A stretch of DNA of 62,641 bases, filler included, from Candidatus Desantisbacteria bacterium CG1_02_49_89 (GTDB lineage: Bacteria; Desantisbacteria; UBA1551), in NCBI GenBank assembly GCA_001871075.1. It is 5 parts of 5 records of this genome, joined end to end, with 100 filler letters (N's around TTAATTAATTAA, not from the genome) between each part and the next. Parts side by side here need not be neighbours in the genome. Positions count along the whole stretch, not along the records: positions 35,098 to 62,641 come from MNUP01000149.1; 4 more parts are not named here. One strand, written 5' to 3'. This document shows positions 1-62,641 of the stretch, in pieces. Numbering within the stretch: the first letter of the stretch is position 1; every line of letters starts with the position of its first letter. A program made the translations under genes and the position numbers. The notes under the pieces were generated by a model. That model searched no databases. It was given only the letters and a program-made list of their open reading frames with translations, and was not told where the DNA came from.

Positions 1-519
1 ACCCTGGGAAATAAATTTTTCCTGCACGCGAGATGCGCTGTGGGTCAGGGAGTGATCAAAAAAGTCTTTATTTTTAAGGACGGTATACCGAGGCAGGAAC
101 TGCCGCTTTCTCTCAGCACGGGATCAAGGACTGCGCAGGGCGAATATAAGCCTTATTTTTACGTGCAAAACACCGGGAAGCCGCAGTATTTCGAGGTCTG
201 CTATCCTCTTGAGAGCCCGGGTTATTACCACGTTCATGTTGAAACTTCGGGCGGGATACTTTTAAACCAGCCGATGCTTTATGACGTATCCAGCCCGAAC
301 AGCCACCAGATAAGCTACCTGCGCGCCGGAGATTCGGTGAATAACATTGAGATCAAGGGATGGTGCGAGGATATACCGCTGAATGAGGTCGGGAAGGACC
401 CGGGCTATAACTGCTGGTTCAGGAAGGACAGGGCGTGGGAGATGCGGGCGAGTTTCTCAGGCGTGGAATATAAACTGCGCGAAGGGACCGATCTGAGCGC
501 GTATTTCGCCGACCTGTAA
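1..519 (+). CDS. Hypothetical protein, 5'-truncated at window edge
   Basis: Frame is open from base 1 to TAA at 517-519; no recognisable motif. Confidence 0.6.
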   Translation, partial: TLGNKFFLHARCAVGQGVIKKVFIFKDGIPRQELPLSLSTGSRTAQGEYKPYFYVQNTGKPQYFEVCYPLESPGYYHVHVETSGGILLNQPMLYDVSSPNSHQISYLRAGDSVNNIEIKGWCEDIPLNEVGKDPGYNCWFRKDRAWEMRASFSGVEYKLREGTDLSAYFADL

Positions 520-631
520 TACCGTCATACGTCGTAAGTCGTACGTCGTTCGTAAATACTGTCATACATCGTAAGTTTTAAAGATTTATACGTATGACGT
601 AAGACGCACGACGCACGACTGTATTAATAAC

Positions 632-660
632 TTGACATTAGAGAGACTTTATGATATAAT
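632..660 (+). promoter_or_regulatory. Sigma70-type promoter for the large surface protein
   Basis: TTGACA-17 nt-TATAAT with TG extension. Confidence 0.75.
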
Positions 661-686
661 CTTATAAAAATAAATAAGTTATGACA

Positions 687-742
687 GCCCGCCCCGATTA
701 ATATCGGGGCGAGGTCTCGCCCAGACTTAACGTCTGGGCGGA
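687..742 (-). repeat. Double-hairpin miniature element, family A
   Basis: CGCCC..GGGCG-AGACC-TCGCCCCGAT-N5-ATCGGGGC; further copies at 10738, 16657, 40445, 41077, 42802, 51082 and a half copy at 61676. Confidence 0.8.
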
Positions 743-802
743 TTTAGTCAGTTCAGTCAGTTTCAAGACCTATTGTGAATCATGTATAATAACTTGACAA
801 TT

Positions 803-875
803 GTCTTTGCGAGCGACAGCGAAGCAATCTCGTTTTTAACGACGGGATTGCCGCGCCCTTCGGGCTCGCAATGAC
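803..875. repeat. GTC(A/T)TTGCGA...TCGCAATGAC palindromic element (RPE/REP-like)
   Basis: Long imperfect palindrome with GAAGCAATC/GATTGC core; related copies at 7359-7440 and 22985-23088. Confidence 0.75.
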
Positions 876-944
876 AGTAAAAAGCGTCAATCAATTAAGT
901 GAATATCAATAGATTTTGAATATGAATAGTTTGCGAGTTGGCCT

Positions 945-3900
945 ATGATAAAAAATAAAAGGATCTGTTTATGGGCGGTCGTGATATGGGGGCTGTTATT
1001 TGCATGGTCCCCGTTTTTATTCGCGGAAACCGAACCGATCACGGCCTGGATGAAAATCTATAATTCCGGGGCATATGACTAGGTTAATGGAATCGTTATT
1101 GATGATTCAGGATACATCTTCACGGTGGGCGTTTCCAACAGCGATATGATAATTATGAAATACGATTCGAAGGGGAATACCGTATCGAAGATCTTATGGA
1201 ACAACAGTCCCACGGATGGCGGCCAGGGCATAGCCCTGGACGACTCAGGCTGCATATACACGGTAGGCTATTTTTATAACGGTTCGGATGACGACTTTGT
1301 TACAATTAAATGGGATTCGTCCGGAAATACGATCTGGCAGAAAACGTATAACGGCGGGTTCGGCGACGACATGTACGGCGTGGCCGTTGATCCGTCGGGC
1401 AATGTATACGCGGCCGGTACCTCGAACAACGGCACGGATAACGACTGGTTTGTGATAAAATATAATTCCGGCGGTGACAGCATCTGGCAGAAGTCATATA
1501 ACGGGGGAGACCAGGACAACGCATTAGGTATTGCTTTTGACGGCAATACCGGTGTGTATGTTATCGGGTATTCGTACAACGGCCTGAACAACGATCTACT
1601 GCTTATAAAATACGATTCGGACGGCAATACGGTCTGGCAGAAGTACCATGACGGCGGGAATTACGATTACGGCCGCTGCGTTGCGTTTGACAGCCCGAGC
1701 TATGTTTACGCGGCAGGGTCATATAACAACGGCACTGATAATGATGTCCTGCTGATAAAATACGATACAAGCGGTAATACTGTCTGGGTAACAGCCTGCG
1801 ATTTTGGTTATGCTGATGCAGCGAATGCTCTATGTCTTGATTCCGAAGGCAATATTTACGTGGCAGGCAGCGCAAACAACAACTTCAATGACGATCTGAT
1901 AGCGATAAAATACGATACTTCGGGCAACACGCTCTGGGTGAAGAGATACGACAGTTCTTCTAATGACGCCGGGAACGGCATAGTTGTTGAGCGGGGCACA
2001 AAGGATGTGTATGTCGGGGGGTATTCAACCGCCTCGGATTTCGATTACCTCGTTTTAAAATACAGCCAGGACCCGGCGGTAAAATTCAGGATAACTTCCT
2101 CTCCGTTTACCGTGATGGCCAGCCACTATTCCAGGAGGGTGACGGTGGAGGCGCAGGACGAATCAGGGACCCTGGACGAGGATTTCAGTGAGTCCGCCTT
2201 CCTTGTGACTTCCTCGGCAGGCGGGGCTTTCTCCGCAAGCAACACGGTATGGCAGGATACCAGCCTGCTGCATTTTGTTTTTGGCACAGCTTCTTTTTAC
2301 TATAAAGACCTGAATACCGGTATGCCGGTAATTACGGTTTACCGTCCGGATATGATACCGGACGCCCAGACAGAAACGATAGTTCCCGCGGCTGCCAACA
2401 TAGACGCGCTGGGCAGCGCGATCAAGATCAGTTCGTATGCTGTTCCCGCGTCAGGTACGGATACCGCGATCGTGAACGTGCTCTTAAGGGATGGAAGGGG
2501 CGTTCCGATGCAGGGAAGGAGCGCGGAACTGTTTGCAAGGCGTGGTGATTCCACCACTGTTACTTCCAGCCCGCAGATAACCGATGTCAGCGGCTGGTGC
2601 ACGTTCTCGGTGTCTTCGGTTTATGCCGGTATTGAAACTCTCACTGCGGTTTGCGACGGCAATTCTATATCCAACTGTTTTTACTCGGGAGACGTGGTTT
2701 GCCTGCCATTCGAGGAGGTGTGGACAGGCACTCAAACTATGCACGATGCTTCAGGGCATGGCAATGACGGAACGCTCAGCGGGGTTACCGGAGAGATCAA
2801 CGGGCGTAATCTCAGTTACGCGGCGGTTTTCAACGGGACGTCCGATTATGTGAACATCCCGAATTCCGCAAGCCTTAATTCGCCGTCCCTTACCGTAGTG
2901 GCGTGGATTAAACCTACGGTACTGAGGATACAGGGCATTGCGGGCAGAACGCCCGCTACTGCTTCATGGGAACTCTACATGAGCGACGGCACGGGCCATG
3001 TTTCATTCAATGCTTTAGGGGCCTACCAGGTTGCGACTATTTCTACGGCGTTGCCCGGGACGTGGTACCACATTGCCGTGACCTATGACAGCACCGAGCA
3101 GAAGATTAAAATATTCTGGAACGGAGCGCCGGAATCTACTTACTCTTCAGTACCCGGCGCAGGCAATACGGCTGCCAATCCGGTTGAGATCTCCCACACG
3201 TCAACCAACAGGTTTTCCGGATCCATAGATGATTTTAAAATTTACAACCGCGCTCTTTCCGCAAGGGAAATACAATTTGAATACAAAGCCGGCGCTGAAA
3301 TATATTTTGCGTCAACAGCTTTGAGGATAACAACTCCCCAGCGCACTACCACTGCCGGGATACCATCTGACAGCATTGTTGTGCAGGCAAGGGACGCAAG
3401 CGGTAACGTAGACGCGCTTTTCGATGAAACTATCACGCTTCTGTCGTCATCCCTGAACGGACGGTTCTCGCTGTCTAAAATGCCCTGGTCCGGAACAACC
3501 GAAATAGTGCTTTCCAAAGGCCAGCAGGCTTTCTATTACAGGGACTGGGACACGGGCACTCCGGTGATCACGGTTTACCGCGCAGGTCTTGTGTCCAACA
3601 CGCAGGTTGTCATTGTCAACGAGCCCGCGGTTTCTGAAGCAGCTTCTTCGCTAAAAATTCACAACCTGGCTAACGGGAGGTCAATCGCGGACGGAGTTAC
3701 CCTGTGCACGGTCACTGTGGAAGTCAGGGGAGGCTTTGGAGAGACACTTGCAGGGAAACAGGTCACTGTTTATTCTTCCAGGGGCGCATCGTTTGACACA
3801 GTATCTTATCCTTTCGGACAGGTTACGGACGGGAACGGGATCTGCACCGCTTTCATCTGTTCGTCATATGCCGGTGAAGACACGATAACCGCGGTCTGCG

Positions 3901-5105
3901 ACGGAGTGACGATAGCAGAGAATATCATTAATAACCCATCCTTCGAAATTTATAACGGGTCCATAGTCAACTGGAGCTACAACACACCGACAGGTTTATG
4001 GTCGATGTCTACGGATGCCTACGACGGCATGGTATCAATATTTCACACCTGCGCCACAAGTTCGAATAACTATGCGGGTGTTTCCTGGCCCGGAAATACT
4101 TATACAAGCGTCTGGCCTGCCTACGCGGGTGACGGGTTCCTCGTATCCGGTTATATAAAGACGGATAACCTTACCTCAAGCAACACAGGCGCGACTTTCT
4201 ACTTATTAAATCACTCGGACAATATACCTTATGAGTTAGCTTATGTCGGTAACCTTACGGGAACCAATCCGTGGACGTATGTTTCAGGATATTTTACGGT
4301 CAAAATGCTCAGGAACGGGTTCGAGTTCAGGTGTATGAACGAGGGGATGGGCACTGCCTGGTTTGACGCTGTCCGCGTGCAGAGGATACCGACGCTGAAT
4401 TTTACCGCGGCAAGGCTGGGTTTTAGCACGCCGGAAAGGAGCGTGGCAGCCGGAGCAGTGTCTGAAAGCATTGCGATCGAAGCGTGCGGAGAGGCAGGCG
4501 GCAGGGATGTTACCTCGAATGACAAGGTCGAGCTTTATACGTCTTCAATTACCGGAAAATTCTCCGTATCCGACACGCTGTGGGTTGACGTGACGGCGGT
4601 TTTTCTGGCAAAAGGCTGCGCGGTATTTTACTACAAGGATTCCAATACCGGCAATCCCGTTATCACTGTTTCCCGTTCAGGACTGGCGATCGACACCCAG
4701 GCCGTCACCGTGAACACGCCAACTGCGCCGGCCCTGAATATCGTAAAGACCCTGGAAAATGTCAGGACAGGGGAGACCGGAGTTCTTGTCAGGGCCGTTG
4801 CCGGAGACACCCTTGAATACTGCTTAGATATCCTGAACACGGGAGACGAAACCATCACGGAGGCTGTTATCTGCGACACATGGGCTTTTGACACCTCGGT
4901 GAATAACCCTGTTATTTTTATCAGCATGGACACATTCCCTGCTGATTCCTGGGCCTACACCCTTGCCGGGAACCCTTCTGACACAGACTGGATAGCAGGC
5001 GAGCCTTCTTCCGGTTCAGAGGACATAAAAGGCCTCAGGTGGAGGATGGATTTTCTGGTCCCAGCGGACCCGAAAGCCATTAGGTTCAGGATAAAGGTAA
5101 AATAA
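945..5105 (+). CDS. Large secreted adhesin-like protein (signal peptide, SBBP-type beta-propeller repeats, invasin Big_1-like domains, LamG, CBM-like, C-terminal DUF11-like domain); in-frame TAG at 1080-1082
   Basis: ATG at 945 gives a signal peptide (..IWGLLFAWSPFLFA) homologous to that of the next gene; same frame as ORF 1125-5105; KYDSxGNTxW repeats; WYHIAVTYD..FSGSIDDFKIYNRALS LamG motif; GDTLEY..NTG DUF11-like motif. Either read-through or pseudogene. Confidence 0.8.
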
Positions 5106-5333
5106 GGATTCGCGAAATATTATATTGATATAACAGGAGTTAAACAAGTTAAGTTTAGAGTTAAGACTAAATAAGATTAGGCTTTTTAATTGATAAGATC
5201 AATATAGTTTAAGACCAGCCAATTGTTAGCCGGTAAACAGGCTAACAATATAATGAATTTTGGGTTAAACCAAAGATGGGTGTGCCATGTCTAATCTATT
5301 AAAACCGATAATTAGACATTGGTCTGTTTTTAC

Positions 5334-5634
5334 TGTGCGGAAATAATCAAAGGCGGACATAGGGAACAATCAAAAGTGAATATATCTGGGGGAAAATTAT
5401 TTAGACTCGCGGACTTGCAAAAAGCTAAATTAAGAGCAGTTTCTTATGGCAAAACATGTCAGAGGGGAGGGAATGGAAGGCAGGACGGTTTTAAAGGCAA
5501 AAGGCAATCCTCTGTGTTATCTCTAATGAAAGATTTGTTGTGCTTAAAGATGAGCAGAAAATCGGAGAGTACCAACTATGAGCGATGTGACATTTTAAGG
5601 TTCCCAAATGTGACATTTTGAATGTTGCGGAACA
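5334..5634. mobile_element. Internally deleted IS/MITE with TGT...ACA ends and ~16-bp target duplication (IS1202/ISNCY-like)
   Basis: Flanked by ATTGGTCTGTTTTT(AC) at 5318 and 5635; tandem TGTGACATTTT boxes near right end; no intact transposase. Confidence 0.55.
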
Positions 5635-5661
5635 ATTGGTCTGTTTTTGGTCTGTTTTTAC

Positions 5662-5689
5662 TTGACATTTAATAGTTTTATGCTATATT
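5662..5689 (+). promoter_or_regulatory. Sigma70-type promoter upstream of riboswitch
   Basis: TTGACA-16 nt-TATATT with TG extension. Confidence 0.55.
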
Positions 5690-5705
5690 ATATAATAGGC
5701 ATAAT

Positions 5706-5806
5706 AAGGGGGCAAACCCCGGGAAATCGGGGGACGCAAAACTTTACCCGTCAGGGGCACAGAATCTATGTTACGGAAGAGGCTAATAGTGAGCCAGTCA
5801 GGTGCA
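5706..5806 (+). ncRNA. c-di-GMP-I (GEMM-I)-like riboswitch
   Basis: GGCAAACC-CCGG-GAAA-TCGG-GGGACGCAAAAC matches the GEMM P2 tetraloop stem; GCCAGT near 3' end; lies between a promoter and a surface-protein gene. Confidence 0.7.
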
Positions 5807-5824
5807 TATCCGTATATATTAAAT

Positions 5825-6601
5825 TTGAGATCAAGAAATTTGTATATAACAGTCTTTATTATATGGGGACTAACCTTTTTATTTGGTTTGTCCCCATTTT
5901 TATTTGCGCAGACAGTGTCTGACACGCTGTCATTCGCCACGCTTAGTTCCTCCTGGGTTTGTGATGACGGTATTTCTGCCTGTACCGTATCAGTATATAT
6001 TAAAGATGCTTCAGATGTTGCCATACAGGGAAAACAGGTAACCCTGCAGTCCGACCGCGGCTCGCTCGACACGATCACCCAGCCTGTTTCCGTCACTGAT
6101 ACTTTTGGGATGGAAACAGGATGGATATGCTCTTCTGTTGCCGGAACTGCGACAATAACAGTTCTTTGCGACGGCAAAACTATTTCATGCTCCCCAGCAG
6201 GAACAATTCTTACTTTCGGAAGACCCATTATGGCTATATCAAAGATACTGAAAAACGTAAGAACCAATGAAACGGGTACTTCTGTGCCTGTAAATGCGGG
6301 GGATACCATAGAATACATTCTTACCGCGCAGAATACCGGCAACGAGACCGCTACCGATGCTGTTATCGTTGACACGAAAGCCTTTGATACTTTTACAAGC
6401 AACCCCGTTATTTTTATAGGTATGGATACTTTTCCCGCTGATACCTGGGCATACACGCTTGTTTCCAGCCCTTCGGATACCGAATGGATAGCAGGAGTAC
6501 CTGCTTTCGGTTCTGCCAGCCTGAAAGGCCTTAGATGGAGATTTTATTTTTACAGGCCGGGTTTGATCAACCAGGTGAAATTCAGCGTGAAGGTGAAATA
6601 A
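5825..6601 (+). CDS. Secreted protein, Big_1-like domain plus C-terminal DUF11-like domain
   Basis: Signal peptide ending SPFLFA; C-terminal ~125 aa closely similar to that of 945-5105; TTG start at 5825 preferred because ORF start 5768 lies inside the riboswitch. Confidence 0.8.
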   Translation: MRSRNLYITVFIIWGLTFLFGLSPFLFAQTVSDTLSFATLSSSWVCDDGISACTVSVYIKDASDVAIQGKQVTLQSDRGSLDTITQPVSVTDTFGMETGWICSSVAGTATITVLCDGKTISCSPAGTILTFGRPIMAISKILKNVRTNETGTSVPVNAGDTIEYILTAQNTGNETATDAVIVDTKAFDTFTSNPVIFIGMDTFPADTWAYTLVSSPSDTEWIAGVPAFGSASLKGLRWRFYFYRPGLINQVKFSVKVK

Positions 6602-6728
6602 TTTTAAATCATAAGGTAAAAGTCCCGCCTCAACGGCGGGTCGCCGAAGTGGCGACAAAATTCAAAATTAAAGAATAGGAAAAATGTAACTCAGGGCTTT
6701 AGCCCTGATTGTTTGAAAAGGAGATACG

Positions 6729-7292
6729 ATGAAAAAGATTTTAGCAGGATTGTTTATTGCCGGAATTCTGATGCTATGCGCAGGGGCGCAGGCAGCGGTG
6801 CAGAACATTGCCGTCGGCACGTTTAAGAATATGGCGGGAACTCCTTTTCCGGAAACATGTTCGGAGCAGGTAACGGCTGATATAGTGGGCCCTCAGATCA
6901 CGGTCACCAAGCTTCAGCAGAACGGAAGGACGGGGCAGTCCGGATCCGCGATTCTGGTCGCAAGCGGGGACACGATCATTTATACTATCCAGCTTTCTAA
7001 TAGCGGCACTGATTCCGCAACCGAGGTCGTGATAACCGACACGCTTGCCTTTGAAACGGTCGCAGGCCAGAGTGTGTTATACGAGACCAGCTCTGCGACA
7101 CCTGATACCGGCGCGGTATTCGCTGGCGGAATAGTAACAGCCCTTGAATACTATAACGGGTCGATCTGGCAGGGCACGACCTCAGGATTGATCCCGACCA
7201 ACGCAAAAGGCATCCGCTGGATTATAAATCTTGTGACATACGGCGCAAGTCTTTATAACGCCGGGTTCACGATAAAGGTCACAAGCCCGTAG
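6729..7292 (+). CDS. Small secreted DUF11-like protein (candidate pilus shaft subunit)
   Basis: AGGAG RBS, signal peptide ending AQA, ITVTK..GDTIIYTIQLSNSG..VITDT motif. Confidence 0.85.
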   Translation: MKKILAGLFIAGILMLCAGAQAAVQNIAVGTFKNMAGTPFPETCSEQVTADIVGPQITVTKLQQNGRTGQSGSAILVASGDTIIYTIQLSNSGTDSATEVVITDTLAFETVAGQSVLYETSSATPDTGAVFAGGIVTALEYYNGSIWQGTTSGLIPTNAKGIRWIINLVTYGASLYNAGFTIKVTSP

Positions 7293-7358
7293 TTCAATGA
7301 CAGATACTGGATATCAGATCCTGGATGCTAATACAAACGCATAAAATAACCTGATAGT

Positions 7359-7440
7359 GTCATTGCGAACGAACGAAGTGAGTGTGGCAATCTCGTCGTT
7401 AAAACCGAGATTGCTTCGTCGTTTCACTCCTCGCAACGAC
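7359..7440. repeat. RPE/REP-like palindromic element inside a 15-bp inverted repeat pair
   Basis: GTCATTGCGA...TCGCAACGAC; flanked by CTAATACAAACGCAT (7328) / ATGCGTTTGTATTAG (7451). Confidence 0.7.
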
Positions 7441-7510
7441 AAATTACTTAATGCGTTTGTATTAGTAAATACGTGACTTGTGAGCTTGTTAACTATTTCC
7501 TGCCCGCGCG

Positions 7511-7591
7511 TTATCTTATTAAAACAAACTTGCCTGTTGCAGGCTTGTTCCCGGTGGTGTTGGTGACAACGTAGAAGTACACGCCGCTTGC
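7511..7591 (-). CDS. C-terminal fragment of a protein with a T9SS/FlgD-like sorting tail
   Basis: Translates to ASGVYFYVVTNTTGNKPATGKFVLIR*; truncated by the contig end. Confidence 0.7.
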   Translation of the reverse strand, partial: ASGVYFYVVTNTTGNKPATGKFVLIR

Positions 7592-7691
7592 NNNNNNNNN
7601 NNNNNNNNNNNNNNNNNNNNNNNNNNNNNNNNNNNTTAATTAATTAANNNNNNNNNNNNNNNNNNNNNNNNNNNNNNNNNNNNNNNNNNNN
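7592..7691. other. Artificial contig linker
   Basis: N-run, TTAATTAATTAA (stops in six frames), N-run; 100 nt. Confidence 0.98.
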
Positions 7692-7731
7692 TACTCCGAA
7701 AGATTCTATTCCAATTCTCAAAAATTCGTGC

Positions 7732-7797
7732 CGTAGCCCGCCACGATTATTGGCGGGCGCAGGTCCCTGCGTTGAGCTGCGTAGCAGCTGCAGGGAG
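7732..7797 (-). repeat. Two-stem miniature element, family B (variant)
   Basis: CCCTGCAGC..GCTCAACGCAGGGACCTGCG-stem-CTACG followed by GCACGAATTT. Confidence 0.7.
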
Positions 7798-7835
7798 TAA
7801 AACAGTGTTTACCTGTAGAGCCTGCCAACTGCCGC

Positions 7836-7864
7836 TTGACATTTTAACAGGCTTTTGGTATAAT
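7836..7864 (+). promoter_or_regulatory. Sigma70-type promoter
   Basis: TTGACA-17 nt-TATAAT. Confidence 0.75.
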
Positions 7865-7899
7865 ATAGCCATAGAAACACTTGATTTTTAAGGGTTAAA

Positions 7900-10359
7900 A
7901 TGACAAAAGAATTGCCGAAAGGAATTGTAACTATTGTTTTCACCGACATCCAGAACTCCACCGAATTGTGGGTAAGGTTCGGGGATTCGTTCATGCCGGT
8001 CCTTGAAGCCCACAACCAGATACTGCATGATGCCTTAAAGGAGCATGACGGCATAGAGGTGAAGTTCGAGGGAGACTCGTATATCCTTGCCTTTACCAGG
8101 CCGAGGGACGCGGTAAGGTTCGCGGTCAAGTTCCAGCTGGCTTTAAATGAATACGAATGGCCTGAGCATATCGGCAAGGTCCTTGTCAGGATCGGCATCC
8201 ACACAGGAGAGCCGCTGGTCATAGGCAGTGAATACTTCGGTCCCTGCATAAACAAGGCAAAGAGGGTCCAGGAAGCTGCTCACGGCGGCCAGATACTGAT
8301 CTCCGCGGAAGCCCATGCACTGCTTAAAGATACCCTCCCGGATAAAGTCAGCCTCCTGGACCTTAAGTTCCATTACCTGAAAGGCCTTGCAAAACAGGAA
8401 CAGCTGTTCCAGATAGCATATCCGGGCATTCCTGACAACTTCCCCCCGCCCAGAACCCTGGTTCACGCAAAGCGCAAACTTCCTTCCGCGAAAGCTAAGA
8501 AACCTTACGGGACTGTTATTTTATCCATTATCTTATTATTCGCTGTTTATGCGGGCATAGCCCTGCCAAAGGCAATGGAACATGTTGACAATGCGCGGTT
8601 TCTTAGCATTCAGGTATCTTCCCCGCCGGAGCAGTCTTTGGAGGAATTGAAAAAAGCGCGCAGGATATTTCCCTTTGTTTTTCTTTTAAAAGAAGTAAGG
8701 GAGATGCACAATGAAATGGCGTCAAAAGTGCATATAGACAAAAAGAAGAGCGCTTTCAGGAAGGAATTGGACGGCTATCTTCAGCAGATAGGCCGGGATA
8801 TTCAGAACGGATTGATCAGGCATGCCGGAGACCTGTCCGAAGACTTCCTGTTATTTCTGCAAAAAAATGAATATGACGTAAAAAATATCGGGGAAACAAG
8901 GGACACTTATGCCGGCAGGGTCGTCGGTCTGTTCTGTTCCGGGATAGAGGAAAATATCCGCAAGGGGAATACAAGGTCAGCTGGCGATCTTGCGGACCGG
9001 ATATTCTCGGTCCTGGAAAATATGCCGCCCGTTCCCGGCGGGGATGGCGGAATGAAGACCTATGCCGCGGAAATCACCAATGTGTTCGTGAAAAACAATT
9101 CCAGGGATGAAATACTGGCCAGGCTTAAGGATTATCTGGCTAAAAAACCCGAATCTATTTTTGCCTGGAAGAGCGTATTGCAGATCCCCGTTTTCCTGCA
9201 GCTGAAGGCGGTTGACCCGAACTACTATAACAAGAAGATCGCCAATGTTTTATTTGTTGCCCTGAAGAGCAGGGACCCCGATATCCAGGCGCAGGCAGTA
9301 AGCCTCTTGAGCGGCCTGGAAGAGAAATTCGAGATGCCGGAAATAAACGTCCAGAGGCTGTCGCCAACCGTTAAAGGCATATACCGGTTAACCAGGGAGG
9401 GGAATTACAGCGAGCCTGCTTTATCTCCCGGCGGTTCATTGATGGCTGCCGTTAATAAAAGGGAGGGAGCGGTTATTTTGAAGCTGAGCAGGAATCCGTT
9501 AGCTCTGGCCGCTGCCGACAGGGCCGCGAAAAATGCCGCCGGTTTCGCCTGGTCTCCTGACGGGAAAAAGCTTGTTTACCTGGCAGGCGCGCCTGACGCG
9601 CGTCCCGGGCTCTGGGTCGCTGACGTGGAAAAGAACGGCGCCGTAGGAGGCAAAAGGCACATTTCCTCGCGGGGGTCTTATGCCGCGTGGTCACCCGACA
9701 GCAAAAGTATAGCCTTTTACTCTGAAAAAGGGATATATTCCATAAATGCCGACGGGACCGCGCGGGAGCTTCTGGCACAGCCGGGGGAGATCCGGCAGGG
9801 ACTGGTGTGGCTTCCCGAAGGAAAGATCGCTTTTGTCCTGGATTCACCGGGCGCCGGGGATAATAAAAATTTATGCCTGCTGGACATTAAGACAAAAATA
9901 ATCACGACTATTTATTCCGGCGATATCAGGTTTGTGCAATGGTATGTTTCTCCCAGGGCGGGCATACCAAGCAAGGTCCACTGTAAAATAGGAAATTCAC
10001 AATTCTGGATGAACTGGGACGGCGGAAAGAAAAAAAACGACTCCCTGAGTGATGGCGAGGTCTGCGGTCCCTGGTCCTCAGACGGAAATTATTTTGCCTA
10101 TGAAGGTTCGGCGGAAAAACTCGGAAGCGCTCTCGAAACCTATATAGGCGTTTTCAATACAACGCAGATGAGCCGTGAAAGGCTGACATGGCTGAATAAC
10201 GGGAGCCTTGAGAGCCCGGCGTGGCTTCCCGGCAACAGATCCATTATCTGCCTGGACGCGAAATGGGGCAATTTTTATATTATTTTATTTGCTGAGCCTG
10301 AAGAGGAATATGACTATGACTATGACGAACATGACGATATTCATCTGCAGGATAATTAA
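7900..10359 (+). CDS. Class III adenylate/guanylate cyclase with one TM helix, helical region and TolB/PD40-like beta-propeller
   Basis: VFTDIQNST, VKFEGDSY, RIGIHTGEP, YFGPCINKAKR catalytic motifs; TM near aa 205-222; WSPDG repeats. Confidence 0.88.
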   Translation: MTKELPKGIVTIVFTDIQNSTELWVRFGDSFMPVLEAHNQILHDALKEHDGIEVKFEGDSYILAFTRPRDAVRFAVKFQLALNEYEWPEHIGKVLVRIGIHTGEPLVIGSEYFGPCINKAKRVQEAAHGGQILISAEAHALLKDTLPDKVSLLDLKFHYLKGLAKQEQLFQIAYPGIPDNFPPPRTLVHAKRKLPSAKAKKPYGTVILSIILLFAVYAGIALPKAMEHVDNARFLSIQVSSPPEQSLEELKKARRIFPFVFLLKEVREMHNEMASKVHIDKKKSAFRKELDGYLQQIGRDIQNGLIRHAGDLSEDFLLFLQKNEYDVKNIGETRDTYAGRVVGLFCSGIEENIRKGNTRSAGDLADRIFSVLENMPPVPGGDGGMKTYAAEITNVFVKNNSRDEILARLKDYLAKKPESIFAWKSVLQIPVFLQLKAVDPNYYNKKIANVLFVALKSRDPDIQAQAVSLLSGLEEKFEMPEINVQRLSPTVKGIYRLTREGNYSEPALSPGGSLMAAVNKREGAVILKLSRNPLALAAADRAAKNAAGFAWSPDGKKLVYLAGAPDARPGLWVADVEKNGAVGGKRHISSRGSYAAWSPDSKSIAFYSEKGIYSINADGTARELLAQPGEIRQGLVWLPEGKIAFVLDSPGAGDNKNLCLLDIKTKIITTIYSGDIRFVQWYVSPRAGIPSKVHCKIGNSQFWMNWDGGKKKNDSLSDGEVCGPWSSDGNYFAYEGSAEKLGSALETYIGVFNTTQMSRERLTWLNNGSLESPAWLPGNRSIICLDAKWGNFYIILFAEPEEEYDYDYDEHDDIHLQDN

Positions 10360-10442
10360 AAAGCGGCACTTGGGTGTCAGGTCTTGACATGTGACATATC
10401 TTATGAGAAGAACTATACAGTCCATGGTCGACGGTCCACAGT

Positions 10443-10505
10443 TTTAAGGTCACAAATTGTGACCTTAGAAAAAAGGACGGAGTCTGTATTCAAAATATCT
10501 GCCTT
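10443..10505 (+). pseudogene. ORF6N-domain gene fragment
   Basis: LRSQIVTLEK / GRSLYSKYLP resembles the ORF6N core also seen at 36477 (LKCHFGTSS..GIRYLP). Confidence 0.5.
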
Positions 10506-10824
10506 GGCAAATGCCAAAATATAACAGATATTGTTATAAAATGACAAGAAAATAAATAAAGTGGACAGGTTCATTTATTTGCCAAAAAATAAAAAAGGTG
10601 TCAGGCATGCCCGCATGAATACCGTCAAGCGTCGAACGTCCCGCCTGCGCAGAAACCTTGACAGCCTTATCTCCCTGCTATTCGCAGGAAGGTAGCAAGT
10701 GCTACGGCGGGCAAGCTGAACGTCGTAAGTCGAACGTTGTCCGCCCGTCTTTTCAGCGGGCGAGATCTTGCCATGAATTCCGGGGACACAATACTTAATT
10801 GTTCAAAAAAGTGTGGCTGGTAAT

Positions 10825-11940
10825 ATGATAATGAAAAAATTTGTTTTCCTGGGTGTTAGCCTGGTTTTTTTGTTTGTTTCCGGCTGCGTAAATAAATCTA
10901 ACCCCAATAAAACTTCTGTATATGACCCATATTTCATCAAAATAATAACCAAAGTAAAAGAGAAAGGCGGATCACGGGAATTTATTGATTCACTTGATAA
11001 AGTAATTCAATATCATAAAAAAGATAATGACGCCCAAACACTTTTTTACCTTAACCGGGCCATTGAGGCCAATCCCGATCATGCCGAACTTTTTGTTATG
11101 CTTGCTCATTTCAGTAGTTCAATTCAGTATGATAAAGTTATCCAGGATTTTACTGATGCCTTACAGAAAGATCCCCAAAATGCAGAGATCTATTTTAACC
11201 GCGGTCTTACCTATTTTTATAAAGGCTTTTACGATGAAGCTATTCACGATTTTAGTAAAGGCCTAGAATTAAATCCTAAAGACCCTAAATTTTATTATTC
11301 CCGCGGTTTTGTTTATGCGAAAAAAGGATTATACAATAAGGCAATTAAGGAATGCGATCAGGCACTTAAATTAAACCCTTCGTATGCTGAAAGTTTTATT
11401 TCCCGCGGGCTTATTTATTCCGGGAAGAATTCATTTGATCTGGCTATTAAGGACTATACCCAGGCCTTGAAGCTAAATTCTAACTCAGTAAGGGTCTATT
11501 ATCTCAGAGGCTTTGCTTATGAAAGAAAAGGATTACAAGATAAGGCTATAGAGAATTATTCGCAAGGGCTGAAATTAAATCCGGGATTTAGCAATAACTA
11601 CGTAATTCGCGCTTCTGCTTACAGACATAAAGGATTATATGATAAAGCCATTGAAGACTACAATCAAGCAATAAAATTGGACCCAGAAATCACTGAATAC
11701 TATTTATGCCGCGCCATTATTTATATGAAGAAGAAATTGTATGATAAAGCGATCAAAGATTGTAACCGATTACTAAAGCTGGATTCCCGCTCAGCTCAGG
11801 CCTATTATTTGCGCGGTGAAATTTACAGAGAGATGGGAAATCTTAAGTCCACAAAAAAGGATTGGAAAAAGGTAATTGAGTTGGATCCAAACGGATCTGC
11901 CGGAAAAGGCGCCAAAGAAAAGTTAGAACAATTGAAGTAG
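10825..11940 (+). CDS. TPR-repeat lipoprotein
   Basis: Lipobox FVSGC; about eight 34-aa YFNRG..AI.D...A..LNP repeats. Confidence 0.9.
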   Translation: MIMKKFVFLGVSLVFLFVSGCVNKSNPNKTSVYDPYFIKIITKVKEKGGSREFIDSLDKVIQYHKKDNDAQTLFYLNRAIEANPDHAELFVMLAHFSSSIQYDKVIQDFTDALQKDPQNAEIYFNRGLTYFYKGFYDEAIHDFSKGLELNPKDPKFYYSRGFVYAKKGLYNKAIKECDQALKLNPSYAESFISRGLIYSGKNSFDLAIKDYTQALKLNSNSVRVYYLRGFAYERKGLQDKAIENYSQGLKLNPGFSNNYVIRASAYRHKGLYDKAIEDYNQAIKLDPEITEYYLCRAIIYMKKKLYDKAIKDCNRLLKLDSRSAQAYYLRGEIYREMGNLKSTKKDWKKVIELDPNGSAGKGAKEKLEQLK

Positions 11941-12117
11941 AAAAAAAAGGTATCAGGCATGCCCGCAGACTGTGTTTTGATTCAGAAAGGGCGAAGGCGG
12001 TTCTTCTCTGAAAATGCCTGAATACCGTCGAACGTCCTCCTACGCTAAAGCTTCGAAGGACAGGTCATACGTCGTGAGTCGAACGTTAAGCTTGTAATAA
12101 ATAAAGGAGATGGAAAG

Positions 12118-12843
12118 ATGAAAAAGGATAGATTAATATATATCGGGTGCGCGTGCATACTCCTGGCACCTGCGCTGTGCCGGGCAAACGTATCGATAAT
12201 ATCTTCCTCTTTCCTGGTAAGTTTCACGCTTGTGTCGGCTTTCAGGACAATGGGGAAATCGTATGCAGCCGTAGTTTTAATAGAAGCGCTTGTGCTGAAA
12301 CGGATCACGCCGGTCAAAATTCTTCCGGCGATCGGCATATCCGCCCTTTTAAATCTTATATCAACAGCGGTAGGGATCCTATACTTTTTAAGTTACAGCT
12401 CTAGTTTTTTACTTTTTATAGCCGCATTCATCTGCGCAGGATTGTTTCGTAATATGTGCGTCAAAGTATTGGGAATAGACGATAAGATGGAGCGGAAGAA
12501 AAGAAAAGTGATAGACATATTTCTTTATCTCTTTTTTTTCGGGCTGGCGATCCTTTCTGTTTTTCTGGGCGTGCTCGTAATGCCCGGACACAATTTATTC
12601 AGAACTCCCGCAGCTTATACCTCTCATGCCGAGTTTGTTACCGCGATCATCGCGGCAGTCCTGCTGTATCTGACCGGGTTTATCCTAACGGTAGTCATAG
12701 AGGGTTACTTCCTGAAGCGCATATTCCTGAAATACGCGGACAAGCCGCTTAAAACCGCGGTCCTTATGAATGTTCCGTCCTATATCGTGCTTTTCCTTAC
12801 CTCAATTTTTTATCTCTATAAGATGATCCCAGGTTCTTTTTAA
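12118..12843 (+). CDS. Multi-pass membrane protein, unknown function
   Basis: AAGGAG RBS; several hydrophobic segments. Confidence 0.75.
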   Translation: MKKDRLIYIGCACILLAPALCRANVSIISSSFLVSFTLVSAFRTMGKSYAAVVLIEALVLKRITPVKILPAIGISALLNLISTAVGILYFLSYSSSFLLFIAAFICAGLFRNMCVKVLGIDDKMERKKRKVIDIFLYLFFFGLAILSVFLGVLVMPGHNLFRTPAAYTSHAEFVTAIIAAVLLYLTGFILTVVIEGYFLKRIFLKYADKPLKTAVLMNVPSYIVLFLTSIFYLYKMIPGSF

Positions 12844-12953
12844 GAAAAGCTTGGGTGTCAGGTCTTCTCTGAAAATGTCAATTTAAAGCAGATAGCAGGT
12901 GATTTAGAAATTGATGGGGTAGATCAATTTTGGCTGACAAAATCATTTTTTCC

Positions 12954-12982
12954 TTGACATTATAACAAAATTGTTATATAAT
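12954..12982 (+). promoter_or_regulatory. Promoter with overlapping palindromic operator of the TA pair
   Basis: TTGACA-17-TATAAT; TATAACA-N4-TGTTATA at 12961-12978. Confidence 0.8.
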
Positions 12983-13004
12983 ATATAGCAGAAGATGAAG
13001 GCAA

Positions 13005-13367
13005 ATGTATACGATAAAGTATTACAGGACTGCTAACGGCAAAGAATTGGCAAGCGAGTGCCTGAACGGCTTGAATTTAAAAGCAAGAGCGGCCTTCAGA
13101 AAAAGACAGGGGCTCCTTGAGAAAGGCCTGCTGCCTTTCAAGTGGCCGTACGTAGGTTATCTTCGGGATAAAATATATGAATTCAGGGTAGAGATAGAAA
13201 GAAATACTTACAGGATACTATTTTTCTTTGTTTTTAAGAATTACATGCTATTTACGCATGCTTTTATGAAAAAAACCGATAAGGTCCCGGATAACGAGAT
13301 TGAACGGGCTTTAAGATATAAAGCTGATTTTGAAAATAGATACAAAAAAGGAGAGTATGAGCTATGA
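13005..13367 (+). CDS. RelE/HigB-family (Gp49-like) toxin
   Basis: IYEFRV..YRILFF..HAFMKKTDKVP..EIERA motif; toxin-first order. Confidence 0.88.
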   Translation: MYTIKYYRTANGKELASECLNGLNLKARAAFRKRQGLLEKGLLPFKWPYVGYLRDKIYEFRVEIERNTYRILFFFVFKNYMLFTHAFMKKTDKVPDNEIERALRYKADFENRYKKGEYEL

Positions 13368-13660
13368 AGAAAATTAAACTGACTGGTTTTAAGGAATGGG
13401 AAAAAGAACAAATGAAAGATCCGGAATTTGTCAAGGCTTGCGAAGAGCCCGACGACGATCCTTTCATCGAGACGACCTGGCAGCTGCTGAAATTAAGAGA
13501 AAAAACTGGCCTCACACAGAAGGAATTCGCAAAGAGAATGCATGTTTCTCAGGAAGCTATTGCAAGATTGGAGTCTCCCCGTTACCGAGGGTATTCCCTG
13601 CAGACTTTGCATAAAATCGCGCATACCTTTGATAAAAAACTGCAAATTAGATTTATATAA
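13364..13660 (+). CDS. HigA-like XRE HTH antitoxin
   Basis: LREKTGLTQKEFAKRMHVSQEAIARLE; ATGA overlap with toxin. Confidence 0.88.
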   Translation: MKKIKLTGFKEWEKEQMKDPEFVKACEEPDDDPFIETTWQLLKLREKTGLTQKEFAKRMHVSQEAIARLESPRYRGYSLQTLHKIAHTFDKKLQIRFI

Positions 13661-13781
13661 CCATGCAAATGCAGATTGCTGAAAATTGGGGATAGGGTAC
13701 TTTTCAGAAGTCTGAAAACCCGTTCCACCTCGTAGGTGGTATGGGTACAGATTCAGGGCTGGGAGAGTCAGGGAGAATAAT

Positions 13782-14597
13782 ATGAAAAGAATAATATCGT
13801 ATAGCATCCTGATATCGGGATTGGCATTTACGAGTCTCTCCTATGCTTTCTTTGTCGGCTTCGGCGCATCAGGCGGGGCGGAGCAGGTGATAATAAAGGG
13901 CCAGGATGCGGGGGTGATTCCGAAGATCTCAGGTGAAAGTCTGCCACCCGGCGGCCCTAAACAGCTTACAAATGCAGAAACTGTGTGGCAGAAAATATAT
14001 GATAGCGGAAATGATGATTGTGGCTACGGCATTGCAGTCGATGATACTGGTAATGTTTACGTAGCAGGAAGTTCATATGTTGGCTCAACTGCTGATTTTC
14101 TGACAATAAAATATGATTCAAATGGAAATTCTGTTTGGCAGAGAAGATATGATGGTGGATGGAGAAGAACCATAATTTTTACATCTAATTCCTATGCAAT
14201 GGAAACAGAAACTACTGCTGCGGTAGTGGATTTAGAAGCAGGCGAGGGGATATCAAAAGGAACGGTGATGGCTCTCTCTGACTATCTCCGTGCCCAATTA
14301 TTTAATTCTCAAAGATTCACTCTTGTGACGAGAGAGAATATGGAACAGATTTTGGAGGAACAGCAATTTCAACTATCTGGATGCACAAGCCAAGAATGTA
14401 TCATCCAAGTAGGTAAATTATTGAACGTGTGTAAAATGTTCGCCGGTTCTGTGGGAAAGGTTGGTGCCACCTATGTCATTGCATTAAAAATTATTGATGT
14501 TGAGTCTGGAAGGGTTGAGAAAATAGAAACCGAGGAATGTCCCAGGTGCGAAGAGGATTCGTTGCTTATTTCTATTAAAAACATTGCTAATACCTGA
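13782..14597 (+). CDS. Chimeric secreted protein: conserved leader, SBBP repeat fragment, CsgG/FlgO-like domain
   Basis: Signal peptide; KYDSNGNSVW repeat; TRENMEQILEEQQFQLSGCTSQECIIQVGKLL motif. Confidence 0.7.
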   Translation: MKRIISYSILISGLAFTSLSYAFFVGFGASGGAEQVIIKGQDAGVIPKISGESLPPGGPKQLTNAETVWQKIYDSGNDDCGYGIAVDDTGNVYVAGSSYVGSTADFLTIKYDSNGNSVWQRRYDGGWRRTIIFTSNSYAMETETTAAVVDLEAGEGISKGTVMALSDYLRAQLFNSQRFTLVTRENMEQILEEQQFQLSGCTSQECIIQVGKLLNVCKMFAGSVGKVGATYVIALKIIDVESGRVEKIETEECPRCEEDSLLISIKNIANT

Positions 14598-14687
14598 AAA
14601 ACGGATAAAAAGCCTTCTTTTTAACTCTCGTCGTCAGGACTATCATGTAACTCATTTGCAAATTGAATAAAATTTAACACAACAATA

Positions 14688-14787
14688 NNNNNNNNNNNNN
14701 NNNNNNNNNNNNNNNNNNNNNNNNNNNNNNNTTAATTAATTAANNNNNNNNNNNNNNNNNNNNNNNNNNNNNNNNNNNNNNNNNNNN
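14688..14787. other. Artificial contig linker
   Basis: N/TTAATTAATTAA/N. Confidence 0.98.
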
Positions 14788-15428
14788 ACGCCTATTTCCC
14801 GCGCCAACTTCAGGTATTCCGGGACCTCGTTCTCGTTGTGTTTCATTACTATGAACCCCATGAGTATCTTCGGGCCGGCGGTCCTTCTTTCCTTTTTTAG
14901 CGCCACAAGCTTTCTCAGGTTCGTCAGGCACTTCTCAAGATTGGCCCCGACACGGTAGACGCAGTGGGTTTCCTGCGTGATGCCCCCTATCTGGAAGCTG
15001 ATCTCGTTCAGCCCCGTGCCTATCAGCTTGTCCGGGTCCACGAATTCGCCGTTCGTGCATACCGACGTGTATATGCCGTATTTTCCCGCCATCCGGATCA
15101 TTTCATACGTATCCTTGTTCAGGAACGGCTCTCCCATGAAATAGAGAAGGATTGAATTCAGGTGTCTACCGATTTTTTCAAGTATTATCCTGAATTCCTC
15201 CAGGGTCATGTCTTTTTTTGGGCGTCCCAGAATACCTGTTCCTGTTTCGCATACCGGGCACCTGAGGTTGCATCTGTTGGTCGGCTCTATGGTTACAGCG
15301 ACAGGCATTCCCAGGACACCGGAGCTTTTCGCGAGGTAGGAAACCGTGTCCAGTATGAAATCAAGGCTGCCTTTCGGGCGCTTTATGATAAGTTCGTAGC
15401 ATCTGCGGAAAAAACCCGGTATCGTCAT
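14788..15428 (-). CDS. Radical SAM protein (probably SPASM-type), 3'-truncated
   Basis: IEPTNRCNLRCPVC, GEPFL, TNG motifs; ATG at 15428 overlaps the upstream TGA. Confidence 0.85.
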
Positions 15429-16513
15429 TTTTTCCTTCCCGAAACGAAATAACCGCTGTATTCCCAGCCTTTTGGCTGGATGCATCTGATATTTTTTATC
15501 CCGTTACCCTCGAACCAGGAAATAACTTCTTCTTTTGAATGGTGGGTCGCGTATTTCGGGTGGTACCAGTCCACGTTCGTCAGCACCGAGAAATCGTATC
15601 CGGCCGCGGCGCTGTAAAAGCATTTGAGGAAATGGTCGTATATGAATTTCTGCAGCCCGTACCTGCCCTTCTTTATGCCCAGGAGAGGTATGTCTTCCGT
15701 GACAACAAGGGGCTCTTTTATTTTCTGCAGGGCTTTGCCCAGCTTTGTGATCTTCTCGGAGAACCCGAGGCAGTCCTCAAACCTCATCTCGGTGGTTTTT
15801 CCGCGCACGTGCCTGTCAGCCAGCTCCCTGACGAAAGGCTTCAGGCAGTATATGTAGATCCCCATGGTCCCTCCGGGCTTTAGCAGCCTGCACAGCGCGT
15901 TGAAGGACCTCCGCGCGTTCCCGGTATGGTGGAGCACGCCGTTGGAGAATATTATGTCGAAAAATCCGTTCCTGAAAGGCAGGCTGAAAAGGTCCGCCTG
16001 CGCCACGCACACATTCGCGATATCTTTTGTTTTTTCATAAGCGACTTCCACTGCCAGCGAAAGGTCGACCGCGAACCGGCTTGTTTTCCTGTTTATGTTG
16101 AACAGGTATTCGCTCCACGCCACTCCGCAGCCCGCGTTCAGGCAGTTGGCTCCGTCCCTGAAAACGCCCCTGAGCCGGCTGAGGCTTTCGGCCGCGAACA
16201 TCGCCAGGAACTGCTCTTCAAGCACTTTCTTTTCAGCCCATGTCCTGCCAAGCACCCTGGCAGACCCCAGCCTCCACTTGTCCCCGAAGCTCATGCCTGT
16301 CTGCATTTTCTTGCTTTTCGTACTGCGCGTCTCGGTCCATAATTTCCCGGGAACGAATCTCGGAATTCCCCTTACAACGGGGTACCCGCGTCTTCCGCCT
16401 TCGGCTGACAGCATCCCTGAGACTATATTGCCTTTTATGGGAGCACCCTTGCGCAGCAGCAGCGGTCTTTTGCTCTCCGGGTCCACAAAGCTTTCCAGCC
16501 ATTTCTCACGCAT
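15425..16513 (-). CDS. Class I SAM-dependent methyltransferase with Trm112-like N-terminus
   Basis: YPVVRGIPRFV; LNAGCGVA; FDIIFSNGVLHHT..LKPGG. Confidence 0.88.
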   Translation of the reverse strand: MREKWLESFVDPESKRPLLLRKGAPIKGNIVSGMLSAEGGRRGYPVVRGIPRFVPGKLWTETRSTKSKKMQTGMSFGDKWRLGSARVLGRTWAEKKVLEEQFLAMFAAESLSRLRGVFRDGANCLNAGCGVAWSEYLFNINRKTSRFAVDLSLAVEVAYEKTKDIANVCVAQADLFSLPFRNGFFDIIFSNGVLHHTGNARRSFNALCRLLKPGGTMGIYIYCLKPFVRELADRHVRGKTTEMRFEDCLGFSEKITKLGKALQKIKEPLVVTEDIPLLGIKKGRYGLQKFIYDHFLKCFYSAAAGYDFSVLTNVDWYHPKYATHHSKEEVISWFEGNGIKNIRCIQPKGWEYSGYFVSGRKK

Positions 16514-16664
16514 TATTTCCTCTTTTTATAAATAATGATTACGGTGATTTCTAACTAATGATTACGGTGATTTACAACTTCTAACTTTTATCCCCGCAGT
16601 CCCGATTGCCTATCGGGACTAGACGCTGGGATCCCTTTGGGACATTTTACAATTTCCCGCCCAA

Positions 16665-17273
16665 TCAGTCAGATTGGGCGAGGTCTCGCCCGCTGGAAAG
16701 ACGGGCGGAGACTTTTGACTTGTTTTTATATATAAACTCTATCTTCCCGGTCTTTTTGTTTATATTCACCCTGCCTATTACCCTGGCAGGCGTTCCCGCG
16801 GCTATGCTGAGATCGGGAATATCCCTGTTGACAAAACTCTTTGCCCCGATAACGCAGCGGCTCCCTATCTTAACTCCCTTTCCCACGACCGCCATCGAAC
16901 CGATATGGCAGCAGTCCCCGATCTGTGTTTTCGCCCTGTCGTATCCTGCCTTGCCGCCTGAAAGAGCCCACTTAACTGAATCATGCGAATATATCTGCAC
17001 TCCGGCGGATATGCTGCAGAAAGACCCTATCTTAAGCCCGCCTGAACCGTCCAGCACGGTGAAAGGACCTATCCACGTGTTCCTGCCGACCTTCACGTCG
17101 CCCAGCACTATGGAGCTGTCGTAGATGCCGGTTCCCCTGCCGAACTTCAGGAACCTGGCCCTTTCCCAGCGGTCGAACAGCTCTTCCGAGAAAGGAAGGC
17201 TGCGGTCCCACTTTTTCTTAAAGACTTTTCTCAGCGACTTATGCAGTTCGATCAGCTGGCTGCGGATCTTCAC
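16665..17273 (-). CDS. Hexapeptide-repeat (LbH) acyltransferase
   Basis: IG-repeat beta-helix, [11 protein letters not shown]-terminus runs into a family A repeat. Confidence 0.88.
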
Positions 17274-17289
17274 TTAACCTCCTTTAACA

Positions 17290-17665
17290 CTTTAACCACC
17301 CTCCTGCGCCTTTTGCGGGTTCTCCTGAAAGCTCGACCAGCTCCCGCCTACGCAGATACCCAACAAACCTAATATTTTTCTATTCGAAAAAGGTTTGTTG
17401 GTGCTACGGCGGACAAGTCGGCGGGCAGGCGAATTTCCACTAATTGTTTGCTTCGCAACATTCTTTGTGGGCTGCGTCGATAAACGACGAATTGCACGAA
17501 TTTTTTGAGAATTGGAATAGAATCTTTCGGAGTAGACCCTTTAGGGTCGTTCAATTACGGGGCTAAAGCCCCTACTCCTAAAAGACGCAAGCCTTCCTCC
17601 GAAAATATTGGCGGATCTTCGAAAAGGCTTGCCCTACGAAACTCTGACACGTTGACACGCATTAT
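17290..17665. repeat. Mosaic of nested hairpin elements and a GTAG-type REP doublet
   Basis: Family C nested pair 17300-17430, TTTGCTTCGCAAC element 17447-17493, GGAGTAGACCCTTTAGGGTC..GGGGCTAAAGCCCCTACTCC 17530-17578. Confidence 0.65.
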
Positions 17666-17666
17666 T

Positions 17667-19682
17667 CTAAAGGAACTTCCTAAGCCACCATTCAAAGGAA
17701 AGAAGCGACCATATGAAAAGGCGGTTGTTCTTTTTGCCCGAAGTATGCTCGTCTATCTTCCGCTTAATGAAAACAGGGTTTAAAAACTCGTAGATCCTCG
17801 CCTTTTTTTCCAGCAGGGTCTTCTTGACGTATTCAATGCTCTCTCCCCTGAACCAGGAAGCGTCAGGCGCGGAAAAACCCTGCTTTTCCCTTTCAAGTAT
17901 CTCCTGCGGGATAAGCTCCCTCATGGCTTTGCGTAAAATGACCTTTCCGTCATTGGTCTTCTGGTAGTATTTCTTCATTTTCCCCGGCTCGTTCTCGTCC
18001 ATCTTTACGCTCTTATCCAGGTTTTTTAATTTCATCCGCGGGGGTATTTTGCACGCGAAATCCACAAGGTCGTTATCCAGGAAAGGGACCCGCGTTTCAA
18101 GGGAATGCGCCATGCTTATCTTGTTCGTGATAACGAAAAGCCCGTGCAGGAATGTTTTTATCTCAAAATACATGGATTCATTTATGAAATCCTCGTTCGT
18201 TACGGGCTTTGCTGACCTTTTTTCGCTGAACACGCCGCGGAAAACATCAAAGGTGGAATGATCTTTAAGCCCGGAGAATGTGCCGCCCGCGAAAAAATCC
18301 TTTTTATCGGTATCCTGGACCAGCCTCTGCCAGTAGTCATAATATTTTCCCAGGAAACCGTTGTAGTCCGCGGGGTTCAGGACCCTGTAATAGCGCCAGG
18401 GATACCCGCCGAACAGTTCGTCCCCCCCGCCGCCTGAAAGCACCACCTTCACAAACTTGCCCGCGAGCCTTGACGCGTAATAATCCGGGTATGACTGGCC
18501 GACCCTCAGGTCCTCTATGTGCCAGATAAGCTGCGGAAGCACCGCCTCCATATCGCCGGCATGGATGACATTTTCGTAATGTTCGGTCTTGAAGTAGTTG
18601 GAGAGCATCTCCGCGTATTTCCTCTCGTCAAAACCCAGTTCCAGCCCTGACGCGGAAGAAAGATCGAACCCCGTGCAAAAAGTGTATATCCTTCCGAAGT
18701 GCTTTCCCGCGACCGCCGTAATGCTGCCGCTGTCCATCCCGCCGGAAAGGTAGCTTCCCACAGGCACGTCGCTTACAAGCTGCCTGGTCACCGCCTGCCT
18801 GAAAAGATAAAGCAGCTGCTCCGCGGCATCTTCCTCCGAGAGCCTGAAATCAGAATACGAAAAATCATAATCCCAGTATTTGACGGGCCTTGGCCCGCTG
18901 CCCGCCTTCTCTCTGCCGATCTCGATATAGGTTCCCGCCTGAAGGAGCTTTATGTCCCCGAATAGGGTCCTGTCTGAAAATATGTTCTGGAACGTAAAAT
19001 ATTCATTCAGGGCGAAGGGATCTATTTCAGCCCTGATGATCTTGCTTGCGAGTATGGATTTTATCTCGGAACCGAAAACAAAGCTGTTGCCCGCAAAGCA
19101 GTAATAAACCGGTATCACGCCGAACCTGTCTCTTGCCAGGAAGAACTTTTCGCGCTGGTTATCCCACAGCGCGAAAGCGAACATCCCGTTAAACCTTTTC
19201 ACGCATTCTATGCCCCACTCTTTATAGGCATAGATAATAACTTCCGCGTCGGAATCGGAAAAGAACCGGTAACCCAGGCCTTCAAGCTCCTTCCGCAGGT
19301 CCATGAAATTATAGATCTCACCGTTGTAAACGAGCCAGACGGTCCTGCCCTTGTCGGATATGGGTTCATGCGCCCTCTGAGTGAGGTCTATGACAGCAAG
19401 CCTGCGGTGGCCCATCGCGAGGAACCACGTACCGCCATCCCTGATCTCTGCCTGCGCGAAATCGCTTTCGATCGGCGCAAGGTTGGAATTTTTATCCTTG
19501 AACTCGTTGTCCGTAAGCTCAAGGCAGTAGTTCTGTTCTTTGCCTTTCTGCCTGAGGGACGAGAACAGCGCGTAGCCGGCGTCATCAGGGCCGCGGTGCC
19601 TGACCGCGTCGCACATGTCCTTTATGACATTCGGGTTGACCGGTTCTTTCCCAAGGTTAAGAAATCCTGTTATTCCGCACAT
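17667..19682 (-). CDS. asnB: Asparagine synthase (glutamine-hydrolysing)-family amidotransferase, polysaccharide-associated
   Basis: N-terminal MCGI, HRGPDD, NGEIYNF, LSGGMDS, RVPFLD, KQGF. Confidence 0.93.
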   Translation of the reverse strand: MCGITGFLNLGKEPVNPNVIKDMCDAVRHRGPDDAGYALFSSLRQKGKEQNYCLELTDNEFKDKNSNLAPIESDFAQAEIRDGGTWFLAMGHRRLAVIDLTQRAHEPISDKGRTVWLVYNGEIYNFMDLRKELEGLGYRFFSDSDAEVIIYAYKEWGIECVKRFNGMFAFALWDNQREKFFLARDRFGVIPVYYCFAGNSFVFGSEIKSILASKIIRAEIDPFALNEYFTFQNIFSDRTLFGDIKLLQAGTYIEIGREKAGSGPRPVKYWDYDFSYSDFRLSEEDAAEQLLYLFRQAVTRQLVSDVPVGSYLSGGMDSGSITAVAGKHFGRIYTFCTGFDLSSASGLELGFDERKYAEMLSNYFKTEHYENVIHAGDMEAVLPQLIWHIEDLRVGQSYPDYYASRLAGKFVKVVLSGGGGDELFGGYPWRYYRVLNPADYNGFLGKYYDYWQRLVQDTDKKDFFAGGTFSGLKDHSTFDVFRGVFSEKRSAKPVTNEDFINESMYFEIKTFLHGLFVITNKISMAHSLETRVPFLDNDLVDFACKIPPRMKLKNLDKSVKMDENEPGKMKKYYQKTNDGKVILRKAMRELIPQEILEREKQGFSAPDASWFRGESIEYVKKTLLEKKARIYEFLNPVFIKRKIDEHTSGKKNNRLFIWSLLSFEWWLRKFL

Positions 19683-20848
19683 TCTTTATAAGCCTCCCCG
19701 AGCTGTTCTATAACGAAATCCTGCTCTTCCTCTGTCATCTGGAAATACAGGGGCAAAGCGAGCGTCAGCCTGTCCGCGGCGAAGGAATTGAAGAAATCCC
19801 CGGGTTTCAGGCCGTATTTTTTAGCGTAGTATCCGAGGAGATGGACCGCGTGCGTTCCCTGGCGGGTCGCGACGCCCCTGGATTCTAGGATGTCCATGAC
19901 CCTGTTGCGTTTTTCGTTCATCGCCTGGACGTTCCGCAGGGTCCGCGGTTTTTCCGGGGCAAAAAGGCAGACATAGGACTGGTATCCGTGCGCGCAGCCC
20001 TCCGGAACAACAGGGCGCTTAAGCCACTCCGCGGATGCCAGCTTCTTTTCGTAGCGTGAAACAAGGAATTTCTTGCGCTCTATTATTTTATCCAGTTTTT
20101 TCATCTGCTCGCATCCGATGCCTCCCTGGATATCCGTCATGCGGTAATTATAGCCGACGATATTGTAGTCCGGAAGCAGGTATCCTTTTTTCAAATGCCT
20201 CTGCAGGTCGCTGACAGAAGCTCCGTGGTCCCTGAGCAGCGATACCTTGCGGTCGATATCCTCGCTGTCCGTGATCACCATGCCGCCCTCGCCGGTCGTG
20301 ATCGATTTCCTGGGATGGAAACTGAGGCATCCCGCGTCCCCGATAACGCCCGCGTGTTTTCCCTTGTAAAAGCCGCCCATGCCGCATGCGGCGTCCTCAA
20401 CTATTTTAAGGCCTTTTGAGCGCGCTGTTTTCAGTATGGGGTCCATGTCAGCGCACAGCCCGAAAAGGTGCACGGGCATCAGCGCTTTCGTGCGCGGCGT
20501 TACCGCCTTTTCCAAAGATCCGGGATCAATGCTGTAGGTATCCAGGTTAATATCCGCGAAAACAGGCTTCGCGCCCGTGTATTCGACCGCGTTAGCTGTC
20601 GCGATGAACGTGAAAGAAGGGACTATAACCTCGTCTCCTTTTTTTATGCCGCAGGCAAGAAGAGAGGCGTGCAGGGCCGTGGTGCAGGATGTCACGGCTT
20701 TCGCGTATTTTGCCCCGGTAAAACTCCTGACTGCTTCCTCAAAAGCGCGCACCTTGGGGCCCTGGACAACCCATCCCTTATCAAGGGAATCCGCGACGGC
20801 CTCTTTCTCGTTATTGTCAAAATAAGGCTTTGCTATGGGTATGTTCAT
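19670..20848 (-). CDS. DegT/DnrJ/EryC1/StrS sugar aminotransferase
   Basis: TFIATANAV, EDAAC, SFHPRKSITTGEGGM, GYNYRM; ATG at 20848 overlaps the upstream stop. Confidence 0.93.
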   Translation of the reverse strand: MNIPIAKPYFDNNEKEAVADSLDKGWVVQGPKVRAFEEAVRSFTGAKYAKAVTSCTTALHASLLACGIKKGDEVIVPSFTFIATANAVEYTGAKPVFADINLDTYSIDPGSLEKAVTPRTKALMPVHLFGLCADMDPILKTARSKGLKIVEDAACGMGGFYKGKHAGVIGDAGCLSFHPRKSITTGEGGMVITDSEDIDRKVSLLRDHGASVSDLQRHLKKGYLLPDYNIVGYNYRMTDIQGGIGCEQMKKLDKIIERKKFLVSRYEKKLASAEWLKRPVVPEGCAHGYQSYVCLFAPEKPRTLRNVQAMNEKRNRVMDILESRGVATRQGTHAVHLLGYYAKKYGLKPGDFFNSFAADRLTLALPLYFQMTEEEQDFVIEQLGEAYKECAE

Positions 20849-21834
20849 TTTTCCTCTCCGGAGAATATTTTTTTGTGCTGCTCCCGCCATTCTATAAGGT
20901 TTTTCAGGCCTTGCTTCAGGCCGGTCTTCGCTTTGAAACCCAGTTCTTTCTCCGCTTTTTCGGTCGAGCCGATCCTGTGCGTGACAAAGGTCTTTCCTTC
21001 CGGCTCGTACTGTATCCTGAGCTTTGACCCGGTCATCTCAAGGAGCAGTTCGCAGATCTCCTTTATGGTGGTCCTGGTGCCGCTGCCCACGTTGTAAAAA
21101 GAATCCGACGCGCCGGACTTAAGCGCGCACACGTTCGCCCTCGCCGTGTCCCCGACGTAAATAAAATCGTAGGACTGCGAACCGTCACCATAAAGTATCG
21201 GCGGCTGGCCTTTGTCTATCCTGTCAAGGATCTTCATTATGACCGCAACGTACGCGCCCTTGTAATCCTGCCTGTCCCCGTAAACGTTCATGTAGCGCAG
21301 GCCTGCGTAATTCAGGCCGTACCTTTCGTTGAACGCCCGGCACATATGCTCGCCGGCTATCTTCGTGGCCCCGTAGAAGGTCCGGTTATTATAAGGATGC
21401 TCTTCGGTCATGGGTATCTGCAGGGCGTTGCCGTACACGGAAGCCGATGATGAATAGACCAGCCTTTTGACCTTATGCTTCACGCACGCCTCGAGCACGT
21501 TGAACGTGCCCTTGATGTTCACTTCGAACGCGGCCCTGGGGAATTCGTAGCACTGCAGCAGCCAGAGCGCGGCAAGGTGTATGACATAGTCGGTCCCCTG
21601 CATCGCGGAATCCAGGATATCCACCTGGGTTATATCCCCGCCTATCTCGAAGACCCTGACCCTGGGATCTTTCAGGGCGTTTTCCAGGTTGTAGAACGTT
21701 CCCCTGCAGAAATTGTCATATACCACGATCTCTTTAACCTCTTCCTTCAGGAGCTCCTCGACTACGTGCGAACCTATGAAACCGGCACCGCCTACAACAA
21801 GTATCCTGCTTCCCTTTATATCAGTCATTTTCAT
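20845..21834 (-). CDS. NAD-dependent epimerase/dehydratase
   Basis: GGAGFIGSH, SSSASVYG, YGATK. Confidence 0.93.
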   Translation of the reverse strand: MKMTDIKGSRILVVGGAGFIGSHVVEELLKEEVKEIVVYDNFCRGTFYNLENALKDPRVRVFEIGGDITQVDILDSAMQGTDYVIHLAALWLLQCYEFPRAAFEVNIKGTFNVLEACVKHKVKRLVYSSSASVYGNALQIPMTEEHPYNNRTFYGATKIAGEHMCRAFNERYGLNYAGLRYMNVYGDRQDYKGAYVAVIMKILDRIDKGQPPILYGDGSQSYDFIYVGDTARANVCALKSGASDSFYNVGSGTRTTIKEICELLLEMTGSKLRIQYEPEGKTFVTHRIGSTEKAEKELGFKAKTGLKQGLKNLIEWREQHKKIFSGEEK

Positions 21835-22964
21835 CTCCCTGTGAAAAATCCCTTTATGGCGTCGATCACCTCGTTTATTTCGTCCCTGAAAAGCGGCTCT
21901 ATCGGAAGGCTTAACACCTCTTTGGTCGCCTTTTCCGCCTGGTCCAGGCTTCCGGACACCTCTGCCCTGCCTTCGAATACCTTCATGCCGCTGAGCGTGA
22001 CCGGATAATACACCATGGAGCTTATGCCCTTTTCCTTCAGAAAAGCCTGCAGCTGATCCCTGCGCCCGCCGCTCACTTTAATGGTATACTGGTGGAACGT
22101 GTGGAAAGAGCCGGGAAGCGCTTCCGGGACCGAGATCCCTTCGATATCTTTTAATCCTTTGCTGTAGGTTTCCGCTATTTTCCTCCTGCGCGCGTTGAAC
22201 TCATCTATGTATTTCATTTTCGCCAGAAGCACCGCGGCCTGGAGCGTGTCCAGCCTCGCGTTGTAACCCACGTGATCCACGTTATACTTGTCCTTGCCGC
22301 CGTGTTTCAGGAGCATCCTCACTGATTCCGCTATGCCGTCATCCCCGGTCACGACCATGCCGCCGTCACCGAAAGAACCGAGGTTCTTGGAAGGGAAGAA
22401 GCTCAATGCCCCCGCGTCCCCTATCGAACCGAGTTTTTTGTCCTTCCACATGCTGCCGAAAGACTGGGCCGCATCTTCCAGGACAAAAAGGCCGCGCCCT
22501 GCCGCGATCCCGGTTATTTCATCCATATCGCATGCCTGGCCGTAAAGATGCACGGGTATTATACCTACCGCCCCCGGGCATTCCTTTACGCGCGCCGGGT
22601 CTATGTTGAAGGTCCGCGGATCGATATCCACGAAAACAGGGGTGGCGCCGCTCCTCAGTATCGCGTCAGCAGTGGCGACGAACGTGAAAGGCGTGGTTAT
22701 GATCCTGTCTTTCTTGTCGAAGAACTCCCTGCCCTTCTTTTTCATTGCCATGGCCCGCAGCGAAAGCACCAGGGCGTCGGTCCCGGAAGAAACGCCAACG
22801 CAGTGTTTCGCTCCGAGGTATTCCGCGACCTTCGCTTCCAGCTCTTTCACTTCCGGCCCCATGATCCAGGTCTGGTGCTCCAGGCATTTTTTTATCGCGG
22901 CGTCTATATCCGCTTTCATATAACCGTATTCGAGCTTCAGGTCAAGCAGGTCTATCTTCTTCAT
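21831..22964 (-). CDS. DegT-family aminotransferase (WbpE/WlbC-like)
   Basis: EDAAQSFG, SFFPSKNLGSFGDGG, NARLDTLQAA. Confidence 0.92.
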   Translation of the reverse strand: MKKIDLLDLKLEYGYMKADIDAAIKKCLEHQTWIMGPEVKELEAKVAEYLGAKHCVGVSSGTDALVLSLRAMAMKKKGREFFDKKDRIITTPFTFVATADAILRSGATPVFVDIDPRTFNIDPARVKECPGAVGIIPVHLYGQACDMDEITGIAAGRGLFVLEDAAQSFGSMWKDKKLGSIGDAGALSFFPSKNLGSFGDGGMVVTGDDGIAESVRMLLKHGGKDKYNVDHVGYNARLDTLQAAVLLAKMKYIDEFNARRRKIAETYSKGLKDIEGISVPEALPGSFHTFHQYTIKVSGGRRDQLQAFLKEKGISSMVYYPVTLSGMKVFEGRAEVSGSLDQAEKATKEVLSLPIEPLFRDEINEVIDAIKGFFTGR

Positions 22965-22984
22965 AACTTCTCCCTGGTATTTAT

Positions 22985-23088
22985 GTCATTGCGAGGAGCT
23001 TAGCGACGAAGCAACCCCATTGAGATTGCTTCCCCGCCACGAATATTTCCTCCATAAAAATTGGCGGACAAAGGCGGGTCGCAATGAC
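22985..23088. repeat. RPE/REP-like palindrome carrying nested CCGCC..GGCGG hairpins
   Basis: GTCATTGCGAGGAGC..GAAGCAA..GATTGCTTC..TCGCAATGAC. Confidence 0.7.
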
Positions 23089-23100
23089 AAACGGTAACGA

Positions 23101-23670
23101 TCATTTCCTTATAAGGTTCTTGCCTTCGAGCGCGTATTGCTTTTTGCAACTTTCACACGTTCCTTTGTTATTGTCTAATCTTAGCGTCTCCCCGCATTCG
23201 CACACCCAGCCTATCCGCTTTGCCGGGACTCCCACGACAAGCGCGTAGTCAGGCACGTTATGCGTGACAACCGAGCCCGCGCCTATAAGCGCGTATCTTC
23301 CTATGGTATTCCCGCAGACTATGGTGGAATTCGCCCCTATTGTCGCGCCTTTCTTGACAAGCGTGGTCTTGAACTCGCTCTTTTTCTCTATGAAAGCCCT
23401 GGGATTTATAACGTTGGTGAACACGCATGAAGGCCCGCAGAACACGTCGTCTTCCAGTATAACCCCTTTATATAAGGAAACGTTGTTCTGCACCTTGCAT
23501 CCGTTCCCCACGGTCACGTCAGGCCCTACCACCACATTCTGCCCGAACACGCAGTTCTCGCCTATAACGGTATTTTTAAGGACATGGCAGAAGTGCCATA
23601 TCTTTGTTCCGGCGCCGATTTCCACGCCTTCATCCACGATGGACGACGGATGCACGAAATATTTTTCCAT
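23101..23670 (-). CDS. Sugar N-acetyltransferase (WbpD/WlbB-like)
   Basis: TKIWHFCHV, KVQNNVSLYKGV..FCGPSCVFTNVINPRA, GWVCECG. Confidence 0.92.
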   Translation of the reverse strand: MEKYFVHPSSIVDEGVEIGAGTKIWHFCHVLKNTVIGENCVFGQNVVVGPDVTVGNGCKVQNNVSLYKGVILEDDVFCGPSCVFTNVINPRAFIEKKSEFKTTLVKKGATIGANSTIVCGNTIGRYALIGAGSVVTHNVPDYALVVGVPAKRIGWVCECGETLRLDNNKGTCESCKKQYALEGKNLIRK

Positions 23671-23732
23671 ATAACACTCCTCTGAAATTAATTTACGCGA
23701 ACCTGGCTTTTGTTTCGCAAATTATTGCTTTT

Positions 23733-23781
23733 TTAACCTTTTTAACCTTTAACTTTTAACCTTTAACCTTTAACCTTTAAC
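23733..23781. repeat. TTTAACC heptamer tandem repeat
   Basis: About seven imperfect units. Confidence 0.85.
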
Positions 23782-23795
23782 TGCATCAGCAGCGC

Positions 23796-24791
23796 TCACA
23801 GGCTGACCGGAACGCCTTGTTTCAGCGATCTCTGCGCCGCCTCAAGCAGTCTTGTGACCCTGAGCCCGTCTTTCCCGTCGCTCCTGGGCTGCCTTTTATT
23901 TTCTATGCAGTCGATAAAGTGCCTGCACTCGATAAGCAGCGGCTCTTTCATCTCGATCTTCGGGATGTATACGCTGCCGAACCTTAACGTGAGGAATTCC
24001 CCGTACGACTGGTAAGACGTGTTTATGTCAGCGCCCTTGTCGTATATCTTCAGCTTTTCCTCGGCCTGCATGTCGTCGAATATAGCCATTTTTTTGCTGC
24101 CCACGATCGTAAGCTCCCTTTTCTTGTTGGGATCAAGCCAGCTGAGGTGCACGTTCGCGATCCTTCCGTCCTTGTACCGCAGGTTGACAAAAACCACATC
24201 CTCGATGCCGTCCTGCAGATACGATTCGCCGGTGGCGTAAACCTTGGTGACGCCCTCCCCGAGCAGGTACAGGATGACCGAAAGGTCGTGCGGCGCGAAA
24301 CTCCAGAGCGCGTTCTCGTCCTGCCGGATCTTCCCAAGGTTAAGCCTTTGCGAATACACGTAATAGATCCTGCCCAGGTCCCCGCTGTCGATAAGCGATT
24401 TCAGCGCCTCTACCGCTGGATGGTATTCCATAAGGTGGCCCACCATGAGCCTCAGGTCCTTTTTTTCCGCGATACCGGTAAGCTCTTCCCCTTCAGCGGC
24501 GCTGAGGGTCATGGGTTTTTCGACGAACACGTGTTTTCCCGCTTCCAGCGCTTTTTTTGCCACCGCGTAATGCGTGATCGCCGGGGTCACGACCGCAACG
24601 CCGTCTACGTGAGAATCCTTTAAAATTTCCGCGTAATCGCCGCAGGTTTCGACGCCCTTATAAAGCTGCTTCATCCTGGCAAGCTGGCCAGGGTCTGAAT
24701 CGCAGATAACCGCAAGGTTTCCGAGCTGGCTGAACACCCTCGCAAGGTTCTTGCCCCAGTAACCAACACCTATCAAAGCTATCTTTACCAT
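23796..24791 (-). CDS. Gfo/Idh/MocA oxidoreductase (probable NDP-sugar 3-dehydrogenase)
   Basis: IGVGYWG, HVFVEKP, APHD; adjacent to WbpD/WbpE-like genes. Confidence 0.88.
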   Translation of the reverse strand: MVKIALIGVGYWGKNLARVFSQLGNLAVICDSDPGQLARMKQLYKGVETCGDYAEILKDSHVDGVAVVTPAITHYAVAKKALEAGKHVFVEKPMTLSAAEGEELTGIAEKKDLRLMVGHLMEYHPAVEALKSLIDSGDLGRIYYVYSQRLNLGKIRQDENALWSFAPHDLSVILYLLGEGVTKVYATGESYLQDGIEDVVFVNLRYKDGRIANVHLSWLDPNKKRELTIVGSKKMAIFDDMQAEEKLKIYDKGADINTSYQSYGEFLTLRFGSVYIPKIEMKEPLLIECRHFIDCIENKRQPRSDGKDGLRVTRLLEAAQRSLKQGVPVSL

Positions 24792-24809
24792 TTTTATTTA
24801 CTCCACGTG

Positions 24810-25052
24810 TTAAAGAAAAGAAAGGTTGGCTAATTTCAGCAGGCTGTTCACTTTGCCTGATATTTTCCTGATCTCTTTTATCCTTTCCCTGTATGCCTGG
24901 TACGTCTTTTTTTCCTCTTCGGCCGTAAGCCCGGCTTCCGAGGAATTGAGCATTTTCTCCATTTCGTCCACCCCTTCCATTACATCGTCTATCTTCTGCC
25001 TGAGGCCTGTCTTGAGCTTGTTCGCTATGATCCTTCCCACGTCGCGGTTCGC
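24810..25052 (-). CDS. Hypothetical helical protein, 5'-truncated
   Basis: Open from the contig edge to TAA at 24810. Confidence 0.55.
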   Translation of the reverse strand, partial: ANRDVGRIIANKLKTGLRQKIDDVMEGVDEMEKMLNSSEAGLTAEEEKKTYQAYRERIKEIRKISGKVNSLLKLANLSFL

Positions 25053-25053
25053 C

Positions 25054-25153
25054 NNNNNNNNNNNNNNNNNNNNNNNNNNNNNNNNNNNNNNNNNNNNTTA
25101 ATTAATTAANNNNNNNNNNNNNNNNNNNNNNNNNNNNNNNNNNNNNNNNNNNN
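25054..25153. other. Artificial contig linker
   Basis: N/TTAATTAATTAA/N. Confidence 0.98.
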
Positions 25154-25754
25154 CCTTTTCTCCCTCTATGCTGATGGATCTGATGTCGCTGACCCTCAGA
25201 GCCGTAACACCGCTGCCTGTCTTTAGCGTGACCCATTCTATCCTGGGCTCTAACAGGACCGGCTGCGGAACAAAATTAGGATAATAGCCATACTGCCCGT
25301 AGAAAGCGTTGCGGTCAGTGTTTTCCAGCCTTTCAGCCGGTTGCTGATAATACTGGAATCCTACCAATGTCCCTTTCAACTCCTGCTTGTCAGATGTTTG
25401 TATTACCGCTTTTTCTCCGGTGTTGCTTTTTATAAGGTCCTCGATCTTTACCATGGTCTCCTGATGGAAAATTTCCGTCTTCTGCGCCTTTATGGACTTA
25501 AGCGGCACGCCTTCCGTAAGGCTTGCCCCCCAGAAAGCGCCCAGGCTGGCGTCAGGTATCTCATCCAGGATTATCTGCCCGTTAACAAGCATTGATTTCC
25601 CCTCGCATCTCAGGTACGCGAACCCGTTCTTGAATATCACCGCCTCTTTTACTTCAGGGAACTGCGCCGTGTCAGCCGCGTTCACCGCCTGGCAGGCAGC
25701 ACCCGTTAAAAATAGCGTTAAAATTGCCGCAATAATCGCTTTTTTCATAGCCAT
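25154..25754 (-). CDS. Secreted DUF4140/DUF4139-like protein, N-terminal part (3'-truncated)
   Basis: Signal peptide, VKEAVIFKNGFAYL..G motif. Confidence 0.65.
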
Positions 25755-25865
25755 CCCCCCTATTATTAGCCTGCTCACGTATCTTTCGGAACTGTTTTTC
25801 ACCAATTCCACCTACAAGGCGAAATAGGTTTCTATAATAATTCAATATTCAAGAAGGTCTGACCC

Positions 25866-26837
25866 CTAAGCTCTTAAGCTGGCATGCAGGCGCGCAACCT
25901 GTTCTATGCTTTTATCAGACATCCTGCCGTCTTTGGAGATCGGGATATTCAGCGTTACCGCGCCGCCCGCCGCCTTGCATTCCTTCACCCAGTTGAACAG
26001 TGTCCTATCATCGTAGGAATAAGGCGCTCCCCAGGTAAACGTGGAATCCAGCGGAAGCAACGCGTGCCACTGCACGCCTCTGACAAAACGCGAATCAGGG
26101 GTATAAGTAGTATCTTTATCATTTCCGAACTTGATCTTTCCGTTATGAAGGTAATGGACCTCTCCCGCAAGGTAGTCTTCAAGTTTTGTGATGACCAGTT
26201 CTTTGTTGCCAAGGGGAAAGGCGGCATTGCTGAAAGTCACGATGGCACGGGGGTTTCCCGCCTTTGCGGCGGCGATCCATGAAGACCAGTCATATTTGAT
26301 CAGGGGATTGTAGTCACATTCATAACATCCGTCAAAGAACCAGCCGTCCAGCAGATCCCCGAACTTCAGCGCGTAGGCGCGCAGGAATTCCAGGTAGCGT
26401 TCCTGGAAAAGGACCTGGTCCGCGTCCCCGTATTTCCACTTGAAAACTTCCCTGATCTCTTCCATGTTTTCCCATTTATAGCCGACCTCTGACGGCAGGT
26501 ACGCGATGAAACGCTTGCCCGCGCGCTTTAACCTTTCGGCCAGGATCAGGGCGATGTCCCTTTCAGAAGTCCTTCCCGGGAGTTCTCTGTCAAGGAATTC
26601 ATTGGGGCTTATGTAATAACCGGTATTCTGACCGAGCGCGAAGATCAGCCAGTCAGCCCCGGTTTTGCTGAACTGCCTTAAAAATAACTCCGCGTCAAAA
26701 CCCCGCGCTATTTTATTGAAATTTTCCGTTTTTTCTTCAGGGGTATTCCCGTCCGGGATAAGCGGATCAGGCAAAATAAGGTAATGAACCATCAAACCGA
26801 AACTGCCTTTACTCATCCATTCCGCGGGATGCGCCAC
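25866..26837 (-). CDS. Alpha-L-fucosidase-like (GH29-like) TIM-barrel hydrolase
   Basis: FGLMVHY, FDAE, GWFFDG, GGAVTLN motifs. Confidence 0.7.
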   Translation of the reverse strand: MAHPAEWMSKGSFGLMVHYLILPDPLIPDGNTPEEKTENFNKIARGFDAELFLRQFSKTGADWLIFALGQNTGYYISPNEFLDRELPGRTSERDIALILAERLKRAGKRFIAYLPSEVGYKWENMEEIREVFKWKYGDADQVLFQERYLEFLRAYALKFGDLLDGWFFDGCYECDYNPLIKYDWSSWIAAAKAGNPRAIVTFSNAAFPLGNKELVITKLEDYLAGEVHYLHNGKIKFGNDKDTTYTPDSRFVRGVQWHALLPLDSTFTWGAPYSYDDRTLFNWVKECKAAGGAVTLNIPISKDGRMSDKSIEQVARLHASLRA

Positions 26838-26995
26838 CAGATCTCCTTTAGAACAAAAAAGTGTCAGACTGATTTCTGTCTTTTAGTAAAACTGAAATTC
26901 GTTATTTATCGACGTCGTCTTTATTGTAATCGGTGTAATCATTAGTTGGTAATCACTGTAATCATCAGTTATGCGAAGCAAAGATCGTCTTTAAT

Positions 26996-27020
26996 AAATA
27001 AATGAACCCGTCCCCTTTTT
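26996..27020 (-). repeat. Junction motif AAAAAGGGGACGGGTTCATTTATTT
   Basis: Directly after a stop codon; copies or variants at 10558, 29019, 30566, 31710, 32542, 33249, 35280, 36356, 36414, 37002. Confidence 0.8.
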
Positions 27021-28028
27021 CTAAGGTGAAAGTAATGCTCTTAACTCATCCGGCCCGCCAGCTGAAAGATTCGCACCGTAATAAAGCCGGTATTTATTTG
27101 CCGTTCCTTTTATCAAAATGACATCGGGGTCCATCAACGCTTCGACAGAACCTGAAGGAACGAGGATATTGCCTGACTCTAAGGTAAAATTCCTGCCGTC
27201 AGACGAAACCGCGGAACGGATCCTCAGGTCGCCTATGGGCTGGCCTTCGGGCGGAGTGGTGAAGAAAAACCAGTATGAGCCGCCGGGCTTCCTGACAATA
27301 TCCGGGTCGTTAACCTACCCGCCGATGGTCCCGCCGGTTATGGATATCTGCCCTTCCCTTGACCACGTCTGGCCCGAATCCGTGGAAGTAGCGGTATGAA
27401 CGCGGGAAATTAAGGGAGAAGCAACGAAATACATGCGCAGGGTGGAAGTGTTGTAATGGATCAGGTCGGGCACTGATACGAAACTGTCCTCGCCGGCATT
27501 CGCGACCATAACCGCCCCGCCTGTAAAGGGACCCGGTGTTTTTATGAAAGTTATGCCGTTATTTGAGACCGCGCGGTTCAGCCTCTCTGTGGTCGGCGAG
27601 TTTGTCTGGATCCCGTAGATCATCACGTAGTTACCGTCATCCATCCTGATGACGGATGGGTTTGTCGCTCCGAGATCTGAAATACCGGTGAACGTCTGCG
27701 ATTCCCAGAAAAGTCCGTCCGTGGAAACGGCGCTCCACAGACCGCCCGGAGCGGTAAAATACATCCTGTGCGTAATGCTGTCAGGCATAAGAATAGTGCA
27801 GGTGGAGGTCAGCGCTTTGGTATCGCCGTTCCACGTAAGGCTTTCCTTTGTCCAGGATGTAGAATATTGCGTCTCTCCGGGAGTTTTAGGGATCACGCCG
27901 GCTTCCTGGCCCTTTGTTATCACCTGCTCCGCCCCGCCCGAACTGCCGAAACCAACGAAAAAAGCGCAGGAAAAGCTCGTCAACGCCAACCCTGATATCA
28001 GGATACCGCAAAATATTACTTTTTTCAT
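27021..28028 (-). CDS. Secreted five-bladed beta-propeller (GH32/43-like fold) with in-frame TAG at 27315-27317
   Basis: Blades NPSV..YVMIY, VPDL..RMYF continue after the TAG as DPDIV..YWFFF..AVSSDG and DPDVI..YRLYY to a TAG at 27021-27023. Confidence 0.78.
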
Positions 28029-28096
28029 CGAAGAGTCATCCTCCCTGTTCTGGCTCGAAGATCCCTATGTTAAGCCCCGAAGGGGCTATAGGGACA
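28029..28096 (-). repeat. Family B element supplying the RBS of the propeller gene
   Basis: CCCTATAGCCCCTTCGGGGCTTAACATAGGG..GAGCCA-GAAC-AGGGAG-GA-TGACTC-TTCG-ATG. Confidence 0.75.
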
Positions 28097-28192
28097 AAAG
28101 AGTCATCCTCCCTGTTTGGAATCACGGAACCATTGATCCATTAACCAAATAAGGAACTATCTATTACCCGCTGCGTTTGATTGTCTGGCTTT

Positions 28193-28795
28193 TTATTTAC
28201 ATATTTTTCTGTTGTGCAAGGCATACGCCTCATCGATAAACTGCTCCATGGTCTTTTCCCCGGGAAGCGATGGTTTTTCATAATTGATATTGTATTGCTT
28301 TAACATCTCTATTTCCAGCTGCTCATTAGTTACCAACCCACCGCCCTCCAGGATGTGCTTTACCTTGATACCTCTCTTGGACAGATAGTGGGACACCAGG
28401 GCGAACCTGTGGCACTCAAAGGGATCGTCCTCGGAACACATTATGGCCGTCTTGCGTTGTTTTTTAAGAAGCTCCGCCACCCGGCCCAGCGCACTCTGAA
28501 AAGTGAGGGTTCTGCTCACCTTCTCGTAATCGACAACCCTGGTATTATTTATAAAAAGGGTTGGGTTGGTATAACGAGCCCCCAGGCGATCTCCCATGTA
28601 GATATATTCTATCCCCGAATACGTCAAATCCTTTGCCAGCGATTCCCTGTTGAACTGCTGAAGAACCCAGTTGCTGTAGGGGTTGCTCCTCACGTCGACG
28701 ACATACCCCACCTGGTGCTTGTCGAGGAGCCTGACGAAATAATCTATGTCGTGTCTGGAATGCCCGATTGTAAAACAGATCAGATTATCGTTCAT
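28193..28795 (-). CDS. DUF488-domain protein
   Basis: FTIGHS, VDVRSNPYS, AIMCSEDDPFECHR. Confidence 0.9.
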   Translation of the reverse strand: MNDNLICFTIGHSRHDIDYFVRLLDKHQVGYVVDVRSNPYSNWVLQQFNRESLAKDLTYSGIEYIYMGDRLGARYTNPTLFINNTRVVDYEKVSRTLTFQSALGRVAELLKKQRKTAIMCSEDDPFECHRFALVSHYLSKRGIKVKHILEGGGLVTNEQLEIEMLKQYNINYEKPSLPGEKTMEQFIDEAYALHNRKICK

Positions 28796-29043
28796 TTATT
28801 TTATACCTCGGGATTTTTATTTATGATTTCCCTTATCAGCTGTCTGCCCTACCTTTATCAATAGTAATGTATCTTTGACCCATGCTGTAATCTATTTTGA
28901 CCCATCCAAACTCCGAAATTATATCATAGAGTGGGTCAAATTTCAACTACAACTTCCGCCTAAATGGGTCAAATTTCGATTACATTACACAACCTTTTTT
29001 TATTACTGTCTCGTTAGTAAATAAATGAACCCGTCCCCTTTTA

Positions 29044-30348
29044 TCAGAAACAGCATGCCGGGACAAAAGCAATTTCGGTTGATCCGCGCTTTTCTAAACC
29101 CCGGTAATTCTTCGTGAGAATAATTCCCTTAGCGGGATCGTATGAACTGATAAAACTTGCGTAACTCCTGGATATCTTTGCGCCTTCAAACCTGGAAAAT
29201 TTAACCTCCACGGGGATCTCTTTTCCTTTTAAATGGAAGATAAAATCCACCTCAGCCCCTGCTTTCGTCCTCCAGAAGTTTATCCTGTCGCCGTCCCTGC
29301 GCAGTCCGTTCAGCCTTATAAATACCGCGTTCTCCACGACCGCGCCGCTGTCAGGGCGTTTTTCCAGCCCGTTCATATTCTCCATAAGGTTATTCCTGAA
29401 ACCCGGGTCAAGAAAAAATATTTTCGGGTTCTTCGTAAGCTCTTTCTGCCTGTTTCTGAAAAAGGGCCTTATTTCCCCGGTGATAAAAGTTTCCTGGAGG
29501 ATATTCAGGTGCTTCTTCAGCTGGCGGTAATCCAGCCCCGTTGCCTGGCTGAGCCCCTGATAGCTCACAAGGCTGCCTGCCTGCGCTGCCAGGATCCGGG
29601 AAAGCGAGAGGAGCTCTTTCTCGGTGGCCAGTTCCAGCAGTCCCTTGATGTCCCTGAGAATATAATTGCTGTAAAGGTCGTTAAGGACCTTGTGCCGCTC
29701 GTTTCTGTCAGCGCACAGGACCACGGCGGGATAACCTCCCCATACGCAGAATTCTTCGTAATGGCTGTTCAGCTCGCCGGCAAACGCGTCTTCGCCTTTT
29801 TCACGCGCTGCCTGCCTGTCCTCAAACAGCCAGACAAGAACCTCCGCACTCTTCTGCCGGTATATCCGTTCCGCGCGCGCGTCTTTCGCGCGCAGGAATT
29901 CGCCGAAACTGAAAGGATAGATGTTGAATGCCAGGATGCGCCCGACCATGTACTTGCCGACCTGCGCTTTTATGTCAAGCGAGGATGAACCGGTTATAAT
30001 GATCTTTATGTCCTTCATCGTGTCATATATCAGCTTCAGTTTCTGCCCGCCCTCTTCAGCATACTGAAATTCATCTATCATCAGGTACTGGATCTTACCC
30101 GGGACCAGAGGACAGTATGAACGGACAAATGAAACCGGTTCGGCCTCAAACTGAATAAGGAGCTTCCTGTCTTCAAAAGTCACGTTATGCACCGCGCCTT
30201 TGTCGGCCTTAAGGTTATTCACAAGGCAGTCTTTGAGCAGTCCCAGAAATGTTGTCTTGCCTGTCTGCCTGGGCCCGGTTATTGATATATATTCCTGCCT
30301 GTTAAGAAATGGCTTTATCTTTTCTAGCAGGTCCCTTTGAATTATCAT
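29044..30348 (-). CDS. AAA_14 ATPase with C-terminal DUF4143 (PD-(D/E)XK-like) domain
   Basis: GPRQTGKTT, IDEFQ, TGSSS, GGYP, KIFFLDPG, EVDF..PVEVK. Confidence 0.92.
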   Translation of the reverse strand: MIIQRDLLEKIKPFLNRQEYISITGPRQTGKTTFLGLLKDCLVNNLKADKGAVHNVTFEDRKLLIQFEAEPVSFVRSYCPLVPGKIQYLMIDEFQYAEEGGQKLKLIYDTMKDIKIIITGSSSLDIKAQVGKYMVGRILAFNIYPFSFGEFLRAKDARAERIYRQKSAEVLVWLFEDRQAAREKGEDAFAGELNSHYEEFCVWGGYPAVVLCADRNERHKVLNDLYSNYILRDIKGLLELATEKELLSLSRILAAQAGSLVSYQGLSQATGLDYRQLKKHLNILQETFITGEIRPFFRNRQKELTKNPKIFFLDPGFRNNLMENMNGLEKRPDSGAVVENAVFIRLNGLRRDGDRINFWRTKAGAEVDFIFHLKGKEIPVEVKFSRFEGAKISRSYASFISSYDPAKGIILTKNYRGLEKRGSTEIAFVPACCF

Positions 30349-30599
30349 TTATACCTCACTTTTAATGCAATTATTACAATTATAGTATACCTAATTTTGC
30401 AATAAAGTCAAGGAAAAAACCCAATTTTCAAACTTAGAGACGAAGATCCCAGCAGCTTAATCCCGATTTATCGGGATTAGCAGGGGCCAAGGAAAAAGTG
30501 AAAAACCTCTCCCACCTACGAGGTGGAACAGGTCTCGTCTTTAGCCGCGGGCCCCTGCCGGCTGGAAAAATAGAACCGTCCCCCTTTTTCCTAATCATT

Positions 30600-30785
30600 C
30601 TATGATCTTTTACGGCTAAATAGTCTGATAACGGCAGAAACAACAAACCAGATGCCGAAAACAAACGTCATCGTGAAAAATACCGATTCTTCAACCTTCC
30701 AGATACCGTATATGACGTTATGCAGAACAGCGCAAGCCGCAGCCACGGCCAGAAACCAAAAGGGATTTTTGATTCTTTTCAGCAT
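30600..30785 (-). CDS. Small two-TM membrane protein
   Basis: AAGGA RBS; two hydrophobic helices around LHNVIYG..EESVFF. Confidence 0.6.
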   Translation of the reverse strand: MLKRIKNPFWFLAVAAACAVLHNVIYGIWKVEESVFFTMTFVFGIWFVVSAVIRLFSRKRS

Positions 30786-30920
30786 TGCGGTTCATATCCT
30801 TTATTTACTATTGTAGATAGTGAAATGTCAAGACCTGACCCCAGCTACTTACGACGGTATTTAAAGAATTAAGTAATGTGTCCCCGGAATTACACGTTAC
30901 CCCTTTTTATTCTATAGTTT

Positions 30921-30944
30921 AAAAAAACCCGCTTTTAGCGGGTT
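30921..30944 (-). terminator. Intrinsic terminator after HEPN gene
   Basis: AACCCGCT-AAA-AGCGGGTT followed by T-run on minus strand. Confidence 0.7.
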
Positions 30945-31001
30945 GAAATTTTCTTATAACTCTTTTATCCTTGGGCCTGGTATATTATCTCCGCTTTAAG
31001 G

Positions 31002-31334
31002 CTATTTTTTAACCTCATTTAGATTTCTCTTTAAGCCGCTGATTTCCGTTTCAACTACCTTCCAGGCAAGCTCCAGGTCTATGCCGAAATATTCATGGAT
31101 GAGGATGTCCCTCATTCCGGCGATCCGCTTCCAGGGAATGCCCGCGTATTTATCCTTTATATCGCCGGGAAGGTTTTTCGCGGCTTCCCCGATAATCTCG
31201 ATCCTGCGTATAACGGCATCCTGCAGCTGTTTTGACGCCAGGAAATCAGCTTTTGATTTTCCTTTTGTGTATTCTTCGATAAGCTCTATGCACTCAAGTA
31301 TGTGTTTAATAAAAACCTGCGCGTCCTTTTTCAT
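31002..31334 (-). CDS. HepT-like DUF86 HEPN ribonuclease toxin
   Basis: EIIGEAAK..IPWKRIAGMRDILIHEYFG (R-x4-H). Confidence 0.92.
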   Translation of the reverse strand: MKKDAQVFIKHILECIELIEEYTKGKSKADFLASKQLQDAVIRRIEIIGEAAKNLPGDIKDKYAGIPWKRIAGMRDILIHEYFGIDLELAWKVVETEISGLKRNLNEVKK

Positions 31335-31612
31335 AAAATAACTCTCTGTTCCCTTAAGATCCTGTCCCTGAGAAGCGGGTAAAGGGAGTTGTAGGTAAGA
31401 ACGTCGACTTTTCTTTTTAATGTCTCTTCAAGCTCGATTTTAAGCCCTGAAAGGTCGAGCAGGCTTTTACTGCCTTTAAATTCCACAAGAAGGTCTATAT
31501 CGCTTTTTTTAGTTGCCCTGCCGTTTACAACGGACCCGAAAAGAGAAGCTCTTTTTACATCGTTCTTTATAAGAATAGGTACAATTTTATTTTTAATCTC
31601 CTCGAAGCTCAT
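31331..31612 (-). CDS. MntA-like minimal nucleotidyltransferase antitoxin
   Basis: LFGSVVNG..SDIDLLVEF..KVDVLT; ATGA overlap with HEPN. Confidence 0.92.
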   Translation of the reverse strand: MSFEEIKNKIVPILIKNDVKRASLFGSVVNGRATKKSDIDLLVEFKGSKSLLDLSGLKIELEETLKRKVDVLTYNSLYPLLRDRILREQRVIL

Positions 31613-31659
31613 TTTATCTCCTGATTATTCCGTCTAATTCAACTTTTTTGAACATAAAC

Positions 31660-31688
31660 ATTATACCATATTTAGCCTGAAAAGTCAA
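31660..31688 (-). promoter_or_regulatory. Sigma70 promoter of MNT-HEPN
   Basis: TTGACT-17-TATAAT with TG extension; near-identical to 33210-33238. Confidence 0.75.
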
Positions 31689-31725
31689 ATCGCCCGTTAA
31701 CCGTTTATTAAGGGGGACGGTTCTA

Positions 31726-32421
31726 TTATTCCGGCACCAAAGACTTCCTGGGCCGTCCTCTTCCCTTAAACTTATCGGTTACCCCGAACAATTCCTCCAT
31801 CTGCGCGGTGAATTCTGTGTTGCCGTAGAAATACCTTCTTGTAACAGAAGGATCGCTTTCCCTTTTCCAGCTTTCTTTTGAAAGCACGAAATCCCGGTAC
31901 AGCTCCTTCCTTATCTTAAGATCATTCGAGAGCCCTTCATAAGCCGGCTGGGGATCCAGCAGCTTATTGACGCTGTCCTGGGTATAGAACCTGTAACTGC
32001 TCCAAAGATAGTCTTCCGGCTTCTGCGCCATCCCTGCCCTTACAGGATTTAATTCAATGTACGCGGCGCACTCAAGCAGATACTCGTCTTTGCTTATAAG
32101 TATGCTCTTAAACCTGTCCTGCCAGAAATGGCCGAAGTGCTTGTACTTCTTCTTGTAATACTGGGCGTATGACAGGTTCAAAAGCTTCATTGCTTCAGAA
32201 AGGCTTGCCTGGCTGTCCGTTATTTCAATGATCAGGTGGACGTGGTTGTCCATCAGGACGTAGTGGTACAGCAGGAACTTGAAGCGGTCTTTGCACATTT
32301 CCAGGACTTCCAGGTATTCAAGAAAATCCCTTTCATCGTGGAATACGTTAACCTTATTGTTGCCTCTTGTGATTATATGGTAAACGCCCTCATGGTTGAA
32401 TATCCGAGCTGCTCTTGGCAT
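31726..32421 (-). CDS. REP-associated tyrosine transposase (RAYT-like, Y1 HUH superfamily)
   Basis: YHIITRGNNK, YVLMDNHVHL (HUH), FWQDRFKS, YIELNPVRAGM, YLWSSY, GRPRK tail. Confidence 0.92.
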   Translation of the reverse strand: MPRAARIFNHEGVYHIITRGNNKVNVFHDERDFLEYLEVLEMCKDRFKFLLYHYVLMDNHVHLIIEITDSQASLSEAMKLLNLSYAQYYKKKYKHFGHFWQDRFKSILISKDEYLLECAAYIELNPVRAGMAQKPEDYLWSSYRFYTQDSVNKLLDPQPAYEGLSNDLKIRKELYRDFVLSKESWKRESDPSVTRRYFYGNTEFTAQMEELFGVTDKFKGRGRPRKSLVPE

Positions 32422-32570
32422 CCAGATTCCTCTTAATTATTGCTGATTTTCGCTGATTTTATCTTTAATAATCACTGTCCATAAAGGATCCCTGCGTCTT
32501 GCTTTCAAGAAAAAGCAGCAGGGATAATCATCTTTAAAAGAAATAATGGAACCGTCCCCCTTTTTAAATA

Positions 32571-32597
32571 AAAAGCCGTCATTTATTTGACGGCTTT
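32571..32597 (-). terminator. Intrinsic terminator after hicA
   Basis: AAAGCCGTCA-loop-TGACGGCTTT plus T-run. Confidence 0.7.
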
Positions 32598-32619
32598 AGA
32601 ATTAAAAACGTTCATTAAT

Positions 32620-32859
32620 CTATAACTTACCTTTTCTCTTTATTCTGAGAAATTCCCGGATAGAAAGATGCGCCCTTTTGATCTGCGCGCGCAGCAAGCC
32701 GGGCGCCACCTCACCGTGATCGGGTATAACAAGAATAGGATAACCTTCTCTGTCGTTCACAAGAATAATATGGCTTCCTTCCTGCCTGGCAGCGTAATAC
32801 CCTATCTTCTGGAAAATTTTTACAGCTTCTCTGCCGGAAATATTGCCAAGAGTGCCCAT
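32620..32859 (-). CDS. hicA: HicA-family toxin
   Basis: ISGREAVKIFQKIGY..RQEGSHIIL..IPDH..GLLRAQIK. Confidence 0.88.
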   Translation of the reverse strand: MGTLGNISGREAVKIFQKIGYYAARQEGSHIILVNDREGYPILVIPDHGEVAPGLLRAQIKRAHLSIREFLRIKRKGKL

Positions 32860-33090
32860 TTAAACTCCGGCGGTAACAGGAACATTAATGTAGGTTGTTT
32901 TGATCTCCTCAACCGGTATGCGGCGGTGTTTTTTTCTTGCGACCTTTAAATATCCTGAAACGGCTTCCCTGATATTATCCAGCGCTTCCTCTTTCGTCTT
33001 GCCCTGAGACATGCATCCGGGAAGCATTGGAACCCCGGCGACGTATCCGCCGTATTCAATATCATACTCCAGTTCAACCTTGAATTTCAT
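32860..33090 (-). CDS. hicB: HicB-family antitoxin (short, no DNA-binding domain)
   Basis: GGYVAGVPMLPGCMSQGKTKEEALDNIREA. Confidence 0.9.
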   Translation of the reverse strand: MKFKVELEYDIEYGGYVAGVPMLPGCMSQGKTKEEALDNIREAVSGYLKVARKKHRRIPVEEIKTTYINVPVTAGV

Positions 33091-33209
33091 TCCAGCGCTC
33101 CTTTTAGATCAAATGTACTATCTCGGAATTCCCCCTGCCTTAACCCTCTGCATTAATGGGAGAGGGATGGGTGAGGGTGAGTTTTGTGACATCCTGTTTT
33201 ATTTGCTTA

Positions 33210-33238
33210 ATTATACCATATTTCAGCTTAAAAGTCAA
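33210..33238 (-). promoter_or_regulatory. Sigma70 promoter of hicBA
   Basis: TTGACT-17-TATAAT. Confidence 0.75.
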
Positions 33239-33315
33239 CTATACTGGAAATAATAGAACCGTCCCCCTTTTTGGGTATTAATAGGTGACACCCTAGCTTT
33301 TGCTTACGCAGAGAT

Positions 33316-34341
33316 CTATTGTTTCTCCAGACCCTTGCTCATATATTCTTTCATCTTCAGACGCGCCTGGCCTATCCTTTTGAACTTTTTAACAAGCACG
33401 ACGTCTATGCCGAAAGCAAGGCGGACGGGTTCCAGCAATGCCAGGAACTCTCCATTAGTGACAAACACCTTTTCAGGCATGGATTTTACTTCCCGGATTA
33501 TCTCAAGGAATTGCCTGGTGAACTCGTTTTCGTATTCCTTTGACGGGTGCAAAAGGTGGGTCTTCAGGATAAAGTCCGCGCCGGAGTCCATCCACAAGAA
33601 GATGCGGCCGTAAAAGGGCCTGTTAGTCCCATCCTTTACAGGAACAGGGGAATAGAAGCTGTGGACTTCCCATGTCCCCTTCTTCGCGCCTATATCCTGT
33701 TTGATCCTGCCAGCCTCTTCCCTGTCAAGGGGCTTGGCAGACAGTGCTGCGCGATCCTCAGCCGGGGGTGTAAACCACCGGTCTGTCCATGTTACGCCGC
33801 TGTCTTCCCTTTGAGACATTCTTGCAAAGAATTCGCCTGGTTCCGGGGGACTGAACATGCGGGGGTTAGCTTTAAAACGAGGGTATACCTCCATTACCTG
33901 ACTGAGCGCAAGGCTCATATACCTTGCCTGCTCACCGGTTAAGTGCCAGGGGAAGTAGCCGGGCAGGTAGCTCCTGATGAGCGGGCAGAGCTGAGATTCG
34001 TTAAGATGAAAGCCAAGGGAGTCAAGCAGCTTAAGATCCTCGCCTGGCAAGCAGCTTCTGCGCTCAAAGGTCAGGTTCAAGGTCTTCTGGACATGCATGA
34101 GGTCAGGATCCTCAGGGTCAAACCTTTCCCTGAATATCCTTAAGTACGCCTTCAAGCCCTCTGTCCCGAGGTATACGACAAGGCCGTATTCATTCCTGGC
34201 GTTGCCCAATACGCAGCAGTAGCCCATCTGGCCGGTCTGCGGGTCCTGGATTCCGAACAGGTCAGAATCTGTCATACATTTCCAGGGCGCAAGGTCCCTG
34301 AATTTAAGGCTTAACTTGTATAATTCCTTCTGGTCTTCCAC
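33316..34341 (-). CDS. Conserved hypothetical protein
   Basis: AAGGAG RBS; APW..D.DLFG..DP..YCCVLG..GL..YLG N-terminal motif and PGYFPW. Confidence 0.75.
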   Translation of the reverse strand: MEDQKELYKLSLKFRDLAPWKCMTDSDLFGIQDPQTGQMGYCCVLGNARNEYGLVVYLGTEGLKAYLRIFRERFDPEDPDLMHVQKTLNLTFERRSCLPGEDLKLLDSLGFHLNESQLCPLIRSYLPGYFPWHLTGEQARYMSLALSQVMEVYPRFKANPRMFSPPEPGEFFARMSQREDSGVTWTDRWFTPPAEDRAALSAKPLDREEAGRIKQDIGAKKGTWEVHSFYSPVPVKDGTNRPFYGRIFLWMDSGADFILKTHLLHPSKEYENEFTRQFLEIIREVKSMPEKVFVTNGEFLALLEPVRLAFGIDVVLVKKFKRIGQARLKMKEYMSKGLEKQ

Positions 34342-34451
34342 AAATTCTCCTTATTTCATAAAAAACAGTCTTTGTCAAATTTAGCCGTTTCCCAGGTAAT
34401 TAAGTATTGTGTCCCCGGAATTAGTTCCTGGTCACTGGATACTGTTTCTAA

Positions 34452-34997
34452 TCACCTGTATTCATAAAAAGTGCATGTGTATTCCAGGCTGGCCTTCTCG
34501 TCCGGCTTCAGGGTCTTCGTCCATTCCACGCAGGAGATGGGATTTATTGACTGGTAATACCCGTAATAACTCCACCAGCCCCCGTAATAGTCCCTGCGCA
34601 CCCCTTCCCACAGCTTCTTTATAAGGTTCTCCCATCCCTGTGCAGACGCTTCGCTCCTGCCCCCGGAAGACACCTCCGCGACCTTGCCCAGCACGTGCCT
34701 TTTGACGGTTACGCTTACATCCGTCTTTTTCTTGTTCGTCACCAGGATCGTCCCCTTCACGGTCACCATATCCCAGGACCTGCCCATCGAGGTGATGGCG
34801 TTGTTCTGGCGGCTTGCCTCTATCTCGTTTATGGTGCTGAGGATGTCGCTTGCGATGGTCACCGGCATTATTGTGCGGCCCCTGGGCGGGGAGTAGTCTA
34901 TCTTTTCCTGCACAAGCATCTGCCCCTGCTTGAATATGGTTGCCGGGGCAGTGGTAATGGGCTCTGCCGTCTGGTTCATTACCACTAACTTGTGCCA
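34452..34997 (-). CDS. DUF4139-like protein, C-terminal part (5'-truncated)
   Basis: N.T..PITTAPATIF..Y.P.G..VEWTKTLKPDEKASLEY. Confidence 0.65.
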   Translation of the reverse strand, partial: WHKLVVMNQTAEPITTAPATIFKQGQMLVQEKIDYSPPRGRTIMPVTIASDILSTINEIEASRQNNAITSMGRSWDMVTVKGTILVTNKKKTDVSVTVKRHVLGKVAEVSSGGRSEASAQGWENLIKKLWEGVRRDYYGGWWSYYGYYQSINPISCVEWTKTLKPDEKASLEYTCTFYEYR

Positions 34998-35097
34998 NNN
35001 NNNNNNNNNNNNNNNNNNNNNNNNNNNNNNNNNNNNNNNNNTTAATTAATTAANNNNNNNNNNNNNNNNNNNNNNNNNNNNNNNNNNNNNNNNNNNN
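34998..35097. other. Artificial contig linker
   Basis: N/TTAATTAATTAA/N. Confidence 0.98.
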
Positions 35098-35349
35098 ACT
35101 CCTTCCGAAATTCCCTTATCGGGGTTCGCTGAATCAAGCTTCGTCGGTCAGTTTCGGCTTTCCTCCTTATCGCAATCGGGAATTTGCAGCTGCGCCTGCG
35201 CTTAGGTCTGCTGCGCAAAGGCCCTTATTATATACTCATTGTATTTATTGTATTATACGACAACATTTGGAGAAGACCCAAGGTTCTTTATAGGCAGGGG
35301 CGGTTCTATTTTCCTTAATTTTGACTGTATGTTGAAAAGGAGTTGACCG

Positions 35350-36357
35350 ATGAAAAATAAAGAAAATAAATCTGATTTAATAATCTATCAGACTGAAGAC
35401 GGAAAAATTAAAATTGATGTTCGTTTTCAAAATGAGACGGTCTGGCTGACCCAGCAGCTGATGGCAGAACTGTTTCAGACTACCAAGCAGAACATCAGCC
35501 TCCATGTTCAAAATATTTACGAGGAAGGAGAACTAATGCCTAAGGCAACTGTCAAGGAATTCTTGACAGTTCAAATAGAAGGCACAAGGCCGGTCGAAAG
35601 AAAAATTGATTATTATAATCTTGATGTCATTATCTCAGTCGGTTATCGGGTGAAGTCGTTGCGCGGGACACAGTTCCGTATTTGGGCCACACAGCGGTTG
35701 AAAGAATATATCGTTAAAGGGTTTACGCTGGATGATGAGCGGCTCAAGCAGGGCGGCCAGAAAGCGCGGTATTTCCAGGAACTTTTGCAGCGTATCCGCG
35801 ATATACGCAGCAGTGAGCGCAATTTTTACCAGAAAGTTACCGATATTTACGCCACCAGCATTGATTACCGCGAAGACAACGAGTTAACCAAAGAATTTTT
35901 CGCGACCGTGCAGAATAAAATGCACTACGCCGTTCACGGCCATACTGCCGCTGAGATAATCATAAAACGCGCGGATAGCGGGAAACCGCTGATGGGGCTT
36001 ACAAGTTTTAAGGGTAATTACATTACAGCGCAGGATACCAGGGTTGCTAAAAATTATCTTACCGAAAATGAACTGAAACAGCTTAATTTGATCGTGTCGC
36101 TGTACCTGGACTTCGCGGAACTGCAGGCAACCAACGGCAGATTGATGAAAATGGCGGATTGGATAGCGAAACTTGATGAATTCTTGAAGTTAAGCGAACG
36201 AAAGCTTTTGGCTAACGCCGGAAGCATAAGCGCCGAACAAGCCGCCCAAAAGTCTGAAGAAGAATTCGAAAAATACAGAAAAGGAAGAGATAAGAATTAT
36301 ATTAGTGATTTTGACAAGATTGTTAAAAAGATTGGGGATGGAAGAAAGAAGAAATAA
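35350..36357 (+). CDS. RhuM-family protein
   Basis: ETVWLTQQLMAELFQ, YNLDVIISVGYRVKS, FRIWAT, IRSSE. Confidence 0.92.
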   Translation: MKNKENKSDLIIYQTEDGKIKIDVRFQNETVWLTQQLMAELFQTTKQNISLHVQNIYEEGELMPKATVKEFLTVQIEGTRPVERKIDYYNLDVIISVGYRVKSLRGTQFRIWATQRLKEYIVKGFTLDDERLKQGGQKARYFQELLQRIRDIRSSERNFYQKVTDIYATSIDYREDNELTKEFFATVQNKMHYAVHGHTAAEIIIKRADSGKPLMGLTSFKGNYITAQDTRVAKNYLTENELKQLNLIVSLYLDFAELQATNGRLMKMADWIAKLDEFLKLSERKLLANAGSISAEQAAQKSEEEFEKYRKGRDKNYISDFDKIVKKIGDGRKKK

Positions 36358-36476
36358 AGGGGACGGGTTCATTTGATTAAAAGGTTCAAAGAAAGAAACG
36401 TTCTTAAAAGCAAAAGGTTCTTTATAGGCAGGGATGGTTCTATTTTTCTATTTAATTCACAAGGAGAGGATAAACA

Positions 36477-36974
36477 ATGAAAGCAATAATCCCGCAGGAA
36501 ATAATTGAAAAAAAGGTCTTATTGATCCGCGGACACAAGGTAATGCTGGATAGGGATTTAGCTGAATTATATGGAGTAGAAACAAAGCAACTAACCCGGC
36601 AGGTCCGCAGAAATATAGATAGATTCCCTACTGATTTTATGTTTCAGCTTACAAGGGAAGAATTTACAAACTTGAAGTGCCATTTTGGCACCTCAAGTTG
36701 GGGTGGCATTAGATATCTACCTTATGTTTTTACCGAGAACGGCGTGGCCATGCTTTCCTCGGTGTTAAGCAGTAAAAGAGCAATACAGGTCAATATTGCT
36801 ATTATGCGTGTTTTTACCAGATTGAGAAAAATTCTCTCCACCCACACAAGGGTTGCCTATAAATTAAAAGAGCTCGAAAGAAAAATAGAAAAACACGATG
36901 AAGATATAACGGCGATTTTCGAGGCAATCCGCCAAATAATGATAGTGGAAGAAAAGCCGAAAAAGCAAACATGA
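36477..36974 (+). CDS. ORF6N-domain protein
   Basis: IRGHKVMLDRDLAELYGVET, RNIDRFPTDFMFQL, FTENGVAMLSSVL. Confidence 0.92.
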   Translation: MKAIIPQEIIEKKVLLIRGHKVMLDRDLAELYGVETKQLTRQVRRNIDRFPTDFMFQLTREEFTNLKCHFGTSSWGGIRYLPYVFTENGVAMLSSVLSSKRAIQVNIAIMRVFTRLRKILSTHTRVAYKLKELERKIEKHDEDITAIFEAIRQIMIVEEKPKKQT

Positions 36975-37105
36975 GAAAATTCGGAATTTCCGAATTTTCT
37001 AAAATCGGGGACGGTTCTAATTAATTTAGCAAAAATATGATTTAACCCCCCGCGGCTTGCCGCGGGGTAATTCAAAGCTAAGGTGTAATACAAGAGGGAA
37101 TAAGA

Positions 37106-38266
37106 ATGGCTGAGCAGGTAGGTTATGAACCGGAAGAGCTGATCCAACACGCGGTTATTCATTTCAAGAAGCGGCGTTATGCCACAGCCCAGCTGTTCTG
37201 GTGTGTTGCTCTTGAGAACTATATCAGGAAAAAGTTCATAGGGATAAAAAGGAAGGAGCCGGAAGACGATGACACGATAGGTTCTATGTTAAAGCAGATC
37301 AAAGAGGTAAGGGGCCCCGGTGACTGGTACTCGAAAAATCAGGATATGCTCTGGAATTTCGTCAGGAAAAGAAATGATATAACGCACAGGTCGTTTATTT
37401 CAGAAGAGAAGGAACTGAAAAGCCTGCTCGAAGGCCTTGTGGCGTTAATAAGCGGAAAGACCGAAGAATTAGACGATATAATAAAAAGGGTTGATCCTGA
37501 ACTGACTACAAGGCTTGGGCTTAAGTTCCATGACCGCACAGAGCCGGACAAGGAGCTGCTTAAGAAGCTCGAGACTATTTCTGCCGATGATTTTAACAGG
37601 GATGATTACGCGTTTTCATTGATCATATGGAGATTAAAGGAAATAATTGACAATATACTGAAAAACAAGGCTTCGGAAGACAGGAATTTCAAGGGTTTGA
37701 CAACAGGCCTGGTTTCCGAGTTCACGGTCAGCAGCGACTGGATATGGCTTCCAGTGGGTTTTGGCATAGAAAAGGAGAACAAGAGGGTAAAGAAGCCGAT
37801 CATCAGTGTTATGCTGATCCGCAACAGGACCGCCAGGGTCTACCTTGACTTTGGCACAGAGGCAACGCCTTACAGGCGCAAATACTACAGCCTTTTGCAG
37901 AGTGACCCGGCTTTCAAGGATATGTTCAGGGAATTATGCGATAATTGCCCTGATATTACCGAGTTTTTCAACGTGGAGCATTACACGGTCATCCTGGAGC
38001 AGGAGAAGATACCTATAGGAAAATGGCTTAAGGGTGATCCGGCTTGCTGCGAAAGCGTGAGCAGGTGCATAAGAAAGGCAAGGGCGATCCTGGATGGCCT
38101 GGAAAGCCAGAAAAGGAACGAATGGCGCGACAACGTCCTGCTTTTCGGCAGGAAATTCAACCAGGACTATTTCACCCAGCCGCGCGAAATCGAATCTTTT
38201 GCTTCCGATATAATCAATGTTATCGAGTTGCTCCTTCCATTTCTGAAAGCAATTGAAGCTAATTAG
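37106..38266 (+). CDS. Hypothetical protein with N-terminal HEPN-like domain
   Basis: A..W.VALE..RKRNDITH (R-x4-H) helical N-terminus; C-terminus unrecognised. Confidence 0.65.
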   Translation: MAEQVGYEPEELIQHAVIHFKKRRYATAQLFWCVALENYIRKKFIGIKRKEPEDDDTIGSMLKQIKEVRGPGDWYSKNQDMLWNFVRKRNDITHRSFISEEKELKSLLEGLVALISGKTEELDDIIKRVDPELTTRLGLKFHDRTEPDKELLKKLETISADDFNRDDYAFSLIIWRLKEIIDNILKNKASEDRNFKGLTTGLVSEFTVSSDWIWLPVGFGIEKENKRVKKPIISVMLIRNRTARVYLDFGTEATPYRRKYYSLLQSDPAFKDMFRELCDNCPDITEFFNVEHYTVILEQEKIPIGKWLKGDPACCESVSRCIRKARAILDGLESQKRNEWRDNVLLFGRKFNQDYFTQPREIESFASDIINVIELLLPFLKAIEAN

Positions 38267-38435
38267 TTAATAATGTAGCCTTTCCGGCTATTTTGCAACA
38301 TTAAAGGCAGGGATCAGGTATAATATATATACAGGGCCATAAAAGCCCAAAAACTGGTAAAAAGCGAGGATTTAAGGACCAACTTGCCCCGGCTTGAACA
38401 GGGCGCTAAAGCGGAGACATCCCGGATTCTTTCCT

Positions 38436-38466
38436 ACCCGTGCTTTGGCACGGGTTTTTTGTTTTT
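38436..38466 (+). terminator. Leader terminator/attenuator upstream of the hypothetical-AAA-Clp run
   Basis: ACCCGTGC-TTTG-GCACGGGT-TTTTTGTTTTT ending ~17 nt before ATG 38483. Confidence 0.7.
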
Positions 38467-38482
38467 CCGGGAAGGAGAAGGT

Positions 38483-39268
38483 ATGAGCGAGAAGCTGGAG
38501 ACAGAGGTGGTGCAGGGTTTCAATACCCAGGACGGCAAAGGGATCAACCATTTGGAGATCGGGGGCAAAAGGTTCCTTGTGGCTGAGGACCTGGCCGCAG
38601 AGGAAGAAACGCTGGTCGCTAAGGTGAAAATGATGGAAGAAGGGGCAAGGACGATCTCTTTCCCGGTTGACACGCTTTCCATAGACGGCGAAAAGAAGTT
38701 CTTCACCGTCAGGATAAGCGTAAAATGGGATGATTACAGGTGCGTTCATGGCGTGAGGTGTTATTCCAGGGGCAAGCTGATGTACAGCACGAGCATCTGG
38801 TGCATGAGCGCGAAAATGATGGGCCTGGTTTCCAGGGCGGAAAAAAACTGGCCGCTTTTCTTCAAAGTCGAGGATAAATACGTCGCGTGCCTGGCCTGCA
38901 AAGCCGAGTGGCTGGAAGTCTTTGTTTTCGACAAGCTTATTTTGAAAAAACCGGAGAATTTCGAAGAACTGCCTTCCCGTTTCAGCGGGGGTCATTACCG
39001 TTTCGGCGGGATCCAGGAGGAAAGGCGGGGATTATGCTGGACCGCGTATACCTTTATAAAAGGAAAGCCCGCAAGGCTGTATTATTTTAAATATCCAGGT
39101 TTTATGTGGAGAAGCGTTAACCTGGCCCACGGCAGGGAGATAATTGACTACAGCCAGGATGAAAAGGATTACACCCAGGTCAAGGCCCTGGAGCCGTCGT
39201 TTGACACCAGCGCTGAAGAGCTGGTCGTTAAATCAGGGGATTCTGTTGAAAGCGTTATTTGTTTTTAA
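38483..39268 (+). CDS. Hypothetical protein
   Basis: AAGGAG RBS before ATG 38483. Confidence 0.7.
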   Translation: MSEKLETEVVQGFNTQDGKGINHLEIGGKRFLVAEDLAAEEETLVAKVKMMEEGARTISFPVDTLSIDGEKKFFTVRISVKWDDYRCVHGVRCYSRGKLMYSTSIWCMSAKMMGLVSRAEKNWPLFFKVEDKYVACLACKAEWLEVFVFDKLILKKPENFEELPSRFSGGHYRFGGIQEERRGLCWTAYTFIKGKPARLYYFKYPGFMWRSVNLAHGREIIDYSQDEKDYTQVKALEPSFDTSAEELVVKSGDSVESVICF

Positions 39269-39280
39269 AAAGGGGAAACC

Positions 39281-39775
39281 ATGAAAATGAAAAATGGGGG
39301 AACGGGGTTCAGGGTGCCTCGCGAAGTGGTTGATATCCTGGGCTTAAAAGCCGATAAAAACGAGCCGGATAATATAACCGGGATAGGCGCGCGGGACCCG
39401 TTCAACAAGGGCGTGATTTGCAGCATTTACAAGTTCTGCGCGTATAATGAGATAATACTGCCGGTTTGCCCGGGCAGGCATCATTTTGAGTCAATCGACG
39501 CTTTCAACGAAACCAGGAGAAAGAAAGGGTTAAAGACAGTGGGATTTAAAAAGTGGCTGAGGTGCTTTATCCATCGCAAGAAAAAGCATAATGAATATAT
39601 CCTGGGCGCCAGGGCCATGGAGGAAAAGCCGGGCCGCTTCAGGATAGAAACGCTGAAGAAGATCGCAGCCTGGCTGCGAAGGACATACGGCGTAAAAGCC
39701 GGGGTTATGAAACCGGAAGTAGAGGGCGCGTTGCTGGATCTTCTTGAATGCCCTTTACCAGGATATTTTGAGTGA
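39281..39775 (+). CDS. Hypothetical basic protein
   Basis: AGGGG RBS; 12 nt after the previous gene. Confidence 0.65.
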   Translation: MKMKNGGTGFRVPREVVDILGLKADKNEPDNITGIGARDPFNKGVICSIYKFCAYNEIILPVCPGRHHFESIDAFNETRRKKGLKTVGFKKWLRCFIHRKKKHNEYILGARAMEEKPGRFRIETLKKIAAWLRRTYGVKAGVMKPEVEGALLDLLECPLPGYFE

Positions 39776-39790
39776 AGTCAAACGATAGCT

Positions 39791-40195
39791 TATTGCCCCT
39801 GCAGCTGCTCATGATCCCCCCTACTTTTTTTCGAAAGTGACAGGGGGGACCTACAAGCCAGAGTAGTATTTTGTCCCTGTAGCCCCTTCGGGGCTTAATA
39901 CAGGGATTTTCGAGTCAGAACGAGGCAAATGACTCTTCAATCGATGGCTCTTCGGCGCAGGGGCCTGCGCGCCAGAATCCTGCCAGCTCCAAAAGAGCTC
40001 AACGGCAGGACCTACGAATCAGAACGGAGCTGATGATTCTCCGGCTGGGTGAATGGTAACCTATTGCCCCTGCAGCTGCTCATGATCCCCCCTACTTTTT
40101 TTCGAAAGTGACAGGGGGGACCTACAAGCCAGAACTTAGACGATGGCTCTTCGGCGCAGGGGCCTACGCGCCAGAGCTAAGCGGATGGCGCTCCG
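39791..40195 (+). repeat. Tandem, recursively nested family B elements
   Basis: ~72-nt direct repeat (39791/40062) plus six CCTWCG-like linker/stem-GARC modules. Confidence 0.85.
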
Positions 40196-40206
40196 GGGAG
40201 TTAAAA

Positions 40207-40386
40207 ATGGAAGAGAAAGAAGAACTTAAGTGGTATACCGGATTTTTAGACCTGGTGATGTTTTTTATGATAGTGGTAATAGGCTTTTTCTCCAGTTTCA
40301 AGCACGTGTATAACCTTATATACGGGGAAGGCAGGAAAGAAGTTATAAGGGAAATGAACAAAAGGAAGGCCAATAATTCTGATTAA
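40207..40386 (+). CDS. Small single-TM protein
   Basis: GGGGAG RBS; hydrophobic FLDLVMFFMIVVIGFF. Confidence 0.55.
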   Translation: MEEKEELKWYTGFLDLVMFFMIVVIGFFSSFKHVYNLIYGEGRKEVIREMNKRKANNSD

Positions 40387-40552
40387 TCCGGCGCAGGATA
40401 TAAGGCGCAGGTTCTTTTTTGGAGCGGGAAGCTGCTGAATAAATTGTCCGCCCGTCTTTTCAGCGGGCGAGACCTCGCCCCGATAGGCAACCGGGACTGC
40501 GGGACAAAAGTCAAATTGCAAATTGTAAAATGAACTGCAGAGAGGAGAGAGA

Positions 40553-40987
40553 ATGCAGAGGGAGTTTTATAAGGTGGTGGTGGAGAACTTCGGGAAGCTG
40601 GTTTCATATATCTTTTACATACCGCGGATGACGGTTGAATACAAGGTTGGGGAGTGGGTGAAACCGAAGATTGAGAATACCAGGCTATTTGTTTTTGATA
40701 CTTTTGCGTCAGCCTTGGAAGCCACAAAGCTTCAGGGAGGCATAGCTATTTACAAATGCGAAGCTACAGACCCTGTGCCCATAAAGTTCGTTGTAAGGAC
40801 CTCTTACATTACCCTGCAGCCCAACCCTGATCCCAAGAGTGAAGAGCCGGGAAAGCTAAGCAGGAAATTCCTGGATTACTGGGAGAAAAGGAAATTTGAC
40901 GCGGATGAAGGGGAATGTTCGGCGGAATGCCCGGCAGGGACGCTGGGGGTGGGGGCGGTAAAACTGCTGGAACAGTTAAAGAGTTAA
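40553..40987 (+). CDS. Hypothetical protein
   Basis: GAGGAG RBS; 144-aa ORF. Confidence 0.7.
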   Translation: MQREFYKVVVENFGKLVSYIFYIPRMTVEYKVGEWVKPKIENTRLFVFDTFASALEATKLQGGIAIYKCEATDPVPIKFVVRTSYITLQPNPDPKSEEPGKLSRKFLDYWEKRKFDADEGECSAECPAGTLGVGAVKLLEQLKS

Positions 40988-41140
40988 AGGGGTTAAAGGT
41001 TAAAAAGGTTAAAGATGACATTGCAGCAAATTGAGAAACATATCAGTATATATTAGAGAGAGGCTACTGAATCTACTGTCCGCCCGTCTTTTCAGCGGGC
41101 GAGACCTCGCCCCGATGGGCATCGGGGCACGGGAGGGGAT

Positions 41141-42490
41141 ATGAGAGAGAATAATGGGAATGGGATGTACAAACCTTTTGTCGCGATAGATCTGCCGCGC
41201 CTTGATATCAATAAGTCTTTCCTGGGATGCGAAAAGCTGTCTGAAATAGCAGAGATAAGAAGGACCTACCCGCGTATCTTAAAGGAAATAATAGGCATAA
41301 TCCTTGAAGAGCTGCTAAGGACCGAATACAGGCAGTTTCTCCCGGATATAAGGATAACGGAAAATCTGGAAAGATCGGTCAGGGATTACCGTTTGATAGA
41401 TATGGGCGGCATGAAATTGCGCTTCGCGGATACCGAGGCGATGTGGTGGTCAAAGCCACTTGGGATGGTTTTTGACGGGGACATATGCAAGGCGGACTAT
41501 CCCATTGTGGAGGGTTTGCTTTTGATATCAAAAGACAACTGCAGGCTCAAGATAAACATTGATTCGCGCGGAGATAATATTATGCATATTATGGCAACGG
41601 TCACCCGCGATAATATTGAGAACGCACTTAAATTTTTTTCCGAAATAGAGAAAGGATTGAGCCGGACAAAAGGCGTTTTTGACGGTAACGGACAAAGGAT
41701 AACGATAGCCGGAAAACGCGGCTGGGAAGAGGCGGTATTGAGCAGGCAGATAATTGAAACGATAGAATCCCAAGTCTTAGGATTTATGAAGGAGGAAAAC
41801 CGCGCGTTTCTTGCCGCCAACTCCATACCCATAAAAAGAGGTTTGCTGTTCTACGGGCCCCCGGGCAACGGCAAGACCCTTACAGGAAAGATAATCGCAA
41901 ACCAGACAAAAGTCTGCTTTATACTCTGCACCAACAAGAACTTCGTTTCCGGTTGGCGGGATGACGATTTAATCCGGATATACAAATTTGCAAGGGTTAT
42001 TTCACCTTCGATAGTTTTTATTGAAGACATTGACCTGGTTATAGGAGAGAACACGCACAGGCTGGGAACACTACTCCAGGAACTGGACGGGATCGAGGAG
42101 AACGAAAACGTGATAACGATCGCCACAACGAACCACCCGGAAGCCATAAACGAGGCGCTGGGAAGGCCTGGAAGGTTTGACATAAGGATTGAGTTCCCAA
42201 ACCCGGACTTTGAAACAAGGATCAAGCTCCTGAAGCTTTTCACAAAGAACCTGGTGCTTGACAGCAGCGCCGATCTTGGGGAAACAGCGGAAAAAACAGA
42301 GGGCTTCTCGTGCGCGGCCATGAAGGAGGTTGTCACGCGCAGCCTGGTAACGGCATATGAAACAGGGTCTGTTACAGACGGAAAGGTGGTTGTCGGGAAA
42401 GAGCACCTGGAAAGAGCTGCTGAGTTCGTGCAGAGGGTGAAAGGGATGATAGGGTTTACCGCGGACGCTGAACCAGCCCATAGACCATAG
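41141..42490 (+). CDS. Classical-clade AAA+ ATPase with uncharacterised N-domain, C-terminal IGF
   Basis: GPPGNGKT, VFIEDID, TTNHPEAINEALGRPGRFD. Confidence 0.9.
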   Translation: MRENNGNGMYKPFVAIDLPRLDINKSFLGCEKLSEIAEIRRTYPRILKEIIGIILEELLRTEYRQFLPDIRITENLERSVRDYRLIDMGGMKLRFADTEAMWWSKPLGMVFDGDICKADYPIVEGLLLISKDNCRLKINIDSRGDNIMHIMATVTRDNIENALKFFSEIEKGLSRTKGVFDGNGQRITIAGKRGWEEAVLSRQIIETIESQVLGFMKEENRAFLAANSIPIKRGLLFYGPPGNGKTLTGKIIANQTKVCFILCTNKNFVSGWRDDDLIRIYKFARVISPSIVFIEDIDLVIGENTHRLGTLLQELDGIEENENVITIATTNHPEAINEALGRPGRFDIRIEFPNPDFETRIKLLKLFTKNLVLDSSADLGETAEKTEGFSCAAMKEVVTRSLVTAYETGSVTDGKVVVGKEHLERAAEFVQRVKGMIGFTADAEPAHRP

Positions 42491-42612
42491 TCCATTGTCC
42501 ATAGCAGGATTAACTTACTATTGCAAAAGTCAAATTTTAAATTGCAAATTGCAAAAGTTTAAGTTCAAGCACGAGATTTTAAAAGGGAACTTAAGAGAAC
42601 TTAAATTACTTT

Positions 42613-42682
42613 GCCCCCTGCGGGTTTCTGCGAAACCACAACGCTGGGGCCTACGAACCAGAGCTGGGCCGATGGTTCTCCG
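42613..42682 (+). repeat. Family B element
   Basis: CCCC..GGGG-CCTAC-GAACCA-GAGC-N6-GA-TGGTTC-TCCG then GCACGGATTT. Confidence 0.75.
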
Positions 42683-42866
42683 GCACGGATTTGCACGGAT
42701 GAATATCTTTTAGTTTTTAAACTAATGACTAATGACTGTTTGCAGCGGAATGGCGGTGAAGCGAGTATATATTATAGAGAGGAGCACGCCACTGAACCTA
42801 CTGTCCGCCCGTCTTTTCAGCGGGCGAGACCTTGCCCCGATGGGCATCGGGGCGCGGGAGGATATA

Positions 42867-44306
42867 ATGGAAAAGGAAATGAACGTGCGGTTTAACGGGC
42901 CGATCCCAATAGAGCTGCCACCGCTGGCAAAGCCGGTAAAACAGTTCCTTGAATGTGAAACTGACGCGGACATAGAGACGGTTGTGCAAAACTATCCTGC
43001 CACTTTCGGCGGCATTGTGGAAAGGTCGATCCTGGGCTTAATCGGCAAGGAATACGAGGTATGCTTCCCCAAGATAAAAAATTCGCAGCTTGAGACCAAG
43101 ATCGCCTCGATCTGTAACGACAATTATGATACCGGGGCGGACCTTCACTTCGCGATGAGCACAGCCCAGCACAATGATTGGTACGCTTACGAGCCTTCGT
43201 CCCCCTTTGTCTATTCGCCGGGAAAAGACGGAAGCGCGAAACGCGATATCGGCATAACCACGAGAAGGGAGTTTGTTTACCTGCGGTCAAAAGACGGCGG
43301 GAAAATAGTTGCGGAATTTTACAACAACTGGCTTACCTATGAAGTGATCCTGCGGGTTTACGCGGACAGGTCAAACCTGGGCGGAGCGGTGCTGTTTGTC
43401 AGGCGGATAGAAGAAGCGTTAAACGGTGTCAAGGGAACGCTTTTTAACGGGACAGGCCAGATATTTGAGCTGGGTAAAAATTACGCGTGGGAAGACGCTT
43501 TCCTGGGTGACGGGGTAACGGAAATACTAAGGCACAACATATCCTTCTTCCTTGAAAACCGGGCGTTCTTTCAGGAACACGGCATTCCCTGCAAAAGAGG
43601 GATACTGTTTCACGGCCCTCCGGGCAACGGCAAGACCCTTGCGGGCAAGATACTTGCCTGCCAGTCCGGCATCAATTTCATATGGGCAACGAGCAAGCAT
43701 ATTTTCTGGCTGGAGCATAACTGCAGGAGCGACGCTTTCGCAGCGGTGTATGAACTCGCGAGGCGCATTTCGCCCTGCATCGTTTTCCTGGAGGATATTG
43801 ACCTGCTTGTGGGCGAAGAAAGAACGGACTCCAAAGCCAGGCTTGGCGCTTTCCTGAACGAGCTGGACGGCTTTGAGAATAATAAGCATGTTATTACCAT
43901 CGCTACTACGAATTTCCCGGAAGTGCTGGATAAGGCGATCTCAGAAAGGCCGGGAAGGTTCGACGTGAAGGTCCGGTTCGACAACCCGGATCACGCAACA
44001 AGGCTGGGCATCCTGAAAATGTATGGCAAGAGCCTTGAATTCGAGCAGGACGCGGACCTGGAAGAGATCGCTGATGCCGCGAACGGGCTTTCCTGCGCGG
44101 CTGTAAGGGAAGTTGTGACCCGCGCCTTTATAAAGGCGTCTGAAAGGGTGTTCCGCGACAAAACCGGGGGCAAGATAGCAATTTTGCGGGAAGACCTGCT
44201 CGGGTCAGTTTCGTTCCTGTCAAACGGGAAGGTGAAGATGGGGTTTGAGGCAGATAAAACAGTGGCCAGTGTCCCGCCCAGCAAAATTGGCGGGCAAGCC
44301 CAGTGA
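42867..44306 (+). CDS. Classical-clade AAA+ ATPase paralog, C-terminal MGF
   Basis: GPPGNGKT, VFLEDID, TTNFPEVLDKAISERPGRFD; GGAGG RBS before ATG 42867. Confidence 0.9.
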   Translation: MEKEMNVRFNGPIPIELPPLAKPVKQFLECETDADIETVVQNYPATFGGIVERSILGLIGKEYEVCFPKIKNSQLETKIASICNDNYDTGADLHFAMSTAQHNDWYAYEPSSPFVYSPGKDGSAKRDIGITTRREFVYLRSKDGGKIVAEFYNNWLTYEVILRVYADRSNLGGAVLFVRRIEEALNGVKGTLFNGTGQIFELGKNYAWEDAFLGDGVTEILRHNISFFLENRAFFQEHGIPCKRGILFHGPPGNGKTLAGKILACQSGINFIWATSKHIFWLEHNCRSDAFAAVYELARRISPCIVFLEDIDLLVGEERTDSKARLGAFLNELDGFENNKHVITIATTNFPEVLDKAISERPGRFDVKVRFDNPDHATRLGILKMYGKSLEFEQDADLEEIADAANGLSCAAVREVVTRAFIKASERVFRDKTGGKIAILREDLLGSVSFLSNGKVKMGFEADKTVASVPPSKIGGQAQ

Positions 44307-44514
44307 CCAGTGTCCAGTTACAGATTGAAAGACATTTTGAACAGGGAACCCTCCACCAAGATCGGCGGGCAGGCTTAAGAGAACTTAAAAAGATTCAGCC
44401 ACGGATTTGCACGGATCTTAACCTTTAATCCGTTAATCTATTAAACCTTTAATCAAATATTTTACTCATGACACATGACTCATGACGCGTGACTGTATCT
44501 AAAGGGAGGGAAAG

Positions 44515-45099
44515 ATGGAACTTGTGCCGATGGTAGTGGAGCAGACCCCGAGAGGGGAAAGGGCGTGCGATATTTACTCGCGCCTGCTCAAGGACAGGAT
44601 AGTTTTTATCGGTTCGCCGATCGACAGCGTGAAGGCTAATATCGTGACGGCGCAGCTCCTGTTCCTTGAGGCGGAGGACCCGGGAAAGGACATATGCATT
44701 TACATAAACACGCCGGGGGGCATCACGACCGCGGGCCTGGCGATCTACGACACGATGCAGTATATAAAGCCGAAGATCTCAACGCTGTGCGTGGGAGAGG
44801 CGGCAAGCATGGGAGCGCTTTTGCTGGCAGCAGGGGCGAAAGGCAAGAGACTTGCCCTGCCCAATGCCTCAATACTCATACACCAGCCGCTTGGGGGAGC
44901 GCAGGGCCAGGCTTCTGACGTGGGCATCCGCGCGAAGGAGATTTTGAAAACAAAGGACAGGCTGAACAGGATACTTTCCAGGCACACGGGCCAGCCGTTT
45001 GAGCGTATTCAGAAAGACACTGACAGGGATTTTTACATGGACGCGGAAGAGGCGAGGGAATACGGGATCATTGACGAAGTGATCAGGCAGAGAAAGTAG
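44515..45099 (+). CDS. clpP: ATP-dependent Clp protease proteolytic subunit
   Basis: [16 protein letters not shown] (Ser), IHQP (His), DTDRD (Asp). Confidence 0.96.
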
Positions 45100-45182
45100 G
45101 GGATTAACTAAAAACATTTCAAATTGTAAATTTCAAATTGTAAATTTCAAATTGAAATAAATTTCTTAAACAGGGAGACGCC

Positions 45183-46799
45183 ATGGAAGAATATTACGGG
45201 AGCAACAGGGAATATTTGCAGGATTGTTTTCAGCTTGTCAAGATGATAGAGCGCAAGGCAAACGAGGCAAGCCGCGGGCCGGTGCCTGCAACAAAAAAGC
45301 CGGAAGAAAGCGATAAGCCTGAACAGGCAGATCCCATTGAAGAGCTGAGAGGCAGGATCAGCAGGAAGGCGGCTGAATCCATCCGAAGGAAAATCAGCAT
45401 CCCGCTTGAGGAGCTTGTCAAAAAGCACAAGTTAAGCGAAGACGAAAGAAAGATCCTTATGATCTTGACTTACGGGGAAAGCATGTGCTCAACAGAATAC
45501 CAGGACCCGAAACGGATGCTGAACCTGCTCACGCTGGGTAAAACAGAGGAAGCGATAAAATACTGGCATTATTTCAAGATCGATTCCGGGCTTTACCGGA
45601 AGAAGATAATTCTTATGCTGCCCAATGACCTGGCATACAGGTGCTATTTCATCAGGATCAGGCCTGACAAGCTTTTAAAAATACTGGGCGAGAAAAGCGG
45701 GAAAAAACCTGCCAGGAAAAAAACAAGGCAGAAGCTTCCGTCTGTTTCAGGGCCGCGGCAGATCTATTCGGGGCTGAACAGATACGTTGTGGGGCAGGAT
45801 TACGCGAAACGGATGATCTCGGTCGCTTTGTACCAGCATTTAAAAAGGATCAAGCTCAATGAAGAAAGGAAGCCGGCGGACAGGATAGACAAAAGCAATA
45901 TCCTTATAATAGGCCCCACCGGCGTAGGCAAGACATTCCTTTGCCGGATGCTCGCGAACACGCTCAAGCTGCCGATCGCTTTCTGCGACGCAACCCAGTA
46001 CACGGAAAGCGGGTATGTTGGGGCGGATGTAGAAGAGATGCTTGTCAGGCTTGTGAAAAGCGCCGAAAACAACATCAGGATGGCGGAAAGGGGCATCGTG
46101 TATATTGACGAGGTGGACAAGCTGGTAAGAAGGAATCCGGGAGGCGGCCACTTTGCCGGGAACAAGGACGTGAGCGGTGAGAGCGTCCAGCAGGAACTGC
46201 TTAAACTGCTTGACGGCGAGATGATCCATTACAACGGAAGGCATTTTCTCTCCCCTTCAGTGGCCATGAACGTGAGAAACGTTCTTTTCATAGCAGGCGG
46301 CGCTTTTGACGGCCTGGAGGATATAATCAGGAAAAGGATGAGCGGCAAGCGGATAGGGTTCGAAACGCCGGACAGCAGCGGAGCTCTCGCGGAAGGCTCG
46401 CTTCTCAGGCATATAACTACGGAAGACCTGATCAACTACGGGTTTACGCCTGAATTCGTTGGCAGGTTCCACACGATCGTGCCTATGGAAAGCCTGACAA
46501 AGGAAGAGCTTGTGAATATCCTGACAGAACCGCGCAACGCCATTGTCAAGCAGTACGTGGAGCTTTTCAAGGCAAGCGACATAGACCTGGAGATACCGCG
46601 GCAGGCGCTTGAATTAATAGCAGAGCAGGCGCTGAAAAGAAAATCCGGGGCAAGAGGGCTGAGGGCGATAATGGAAAACCTGCTTTCCCCGATGCTTTTC
46701 GAAAGGATGGACAAGGCTTCGCAGAACCAGGGCAAGATCGTGCTGGAAAAAGAGATCGTGGAAGGGATAGCTGCCAGGATGGAGGAAAAGGCCGGCTAA
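45183..46799 (+). CDS. clpX: ClpX-like AAA+ unfoldase with non-canonical N-terminal domain
   Basis: KSNILIIGPTGVGKT, GYVG, IDEVDK, DVSGESVQQELLK, IGF, GARGLR; no CxxC zinc domain. Confidence 0.88.
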   Translation: MEEYYGSNREYLQDCFQLVKMIERKANEASRGPVPATKKPEESDKPEQADPIEELRGRISRKAAESIRRKISIPLEELVKKHKLSEDERKILMILTYGESMCSTEYQDPKRMLNLLTLGKTEEAIKYWHYFKIDSGLYRKKIILMLPNDLAYRCYFIRIRPDKLLKILGEKSGKKPARKKTRQKLPSVSGPRQIYSGLNRYVVGQDYAKRMISVALYQHLKRIKLNEERKPADRIDKSNILIIGPTGVGKTFLCRMLANTLKLPIAFCDATQYTESGYVGADVEEMLVRLVKSAENNIRMAERGIVYIDEVDKLVRRNPGGGHFAGNKDVSGESVQQELLKLLDGEMIHYNGRHFLSPSVAMNVRNVLFIAGGAFDGLEDIIRKRMSGKRIGFETPDSSGALAEGSLLRHITTEDLINYGFTPEFVGRFHTIVPMESLTKEELVNILTEPRNAIVKQYVELFKASDIDLEIPRQALELIAEQALKRKSGARGLRAIMENLLSPMLFERMDKASQNQGKIVLEKEIVEGIAARMEEKAG

Positions 46800-46921
46800 C
46801 TACCTTTGCAACCACGGATTATCACGGATTTCCACGAATTTAAATCCTGGCTTTTTAAAATAATCACTATAATCTCTTTCTAAATCACCGTAATCATGGC
46901 GCGCAGCGCCAGGGGGTAAAA

Positions 46922-47710
46922 ATGGAGATAAAATGCAAGGAATGCGGGAGCACGGACCTGAAAGGCTTGAGCACGTGGGCTTCAACCTCGATCGAGTTTG
47001 ACATCAAGCCCACGCCGCCAGGCGAATGCATTGTCGCGGACTCTTTGCGCGCCGAAGAGATAAAACCTTCAAGGCACGTGCGTTTTTACTGCAACAACTG
47101 CAAGAAGGAGATCTACGCAAGCGAAATCCTCCTGGACGGGAAAGACATGGACATGGACAGCTGCGAGTTTGAGCTGGGAACGGTAAAAATAAACGCTGCC
47201 GGGTCCGCGAAACTGAGCCTGGTCCTGTTCACCGAAGAGGAGATAAAAAAGAAAAAGGAAAGGGAATTAAACCACGACGACGATTATGAAGAAGAGCAGA
47301 AAGGGTTCCTCGTGGAACTGCTCTTCGGGTATTACGACACTATCAGGTGGTACAATGACGACCTGCCGCCTTACGACGACCTTAATAAATTAAAGGAAGC
47401 GTTCTTAAAGGAAGCGGCGGAGGGGGAAGAAGCGAGGGCAAAGCTATTTAAGAACGGGGCGGACAATATCCCGAGATATTATCCCGTGGGAGCAAGCCAG
47501 GAACAAAAAGAAAAACTGAATAAGTACTATGACAGATATGCCCTTCTAAAAGCAAAGGTTTATCTCTGGTTCCTTTTAACCGAAGACGAAATGAAGAAGC
47601 TGAGTCGCGAAGTGGTGGATCTCATCAAAGAGCACTGGCCGGAATTAAGGGATAAGGTTTTTCCCGAAAATATGCGGGCAAGCGAACTTCTTTCGTGGCT
47701 GCAGGACTGA
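46922..47710 (+). CDS. Hypothetical acidic protein with Zn-ribbon-like N-terminus
   Basis: CKECG and CNNC pairs. Confidence 0.7.
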   Translation: MEIKCKECGSTDLKGLSTWASTSIEFDIKPTPPGECIVADSLRAEEIKPSRHVRFYCNNCKKEIYASEILLDGKDMDMDSCEFELGTVKINAAGSAKLSLVLFTEEEIKKKKERELNHDDDYEEEQKGFLVELLFGYYDTIRWYNDDLPPYDDLNKLKEAFLKEAAEGEEARAKLFKNGADNIPRYYPVGASQEQKEKLNKYYDRYALLKAKVYLWFLLTEDEMKKLSREVVDLIKEHWPELRDKVFPENMRASELLSWLQD

Positions 47711-47808
47711 AAAAAGGAGAAGGGGGGCTATTTTTTGCCAAAAACCGCAATTCCTTGACTTTTGCCCTAAATGATATATAATAGATATGAGAAAATTTAT
47801 AAAGTCTA

Positions 47809-50373
47809 ATGAATACCACAAATGAATCTATTATAAATATATTGGGGTCTGTCAGCAAGCCCACAAGATACGTTGGCAACGAATGGAATTCCGTCGAACG
47901 TCGAACGTCGAACGTCGTACGTCCAATAAGGATCGCATTAGCTTTCCCGGATGTGTATGAGATCGGGATGTCGCATTACGGGATGAACATCCTTTACCAC
48001 CTGCTCAACCAGCAGGAAGGCGTTACCGCGGAAAGGGTGTATCTTCCTGCTCCTGACATGGCAGGCAGGATGCGGGAGAACAAGATCCCGCTGTTCAGCC
48101 TTGAAACCCACACGCCTGTAAGGGATTTTGACATAATCGGGTTCAGCCTGCAGTATGAAATGTCGTACGTGAACGTGCTTGAAATGCTTGATCTTGCGGG
48201 CTTGCCGCTTTTATCAGAAGAAAGAGGCGATGACCTGCCGCTTGTGATAGCCGGCGGGGCGTGCGCTTTCAACCCGGAGCCGATGGCGGAGTTTTTCGAC
48301 CTTTTTGTGATAGGCGAAGCAGAGGAAGCCCTTTTAGAAATCGTGTCAACGTGTCAACGTGTCAACGTGTCAGAGTCAAAACACAAAAGGCAAAATTTAC
48401 TACGGGAAATAGCGGGGATAGAAGGGGTGTATGTGCCGGCATTTTATGATGTGCAATACAACCCGGACAATACGATCAGTTCCGTAAAGCCGAAATATGA
48501 AGGCGTTGCACCCAGGGTCAGAAAAAGGTTCATCGCGGATTTTGACGCGGCGTTCTGCCCGATAAAACCGGTTGTGCCGTTCCAGTCGATCATACACGAC
48601 AGGGCTGTGCTTGAGATCCTGCGCGGGTGCTGCCAGGGATGCAGGTTCTGCCAGGCAGGGATGATAACCAGGCCTGCGAGAGCGCGTTCCGAAGAGCGCG
48701 CGCGGGAGTTAATACAGGAGCTTATGTCAAACACCGGGTGGGAGGAGATCTCCCTGCTCGCGCTTAACGCGTGCGATTTTCCCGGCATAGAAGGGCTTGT
48801 TTCCTGGATCGCGGGGAAATACTCGGGCAAGGGGATCAGCATCTCGCTTCCGTCTTTGCGGCCCGGGAGCTTTTCCGTGAAGCTTGCCCGGCTCATATCA
48901 ATGGGCATGCGGGTCAGGCCGACCCTCACTTTCGCGCCTGAAGCCGGGACACAAAGGCTGAGGGACTCGATAAATAAGGGCGTGAGCGAAAAAGACCTTT
49001 TCGAAAGCACGGGCAGCGCGTTCAACTCCGGATGGGATTCGTGTAAGCTCTATTTCATGATAGGGCTGCCAGGAGAGACCGGCGATGACCTGAAAGGCAT
49101 TGTGGACCTTGCAAGGGAATTGCGCAGGCCGGGGCAGAGGGTGAACCCGAAAGCAAGCCTGCGCCTGAGCATTTCTTCGTTCGTCCCAAAGCCGCACACG
49201 CCTTTCCAGTGGGAACCGCAGGATGGCATAGGAGCTTTAAAAGAAAAACAGCAGAAACTTCTTTTGGATCTAAGAAAAACAGAAGTAAGGTGGTCCAGGC
49301 CCGAAATGAGCTACCTTGAGGGGATCTTTGCCAGGGGTGACAGGCGGCTGGGCAGGGCGCTCTTTTACGCGTGGAAGAGCGGGGCGCAGGTTGACGCGCA
49401 GGAAGAAAAAATATCCGGGTTTGCCGTATGGGAGGACGCTTTCCAGAAAGCAGGCACTGACCCGGCTTTCTACCTTTACAGGAAAAGGGAGTACGGCGAA
49501 GTCCTGCCGTGGGACCACATAGACACGCTGGTCAGCAAAGATTTCCTGGTTTCAGAAAGCAGGAAAGCGAAGGAAGGAATAGTTACGCCGAACTGCATAT
49601 CCGGGGAGTGTAACGAGTGCGGCGCTTGCGAAAGCAAACAACCGTCGTACGTCGTACGTCGTACGTCGGACGTCAAAGATGAAAACATCCAGTACCTTCG
49701 GGCATCCAGCATTCAGCTTCCAGCTGACGCGAAGCAGAGGTTTCGCGTCAAGTACAGCAGGGGAGAGGAACTGAAATACATATCGCACCTGGACCTGCAG
49801 CGCCTTCTTGCGCGGGCTTTACGCCGCGCCGAGATACCGTTCGCCTTCTCAAAAAGTTTCCACTCTCTTCCGCTTATCCTGCCCGGAGTCCCGCTTTCAG
49901 TGGGAATGCTGAGCGACTGCGAGCTGTGCGACGTCCTGCTCTCGGAAAGGATGGAACTGGGGGAGTTCGCGAAAAGGTTTTCATCCCAGATGCCGCGGGG
50001 GATCGAGCTGAAAGAAGCCCAGGAGATAATGCTGGCGGCGCCGGCGATCGTAAATGCTGTTAGATACGTGAGATACGAAATAAAAGTCAAATTGCAAATT
50101 GCAAATTGCAAATTGCAAAATGAAATACAGGAACTCCTTAAGAAAAATGAAATAATGGTGAGAAGGAAGACGCCGAAAGTTGACAAGACCGTGAACATAA
50201 GGCCGGGAATTGAAAGCATTGAGCTCAGCGAATCCGGGTTGAACGGGTGCGTTATCCTTGATGTCCTGTTGAAAATGATGAGGGAAGGGCAGGCAAGGCC
50301 GGACGAAGTTGCAGGCGCTCTTCTGCCGGGAGTTGGTATAGCGGAAATAAAAAGGACCGAAATCATTTTCTAA
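47809..50373 (+). CDS. TIGR03960-type B12-binding radical SAM fused to TIGR03936/DUF2344 domain
   Basis: [43 protein letters not shown]. Confidence 0.92.
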
Positions 50374-50437
50374 CCCCTCACCCGCCACCCTCTCCCACAA
50401 AGGGGCGAGGGATATAAGGAAATTAAAAGGGAGCAAC

Positions 50438-50881
50438 ATGAAGAAAAGACTGTCGTGGGACGAATATTTTATGAAGATCGCGGAGCTTGTGGCGCAGCGC
50501 TCAACCTGCCTGCGCAGGCAGGTGGGCTGCGTGATAGTAAGGGATAAAAGAATGCTTACCACGGGATACAACGGCGCGCCCAGAGGCCTTAAACACTGCA
50601 GCGAGACCGGTTGCCTGCGCAACAAGCTGAAGATCCCTTCAGGCGAAAGGCAGGAGCTGTGCCGCGCCCTGCACTCGGAGCAGAACGCGATCATCCAGGC
50701 GGCGCTTACAGGCATAAGCCTGAACGGTTCTGTGCTGTACTGCACGCACCAGCCCTGCGTGGCCTGCGCGAAGATGCTTATCAACGCCGGAATAAAAAAG
50801 ATTGTTTACAAGGGCGAGTATCCGGACAAGCTCGCGCTTTCGATACTTAAAGAAGCGGAGATTAAGTTGGTAAAGAAATAA
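50438..50881 (+). CDS. dCMP/cytidine deaminase family (ComEB-like)
   Basis: [27 protein letters not shown]. Confidence 0.92.
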
Positions 50882-50940
50882 CTACTTAAGTTTACATAGT
50901 TTACAGAGTTTATATAGTTTACAAAGTTATAAATCCGTGC

Positions 50941-51017
50941 CGTAGGGTCATCAGCTTGGTTCTGACCCGAAGGTCCCTGCGTTGAGCCCGCCACGAATAT
51001 TGGCGGGCTGCAGGGGG
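50941..51017 (-). repeat. Family B element inserted in a CACGGATTT repeat
   Basis: Flanks rebuild CAGCCACGGATTT/GCACGGAT, present uninterrupted at 44396-44416. Confidence 0.8.
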
Positions 51018-51227
51018 AAATCCGTGGCTGAGCTTTTTAAATCTCTCTCGAAGATCCCTGTAAAATATTTTTATGATTTCCTCGCCCATCCTTTCAGGTG
51101 GGCGAAGTCTCGCCCCGATGTCCATCGGGGCGGAGTGCTTTCGTGATACTTTCGTGCCTTCGTGGAAATCTTTAATCTGTGTAATCATCTTTCAGAAATC
51201 GGTGTAATCATTATTTAAGGAGATAGA

Positions 51228-52445
51228 ATGATAACCAATATTCTTGAGGAGCTTCTGAACGTGGGAATAGCGCTTTCGGGGGAGCACGACCTGGACAAGC
51301 TCCTTGACATGATCCTGATGGAGGCGCAGAGGCTGACAAACGCGGACGGCGGCTCGATATACCTGGCCGAAGGAGACAAGCTGATCTTCAAGGTGAGCCG
51401 CAACAACACGTTTTTCAAAAGATGGGGCGAAGCCAAAACGCGGCAGATGTTCAAAAGCTTTGAGATGCCCATAACAAAGAAAAGCATGTCCGGGTACGTG
51501 GCGCTCACAGGCAAGCCGCTCAACATCAGCAATGTCCACTGCATACCGGAAAACCTTGAATGCAGTTATGACCCCAGCTTTGACAAAAAGAACGAATACA
51601 ATACCGTGTCCATGCTTGTCATACCGATGCTGGACAGGGAAAACAATGTTATCGGGATCCTGCAGCTGATAAACTCGATGGACGCGGATAAGGTTGTCCC
51701 GTTCACGGACGACCACCTTAAAATAACCTCCTCCTTTTCTTCACAGGCATCAGTTGCCATACAGAACGCGAAGCTCACAAAGGACCTTAAGAACGCGCAG
51801 CTGGAAACGATATTCCGCTTGAGCGCGGCAGCGGGTTACAGAGACAAGGAAACCGCGAACCACATTAAGCGCGTCAGCAGCTACTGCAGGCTTATGGCAA
51901 AAAAGGCGGGGCTTGACAGCGAGAAGGCTGAATTGCTTTTCTGGGCGTCGCCCATGCACGATATCGGAAAGCTTGGCGTGCCGGACGCGATACTGCTGAA
52001 GCCGGGCATCCTGACACCCGAGGAAAGGAAGGAGATGGAAAAGCATTCACTTATCGGCGCGCTTATCTTAAAGGATTCAAAAGAGGCCGTTATTGTAATG
52101 TCAAGGATCGCGGCGCTCACCCACCACGAGAAGTGGGACGGGACAGGTTACCCGCTGGGCCTTAAAGGCACGGACATACCCATTGAGGGAAGGATCGTGG
52201 CGATCGCTGACGTGTTCGACGCGCTTTCCAGCAAAAGATGCTACAAGGACGCGTTCCCCGAAGAAAAGGTGCTTGCCATAATGAAGGACAGCCGCGGAAA
52301 ACATTTTGACCCTGACCTGCTTGACGCGTTCCTGTGCGCGATGGACGAGGTAAGGGCTATAAAGGCGGAATACGAGGACAAAGAAGAAGACTTCGATAAG
52401 TTCAGCGATATCAAGAACGTGGATGCCGCGAGCCTCCTTAAATAA
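51228..52445 (+). CDS. GAF + HD-GYP cyclic dinucleotide phosphodiesterase
   Basis: GAF (SMLVIPM..GILQLIN); MHDIGK, HHEKWDGTGYP, ADVFDAL. Confidence 0.92.
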   Translation: MITNILEELLNVGIALSGEHDLDKLLDMILMEAQRLTNADGGSIYLAEGDKLIFKVSRNNTFFKRWGEAKTRQMFKSFEMPITKKSMSGYVALTGKPLNISNVHCIPENLECSYDPSFDKKNEYNTVSMLVIPMLDRENNVIGILQLINSMDADKVVPFTDDHLKITSSFSSQASVAIQNAKLTKDLKNAQLETIFRLSAAAGYRDKETANHIKRVSSYCRLMAKKAGLDSEKAELLFWASPMHDIGKLGVPDAILLKPGILTPEERKEMEKHSLIGALILKDSKEAVIVMSRIAALTHHEKWDGTGYPLGLKGTDIPIEGRIVAIADVFDALSSKRCYKDAFPEEKVLAIMKDSRGKHFDPDLLDAFLCAMDEVRAIKAEYEDKEEDFDKFSDIKNVDAASLLK

Positions 52446-52577
52446 AAACGTGCATCGTGCATCGTTCTTCGTTCATCGTTTAAAAGTATATAAAGTTCGC
52501 ACAGTTTAAAATCCGTGGAAATTCGTGAGAATCTGTGCTAATCCGTGGTTACAGAGTTAGTTTACGAGATAGAAACC

Positions 52578-52606
52578 TTGCAATTTTAAAAAATATATGG
52601 TATAAT
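52578..52606 (+). promoter_or_regulatory. Sigma70 promoter of glyQS
   Basis: TTGCAA-17-TATAAT with TG extension. Confidence 0.65.
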
Positions 52607-52743
52607 TAATTTGGTTTTGTGAATACAGATCCTAGATGCTAGATTTCAGATCCTAGGTTAAGGTATTTATTTAAATTGGAATTCCTTCATCTGACATCCA
52701 GGATCCAGGATCTGGCATCTTTTTAAACGAGGGACGATGCACG

Positions 52744-53634
52744 ATGGACGATGCACGGATTTTAAGTTTCCAGGAAATAATACGGAAGCTTGAAGACTAC
52801 TGGGCAAAGAAAGGCTGCGTGATACTTCAGCCCTACGACATAGAGGTGGGCGCCGGGACTTTCCATACCGCTACATTCCTGCGCGTGCTTGGCAAAGACG
52901 CGTGGAACGCGGCTTACGTCCAGCCGTCCAGAAGGCCTGATGACGGAAGGTACGGGGATAACCCTAACCGGGTGCAGCAGCATTACCAGTTCCAGGTGAT
53001 ACTGAAGCCCGCACCCGCGGACGCGCAGGAGATCTACCTTGAAAGCCTTGAGGCGCTGGGAATAAAGCGCAAAGACCACGACATCAGGTTTGTGGAGGAT
53101 AACTGGGAATCGCCGGGGCTTGGGGCGTGGGGCCTGGGCTGGGAGGTATGGCTGGACGGGCTTGAGATAACCCAGTTCACGTATTTCCAGCAGGCAGGGG
53201 GAATAGACCTTGACCCGGTCTCCGTGGAGCTCACATACGGGCTTGAGCGCATTGCTATATATATTCAAGGAAAGAATAATATATATGATATAGAGTGGGG
53301 AGGGGGGAGAACATACGGGGATATACAGCTTGAAGTAGAAAAGCAGTTCTCCAAATATAATTTTGAACTTGCGGACGTCCAGACGCTCCTGAAGTTGTTT
53401 GACCTGTATGAAGGCGAAGCCAGAAGGATGCTTGAAGCGAAACTTGTGCTTCCTGCCTACGAATACGTGATGAAATGCTCCCATGCGTTCAACCTGCTGG
53501 ATTCAAGGGGAACGATAAGCGTGACAGAGCGGGCGTCAATGCTGGGAAGGATAAGGGTGCTTGCGAGAAGATGCGCGGAATTATACATTGGGAAGCCTCA
53601 ACTTGTTGAGGAAAGAAATAAGAAGGAGAAATAG
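52744..53634 (+). CDS. glyQ: Glycine-tRNA ligase alpha subunit
   Basis: [33 protein letters not shown]. Confidence 0.97.
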
Positions 53635-53635
53635 A

Positions 53636-55828
53636 GTGTCAACGTGTCAACGTGTCCCACCTAGAAAGCGTTGGCGGGCAGGCAACGTGTCAACGCAAAA
53701 GAAGAACCTACTACTAGAAATAGGATGCGAGGAACTGCCGGTTTTCCATCAGGCGCTTATAAGGGAAAAATTCGCCAACCTGGATGAAAGGGGGTTTAGC
53801 CGCCTAAAACATGGCAGGCTGATGCTTTATACAACGCCAAGGCGTATCGTGATCTGCGCTGAGGACCTGGCAGGCAAGACTGATATATATAAGGAAAAGG
53901 TTTTTGGACCGCCAAAAAATGTCGCTTTTGACAAGGAAGGAAAATTCACCCCCGCGGCAATTGGTTTCGCGAAATCCCGGGATGCCCGCGCGGAAGACCT
54001 GAAGATCGAACGGAATGAGACCAGGGGGGGCGGCGAATACGTATGCGTTGAAAAGACATCCGGGGGCACAGACACCAAAGCATACCTGAAGGAACTGCTG
54101 CCCGCGTTGATAAGAAGCATTGGCGCGATTTTCGAGAAGACAATGCGCTGGCCGCAGGAAAAGGAATTAAGTTTTTCAAGGCCTGTGAGATGGATCCTCG
54201 CTCTCTACGGAAAAGAAATAGTGAAGTTCAGGGTTTTCGGCCTGGATTCTTCGAATATAACCTGCGGCAACCGGCTTGCAGCGAACAGAAAGATAAAAAT
54301 AAAAGAAGCCGGCATCGAAGAGTTTAAGAAAACGCTTGCAAAAGCGTATGTGATGCTTGACCAGGATGTAAGGGAAGAATCCATAATGCTGCAGACACAA
54401 AAAGCGATTGAGTGCGAACATACTGATAGCGTTGATCTTGCGCACAGGAAACTTGTCGCGGAAGTCGCCGGGCTGGTTGAATGGCCGCGCGCAGTGACAG
54501 GAGTTTTTTCGAAGGAGTACCTTGACCTGCCGGCTGAGCTTGTAAAAACATGCATGATGGGCCACGAAAGATTTTTCCCGGTTGAGAAAAACGAGAAGCT
54601 TGAGGCGAAATTTATTTCTGTCCTGAACAACCCGCTTAAAAGCGCGGAGAAAGCTATAAGGAAAGGTAACGAGTCTGTACTTACCGCAAGGCTTGCTGAC
54701 GCGAAATATTTTTATGAACATGACGCAAAGGAGGACCTGAACGCAAGGTTTGAAAGACTGAAGAATATAACCTTTCAGGGAAAAATGGGTTCGATGTTCG
54801 ATAAATCACTGCGCATCAAGGAGATGGCATCTGCGATCTCCTCTCTGCTTGGAGTCGACGCGCAGGCCGCTGCAAAAATATCCCGCGCAGCGGAACTTTC
54901 GAAAATAGATATAGGCACGCGGGTTGTAAGCGAGTTCCCGTCGCTTCAGGGCAAAATGGGAAGGATATACGCGAAAGCAAGCGGGGAAGACGAAAATACG
55001 GCAGCGGCAATAGAAGAACAATACACGGACAGGCCCGCGGGCATAGCCGGAGCGGTCATCGGCATAGCTGACAGGATAGACAACATCTGCGCGTTTTTCG
55101 CGCAGGGGTACAAGGCAACCGGCTCAGAGGACCCGTACGGCGCAAGGCGCGACGCGCAGGGGCTCATAGAGATCCTGATGCGCACTACGCAGGTAGGCAG
55201 CCTTCCGATAAACGGCCTGGTGGACAGGGAGCTTGAGCTTGTTTCGGAAAAATCCGCGAACAAGAACGCGAAAAGCGAAATAATGTCGTTCATTAGGCAG
55301 CGCGTCCAGACACTCTTCAAAGAAGAGAGCATCGAATACGATGAATCGGACGCGGTCATGGAAACAGCGCTTAACATTAACCTGCGCACCGCTGTTGAAA
55401 GGGCAAAGGTAATACAGCAGTTCAGGGAACGCGAAGATTTCAAGAAATTTATTATCGCGTTCAAGCGCGTAGTGAATATTTTAAAACAAGCAGAAGTCAA
55501 GCGTGTCAACGTGTCAACGTGTCAACGTGTCAACGAAGAACTGCTGAAGGAGAAGGAAGAAAAAATTCTATACGAAATATATTTGAAAATAAAAGATGAC
55601 GTAAAAGATAAAATTGAAAAAAATAATTTCAAAGAAGCGATGGAAAAACTTCTCGCGAACCTCGGAAAGCCCATCGACGATCTGTTCGACAACGTGATGG
55701 TGATGACAGACGATAATGACCTGAAAACGAACAGGCTCGCGATTTTATCCGCGATAGCGGGTTTATTCTTCTTAACCGCCGATTTTTCCAAAATTGTCCT
55801 GAGCGAGCAGGAAGCGGTAAAAAAATAG
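53636..55828 (+). CDS. glyS: Glycine-tRNA ligase beta subunit
   Basis: LLEIGCEELP, TPRR, MRW..FSRPVRW, EFPSLQG, TGSEDPYGARR; GTG 53636 follows AAGGAG. Confidence 0.95.
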   Translation: MSTCQRVPPRKRWRAGNVSTQKKNLLLEIGCEELPVFHQALIREKFANLDERGFSRLKHGRLMLYTTPRRIVICAEDLAGKTDIYKEKVFGPPKNVAFDKEGKFTPAAIGFAKSRDARAEDLKIERNETRGGGEYVCVEKTSGGTDTKAYLKELLPALIRSIGAIFEKTMRWPQEKELSFSRPVRWILALYGKEIVKFRVFGLDSSNITCGNRLAANRKIKIKEAGIEEFKKTLAKAYVMLDQDVREESIMLQTQKAIECEHTDSVDLAHRKLVAEVAGLVEWPRAVTGVFSKEYLDLPAELVKTCMMGHERFFPVEKNEKLEAKFISVLNNPLKSAEKAIRKGNESVLTARLADAKYFYEHDAKEDLNARFERLKNITFQGKMGSMFDKSLRIKEMASAISSLLGVDAQAAAKISRAAELSKIDIGTRVVSEFPSLQGKMGRIYAKASGEDENTAAAIEEQYTDRPAGIAGAVIGIADRIDNICAFFAQGYKATGSEDPYGARRDAQGLIEILMRTTQVGSLPINGLVDRELELVSEKSANKNAKSEIMSFIRQRVQTLFKEESIEYDESDAVMETALNINLRTAVERAKVIQQFREREDFKKFIIAFKRVVNILKQAEVKRVNVSTCQRVNEELLKEKEEKILYEIYLKIKDDVKDKIEKNNFKEAMEKLLANLGKPIDDLFDNVMVMTDDNDLKTNRLAILSAIAGLFFLTADFSKIVLSEQEAVKK

Positions 55829-56086
55829 TTTATTTTTATTTTTCCGACGGAGAATTCAAAGAAATATTTTTTCTCAAGATATTTTTTTGCATTTTTTTTG
55901 CATTTTTTTCTTGACTTTTGAAGAAAATAATGTATAATATATAATAATAAAAAATAAAAATAGAAGAAATTCCTGTATATGACAATGAGCAAAGAAGAAA
56001 CAGGAGAGCGTGAAATAAAGTAAGCAGTGGTTGGTTCGGCAGGTTGACTGATTGCTGGATACTAAAAGAGGGGGTGAGACGAAGAA

Positions 56087-56497
56087 TTGGACGCATTAGG
56101 CCATCACGTTCTGTTAGAACTTTATGGTTGTGATGCTTTTGTCCTCAACGACACCAAGAAGATAAAGGATATTCTCACGGAAGCCGCTCTTCTTGCGAAC
56201 GCTCGCATCGTGGAAACAGCTTTTCATCGTTTCAGTCCCCACGGTGTCAGCGGAGTTGTGATCATCGCTGAGTCTCATTTGTCCGTTCATACGTGGCCCG
56301 AATACGAGTATGCCGCTATTGACATCTTCACCTGCGGCGAAGACATAAGAGCGGACCTTGCCTGTAACCACATCATCTCGAAGTTCAGGGCGAAAAGTTC
56401 AGCAATGGTCGAAATGAAGAGGGGAGTGATCCCGACGGCCAACGAGTATGCGGGCGCGGTAACGCAGCGAGAAGAAGTTCTTGCCTGCAAGAGATAA
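56087..56497 (+). CDS. speD: S-adenosylmethionine decarboxylase proenzyme
   Basis: PHGVSGVVIIAESHLSVHTWPE, DIFTCG. Confidence 0.93.
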   Translation: MDALGHHVLLELYGCDAFVLNDTKKIKDILTEAALLANARIVETAFHRFSPHGVSGVVIIAESHLSVHTWPEYEYAAIDIFTCGEDIRADLACNHIISKFRAKSSAMVEMKRGVIPTANEYAGAVTQREEVLACKR

Positions 56498-56569
56498 GAA
56501 TCTGCCACTCTTCCTGCAAAGAAACTGAAAACGCAGAAACAGAAGAAGAGTGGTTTTTTATTTCTTGCC

Positions 56570-57484
56570 ATGAATAAAAAAGGACAGAAGGATCCCAACT
56601 GGTACATTGAATTCCTCAACCCCGCTGAAGCGCACATGTACGGCATTAAGGGGTTGGTCGGAAAATATAAATCGGAATATCAGGACATCCTAATACTGGA
56701 TACCTTTCCGTACGGAAGGTGCCTTTTCCTTGACGGGAAGATCCAGTCCGCGCAGCTGGACGAATTCATATACCACGAAGCCCTTGTCCACCCGGCTCTT
56801 TTGTCCCACCCGGCTCCCAGGAATGTTTTTGTGGGCGGGACCGGCGAGGGGGCAAGCCTGAGGGAGATCCTCAAGCATCCCTGTGTAAAAAAAATAATAG
56901 CCGTTGACATAGATAAAAAAGTCATAGATATCGCGAAGCGCCACCTTTTCCAGTGGCACCGCGGGGCTTTCGTAAGCCCAAAAGTCAGATTATATTTCCG
57001 GGACGCGCGCAAATTCCTTAAAGAAACAAAGGAAACTTTCGACTGCATCATACTTGACCTCTGCGACCCAGGGGACGCGCAAGGCCCGGCGGCTCTTTTA
57101 TTCACAAGTGAATTCTACAAGATCGTCAGCAGAAAGCTCGCGCCCGGCGGCATACTCACCGTGCAGTGCGGCAGCACCAATCTTAACATGCTCAAAGGAT
57201 TCGCGCACGTTTTCAGGACGCTCAGATCAGTTTTCAGGAACGTCCTTCCCTACCAGGCAGATGTTCCATCGTTCGTGGGCCCCTGGGGTTACTGCATGGC
57301 ATCATCGACAGATATACCCCTGAGGCAATCGGAATCAGCGCGTAAAAGGATCAAAGAAAGAAAGCTGGAAGGGAAGCTCAGGTTCTACAACCCGGAAATT
57401 CACGAGGCGATGTTCGTCCTGCCCGGATACCTTAAAGAGCATTTCAAAAAGGGCAGGATAATATATGATAAGAAGCCTTTTTAA
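56570..57484 (+). CDS. speE: Polyamine aminopropyltransferase (spermidine synthase family)
   Basis: LDGKIQS..DEFIYHEALVHP, GGTGEG, DID, ILDLCDP. Confidence 0.92.
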   Translation: MNKKGQKDPNWYIEFLNPAEAHMYGIKGLVGKYKSEYQDILILDTFPYGRCLFLDGKIQSAQLDEFIYHEALVHPALLSHPAPRNVFVGGTGEGASLREILKHPCVKKIIAVDIDKKVIDIAKRHLFQWHRGAFVSPKVRLYFRDARKFLKETKETFDCIILDLCDPGDAQGPAALLFTSEFYKIVSRKLAPGGILTVQCGSTNLNMLKGFAHVFRTLRSVFRNVLPYQADVPSFVGPWGYCMASSTDIPLRQSESARKRIKERKLEGKLRFYNPEIHEAMFVLPGYLKEHFKKGRIIYDKKPF

Positions 57485-57562
57485 ATTATGAATTATGAGT
57501 TATGAATTATGAGTGAAGGATTTTTATTTAAAAAATAAATTTTTAGGTTTCAGAGTAAAAAA

Positions 57563-57964
57563 ATGGAAAGAAAATATTATTTCGTGGACGCGAAGGACAA
57601 AATTCTGGGAAGGATGGCCACAAAGATAGTCAGGATCCTGCGGGGAAAGCACAAACCTGATTTTGACCCGTCAAAGGACATGGGTGACATCGTTGTGGTA
57701 GTGAACGCAAGCGGCGTCAGGGTAACGGGCAGGAAGTCGGAGCAGAAAATCTACTTCCGCCACAGCGGTTACCCGAGCGGCCACAAGCTGATCCCGTTTG
57801 AGAGGATGCTGAGAGAAAAGCCCTGCGAAATAATAAGGCACGCAGTGCACGGGATGCTGCGCCATAACAGGCTGCAGAGCAAGGCGATGAGGCGCCTTAA
57901 AATTTACGCCGGCGCGGAGCACGGACTTAACCAGAAATTTGAGACTCTCGAAATACAAGAATGA
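57563..57964 (+). CDS. rplM: 50S ribosomal protein L13
   Basis: VDAKDKILGRMAT, GKHKP, YFRHSGYP. Confidence 0.97.
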   Translation: MERKYYFVDAKDKILGRMATKIVRILRGKHKPDFDPSKDMGDIVVVVNASGVRVTGRKSEQKIYFRHSGYPSGHKLIPFERMLREKPCEIIRHAVHGMLRHNRLQSKAMRRLKIYAGAEHGLNQKFETLEIQE

Positions 57965-58088
57965 TCACTCCGATTTTATAAAATGATCTTTGCTTCGCAA
58001 CATTCTTTGCGGGCCATGTCGATAAACGACGAATTTCACAGATTTACTGATCATTATGTGCTTAATTTATTTAAGAGAGGGAAAGAAA

Positions 58089-58478
58089 ATGGCCGACTTA
58101 TTTTTAGGAACAGGAAGGCGCAAGACCTCAATTGCGACGGTTACCGTGGTCTCGGGCACCGGTAAAATAACCGTGAATGACAAGGACATGGCCGAGTATT
58201 TCTACACAAACGCTATGCAGTGCGAGGTCCAGCTGCCGTTCCAGCTCACGTCAACAGAAGGCAAGTTCGATGTGAACGCTGACGTGAAGGGCGGAGGCAC
58301 TTACGCGCAGGCGGACGCGATGAAACTGGCGATTTCCCGCGCGCTGATCCAGATCGACCTGAATCTGAGACCAACCCTGAGCAAGGCATCCTGCCTTAGG
58401 CGCGACCCCAGAGAAAAAGAGAGAAAGAAATACGGGCAGAGAGGCGCCCGCGCCAAATTCCAGTTCTCAAAGAGATAA
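58089..58478 (+). CDS. rpsI: 30S ribosomal protein S9
   Basis: GTGRRKTS, GGG..QA, ERKKYG..ARAKFQFSKR. Confidence 0.97.
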   Translation: MADLFLGTGRRKTSIATVTVVSGTGKITVNDKDMAEYFYTNAMQCEVQLPFQLTSTEGKFDVNADVKGGGTYAQADAMKLAISRALIQIDLNLRPTLSKASCLRRDPREKERKKYGQRGARAKFQFSKR

Positions 58479-58521
58479 TCTGAAACCCCTGCGCAGCCTG
58501 TTTTTTGCACAGCATCAAAAC

Positions 58522-58546
58522 AAACCCCGCGCAGGGGTTTTTTTAT
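58522..58546 (+). terminator. Intrinsic terminator after rpsI
   Basis: AAACCCC-GCGCA-GGGGTTT-TTTT. Confidence 0.75.
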
Positions 58547-58612
58547 TTGACAAAACAATATATTATGATATAATATTAAATTTGATAGACTTTGATATAT
58601 AAAGGAGACTTT

Positions 58613-60412
58613 ATGATAGAACTTATGGGGGAATGGCGCAGGACGCATCACTGCGCCCAACTAAGAAAGGAAGATATCGGGGAATCTATTATTTTGATGG
58701 GATGGGTTGACGTGCGCCGCGACCACGGCGGCGTCATATTCATAGACCTGCGTGACAGGGAAGGCGTGACCCAGGTGGTTTTCAACCCGCAGCACAGCGA
58801 GCAGCTCCACAAAAAAGCTCATACCCTCAAATCCGAATACGTGATCGCGGTCAAAGGCAGCGTTGTGCCAAGGCCGGCGGAAACGCAGAACCAGAAGCTG
58901 CCAACCGGGGATATAGAGATAAAGGCGGAGGAACTGAGGATCCTGAACGAATCAAAGACACCGCCTTTCGTGATCCAGGACCAGGTTGACGCAACCGAGG
59001 AAGTAAGGCTGAAGTACCGCTACCTGGACCTTCGGCGCCGCCCCATGGTGAAGAACCTGAAACTGCGCTCAGAGGTTTGCATCGCGATCCGCAAGTTCCT
59101 CGCGGAAAAAGGTTTTTTTGAAGTCGAGACCCCGGCGCTTGCGAAGAGCACCCCTGAGGGCGCGAGGGACTTCCTTGTTCCCAGCCGCCTGCTCCCCGGA
59201 GAATTCTACGCCCTGCCGCAGTCCCCCCAGCTGTTCAAGCAGATACTGATGGTGTCCGGCATAGAAAAATATTTCCAGATCGCAAGGTGCTTCCGGGATG
59301 AAGACCTGCGCGCTGACAGGCAGCCGGAATTCACCCAGGTGGACATAGAAATGTCATTCGTTACAGAAGAGGACATTTACCTGCTTATGGAACAGATGGC
59401 CGGCAGGATCTTCAGGGAAGCCCTGGGCCAGGAGATCCCGGTCCCTTTCCAGCGCATAACGCACTCGGACGCAATGGAAAAATACGGGGTGGACAAACCT
59501 GACCTGCGATTCGGGATAGAGCTGTGTGACCTCACTTCCGCGCTCAAGGGCACAGGCTTCAAGGTTTTCAGGGAAATAATCGAAGGCGGCGGCGCTGTCA
59601 AAGGCATAAACGTGGCCGGCGGGGCGAAATTTTCGCTGAAGGAGATAGAGGAGATCATAGCCGTTGCCACAGGCCTGGGAGCAAAAGGCCTTGCATGGAT
59701 AAAGATAGAAGATTCGGGTCCCGCGTCTTCGATCGTGAAATTTTTCAGCAAAGAGGAGCTGGGCGCGATGCAGCAGGCGATGTCAGCAAAGCCCGGCGAT
59801 ATCCTGTTTTTCGTCGCGGACAAGAGAAAGCTTGTGAACGAGGTGCTTGGCAGTCTGAGGATCGAAATGGCGAAAAAGACAGGCCTGATAAAACCCGGGT
59901 TCAAATTTGTCTGGGTGGTTGATTTCCCGCTTTTCGAATGGAACGAGGAAGAGAAAAGGGTACAGCCCACGCATCACCCGTTCGCCTCACCGGCCGAGGA
60001 GGATATAGACAAACTGCTCAGTATCCAGTATCCAGTATCCAGTGTCCAGCAGCTTCTCGAATTAAAGGGACGGGCTTACGACCTGGTGCTCAACGGGGTG
60101 GAGATAGGCAGCGGGAACATAAGGAACCACCGCATTGACGTGCAGAGGGCGATATTCAAGATACTGGGGATCTCTGAAGAGAGCGCGGGTAAAAAGTTCG
60201 GATTTTTCCTTGAAGCCCTTGAATACGGCGCGCCGCCGCACGGCGGTATAGCGCCCGGCCTTGACCGGCTCGTAATGCTGATGGCCGGCGAGGAATCCAT
60301 AAGGGACGTTATCGCTTTCCCGAAAACCGCCACAGGCACCTGCCCGCTTACAGGCGCGCCTTCTGAGGTGGACGAGAAACAGCTAAAGGAACTGCACATC
60401 AAGAAAGCCTAG
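58613..60412 (+). CDS. aspS: Aspartate-tRNA ligase (His in RRDHGG hints at non-discriminating type)
   Basis: [48 protein letters not shown]. Confidence 0.97.
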
Positions 60413-60492
60413 TAAGTTCGTTAAGCGTGTCAACGTATCCCGCCCAGCAAGATTGGCGGGCAGGCGTTGTGTCAACGTGTCAACGCAAAAAC

Positions 60493-61344
60493 ATGGTAAA
60501 AATAATATATTCGAAAAAATGCCTGGGGTACAGGGAACCGGGCCACCCGGAATCGCCTGAAAGGGTCGGTAACTCATATTATCTTTTGAGGGATAAGGGA
60601 TTCGAGTTCATCGAGCCGCAGCCCTGCTCTGAGCAGGACCTGCTCCTGGTGCATTCCGCGGAAATGATAGAAAGCGTTAAGGAAAATACCTTCCGTGACG
60701 GCGACACCCCAAACTTTCCCGGGATATACGATATCGCGAAACTTTCGGCAGGCGGGGCCATAAGGGCAGGCGAGCTCGCTCTTGAAGGCGAAGGCTCGTT
60801 CTCGCTCATGAGGCCGCCGGGCCACCACGCGACAAGGGATATGGTTTACGGGTTCTGTTATTTTAACAACATGGCTATAGCCGTTAAAAAAACGCTAAAG
60901 GCAGATCCCGGGAAGCGCATAGCCATAATAGACATAGACTGCCACCACGGGAACGGCACAGAGGGGATATTCCTGGGGGAAAAGCGTATCGTTTATCTTT
61001 CCCTGCACCAGAGCCCTTTATTTCCCGGCACAGGGCTTGGGCCGCAGAGGAACTGCATAGATTTCCCGCTTTCCGCAGGCACAGGCGAGGAAGAATATCT
61101 CAAAGCCCTGGCAGCCGGGCTGGAAGAGGTAAAAAAATTCGATCCTTCGCTTGTCGCGGTTTCAGCCGGATTTGACACATACGAGAAAGACCCGATATCG
61201 GACATGGACCTGAAGCAGGAAACTTACAGGAAAATAAGTGGGCTTATAAAAGACCTGGGCAGGCCGGTCTTCAGCGTGCTTGAAGGCGGTTACAGCCCTG
61301 ACCTGCCGCATTGCATCTACCAGTACCTGCTCGGGATCGAATAA
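60493..61344 (+). CDS. Histone deacetylase-family amidohydrolase
   Basis: HPESPER, RPPGHHA, GFCYFNN, DIDCHHGNGT, LEGGY. Confidence 0.93.
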   Translation: MVKIIYSKKCLGYREPGHPESPERVGNSYYLLRDKGFEFIEPQPCSEQDLLLVHSAEMIESVKENTFRDGDTPNFPGIYDIAKLSAGGAIRAGELALEGEGSFSLMRPPGHHATRDMVYGFCYFNNMAIAVKKTLKADPGKRIAIIDIDCHHGNGTEGIFLGEKRIVYLSLHQSPLFPGTGLGPQRNCIDFPLSAGTGEEEYLKALAAGLEEVKKFDPSLVAVSAGFDTYEKDPISDMDLKQETYRKISGLIKDLGRPVFSVLEGGYSPDLPHCIYQYLLGIE

Positions 61345-61390
61345 CTCGTACATCGTTCTTCGTGCATCGTGCATCGAAAAAGGAACTAAG

Positions 61391-61645
61391 GTGCTTTTAA
61401 ATATAAAAGTAATTCCGAACGCAAGCAAGCCCAGGATCTGCCCTTTAAATAATCTCTCCTCTCCCCTGGCGGGAGAGGACAAAGGTGAGGGGGCGTTCAA
61501 GGTTTACGTAAAGGCCCCGCCGGTTGACGGGAAGGCGAATAAAGAACTGGTTGAAGCGCTCGCGGAGCATTTCAAGGTAAAAAAGAACCGGGTAGAGATC
61601 ATCCGCGGCGCAACTTCCAGAACGAAAGTCGTTAAGATTATGTAA
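61391..61645 (+). CDS. DUF167/YggU-family protein with in-frame palindrome insertion
   Basis: IKVIPNA..VKAPPVDGKANKEL..IIRGATSRTK. Confidence 0.88.
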   Translation: MLLNIKVIPNASKPRICPLNNLSSPLAGEDKGEGAFKVYVKAPPVDGKANKELVEALAEHFKVKKNRVEIIRGATSRTKVVKIM

Positions 61646-61736
61646 CGGCGCGAAAGGGACTGTCCCAGATTTACGGCCCCGATGTCAATCGGGGCGTAGA
61701 ATCGGGACTGTCCCAATGATACCGACATGAGGTAAA

Positions 61737-62641
61737 ATGCTAAAAGTCTATAACACGCTTTCAAGGACAAAAGAGGAATTTGAACCGCAGGATAAAAATA
61801 ACGTCAGAATGTATGTTTGCGGCATCACCCCCTACGACGAGTGCCACGTTGGGCACGCAAGGTGCTACGTCGTGTTTGACGTGATAAGGCGGTACCTGGA
61901 ATACAGAGGTTTTAAAGTCAATTACGTGCAGAATTTCACGGATATTGACGATAAGATAATAAATAAAGCAAGAGAGCAAAAAGAAGTGGCCAGTGGTCAG
62001 TTGTCAGCTAAAGATAAGGCAAAAGAGATAGCGGAAAGGTACATAGCTGATTATTTCACACAGATGGACGCGCTCAACGTCAGAAGGGCGGACGAATACC
62101 CGAAGGTCACAGAGCATATCAACGAAATAATAAATGTTGTGAAGATACTGCTTGACAAAGGGTATGCGTATGCGACTGAACAAGGTATATATTTTGATGT
62201 TGCCAAATTCACTGAATACGGAAAACTTTCTCACAGGGCAAAAGAAGAACTGATGCCCGGCGCGCGGGTTGAAGTGGACGAAAAGAAAAAGAACCCGCTG
62301 GATTTCGCGCTCTGGAAGGCGGCTAAAGAAGACGAACCTTCCTGGGACAGCCCCTGGGGAAAGGGAAGGCCAGGCTGGCATATCGAGTGTTCTGTCATGT
62401 CAATGGACCACATGGGTTCTTCCACTCTGGACATACACGGGGGCGGCCAGGACCTGATCTTCCCCCACCATGAGAACGAGATCGCCCAGTCAGAAGCATG
62501 CACCGGAAAGCCTTTCGTGAAATACTGGATGCACAACGGGTTCGTTACCACAAACAAGGAAAAAATGTCCAAGTCCCTGGGCAACTTCTTCACGATAAGG
62601 GAAGTGCTGCAAAAATACGACCCGATGGTTGTCCGCCTTTT
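61737..62641 (+). CDS. cysS: Cysteine-tRNA ligase, 3'-truncated by window end
   Basis: [42 protein letters not shown]; absent from the ORF track because no stop. Confidence 0.97.

Follow-up and report, generated by a model that had tools for sequence, protein, structure and literature searches.

In chaperone-usher pili, each pilin lacks one strand of its fold, subunits are joined without a covalent bond, and assembly depends on a periplasmic chaperone together with an usher. Their tip adhesin combines an N-terminal functional part with an extension-free pilin domain at the C-terminus; further components are minor subunits of several kinds and a subunit that acts as terminator or anchor. Split isopeptide domains are known as laboratory constructs made from Gram-positive CnaB or RrgA domains: in SpyTag/SpyCatcher the strand with the Asn/Asp has been separated from the rest of the domain and the bond is re-formed in trans, and DogTag/DogCatcher is reportedly another engineered pair. 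Type 1 and P pili are summarized as chaperone-usher pili in the available text of PMC11821415. A natural isopeptide domain is CLIPPER (DUF11, PF01345; PDB 9IFR), which the accessible part of PMC12617251 describes as CnaA-like with an intramolecular bond; in Table 1 of that paper the bond-forming Asn sits late in both DUF11 and DUF7619. For BsaA of Clostridium perfringens, a member of the TasA family, "donor-strand exchange and lock" has been reported: the N-terminal segment enters the sheet of the next subunit and an Asn-Lys isopeptide bond forms spontaneously between the two subunits, with an acidic catalyst in the acceptor, and locks the fiber (N35, K74, E56; PMC11580942, available sections). 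The archaeal thread protein Saci_0406 combines donor-strand complementation with proposed intermolecular isopeptide bonds between the N-terminal amine of Asp24 and Asn57 of subunit n+2, no known sortase being named in the available part of PMC9715654. Proteins with a type B C-terminal domain of the T9SS are held by PorP-like proteins, as stated in the excerpted text of PMC9143113.

The window, i.e. the whole stretch of DNA that was analyzed (62,641 nucleotides), consists of five contigs of one MAG (150 contigs in total) joined by N runs. The locus corresponds to the whole contig C10 (window positions 1-7591); genes past 7591 are therefore no neighbors of it. Three co-oriented ORFs were identified (1125..5105, 5768..6601 and 6729..7292), which, on balance, appear to represent the first part of an operon encoding a surface fiber or adhesin-display system that employs a split CLIPPER domain. 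The locus contains the following features:

632..660, plus strand: sigma-70-like promoter 5' of the big gene (TTGACA, 17-nt spacer, TATAAT; 12/12, consensus match only)
945..5105, plus strand: big protein, putative tip, interrupted (uninterrupted ORF 1125-5105; intact in the sibling protein P0156 and at 4217-8377 of the sibling contig L042)
4719..5102, plus strand: acceptor-only ("catcher") domain of the big protein, CLIPPER strands 1-7 (Lys in NIVK, Asp in ICDT; end FRIKVK)
5662..5689, plus strand: sigma-70-like promoter 5' of the mid gene (11/12, consensus match only)
5768..6601, plus strand: mid protein with signal peptide, one Big_1 domain and a truncated CLIPPER domain (family-model hits)
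6215..6598, plus strand: acceptor-only domain of the mid protein (Lys in AISK, Asp in IVDT)
6729..7292, plus strand: small subunit of 187 aa with signal peptide, donor segment and acceptor domain
6795..6893, plus strand: donor segment ("tag") of the small subunit, residues 23-55, with AVQNIAVGTF (Asn26) and a second strand, equivalent to strands 8-9 of a tandem DUF11 unit
6894..7289, plus strand: acceptor domain of the small subunit, residues 56-187 (Lys61 and Asp104 invariant in 8/8 family members)
7293..7465, no strand assigned: palindromic REP-like repeat 3' of the small gene
7466..7591, minus strand: assembly branch diverging from the sibling contig; the same sequence ends contig C79

The big protein comprises, in this order, a signal peptide, SBBP beta-propeller repeats, Laminin_G_3, two Big_1 domains and the C-terminal truncated CLIPPER domain; signal peptides of the locus proteins were assigned by eye. 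The original prediction of three co-oriented secreted proteins of about 1386, 258 and 187 aa held for the presence of all ORFs, while two of the lengths need qualification. The signal peptide of the big protein begins at 945, and an in-frame TAG lies at 1080-1082, so 1386 aa would require readthrough. Since P0156 (1386 aa) has a Gln at the matching codon and L042 harbors an intact ORF of 1386 aa, the TAG is best explained as a nonsense variant or an assembly error. The mid protein has 277 aa if read from the ATG and 258 aa only from the TTG at 5825, which is likely its start. The sibling contig has an identical copy of the REP-like repeat, which is found at the ends of contigs C21 and C79 as well. 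On the reverse strand, 7466..7591 codes for the tail of a sorting-domain-like C-terminus, whereas the sibling contig continues beyond the divergence point with two further small-subunit genes.

As predicted, all three proteins share a C-terminal domain and terminate right after its F.(I/V)KV strand, 0-2 residues downstream. In alignment A1, the domain of the big protein is 58% identical to that of the mid protein and 30% identical to that of the small one; 34 columns are invariant, including the Lys, GDT, Y, N.G, DT and W. A search of the own genome with the small protein recovered the other two at E 2.0e-11 and 2.2e-11. Using TIGR01451 (DUF11 repeat, cut-off 24), 36.6 bits were obtained for the small and 25.1 bits for the mid protein, the big protein staying under the cut-off at 16.6; Pfam DUF11 (PF01345) gave 25.8 bits for the small protein (cut-off 24.6). 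The match to both family models is confined to their N-terminal half. An AF2 monomer of the small protein (mean pLDDT 76.3) resembled 9IFR with a Foldseek probability of 1.00, a target-normalized TM-score of 0.55 and E 9e-3; VIA-align yielded Z 7.5 and an rmsd of 2.5 over 93 residues, with other Ig-like folds scoring equally (Z 7-8). At the sequence level, the shared module is a DUF11/CLIPPER isopeptide domain that ends after strand 7. The CnaB-like fold originally assigned to it should probably be replaced by a CnaA-like one, following the available description of 9IFR (PMC12617251).

The extent of the truncation was determined by hhalign with a profile of 11 acceptor domains (A4) and a 146-residue tandem DUF11 unit from protein P0006 as reference. 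Columns 23-126 of A4 matched unit positions 16-106 of 146 (Prob 93%, E 2.8e-7). The profile ends at position 106-108; nothing in it corresponds to unit positions 107-146, where the Asn strand and the final strand are located. Judged by hhalign and the protein ends, the acceptor proteins do not possess nine strands and the bond-forming Asn in one chain. Pfam coordinates agree with this for a second domain type, where a protein of 195 aa breaks off at DUF11 position 84 of 114 and one of 179 aa reaches DUF7619 position 100 of 133. Fourteen ORFs of the genome contain the type-1 domain, in 11 of them at the C-terminus; two are cut by contig ends, and in the single case of an internal domain an Asn-containing segment follows in cis. 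Approximately 11 giant proteins of this genome finish with the truncated domain. In the related genome G001 (same order, 87% complete), three giants end in an acceptor, and no tag-bearing protein was found there with the queries used.

By profile comparison, the donor segment of the small protein is homologous to the strands missing from the acceptor domain. When the reference unit was arranged with the Asn strand first, columns 23-124 of the small-protein family (A3) aligned with unit positions 15-105 (Prob 96%, E 3.7e-9). The alignment is unbroken from mature residue 23 through 124, and Asn26 falls on the Asn of the unit's TITN motif. HMMER alignments likewise place the donor segment at repeat junctions. 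The tag alone, which is too short for significance, gave E 0.048 against the repeat unit, and the tag of the anchor family was not detected by hhalign in this comparison. Within the window, a tag HMM found the donor motif in the small protein only and no N-terminal Asn motif in the big and mid proteins. The sequences and profiles are thus in line with the earlier proposal that the two larger proteins, devoid of the Asn strand, are acceptor-only and that the small protein carries the donor at the N-terminus of its mature form. Hhalign indicates, however, that two strands are missing and would be donated, instead of one. The tag position is occupied by Asn in six of eight small-family members, the other two having Asp; in the anchor family the Asn is invariant (9/9 sequences). 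Two tag types were discerned, VxNxAxxT[YF] (type 1) and IxNxCT[GS]x[YF] (type 2), and tag and acceptor types co-vary by cluster.

A third class of proteins, candidate anchors bearing a donor only, was found elsewhere in the genome:

C140, 5491-6801: CHU_C (PF13585), 29.6 bits, cut-off 27
C28, 5684-6958: CHU_C (PF13585), 27.9 bits, cut-off 27
C112, 3816-5096: CHU_C, 37.7 bits in the own-genome search

In each of them the tag directly follows the signal peptide and precedes a CHU_C/T9SS sorting domain; an acceptor domain is absent among the own-genome domain hits. The sibling contig carries the operon onward with the two additional small subunits and a fourth tag-bearing gene. In the own genome this gene (C75 gene 4) is broken up into a pair of overlapping ORFs. 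The second ORF encodes a T9SS type A sorting domain (TIGR04183, 28.5 bits, cut-off 23), and four genes beyond C75 gene 4 lies a PorV/PorQ-family gene (198.4 bits, cut-off 90). The operon order would accordingly be big, mid, three small proteins, tag plus T9SS-sorting protein and PorV/PorQ-family barrel, the link between window and C75 being provided by the sibling contig, not by the MAG. Two other clusters of the genome (C140 and C80/C28) have the same layout: acceptors, tag-plus-acceptor subunits and a tag-plus-sorting-domain anchor are followed by a PorV/PorP-like barrel. The C140 cluster starts with a large acceptor-ending protein, the C80/C28 cluster with small acceptor proteins. Apart from the PorV/PorP-like barrels, one of which is fused to OmpA (C140), a FecR-like protein and a SlpA_C-like barrel were seen as cluster neighbors. 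The system is unlikely to be free-standing and would instead end in outer-membrane anchor proteins.

Regarding export machinery, the genome contains a second PorV/PorQ-family match (178.7 bits), five collinear SprA pieces within one 1660-aa ORF, each under the cut-off, and 20 CHU_C matches at E <= 0.01, of which 14 exceed the cut-off. The GldK search returned generic matches only, which controls give too. GldM had no match in the genome, though the control matched nowhere either, and for PorU sorting-domain matches appeared while the catalytic part was not found. On the acceptor-only and small proteins, no outer-membrane export signal was recognizable.

These data suggest, with a probability of roughly 55%, that tip adhesins, stalk subunits and outer-membrane anchors are linked through complementation of strands in trans, with a Lys-Asn isopeptide bond as the probable lock. 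Acceptors would contribute strands 1-7 as their last domain, strand 1 bearing the Lys and strand 3 the catalytic Asp. Donors would supply strands 8-9 with the conserved Asn from a position right behind the signal-peptide cleavage site, and at each junction one complete CLIPPER domain would be rebuilt from two chains, whose Lys-Asp-Asn triad may form the isopeptide lock spontaneously and without a sortase. The acceptor-only big and mid proteins would occupy the distal end of the chain, the small proteins, with donor and acceptor, would act as stalk or adaptor, and the anchor, a donor segment without acceptor followed by a T9SS-type C-terminal sorting domain and encoded beside a PorV/PorQ/PorP-like barrel, would terminate the chain at the surface of the cell. 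What we infer from this arrangement is that subunits bind each other in trans and become covalently joined; chain polarity, chain length and the passage through the outer membrane are equally deductions from it. More tentatively, the system might be a natural "Tag/Catcher", in which a CnaA-like domain is split at the strand 7-8 loop into separate genes, ligation proceeds head-to-tail without an enzyme, and about a dozen giants are covalently mounted on a few shared stalks and T9SS-type anchors. No published description of such a split-domain system was found in the literature.

It is conceivable, albeit rather unlikely, that the same complementation in trans, possibly non-covalent, serves for docking in one or a few steps, the giants being plugged on anchors directly or via one to three adaptors without a pilus-like shaft. 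The numbers fit this view, as the acceptor-only proteins (~11 full type-1 copies) outnumber the nine tag-bearing ORFs of the genome. Moreover, the three small paralogues, one in the window and two in the sibling contig, differ from one another (66-70% identity in the measured pairs) and in this respect resemble adaptors rather than one major pilin. On the other hand, a subunit with tag and acceptor can in principle self-polymerize. As to the bond, the Lys is kept in 17 and the Asp in all of 19 domain copies of the genome. The two acceptors without Lys (C98 and C71) imply that not every junction could be covalent, yet the strong conservation of Lys, Asp and Asn argues for a covalent bond at most junctions and against non-covalent docking.

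A less probable explanation dispenses with complementation in trans: the small protein would be a circular permutant whose hairpin folds back in cis, and the truncated domain of the giants a module for sorting, secretion or wall docking, e.g. of an unrecognized T9SS-type class. That many unrelated giants end in one conserved Ig-like domain is indeed a hallmark of sorting signals, and the genome is rich in T9SS-type C-terminal domains beside its SprA-like ORF and PorV-family barrels. The N-terminal hairpin is predicted as strands (residues 22-33 and 39-50) in the AF2 monomer; their pLDDT of 52-72 leaves room for folding back in cis. In a global MAFFT alignment, IRWIINLV of the small protein itself can even fall on the Asn strand. 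However, hhalign aligned the last strand to strand 7 of the unit, not to 8 or 9, and the alternative cis site has N/D in only 5/8 small and 6/11 acceptor members, compared to Asn/Asp in 8/8 and 9/9 sequences at the tag position. As in a repeat junction, about six residues separate the second donor strand (ending at 50) from strand 1 (starting at 57), a linker which, by inference from beads-on-a-string stalk domains, is too short to reach the far pole of its own domain. Furthermore, proteins with a tag and no acceptor in cis are known in three clusters, and the giants have no equivalent of the tag. That the truncated domains are functionless decay products or assembly artifacts of broken tandem-repeat adhesin genes is very improbable: the fragmentation of the MAG, the TAG in the big gene, the split C75 gene 4 and the repeat-induced branch at the contig end would fit, but the same end point and stop codon recur in 11 ORFs here, in three of the related genome and in independent metagenome contigs, and the tags are preceded exactly by signal peptides.

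If complementation in trans with a covalent lock is correct, bacteria with an outer membrane would possess a sortase-independent, self-ligating way to build fibers or display adhesins, based on a very common stalk domain so far described only with an intramolecular bond. It would give a reason why many giants in this candidate phylum terminate with one and the same orphan half-domain, and it would offer naturally evolved, mutually specific tag/catcher pairs for protein engineering, two types of them in this genome. A natural Tag/Catcher would also permit plug-and-lock diversification of the cell surface, and cargo without an export signal could ride on the sorting domain of the anchor. This raises the question of export, as the anchors bear a sorting signal and the tips and stalk subunits none that is recognizable.

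Compared to known systems, the locus resembles chaperone-usher pili, at the profile level, in the missing C-terminal strands and the matching N-terminal extension on subunits, and the big and mid proteins are tagless according to the tag HMM, like the tip adhesins. Chaperone-usher pilins lack a single strand and assemble non-covalently, whereas here two strands are missing and a bond is proposed; among the neighbors seen in the clusters, neither a chaperone nor an usher stands out. The SpyTag and DogTag splits are engineered, while the present split would have arisen in nature and affect a CnaA-like domain. With T9SS cargo, the anchors share CHU_C or type A sorting domains and the proximity to PorV/PorQ/PorP-like barrels; known T9SS cargo consists of single polypeptides, and here the displayed part is proposed to be a separate protein joined via a split domain. 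Saci_0406 has an unrelated fold, an archaeal host and a homopolymeric structure (PMC9715654, available part). BsaA may be regarded as the nearest precedent, by analogy of mechanism only and in another fold: the domain studied here belongs to DUF11/CLIPPER and does not have the TasA/camelysin-like fold with an N-E-K triad, its own triad would be Asn-Asp-Lys. BsaA further differs by its Gram-positive host, its homopolymeric fiber and its secretion linked to SipW and a type IV pilus; separate tip or anchor classes do not appear in the available text on BsaA, which has mutational support. The domain itself is closest to CLIPPER 9IFR, with which it shares the family (TIGR01451/Pfam), the strand-1 Lys, the catalytic Asp and, to judge from an AF2 model that other Ig-like folds match equally well, probably the fold, and CLIPPER domains occur in long surface adhesins of Gram-negative bacteria, as in the present system (PMC12617251, accessible text). 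By contrast, 9IFR unites nine strands and the Lys-Asp-Asn triad in one chain, whereas here the Asn and the last strands would be found on the N-termini of other proteins.

The 62.6-kb window consists of five contigs (C10 to C14) placed end to end and not of one stretch of the genome, a metagenome-assembled genome (MAG) of 2.48 Mb in 150 contigs with a completeness of 93.5%. On C10, which occupies 1-7591 of the window, the true neighbours are confined to an upstream gene fragment (1-519) without a Pfam family and the three genes studied here, which encode a big, a mid and a small secreted protein:

632-660: sigma-70-like promoter match before the big gene (12/12 consensus match)
1125-5105, plus strand: ORF of the big protein, whose signal peptide begins at 945, before an in-frame TAG
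5662-5689: sigma-70-like promoter match before the mid gene (11/12 consensus match)
5768-6601, plus strand: ORF of the mid protein
6729-7292, plus strand: ORF of the small protein
7293-7465: REP-like palindromic repeat of ~170 bases, also found at the start of contig C21 and the end of contig C79
7592-7691, 14688-14787, 25054-25153 and 34998-35097: N runs at the contig joins, across which adjacency is not real

The last ~130 residues of the big, mid and small proteins align with 34 invariant columns, and the original prediction of three co-oriented proteins with a common C-terminal DUF11-like domain is thereby borne out. The length of 1386 aa predicted for the big protein applies to its sibling P0156 and to the sibling metagenome contig L042, on which the ORF (4217-8377) is intact, but not to the window copy, in which the TAG at 1080-1082 splits the signal peptide from the remainder. 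Since both P0156 and L042 possess Gln (CAG) at this codon position, the TAG of this MAG represents either an error or a nonsense variant. The big protein contains SBBP propeller repeats, a Laminin_G_3 and two Big_1 domains, the mid protein one Big_1 domain. Judging from the sequence, the mid protein most likely starts at a TTG codon (5825), which results in a signal peptide resembling that of the big protein. The spacer ahead of the big gene's promoter (520-620) contains short tandem words (cgtcatacgtcgtaagtcgtacgtcgttcgtaa...).

Some further observations concern the window and the repeat. An SBBP repeat is also present in a 271-aa protein encoded on C11 (13782-14594), where it is combined with a CsgG-like segment (PF03783, E 1.7e-6), an unusual pairing. 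A row of genes on C14 (41141-46796) comprises two for AAA ATPases, clpP and one for a ClpX/ClpB-like AAA_2 protein; several ORFs without a Pfam family (37106-40984) precede it. The assembly branches at the REP-like repeat, and the last 126 bases of C10 differ from L042 and match the end of C79. Genes for IS200/Y1-type transposases were detected at 31726-32418 of the window and on contig C80 (12754-13752), the latter copy being fused to a DnaA_C-like helix-turn-helix. This C80 transposase is a candidate for the RAYT-type enzyme responsible for the REP-like repeats.

The shared domain was compared with profiles and structures. TIGR01451 matched the small protein with 36.6 bits, the mid protein with 25.1 and the big protein with 16.6 (cut-off 24), PF01345 matched the small protein with 25.8 bits (cut-off 24.6), and the sister families DUF7619, DUF7507 and DUF7927 matched less strongly. 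By these scores the domain is a DUF11 domain, a family renamed CLIPPER in a 2025 paper (PMC12617251). The CLIPPER crystal structure 9IFR is described there as a CnaA-like sandwich of nine strands, with an intramolecular isopeptide bond between Lys715 and Asn806 beside Asp748 (PMC12617251). With a mean pLDDT of 76.3, the small protein's AF2 model matched 9IFR in Foldseek with a probability of 1.00 and a TM-score of 0.55, normalised to the target, and in VIA-align with Z 7.5 and an rmsd of 2.5 over 93 residues, values to which those of BcpA and macroglobulin-type domains are similar. By the relation to CLIPPER (9IFR) the fold is probably CnaA-like, and not CnaB-like as originally proposed. At the sequence level, the small-family alignment (A3, eight sequences) gave no match in the PDB at E <= 0.01, while protein P0025 matched only by its own PKD/collagenase-type and SdrD-type domains, 9IFR being absent. 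A homologue search with the big protein's C-domain alone returned only its own cluster, and a contig pattern search with alignment A2 yielded 562 pattern matches but no relatives.

When the small protein served as query in an exhaustive HMMER search, 1066 proteins were retrieved at E <= 0.001. Among the best 150 of them, 147 were proteins of 640 to 6763 aa, mostly with many matched stretches, and three were full-length small relatives. P0006 is the closest of the giants; it shows a clean repeat of 146 residues. A profile of 11 acceptor domains (A4; eight from this genome, three from the related genome G001), i.e. C-terminal DUF11/CLIPPER domains with strands 1 to 7, Lys and Asp, was aligned by hhalign in columns 23-126 to positions 16-106 of the P0006 unit (Prob 93%, E 2.8e-7), the terminal acceptor strand IRFRIK falling on VTFSVT of the unit. 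The unit's last 40 residues, comprising the Asn strand TITNTAN and the last strand, are unmatched in the acceptor profile because the acceptor proteins end there. In another register, A3 aligns to the unit without a break, beginning at A23, the first mature residue, and ending at residue 124 (Prob 96%, E 3.7e-9), with A-V-Q-N26 of the small protein on T-I-T-N. Thus, the mature small protein corresponds to one repeat period, with its ends in the loop that connects strand 7 to strand 8. At the profile level, this agrees with the idea of the original prediction that the Asn strand is missing from the acceptors and carried by the small protein's N-terminus. It was amended insofar as the acceptors lack the Asn strand plus the last strand, and not the Asn strand only. 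According to the alignments, the CLIPPER/DUF11 copies studied here lack one defining feature of the family, namely that a single chain holds the triad together with all nine strands. The Pfam coordinates of another, shorter type of domain encoded by the genome are in agreement, as it ends at position 84/114 of the DUF11 profile and at position 100/133 of DUF7619. In the AF2 monomer of the small protein, two N-terminal strands (22-33 and 39-50) are seen, and strand 1 follows only ~6 residues later.

The residues of the presumed triad are conserved. Lys61 and Asp104 of the small protein are invariant in its family (eight sequences, down to 36% identity), and the domain copies of the genome contain Lys in 17/19 (it is absent in C98 and C71) and Asp in 19/19 cases. 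Conservation of the Asn, a point on which the original prediction might have failed, was found in the donor segment (tag, strands 8 and 9): the position is occupied by Asn in six and by Asp in two of the eight small-family sequences, and Asn is invariant in an alignment of nine anchors (down to 23% identity), as we call proteins with a tag after the signal peptide, a type IX secretion system (T9SS) sorting domain and no acceptor domain.

Fourteen ORFs of the genome encode a type-1 domain, which is terminal in 11 (277 to 5280 aa); two are cut by contig ends. A 796-aa ORF on C140 possesses an internal type-1 domain; a segment containing Asn comes next in cis, and a truncated type-2 domain closes the protein. 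The tag profile matched nine ORFs, all with the tag directly after the signal peptide; as eight of the nine belonged to the training set, this result shows only the absence of further matches. The following anchor genes were identified:

C140, 5491-6801: tag without acceptor, CHU_C 29.6 bits (cut-off 27)
C28, 5684-6958: tag without acceptor, CHU_C 27.9 bits (cut-off 27)
C112, 3816-5096: tag without acceptor, CHU_C 37.7 bits (genome search)
C75, 1375-3356 (= L043 276-2257): anchor gene in overlapping ORFs, 1375-2691 (438 aa) and 2634-3356 (240 aa)

The C28 anchor (L025 5684-6958) has a short N run (X in translation) within its sorting domain. The AF2 model of the C112 anchor is of low confidence (mean pLDDT 44.5), its tag region being coil at pLDDT 22-31. 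On C140, a giant with a truncated end is followed by two small tag-plus-acceptor genes, the anchor and a PorV-like barrel fused to OmpA. C80 and C28 show the order small acceptor proteins, anchor and PorV/PorP-like barrel; they probably abut and form one cluster of three to four small DUF11 proteins, anchor and barrel. The start of a small subunit on C80 (15567-15758) is nearly identical to one at the end of C28 (7139-7639). Tag type (VxNxAxxT[YF] or IxNxCT[GS]x[YF]) and acceptor type co-vary by cluster. Forty other genomes were sampled, one from the same order and the others from the same taxonomic domain only. The genome of the same order, G001 (87% complete), encodes three giants ending in a truncated domain; small or anchor proteins bearing a tag were not detected in it with A3, A5 or type-2 small protein queries, though they may lie in its missing part, and its 729-aa CHU_C protein has no tag.

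The operon of the window can be followed on L042, which is identical to C10 through the repeat after the small gene. Beyond the repeat it encodes two further small subunits and the beginning of a fourth gene. The mature end of this gene's product reads V-S-N-Y-V-G-C-S-Y, and the gene was located on C75 (99% identity of protein and DNA). The split of this anchor gene probably reflects a single gene affected by a frameshift or by misassembly. The second of its ORFs terminates with a sorting domain of T9SS type A (28.5 bits, cut-off 23). Downstream on C75 lie genes encoding a CARDB and a FecR-like protein, an SlpA_C-like barrel of 630 aa and a member of the PorV/PorQ family (198.4 bits, cut-off 90).

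The genome thus contains proteins with an acceptor only, with donor plus acceptor and with a donor only, which occur together in three clusters, an arrangement for which an explanation other than action of the donor segment in trans is difficult to find. On the other hand, the small protein's N-terminal hairpin may pack in cis within the monomer. The small protein's own IRWIINLV, suggested as a cis Asn strand by a global MAFFT alignment with ends forced together, was dropped since local hhalign places it off the Asn strand and its conservation is poor (N or D at the Asn position in 5/8 small-family and 6/11 acceptor sequences). In such a trans arrangement, the proteins would have the topology of an adhesin stalk of tandem repeats that is divided into separate parts. 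We infer that the tip would carry its functional domains N-terminally and the acceptor C-terminally, stalk or adaptor subunits would stand between tip and anchor, and the anchor's C-terminal sorting domain would be seated at an outer-membrane barrel. Every junction would restore the CLIPPER Lys-Asp-Asn triad, which makes a spontaneous intermolecular isopeptide bond the natural expectation. The covalent fibre itself is a prediction.

Concerning export, no recognisable sorting domain was seen in tips and stalk subunits. Type B sorting-domain proteins are reportedly held by PorP-like proteins. A 1660-aa SprA-like ORF on C60 is matched by TIGR04189 in five collinear stretches, each below the cut-off, and PorV-family barrels and 20 CHU_C-type C-terminal domains are also encoded in the genome. 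Neither a match to GldM nor the PorU catalytic domain was found in the genome. It is conceivable that the genome, from a candidate phylum outside Bacteroidota, encodes a reduced or divergent T9SS.

Chaperone-usher pili have the tip, shaft and terminator logic in common with the proposed fibre, but these pili contain no covalent bond. SpyTag/SpyCatcher is an engineered analogue of the proposed split; judged by their titles, the papers retrieved on SpyCatcher and naturally split isopeptide domains are all engineering work. Among described systems, BsaA of Clostridium perfringens is the nearest in mechanism; for this protein, which has a TasA-like fold, donor-strand exchange and then an isopeptide bond between N35 and K74, with E56 as the catalyst, are reported (PMC11580942). 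In archaeal threads, strand complementation is described as occurring together with an isopeptide bond of another kind (PMC9715654), and the haloarchaeal Tat-fimbriae are modelled as donor-strand fibres with DUF1102/TasA-like, not DUF11, subunits (PMC11821415). Searches of the open literature, without subscription journals and supplements, yielded no description of a DUF11/CLIPPER domain that is split or of a donor-strand fibre made of DUF11. As far as can be judged from the sequences, the proposed covalent fibre would belong with the known mechanism of donor-strand exchange and lock, as a variant of it.

Follow-up and report, generated by a model that had tools for sequence, protein, structure and literature searches.

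Along one contig of the Candidatus Desantisbacteria bacterium CG1_02_49_89 genome, unrelated genes follow one another on the same strand and short oriented motifs lie between them, raising the question whether these motifs are recombination sites of an integron-like gene-capture system or copies of a known kind of repeat. We addressed this question in a window of 62,641 nt, i.e., the whole stretch of DNA analyzed here, which consists of five contigs joined by N44-TTAATTAATTAA-N44 spacers.

Co-oriented genes and their junction motifs

A sequence-only reading of the locus had described co-oriented but functionally unrelated genes, and our annotation agrees with this: every called gene of contig 25154–34997 is on the minus strand, and the gene families (HepT/MNT, HicA/HicB, AAA_14 with DUF4143, DUF488, Y1_Tnp, and DUF7309 with DUF6930) are mutually unrelated. 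The two toxin-antitoxin (TA) pairs indeed carry their own promoters and terminators, both predicted as strong, and the HicBA and MNT/HepT promoters are 86% identical over 29 nt (repeat D12).

The motifs fall into three families, M1 with the consensus AAAAAGGGG(G)ACGG(G)TTCyATTATTT, M2 (GGGGTCAG), and M3 (AATTCCGGGGACACAwTACTTAATT, with three 25-nt copies in the window that are 96% alike over 26 nt; repeat D14). Their positions are listed in the table.

Features of the island and positions of repeat copies (window coordinates)
Feature	Position	Strand	Remarks
Contig under study	25154–34997	−	one assembly contig, strain-variable accessory island (N-run joins, ORFs)
Contig edges	25811→25154; 34997→34452		N-terminal and C-terminal part, respectively, of paralogous ~616-aa genes
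M2	25858–25867		overlaps TAG stop of gene 25866–26837
M1 type A, solo	26996–27020	−	abuts TAG stop (27021–27023) of gene 27021–28028
Three genes	28193–30785	−	61-aa membrane ORF (30600–30785); AAA_14/DUF4143 ATPase (29044–30348); DUF488 (28193–28795)
M1 type A, solo (GGGGACGGGTTCATTTATTT)	29019–29042	−	abuts AAA_14 stop (TGA, 29044–29046)
M1 type B, solo	30566–30589	−	10 nt past stop of 61-aa membrane ORF
M2 (GGGGTCAGGTCTTGACA...)	30825–30842	−	upstream of 61-aa ORF
M3	30867–30892	−	AATTCCGGGGACACATTACTTAATT
M3	34398–34423	−
M3	10776–10800	+
MNT/HepT TA pair	31002–31612	−	MNT 31331–31612, HepT 31002–31334; promoter 31688–31660, terminator 30944–30926
M1 type B	31707–31731	+	opposite orientation, downstream half of inverted pair; overlaps RAYT stop codon
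RAYT/TIRYT-type Y1 HUH tyrosine transposase gene	31726–32421	−	231 aa; Pfam Y1_Tnp, E 7.9e-16
Hairpin element, ~78 nt (CCCTGC...GCAGGG)	32464–32541	−	between M1 and RAYT start; recurs in other contexts
M1 type B	32542–32566	−	upstream half of inverted pair around RAYT gene
HicB/HicA TA pair	32620–33090	−	HicB 32860–33090, HicA 32620–32859; promoter 33238–33210, terminator 32597–32572
M1 type B, solo	33249–33272	−	43 nt past DUF7309 stop; directly upstream of HicBA promoter
Degenerate M1-like unit (AAGGTTCTTTATAGGCAGGGGCGGTTCTATTTTCCT)	35280–35315	+	upstream of RhuM gene
M1 type A, solo	36356–36379	+	next contig; overlaps TAA stop of RhuM-family gene (35350–36357)
Second degenerate M1-like unit	36414–36449		upstream of ORF6N gene; direct repeat D5, 36 nt, 92%
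M1 type B, solo	37001–37022	+	3′ of co-oriented ORF6N gene (36477–36974)
Clear M1 cores	27004, 29027, 30573, 32549, 33256	−
Clear M1 cores	31712, 36359, 37007	+
Degenerate M1 copies	35296, 36430

The sequence GGGGACGGKTC has five matches in the window compared to a shuffle mean of 0.06, and none of 100 shuffles reaches five. Eight clear M1 copies are found once a G-shifted form is allowed, in addition to two degenerate ones. All five M1 copies listed previously are real; the copy at 31712, the sole inverted one and partner of 32549, had been missed. M2 is more ambiguous, as its 8-mer is no more frequent in the window than expected by chance (two occurrences vs. 1.31 expected; 37 of 100 shuffles reach two), and its extended form, GGGGTCAGGTCT, matches repeats elsewhere, namely inverted repeats around RAYT paralogues of other genomes.

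Could the motifs be low-complexity coincidences, or products of chimeric joins in a metagenome bin? The chance-level M2 8-mer and a window made of short MAG contigs whose ends fall at repeats would fit this. For M1 and M3 it is refuted by the shuffles, by repeat identity (units of 24–38 nt that are 84–96% alike), by the occurrence of the same motif beside homologous genes of other genomes, and by the recovery of contig 25154–34997 at 99.8–100% identity in independent metagenome contigs (L049–L051 and L053); of 24 listed runs, 20 contain half or more of the words sampled from it. We therefore give chance or artefact next to no credence.

The intergenic DNA of the window (10.4 kb) has 15 occurrences of GGGGWSAS or GGGGACGG, compared to 12 in the 51.9 kb that are genic, and 12 of 13 motif-family members share the strand of the local genes. 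As had been noted, motifs touch stop codons, with contact or overlap at 25866, 27021, 29044, and 36355 and a gap of 10 nt at 30600. They are also absent from the polysaccharide cluster and the housekeeping part of the window, where no family member was found. The proposal that the same motifs punctuate the genes at 7900–14597 did not hold, since contig 7692–14687 carries a single copy (M3 at 10776). Nearly all M1 copies of the window are solo and direct (the one at 29019–29042 is 94% identical over 32 nt to that at 26988–27019), and for all six solos that do not flank the RAYT gene the 5′ neighbor gene is co-oriented. Solo M1 has no hairpin of its own: z ranges from −1.15 to +1.0 for seven of the eight copies, and the fold of the eighth is due to neighboring hairpins.

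An inverted M1 pair brackets a Y1 transposase gene

The only Y1_Tnp gene of the window lies inside an inverted M1 pair (inverted repeat I3, 27 nt, in which 32542–32566 is 89% complementary to 31704–31730). Its product scores 83.5 bits with the NCBIfam model REP_Tyr_transpos (cutoff 80) and shows the HUH motif (NHVHL), the catalytic-Tyr helix (YIELNPVRAG), and a C-terminal GRGRPRK tail. The suggested link between motif and RAYT is borne out beyond this locus: in genomes G001–G005, whose orthologues are 41–49% identical, the best RAYT match per genome is flanked in five of five cases by inverted M1 singles or doublets. Among the loci of an M1-only scan of genome contigs, L023, L024, and L027 each have a 45–48% identical homologue enclosed by inverted M1 copies, L005 has a 34% homologue next to the M1 match, and the overlap of M1 with the RAYT stop codon recurs in L037 and L039. 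Around four more distant RAYT paralogues (L042, L045, L046, and L047), two of which combine Y1_Tnp with Bac_DnaA_C, the flanking inverted repeats begin with the M2 sequence in the form GGGGTCAG(G/A/C)(T/C)CT. The M3 25-mer is also present in genome G243. The hairpin element next to the RAYT gene is kept in the relative L052 without adjacent M1 or RAYT (L052 2200–2270 vs. 32534–32464, 87%), and loose assembly ends were seen at 32464 in X1, X4, and X13.

RAYT-like genes with flanking inverted repeats have been described as "TIRtrons" and their enzymes as "TIRYT" in the account of Di Nocera 2013 (PMC3733652). With the observed repeat identity, link to the transposase gene, distribution, and orientation bias, the contig is probably an accessory island with one TIRtron, and the motifs are M1 copies and members of the sister families M2 and M3, i.e., non-autonomous repeats that the enzyme may spread. 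The strain-variable island of this groundwater bacterium, which probably belongs to the Omnitrophota, would thus carry a RAYT-like Y1/HUH gene (TIRYT, similar to TnpA-Y1 subclass 2.1) inside its inverted ~25-nt M1 pair, and the cognate enzyme, whose activity is predicted, may spread the repeats in trans through cleavage and religation of single-stranded DNA. This enzyme-driven mobilization is inferred, as is any cause of the orientation bias. The repeats would insert into the short gap that follows a stop codon, in sense to the gene upstream of it. They expand to hundreds of hairpin-forming doublets in some genomes, while the copies seen here are mostly solo; serving as rearrangement breakpoints between strains could be a further role. 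The cassette-like look would arise because many solo repeats meet an island whose small modules (TA pairs and others) are self-contained and have promoters of their own.

Distribution of the repeats in other genomes

An M1-only scan of genome contigs (596 Gb; 18-base-plus-Y pattern) yielded 33 loci, about nine of which are expected by chance according to our own arithmetic; about eight matches fall within ORFs and could belong to these. Of 401 genomes sampled from the Omnitrophota phylum, 71 contain the M1 15-mer, at 1 to 189 copies each, whereas the reversed sequence used as control gave nine single matches. G002 contains 96 forward and 93 reverse copies. In 362 kb of this genome there are 31 clusters (20 simple convergent doublets, seven larger clusters, and four singles), located in intergenic spacers between co-oriented, convergent, and divergent genes. 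Hairpin-forming doublets dominate in G001 and G002, unlike the solo direct copies of the window.

With RAYT flanks left aside, solos have a co-oriented 5′ neighbor gene in 11 of 14 cases in L001–L033 (16 of 20 including RAYT flanks) and in 10 of 11 cases in L085–L090. The stop codon often lies within TAAAGGGGACGG, and the preceding genes encode, e.g., a TPP enzyme, a GDSL lipase, response regulators, a PMT glycosyltransferase, and pilins. The proposed orientation of motifs towards gene ends is thus real with respect to strand bias and stop contact, but is also general at ordinary chromosomal genes, and we conclude that this geometry belongs to the repeat itself rather than to cassettes.

Such a bias, seen across genomes and phyla in 27 of 31 non-RAYT-flank solos, could also mean that solo motifs are currently immobile and kept for a host function, either as a 3′-end RNA or DNA signal (a protein-binding site, transcript-end element, or insulator) or as part of the promoter of the next gene. 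Consistent with this, a 19-mer is identical in several phyla compared to 41–49% identity of the enzymes, RAYT-proximal M1 copies are directly followed by a TTGACA −35 box, and TTGACA or TTGACT follows the motif in L020, L024, L027, L038, and L039 as well as at 33256 and 30835 of the window. REPs in general are described as located largely 3′ of coding regions and as presumed RNA elements (PMC3733652). However, the solo motif lacks structure of its own, has no Rfam match, and varies in its spacing to the next promoter; copy numbers that range from 0 up to 189 among related genomes, with 330 of the 401 sampled Omnitrophota-phylum genomes free of copies, are typical of mobile repeats rather than of a conserved signal. 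We regard a host function as unlikely, although it would be compatible with the TIRtron explanation because domesticated repeats can do both.

Strain differences and the integron-like reading

The 99.9% identical strain contig L050 diverges exactly at the M1 inner edge (32544/32545; GGGGGACGGTTC/CATTATTTCTTTT in the window vs. ...AGAAGAG/CCATTTCTTTT in L050) and lacks the HicBA/DUF7309 block there. Unitig nodes 32515–32544 and 31706–31735 branch at the two RAYT-flanking M1 copies, and unitig 32515–34506 has ~0.3–0.6 of the depth of its neighbors (6.65 vs. 10.6–19.6 in run X1; 15 vs. 34–57 in run X4). The relative L052, with no motif in 13 kb, lacks the M1-flanked AAA_14 block, so that its 61-aa ORF and DUF488 gene are 25 nt apart, as well as the RAYT plus MNT/HepT block; X9 contig record 27 is further evidence on these genes. 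Strain differences coincide with motif edges in some cases, which we count against the TIRtron explanation, as passive repeats need none.

These differences would suit an integron-like system, in which direct solo M1, M2, and M3 copies are Y1/HUH recombination sites, one DNA strand is cut and rejoined so that gene-sized segments are excised as single-stranded circles with a single motif and reinserted at other motifs, and an array of co-oriented cassettes is thereby built and shuffled. Such a system would likewise account for direct copies that abut stop codons in the orientation of the genes with one motif per junction, for modules with their own promoter, and for comparable direct solo arrays in G254, G365, and G404; single-stranded circular intermediates are described for IS608-type Y1 enzymes in Quentin 2018 (PMC6006769). 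Other observations speak against it. Elsewhere, M1 occurs predominantly as hairpin doublets, whatever the kind of neighboring genes, and solos behind ordinary chromosomal genes have the same geometry. The strain-variable blocks are multi-gene with ends of differing motif types, no M1 type A/B hybrids are found among the eight copies, and the three of six block boundaries within 20 nt of a motif are not clearly above chance, because motif windows make up about one third of the intergenic DNA of the contig by our own estimate. No cassette is shared with the 401 sampled genomes above 64–83% nucleotide identity, and these matches lie within gene bodies. The L050 junction is also the edge of a repeated element (32464–32544) and may reflect a repeat-mediated join or mis-assembly. 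Neither an IntI gene nor attC-like sites were found in the window, in agreement with the sequence-only reading.

No circular form of the contig was found: L051 runs 644 nt past 25154 into a 94.7% identical copy of 34997–34452 and then into unrelated DNA, so that the sole apparent end-to-end joint is a paralogous flanking gene, and joints leading back into the contig rest on 30–41 matching letters of repeats. Blocks do differ between co-occurring strains, and one breakpoint coincides exactly with the edge of an M1 copy, but such events are not numerous enough to demonstrate motif-driven capture. With a known repeat class, doublets elsewhere, no shared cassettes, and no circular form, HUH-driven cassette capture and shuffling is very improbable, and an integron-like gene-capture role of the motifs is unsupported.

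Relation to known repeats

The junction motifs are dispersed copies of the inverted repeats found on both sides of a RAYT-like (TIRYT) gene, a kind of repeat that has already been described. Characterized Y1 enzymes recognize hairpins, and we count the lack of a hairpin in solo M1 copies against the TIRtron explanation. In the description of Di Nocera 2013, some TIRYT inverted repeats share GGGGWSAS, and families occur as singles, dimers, and groups; Quentin 2018 equates TIRYT with subclass 2.1, whose enzymes have HTH domains at the C-terminus and whose repeats share the consensus GGGG[AT][CG]A[CG]. A domain search detected no HTH domain in the M1-class enzyme, so that its placement in subclass 2.1 is tentative. 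The heads of M1, M2, and M3 are all of the published type: M2 (GGGGTCAG) and M3 (GGGGACAC) fit the consensus exactly, and M1 (GGGGACGG) agrees at seven of eight positions and departs at one.

A Y1/HUH transposase gene bracketed by inverted M1 repeats

The only Y1/HUH gene of the window, referred to here as the RAYT gene, encodes a protein with a Pfam Y1_Tnp domain (E 7.9e-16), in which both the HUH motif (NHVHL) and the segment with the catalytic tyrosine (YIELNPVRAG) are present and kept in orthologues. The protein passed the NCBIfam model REP_Tyr_transpos (NF047646; 83.5 bits, cutoff 80) and failed transpos_IS200 (NF033573; 19.5 bits, cutoff 55), and a PDB sequence search with it gave 0 matches. 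It is bracketed by an inverted pair of M1, one of three short oriented repeat families (M1, M2 and M3) found between genes. The association of these motifs with RAYT, claimed by the earlier sequence-only reading, was thus borne out, as the inverted M1 pair brackets the gene here and in other genomes.

M1-class enzymes comprise 225-242 aa and share a basic C-terminal tail, GRP(K/R)K, both in the window and in five homologues from other genomes (L037-L041). This tail resembles an AT-hook, which would presumably suit the AT-rich flank of M1. No HTH family, the mark of subclass 2.1 of these proteins, was detected at E<=0.1 in the window enzyme, in L037 or in L041. The window enzyme is TIRYT-like by its flanks and only a candidate member of that subclass. 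Among the M2-class paralogues, Bac_DnaA_C reached 37.2 bits in L042 (cutoff 31.5) and 29.6 bits in L047.

RAYT-like genes with terminal inverted repeats instead of REP hairpins have been described as units named TIRtrons, their enzymes being TIRYTs (TIR-associated tyrosine transposases; Di Nocera et al. 2013, BMC Genomics 14:522; PMC3733652). We consider it likely that the window holds a TIRtron and, scattered through an accessory island that varies between strains, solo copies of three GGGGWSAS-type repeat families. The RAYT-like Y1/HUH gene and its inverted M1 bracket would form one TIRtron, and the further M1, M2 and M3 copies would be dispersed solo repeats within the accessory island.

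Positions of repeats, genes and associated sequence features along the window
Feature	Position	Strand	Remark
RAYT gene (Y1/HUH transposase)	31726..32421	-	231 aa
GRP(K/R)K tail of the RAYT protein	31726-31770	-	
Inverted M1 arms around the RAYT gene	31704-31730 and 32542-32568		27 nt, 89% complementary
M1 copy bracketing the RAYT gene	32542-32566	-	
M1 copy bracketing the RAYT gene	31707-31731	+	overlaps the stop codon of the gene
M1 type A cores	27004, 29027, 36359		
M1 type B cores	30573, 31712, 32549, 33256, 37007		
M1 degenerate copies	35296, 36430		
M3 copy at 10776	10774-10812	+	region holding the motif, in frame directly behind an ATG
GATGATTAC/GTGATTAy (GTAATC) repeats and CCCTGC...GCAGGG hairpin element	26926-26970; 32464-32541		adjoin M1 copies
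237-aa ORF	27315-28028	-	single in-frame TAG at 27315-27317
Lipoprotein-gene unit	28029-28106; also 39869-39941 and 13782-13924		~67-78 nt
TTTGACCCA / TGGGTCAAA boxes	28860-28990	-	four, around the DUF488 promoter
MNT/HepT promoter	31660-31688	-	
HicBA promoter	33210-33238	-	
Island flanks	25154-25811; 34452-34997	-	two paralogous genes, ~616 aa, direct orientation
RhuM-family and ORF6N/Rha-like genes, adjoining contig	35350-38266	+	M1 copies in between

Three repeat families in the window

On the gene strand M1 reads AAAAAGGGG(G)ACGG(G)TTCyATTATTT. Its core was matched five times in the window where 0.06 matches were expected, and eight clear copies of two subtypes (A and B) as well as two degenerate copies were located. 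M3 (AATTCCGGGGACACAwTACTTAATT) is present in three copies, and its exact 25-mer occurs in one more genome, G243. For both M1 and M3, chance or artefact is ruled out. The M2 8-mer GGGGTCAG is at chance level in the window (2 matches, 1.31 expected). A GGGGWSAS-type head is exact in M2 (GGGGTCAG) and M3 (GGGGACAC) and agrees at 7/8 positions in M1 (GGGGACGG).

Twelve of the 13 motif family members are co-oriented with the genes, and the density of the head motif is ~6x higher in intergenic than in genic DNA of the window. Stop codons touch or overlap a motif in five places, including that of gene 27021-28028 with its internal in-frame TAG, in agreement with the earlier observation that several motifs touch the stop codon. 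The M1 copies listed by the sequence-only reading proved real, although the single inverted copy at 31712 had been missed, and its description of 7900-14597 as punctuated by motifs was overstated, as only one M3 lies there. Apart from the pair flanking the RAYT gene, the copies in these 62 kb are solo and direct. Solo M1 in the window has no fold of its own, and neither M1, M2 nor M3 self-folds; an Rfam search at E<=1 gave no match and only a sub-threshold STnc430.

The M3 copy at 10776 follows directly, in frame, an ATG from which the TPR gene would gain 13 codons (MNSGDTILN...), and in G243 (L092:1460-1515) the M3 25-mer lies at the end of a 16-codon mini-ORF. The GTAATC repeats and the CCCTGC...GCAGGG element that adjoin M1 copies are also found in an M1-free relative (L052:2170-2270).

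Distribution of M1 and its enzyme in other genomes

When 596 Gb of species-representative genomes were scanned with a 19-nt M1 pattern, 33 loci were obtained; ~9 are expected by chance (an estimate), and ~8 lie inside ORFs. The records carry the labels Omnitrophota, Aminicenantes, Syntrophia/Smithella, Nitrospirae, Planctomycetes, WOR-3 and Clostridia-type MAGs, and many matches are inverted doublets only a few tens of bases apart. A transposase homologue with 45-48% identity lies between an inverted M1 pair at three loci (L023, L024, L027), and a 34% homologue adjoins the match at L005. Moreover, in 5/5 genomes reached via M1 loci the best homologue (41-49% identity) has inverted M1 copies, single or as doublets, on its flanks (L037-L041). 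The 19-nt repeat core is constant across several phyla, while the enzymes have diverged to 41-49% identity. The M1 19-mer had 0 matches in viral_contigs.

The inverted repeats around four remoter paralogues (38-41% identity) start with GGGGTCAG(G/A/C)(T/C)CT, i.e., with M2. Because M2-type inverted repeats flank RAYT paralogues elsewhere, M2 is a real sister family despite the uninformative 8-mer in the window. The M2 of the earlier reading therefore stands as the head of a longer repeat outside the window but not as an enriched 8-mer within it. For M3 no enzyme was found. Of the three sister families, M1 and M2 are each linked to their own enzyme class.

Within the Omnitrophota phylum, 71 of 401 sampled genomes carry the M1 15-mer, compared to nine single matches for the reversed control. 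Copy numbers are mostly 1-5, with several genomes at 8-15, two at 32-34 (G001 has 34) and one, G002, at 189, so that M1 spans 0 to 189 copies among the sampled genomes of the phylum. In 362 kb of G002, M1 forms 31 clusters (20 simple convergent doublets, seven larger clusters and four singles, three of the latter inside ORFs), which lie between co-oriented, convergent and divergent genes alike. The apparent singles of G001 are diverged ~80-nt doublets enclosing a GTAG-headed hairpin. Doublets of G001 and G002 are ~45-85 nt long, have terminal inverted repeats and no coding capacity, and reach tens to hundreds of copies. Those of G001 (L074-L083) are MITE-like, and the GTAG-headed hairpin (GTAGCTGACGTTTAAACGTCAGCTAC) lies at their centre, which places a canonical REP-like hairpin inside TIRYT-type inverted repeats.

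Solo copies follow genes in the sense orientation

Orientation was counted for intergenic solos that do not flank a RAYT gene, scoring co-orientation of the gene on the 5' side. This gene is co-oriented with the solo in 6/6 cases in the window, in 11/14 cross-phylum loci (16/20 if RAYT flanks are included) and in 10/11 cases in direct solo arrays of three other genomes (L085-L090). The stop codon often lies within TAAAGGGGACGG of the solo M1. Genes preceding solos elsewhere encode a TPP-dependent enzyme, a GDSL lipase, response regulators, a PMT glycosyltransferase and pilin-like proteins. Since solos elsewhere follow such ordinary genes in the same orientation and with the same stop-codon contact, the cassette-array-like geometry is a property of the repeat wherever it has landed.

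As candidate causes of the bias, an enzyme acting on single strands may insert the repeat in a strand-specific manner, copies elsewhere in short spacers may be selected against, or the repeat may have a role at gene ends. The bias points either to insertion that such an enzyme couples to transcription or replication, or to a gene-end host function. That the solo copies serve the host at gene ends is compatible with the TIRtron reading, but we regard it as unlikely. The sense orientation and stop-codon position of solos in many genomes are the most useful new observation of this analysis.

The organism and the genes of the studied contig

The window was made by joining five contigs of a single assembly with N44-TTAATTAATTAA-N44 spacers. 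At least half of the sampled words of the studied contig (25154-34997) occur in 20 of the 24 listed groundwater or aquifer runs. In searches of five and of 401 sampled genomes of the Omnitrophota phylum, AspS is 54-64% and GlyQ at most 64-69% identical, and no relative for synteny closer than these 54-69% amino-acid identities was found with the two proteins. Because of these identities, the organism is probably a member of the Omnitrophota phylum, without a close relative among the genomes searched.

Every gene called on the contig is encoded by the minus strand, and the families represented are unrelated: an MNT/HepT pair, a HicB/HicA pair, an AAA_14+DUF4143 ATPase, DUF488, the Y1_Tnp transposase, DUF7309+DUF6930 and several ORFs without a family. 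Each of the two toxin-antitoxin (TA) pairs, as well as the AAA_14 gene and DUF488, has its own strong promoter match, and a terminator hairpin follows either TA pair. In these respects, co-oriented but functionally unrelated genes and two TA pairs with their own promoter and terminator, the sequence-only reading was correct.

The two unrelated TA pairs have promoters with 86% identity over 29 nt and the common sequence TTGACTTTTmAGsCTrAAATATGGTATAAT, which suggests a shared promoter module. The TTTGACCCA / TGGGTCAAA boxes look like putative operator sites; the full 200 nt of the DUF488 promoter region are missing from the relative's contig L052. The frame of the 237-aa ORF runs 97 codons past its in-frame TAG, so that 27021-28028 would be a pseudogene or else a single ~335-aa gene whose stop is premature or read through. 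The lipoprotein-gene unit lies at the 5' end of a lipoprotein-like gene at 28029-28106 and is repeated in tandem about five times in the relative (L052:934-1283). The C-terminal parts of the paralogues flanking the island are 94.7% identical (compared with L051:7154-8343), and unitig depth at the contig ends is ~2.5 times that of the interior. On the adjoining contig, the RhuM-family and ORF6N/Rha-like genes are phage- or island-type regulators.

Strain variation and the possibility of gene capture

Metagenome contigs recovered for comparison represent the same strain (99.8-100% identical) and one relative (85-90%), and the presence of gene blocks varies between strains. On one very improbable reading, direct solo GGGGWSAS-type repeats would act as recombination sites for a TIRYT, making up an HUH-driven counterpart of integrons that does without an integrase. 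By cutting one strand at two same-sense copies and joining it again, the enzyme would release the gene or genes between them as a single-stranded circle with one repeat; the circle could then insert at a further repeat immediately after a stop codon. Such a mechanism would account for the sense orientation and the stop-codon contact, for the direct solo arrays in several Omnitrophota genomes and for a breakpoint exactly at an M1 edge. Such a breakpoint is seen in L050, a contig of the near-identical strain (99.9% over 7.4 kb): it parts from the window sequence precisely at the inner M1 edge (32544/32545), and other DNA there replaces the HicBA/DUF7309 block. However, a different repeated element (32464-32544) also has its edge at this junction, so that a repeat-mediated join or a mis-assembly is possible. 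Also in favour of capture, the depth of unitig 32515-34506 is clearly below that of its neighbours in two runs, and branch points of the unitig graph (31706-31735, 32515-32544) fall on or next to M1 copies. The relative L052 has no motif in 13 kb and lacks the M1-flanked AAA_14 block as well as the RAYT+MNT/HepT block; its 61-aa ORF and DUF488 are 25 nt apart, an arrangement shared by a contig of run X9.

Against capture, only three of the six block boundaries are 20 nt or less away from a motif, and all six are intergenic, where motifs are dense. The strain comparison suggested by the earlier reading gave differing gene blocks and one breakpoint at an M1 edge, but motif-near boundaries were not clearly in excess of chance. 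Furthermore, the variable blocks hold several genes each and end in differing motif types, and no A/B hybrid was seen among the eight M1 copies. The 401 genomes share no cassette with the contig; a whole-contig DNA search of these gave only 64-83% identity inside three gene families. The window has no IntI gene or attC-like site, and the sole end-to-end joint is explained by the paralogous flanking genes. No credible circle junction was found in the metagenome contigs. We therefore regard HUH-driven capture as very improbable, and the integron-like cassette capture and shuffling put forward by the sequence-only reading found no support, as no cassette was shared with the 401 genomes and the solo geometry is the repeat's own. 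Exchange of gene blocks through the repeats, if it took place, would be a novel way of capturing genes, but the data do not demonstrate it.

Several candidate observations were discarded. A 10.5-kb circle was indicated by an X9 contig joining 34997 to 25154 via 644 nt with one reading frame kept; it was ruled out, as these 644 nt in L051 enter the copy of the 94.7%-identical paralogue and then unrelated DNA, and the ~2.5-fold unitig depth of the contig ends also speaks against it. Joints that go back or skip (30890->26992, 30892->26919, 26943->29019, 34423->30866, 25682->30817) rest on 30-41 matching letters in M1, M3 or GTAATC repeats and are unusable as evidence. A 323-aa gene beside motifs in both the window and G365 is no shared gene, the proteins not being homologous. 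Contig parts without cover in runs X9 and X13 were left out as evidence.

Comparison with known systems

Integrons carry co-oriented, unrelated TA and accessory genes, often with promoters of their own, each followed by a short oriented site that may overlap the stop codon. These attC sites are imperfect palindromes of 55-140 nt with RYYYAAC / GTTRRRY cores. The window resembles such arrays in its co-oriented, unrelated and promoter-bearing genes with an oriented site on or after the stop codon. In contrast to attC, the sites are 25 nt long and unstructured, and elsewhere M1 follows ordinary genes and forms doublets. As already noted from the sequence, neither IntI nor attC is visible: no IntI or other integrase family was found among 47 ORFs scanned across the window, and a crude regex with arm-pairing gave 0 RYYYAAC...GTTRRRY sites in the window, versus 1.55 in shuffles.

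With REP/REPIN-RAYT systems (Nunvar 2010; Bertels & Rainey 2011; E. coli TnpA-REP) the window shares a single-copy Y1 gene flanked by its own inverted repeats, membership of its protein in REP_Tyr_transpos, and extragenic repeats, mostly 3' of genes and often forming hairpin-capable inverted doublets. Such doublets are the main form in G001 and G002, whereas the window copies outside the RAYT-flanking pair are solo and direct. Unlike REPs, the M1, M2 and M3 units are not palindromes and are without a 5' GT[AG]G head; a GTAG-headed hairpin occurs only within the ~80-nt doublets of G001. The presumed mobilising enzyme of the G001 and G002 doublets is a Y1/HUH protein, not a DDE transposase. A literature search joining Omnitrophota with 'repetitive extragenic palindromic' found nothing. 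CGTC-tagged REP families were considered because the reverse strand of M1 contains CGTC, and were dropped because those are hairpins with an 8-9-bp stem and without a dedicated transposase (PMC3733652).

IS200/IS605 elements (IS608, ISDra2) have the same catalytic fold as the window enzyme (HUH plus Tyr), and their single-strand cutting and joining with strand-specific insertion leads to oriented copies (PMC6006769). They differ from the window, where ends with subterminal hairpins are lacking, the gene is single-copy and the repeats far outnumber it.

The closest likeness is to TIRtrons. TIRYTs correspond to TnpA-Y1 subclass 2.1 (Quentin et al. 2018, BMC Genomics 19:475; PMC6006769), which equals RAYT group 1 of Bertels et al. 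2017 (PMC5581495). Members of this subclass are taxonomically widespread and have a C-terminal HTH (Bac_DnaA_C, HTH_23 or HTH_28-like) and flanking GGGG[AT][CG]A[CG] (PMC6006769). The share of such repeats with a GGGGWSAS-type motif is given as 'some' or 'the majority' (PMC3733652, PMC6006769); in PMC3733652, some TIRtron repeats have GGGGWSAS, families occur as singles, dimers or groups, and REP-type repeats lie mostly downstream of coding regions. Likewise, the Y1/HUH gene of the window is bracketed by non-palindromic inverted repeats, one overlapping its end. The GGGGWSAS head is exact in M2 and M3 and agrees at 7/8 positions in M1, the repeat that brackets this gene. Other copies are scattered as singles, dimers or groups; genomes have several paralogous enzymes with a repeat for each, and the taxonomic spread is wide and patchy. 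Differences are the one deviating head position of M1, the short M1-class enzyme, which ends in GRP(K/R)K without a detectable HTH, and the up to 189 M1 copies per genome, compared to the 'moderately abundant' families of PMC3733652. Sense orientation and stop-codon contact of solos were not encountered in the portions of PMC3733652 and PMC6006769 considered. The enzyme and repeats of the window thus probably belong to the already described TIRtron/TIRYT kind, and add a well-documented example of this little-studied class from uncultured groundwater bacteria.

Follow-up and report, generated by a model that had tools for sequence, protein, structure and literature searches.

Family B, a strongly covarying two-hairpin repeat of a Candidatus Desantisbacteria lineage, looks like an undescribed relative of bacterial small selfish palindromic repeats

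We find that positions 39796–40196 of the window, a stretch of 62,641 nucleotides from Candidatus Desantisbacteria bacterium CG1_02_49_89 made up of five contigs joined by runs of N, hold six copies of a 66–78 nt element, here called family B, in two tandem composites with nesting up to three levels. Family B is a covarying two-hairpin structure, confined to a lineage, that has entered a gene, turns over between lineages, lies in hairpin loops and short tandem arrays in a common orientation with them, and swaps its hairpin modules. It looks like an undescribed relative of the bacterial small selfish palindromic repeats, and not like a proven RNA gene. As an explanation we propose, with a probability of about one half, that family B is selfish DNA, a repeat of its lineage that carries no gene and is non-autonomous, and that it would act as folded single-stranded DNA and be mobilised in trans, the best candidates for the mover being RAYT-type Y1 (HUH) transposases.

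Architecture and covariation of the family B repeat

The repeat unit is one fixed frame, CCCTG-Y-[slot 1]-YAAY-R-CAGGG-R-CCTNC-G-[slot 2]-C-TNCGG. Slot 1 is filled by one of at least nine different small hairpins. Slot 2 usually holds NNNCA-GARC-N6-RA-TGNNN, whose stems fall into seven main types; in fewer copies it holds the hairpin CCCGCCAATAWTCGTGGCGGG, which can also fill slot 1, either way round, and lies next to GIY-YIG genes. The sequence-only reading had given the loop of the second hairpin as GARC-N6-GA; the 3′ GA is not fixed and may be GA, AA or TA. The module of the second hairpin (P2) is confined to family B (67 of 67), whereas hairpins like the first (P1) also head another repeat family.

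Copies of this other family continue with GTCCTTTAGGGAC and have GATTA arms (C13:7310-7370, C7:8314, C17:4486, C38:15795, C106:7828, C107:15306 and C135:44151, where C denotes a contig of the genome). One of them lies about 100 nt upstream of a RAYT-like gene on C13.

A covariance model, R1, was built from 23 aligned simple copies, with 18 pairs from RNAalifold, and covariation was scored on 85 R1 matches (78 distinct) from this genome and its metagenome relatives. Of 1341 cells, 98.4% are paired, and double changes occur in 17 of the 18 pairs (219 cells). None of 500 shuffles reached any of the measures and slid controls were 24–53% paired, which bears out the strong covariation originally claimed for the stems. 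Even the 2 bp closing helix covaries, with CC/GG changed to TC/GA in eight copies, and single copies fold as DNA with z-scores of −1.9 to −5.2. The two-hairpin, strongly covarying structure is thus real and very well supported.

Mutual information in the family alignment picks out the helix pairs, plus two pairs that extend P1, and nothing that links the N6 loop to other parts. Since only helix columns covary, a pseudoknot between this loop and other parts was rejected. A K-turn, box C/D or hammerhead reading of CAGA..GAUGA was likewise set aside, as the 3′ GA is variable, there is no bulge, and CUGAUGA is present in some copies only.

The earlier reading could not match the element to a known family, and the Rfam check agrees: there was no match in 39600–40400 even at E ≤ 10, and a gathering-level search of the window gave none for family B. 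The sole Rfam hit in the window is a c-di-GMP-I riboswitch aptamer at 5701–5778 (+), with 38.6 bits against a gathering score of 35.

Nested copies in two tandem composites

The family B locus lies on the last contig of the window, C14 (position 35098 = C14:1), and its features are collected in Table 1. A self-nested element had been read from the sequence at 39791..40195, and the two composites are as that reading described them. The copy said to sit inside another at 40066 is the complete inner copy of composite 2, 40087–40154 (R1, 50.1 bits), which is also the uninterrupted twin of the inner copy of composite 1. Further copies had been placed in both GARC loops of the duplicate, and we locate them at 39874–39940 and 39978–40044. 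The first of these, the level-3 core, has P2 GAGTCA/TGACTC and the tail TTCAA, scores 68.6 bits with R1 (C14:4777-4843) and folds as DNA with z = −4.86; the second scores 58.8 bits (C14:4881-4947), with z = −4.42. Composite 2 gives R1 matches at C14:4990-5057 and C14:5058-5099, and as a whole it folds in the nested form at −28 kcal/mol (z = −2.91). The outer copy of composite 1 has no proper 3′ stem strand. All the stem pairs named in the earlier reading were recovered, in the composites and in two simple copies elsewhere on the contig.

Table 1. Family B copies and neighbouring features in the window, with positions counted along its full length
Feature	Position	Strand	Remarks
Composite 1	39796–40052	+	Duplicate of composite 2 at 95–97% identity, plus two further copies (repeat table)
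Composite 1, outer copy, P1 5′ strand (CCCCTGCAGCTGCT) and linker CATGAT ahead of inner copy	39796–39815	+	Equals 40067–40086 at 95% (repeat D1)
Composite 1, inner copy (level 2): P1 CCCCCCT..AGGGGGG, ACCTAC, P2 AAGCCA/TGGCTC, tail TTCGG	39816–39955	+	P2 loop broken at 39864–39940
Level-3 copy inside the P2 loop of the inner copy, after AAGCCA-GAG	39864–39940	+	5′ extension TAGTATTTTG; core 39874–39940
Composite 1, outer copy resumed: P1 3′ strand CGCAGGGG, CCTGC, P2 5′ strand GCGCCA, loop start GAA	39956–39977	+	Repeat D2, 97% to 40141–40175
Copy within the P2 loop of the outer copy, after GCGCCA-GAA	39978–40044	+	Subfamily CCYGCCAGCTCC.., P2 GAATCA/TGATTC
Remainder of outer loop (CTGGGTGA) and degenerate 3′ stem strand	40045–40061	+	Also where the 271 nt tandem duplicate begins (D1 from 40052)
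Composite 2	40067–40196	+	Outer copy 40067–40080 and 40155–40196 (P2 GCGCCA/TGGCGC); inner copy 40087–40154 inside its first hairpin
Small ORF, ATG at 40207, 59 aa, no Pfam match	40197–40386	+	GGAG directly after the TCCGG tail of composite 2; context only
Simple copy, P2 GAACCA/TGGTTC, then CACGGATTTGCACGGAT arm units	42615–42683	+	R1 77.4 bits
Simple copy 50940–51016, P1 slot = hairpin CCCGCCAATATTCGTGGCGGG, P2 GGGTCA/TGACCC	50931–51027	−	R1 79 bits; DNA fold z = −5.18

Contigs from four independent sequencing runs cover 39791–40024, 40021–40091 and 40062–40470 without differences, so the nested arrangement is not a mis-assembly. No joint that skips a nested copy was seen in these four DNA runs, but their Logan contigs break at the repeats and are uninformative on excision. 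No RNA run was listed as carrying the locus.

The region also borders on other repeats. At 40440–40490 lies a different and far more abundant hairpin repeat (TCCGCCCGTCTTTTCAGCGGGCGAGACCTCGCCCC), at which the summed contig depth rises about 50-fold in all four runs; variants of it carry family B copies in their loop (C30:12270 and C91:7535). The copy at 50940–51016 is bordered by identical 9 nt units, CACGGATTT, at 51026–51018 and 50939–50931. TGTAAAC-type heptamer arrays (CTTTGTAAACTATATAAACTCTGTAAACTATGTAAAC) follow the CACGGATTT arms at 50885–50930 (−) and in many other family B flanks, and different short arrays abut one another in intergenic DNA.

Copy number and lineage distribution

The genome (2.48 Mb in 150 contigs, 93.5% complete) contains 29 occurrences of the core pattern, against none for a backwards control, and 114 R1 matches at E ≤ 0.01, or about one per 22 kb. 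The 107 copies with E ≤ 1e-4 were analysed, leaving out the seven weakest.

R1 found no match in 40 other genomes, one of which (87% completeness) is of the same order; the presence of a single same-order genome among these 40 fits an isolated lineage. The strict pattern had no hits across one genome per species for 185,579 species, and family B had none in viral contigs. A looser pattern gave two single hits in the same collection, in a Gemmatimonadota MAG and in Actinomyces denticolens, and both were dismissed, as R1 matched neither at E ≤ 1e-6.

Metagenome contigs carry at least 128 family B loci. Among the 80 examined, 43 match the genome end to end at ≥99.5% identity with the repeat in place, and thus no ongoing movement is seen. 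The flanks of others are 72–96% identical to the genome, or alike at the protein level only (34–69%). Two loci, L082 and L088, have no similarity to the genome by blastn or blastx and a third, L089, has one 37% protein match, yet all three carry good copies (56–60 bits) with new stem pairs, for example GGGCCA/TGGCCC. The presence of copies in such strongly diverged lineages indicates that the family belongs to a clade of groundwater and sediment organisms and not to one strain. Family B is restricted to this lineage.

Location and orientation of copies

Locations were counted by eye, and by a crude script with its rows corrected by eye. In ten cases a copy comes after CAGAR(C) within another copy's P2 loop, the subfamily CCYGCCAGCTCC.. 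being found in P2 loops only (7 of 7 after CAGAR), and three copies lie in slot 1 of another. At least 11 sit within the loops of other hairpins, the flanks being inverted (..CCCCGA|B|TCGGGG..), and five further copies (C45, C55, C146, C103 and C83) are inside GTCATTGCGA..GAAGCAATC-type hairpins. About 26 copies have an identical 7–10 nt array unit on either side (CACGGATTT, CACGAAAG, GGTTAAAAG, AATCGTT or TAGCTCA), and another 16 or so have related CAC-type arms.

Co-orientation is strict. Adjacent or nested copies point the same way in 11 of 12 pairs, and of 30 CAC-type arrays adjoining a copy, 29 share its strand. Because the array regular expression was too loose genome-wide (864 hits against 837 in the control), the strand count uses the arrays adjoining family B alone.

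The flank profile contains no conserved word (−1 is A in 26 of 45 T-class copies, and +1 to +3 is CAC in about 40%), no general target duplication was found (at the best offset in at most 10 of 103 copies, against about four by random pairing), and, as CCCTG.. at one end and ..TNCGG at the other are not mutually inverted, terminal inverted repeats are lacking.

How the copies replace their hosts bears on a serious if unlikely rival, in which family B spreads without an enzyme, hairpins and arrays with common stems or units exchanging copies through template switching or gene conversion (stalled-fork copy-choice, or microhomology-mediated), and would be a side effect of a genome unusually prone to hairpins and slippage. 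Rather than splitting the host hairpin cleanly, several insertions take the place of its loop or its 3′ half, which fits recombination at least as well as transposition. The host stems on the two sides of an insert may be discordant, as at C119:19243 (GAGTCA against TGGCTC) and in composite 1 (GCGCCA against the degenerate strand), and junctions fall at common short words, such as GATG at C135:22660/22593. The identical arm units on either side, with neither target duplication nor conserved target, and the lack of any gene linked to family B speak for the same view. Against it, the frame and the loop words CAGARC and RATG are kept in L082, L088 and L089, where the flanks have no nucleotide similarity, and this conservation points to some factor that recognises them; an enzyme would also more easily account for strict co-orientation, and for how a copy entered a gene without flanking homology.

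CCGCC-loop-GGCGG hairpins with several loop types occur in 186 places of the genome; the CCCGCCCAGCAAGATTGGCGGGC hairpin, for example, is present in both orientations (12 and 8 copies), some copies having GTGTC or GTATC flanking words.

Insertion into a gene and turnover between lineages

One copy, C100:7198-7264, lies antisense within a SLFN/AlbA_2-HATPase_c_4-wHTH gene (C100:6825-8477 (−), locus L180, 458 aa). Its protein has exactly 25 extra residues (75 nt, in frame) between an invariant VSE and RRNE, and this insert is missing from all nine aligned homologues (chosen among 120 listed matches of 55–65% identity). Pfam sees the HATPase_c_4 domain of this protein as two stretches. The TTCGG tail of the copy falls on the conserved Ser-Glu codons of the host, another junction at a short common word of the kind that enzyme-free spread would produce. 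The frame of the gene is open, and the identical protein is on record from five contigs.

Orthologous loci differ in their family B content. In six of eight diverged locus pairs the repeat is present in the metagenome lineage only (L050/C36, L086/C142, L125/C69, L111/C127, L073/C2 and L115/C48, of which L073/C2 may be a rearrangement), and in one (L057/C84) it is common to both. At the eighth, L090/C29, the frame is unchanged while both slots hold different hairpins, which again is readily accommodated by recombination without an enzyme. No pair is a clean empty and filled site at the nucleotide level, as diverged orthologous intergenic regions differ wholesale, flanking arrays included. A length polymorphism between L120 and C71 was rejected as such a pair: it is an unrelated 92 nt tandem duplication in a coding region (C71:17058-17129), missing from L120, an otherwise 99–100% identical metagenome contig.

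The sequence-only reading took the element to be mobile and to target itself. Arrival by insertion is upheld by the 75 nt gene insert and the differences at orthologous sites, and self-nesting in GAR loops by the copies found there; specific self-targeting is not, since unrelated hairpins and tandem arrays also serve as hosts. Taken together, the findings are better explained by mobile or mosaic DNA than by an RNA gene.

DNA or RNA

Covariation as strong as that of family B would also be expected if it were a structured RNA (a small RNA, a ribozyme, or an mRNA element that acts in cis, for instance as a stabiliser) whose gene has multiplied and whose fold is selected as RNA. We regard this as improbable. 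Intergenic copies make up 101 of the 107. Where the flanking genes are co-directional, 45 copies are sense and 27 antisense to both neighbours, a mild sense bias that an RNA would account for, but those 27, together with nine between divergent genes and the antisense copy within the C100 gene, fit it poorly; ten more lie between convergent pairs. Orientation agrees with local GC skew in only 59 of 95 cases (p = 0.02), where skew and gene strand are themselves correlated (rho 0.81). In favour of RNA, composite 2 ends 11 nt short of an ATG, and its tail is immediately followed by GGAG; against it, no protein family is enriched among the neighbours of copies in the genome.

The wobble pairs are similarly divided. 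Non-Watson-Crick cells are rare (29 G.T and 15 A.C), and as the copies are related, the counts do not represent independent events. In P1, G.T exceeds A.C by 25 to 8 on the given strand, as an RNA fold would have it, whereas in P2 the A.C pairs (6–7) outnumber the G.T pairs (2–3). With regard to a self-cleaving ribozyme or riboswitch, there is no Rfam ribozyme match, no covarying tertiary pair and no association with a gene family. Nor does the unpaired sequence conserve a core beyond short junctions, and the modules are swapped freely. The weak sense bias, the lack of a linked gene family, the few wobbles in P2 and the antisense intragenic copy make us lean to DNA; we read the fold as one selected on a single strand, most simply DNA.

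Candidate enzymes

With no terminal inverted repeats, target duplication, conserved target or adjacent transposase, the mover of family B is one that we infer. The genome has ten Y1_Tnp matches. Of three Y1 proteins of about 230 aa that were scanned, one passes the NCBIfam cut-off for REP-associated tyrosine transposases and two fall just under it. RAYTs, as outlined in PMC8266576, recognise one strand of a folded REP, need the tetranucleotide at its foot, and cut nearby at CT or CA; P1 of family B has CT-G(T/C)AG-hairpin-CT, with the tetranucleotide base-paired.

The sequence-only reading had expected a nuclease or transposase to co-occur with the element; none adjoins any copy, and the 2 kb on either side of the copies contain neither Y1 nor GIY-YIG genes. 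The nine Y1 genes (of ten) whose flanks were read have other repeats there, or inverted repeats or head-to-tail hairpin arrays, none of which is family B, and the IS200-like gene on C83 has end hairpins that differ from it. As the genome is 93.5% complete in 150 contigs, a RAYT gene flanked by family B could have been missed.

RAYT-like proteins are encoded on C13, C100, C38, C114, C23 (two), C111 and C80. Those genes at C23:1740-4500 and C111:7300-8300, of the Y1 type, stand between head-to-tail arrays of their own tagged hairpins (GTAACTCAAACCTTCAGGTTTGA on C23; GGAAGCCTCAACTTGTTGAGGGAGATCT and CCCCAACAAGTTGGGGCG on C111).

The second group of candidates, and to our mind a very improbable one, consists of the small GIY-YIG nucleases of the genome, which might move or maintain family B in the manner of Ssn enzymes, by cutting hairpins that are then repaired by copying a filled site. 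There are eight GIY-YIG matches, seven of them with small open frames (82–114 aa). Several of the genes lie in split tRNA genes, and the one on C55 is beside a GTCATTGCGA..GAAGCAATC hairpin that resembles the NTS architecture outlined for Ssn nucleases in PMC11893778, that is, the type of hairpin whose loops hold the five copies noted above. The CCCGCC..GGCGGG hairpin of the family B slots is also found beside the GIY-YIG genes on C55 and C74. Set against this, none of these genes is flanked by family B, when gene-flanking repeats are given as the Ssn signature in the same account (PMC11893778); family B contains no NTS/SRM sequence; and the proteins match a group I intron endonuclease model only, and weakly.

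Small GIY-YIG genes were located at C74:10880-11120, C122:2995-3273, C81:19810-20040 and C55:13408-13695, and those on C74, C122 and C81 are inside or beside tRNA genes with the front or the end duplicated.

Comparison with described repeat systems

No description of family B was found among the papers listed on Desantisbacteria, as judged by title or abstract, or in a broad search on nested hairpin repeats. The small dispersed repeats SDR1–8 reported by Elhai et al. in 2008 are said to be 21–27 nt elements of Nostocaceae that are nested and lie within STRR heptamer arrays, with no identified transposase. On that description they are the most similar to family B in behaviour, being very small, mobile-looking, self-nesting and placed in short tandem arrays; they reportedly differ in being cyanobacterial and 21–27 nt long, where family B has three times this length and a two-slot frame and comes from another phylum.

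There is also a resemblance to REP, REPIN and BIME repeats with their RAYT enzymes. As characterised in the parts of the literature consulted (PMC8266576, PMC3733652, PMC3116915), these are short hairpin repeats, abundant and for the most part intergenic, whose stems show compensatory changes; they are believed to work as ssDNA folded on one strand and form mosaic composites. RAYT-type genes are present in this genome. The foot of the slot 1 hairpin has the REP-like word G(T/C)AG, then CT. REPs differ in being 20–40 nt palindromes, where family B is 66–78 nt with two hairpins in a fixed frame. More specific assignments within this group were rejected. In a GTAG-tagged REP the tag is unpaired, whereas G(C/T)AG of family B is paired throughout, with column 7 being C in 40 copies and T in 32. 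A REPtron does not apply, as no RAYT gene is flanked by family B and the RAYT-like genes are flanked by other repeats. Nor are the copies the inverted doublets of REPINs and BIMEs, being head-to-tail or nested on the same strand in 11 of 12 adjacent pairs. A MITE was ruled out on the lack of terminal inverted repeats and target-site duplication, no longer element with the ends of family B having been seen.

Two groups of insertion sequences share other traits. PATEs derived from IS200/IS605, on the IS608 paradigm, also have no terminal inverted repeats and no target duplication, carry hairpins near both ends and are strand-specific, as outlined in PMC8266576; IS608-type elements differ in inserting 3′ of a fixed tetra- or pentanucleotide and in having spacers between hairpin and cleavage site (PMC8266576), whereas in family B the flanks are not conserved and the hairpins extend right to the ends. 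IS1397 and ISPpu9 aim their insertion at palindromic repeats, but by the accounts cited (PMC1525189, PMC12288879) they are full insertion sequences with transposase genes, and here the invader is a 70 nt hairpin element. The Ssn nucleases with their NTS/SRM repeats offer a further parallel, with hundreds of oriented hairpin repeats per genome that are recognised as ssDNA (PMC11893778, as summarised there). This genome, too, has small GIY-YIG genes and SRM-like hairpins, and some family B copies lie in hairpins of this kind. Family B differs in sequence, in its two-hairpin frame and in not flanking GIY-YIG genes; its assignment as an Ssn-related motif was therefore rejected, the NTS word of PMC11893778 being absent and no GIY-YIG gene having family B in its flanks.

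Discussion

Our preferred reading, at the probability given at the outset, is that of a selfish DNA repeat moved in trans. The element would act as a folded single DNA strand and would be copied into single-stranded or slippage-prone sites, namely hairpin loops (among them its own P1 slot and P2 loop) and the points at which units of 7–10 nt tandem arrays meet. It would always land in one orientation relative to the host hairpin or array, and recombination among copies would then shuffle the hairpin modules. The mover would act in trans, and the candidates we favour for it are RAYT-type Y1 (HUH) single-strand transposases, with ten Y1 genes in the genome. Trans-mobilisation by a Y1 enzyme is our leading idea and enzyme-free copy-choice or gene conversion its serious rival, both of which we rank above an RNA function.

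A wider and rather doubtful extension is that there exists an undescribed hairpin-into-loop mobility system, of which family B would be the most legible member. In such a system a trans-acting ssDNA enzyme would cut folded modules and paste them into loops and 7–10 nt arrays in one orientation, hairpins would serve as slotted scaffolds, much of the intergenic DNA of this candidate phylum would have been built recursively, and the arrays would be either landing pads or footprints.

Few parts of bacterial genomes are as poorly understood as small palindromic repeats, whose movement is known in outline for REPs only. Family B has traits that are useful in this respect: a fixed frame with two exchangeable hairpin slots, preferred landing places in hairpin loops and array junctions, and strict co-orientation. 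It offers a defined substrate for testing ssDNA transposases and nucleases from a candidate phylum with no cultured member. Its intragenic copy demonstrates that small repeats can enter a conserved protein domain in frame. Strong covariation alone is no proof of an RNA gene, and family B is a practical warning to this effect for screens of structured RNAs.
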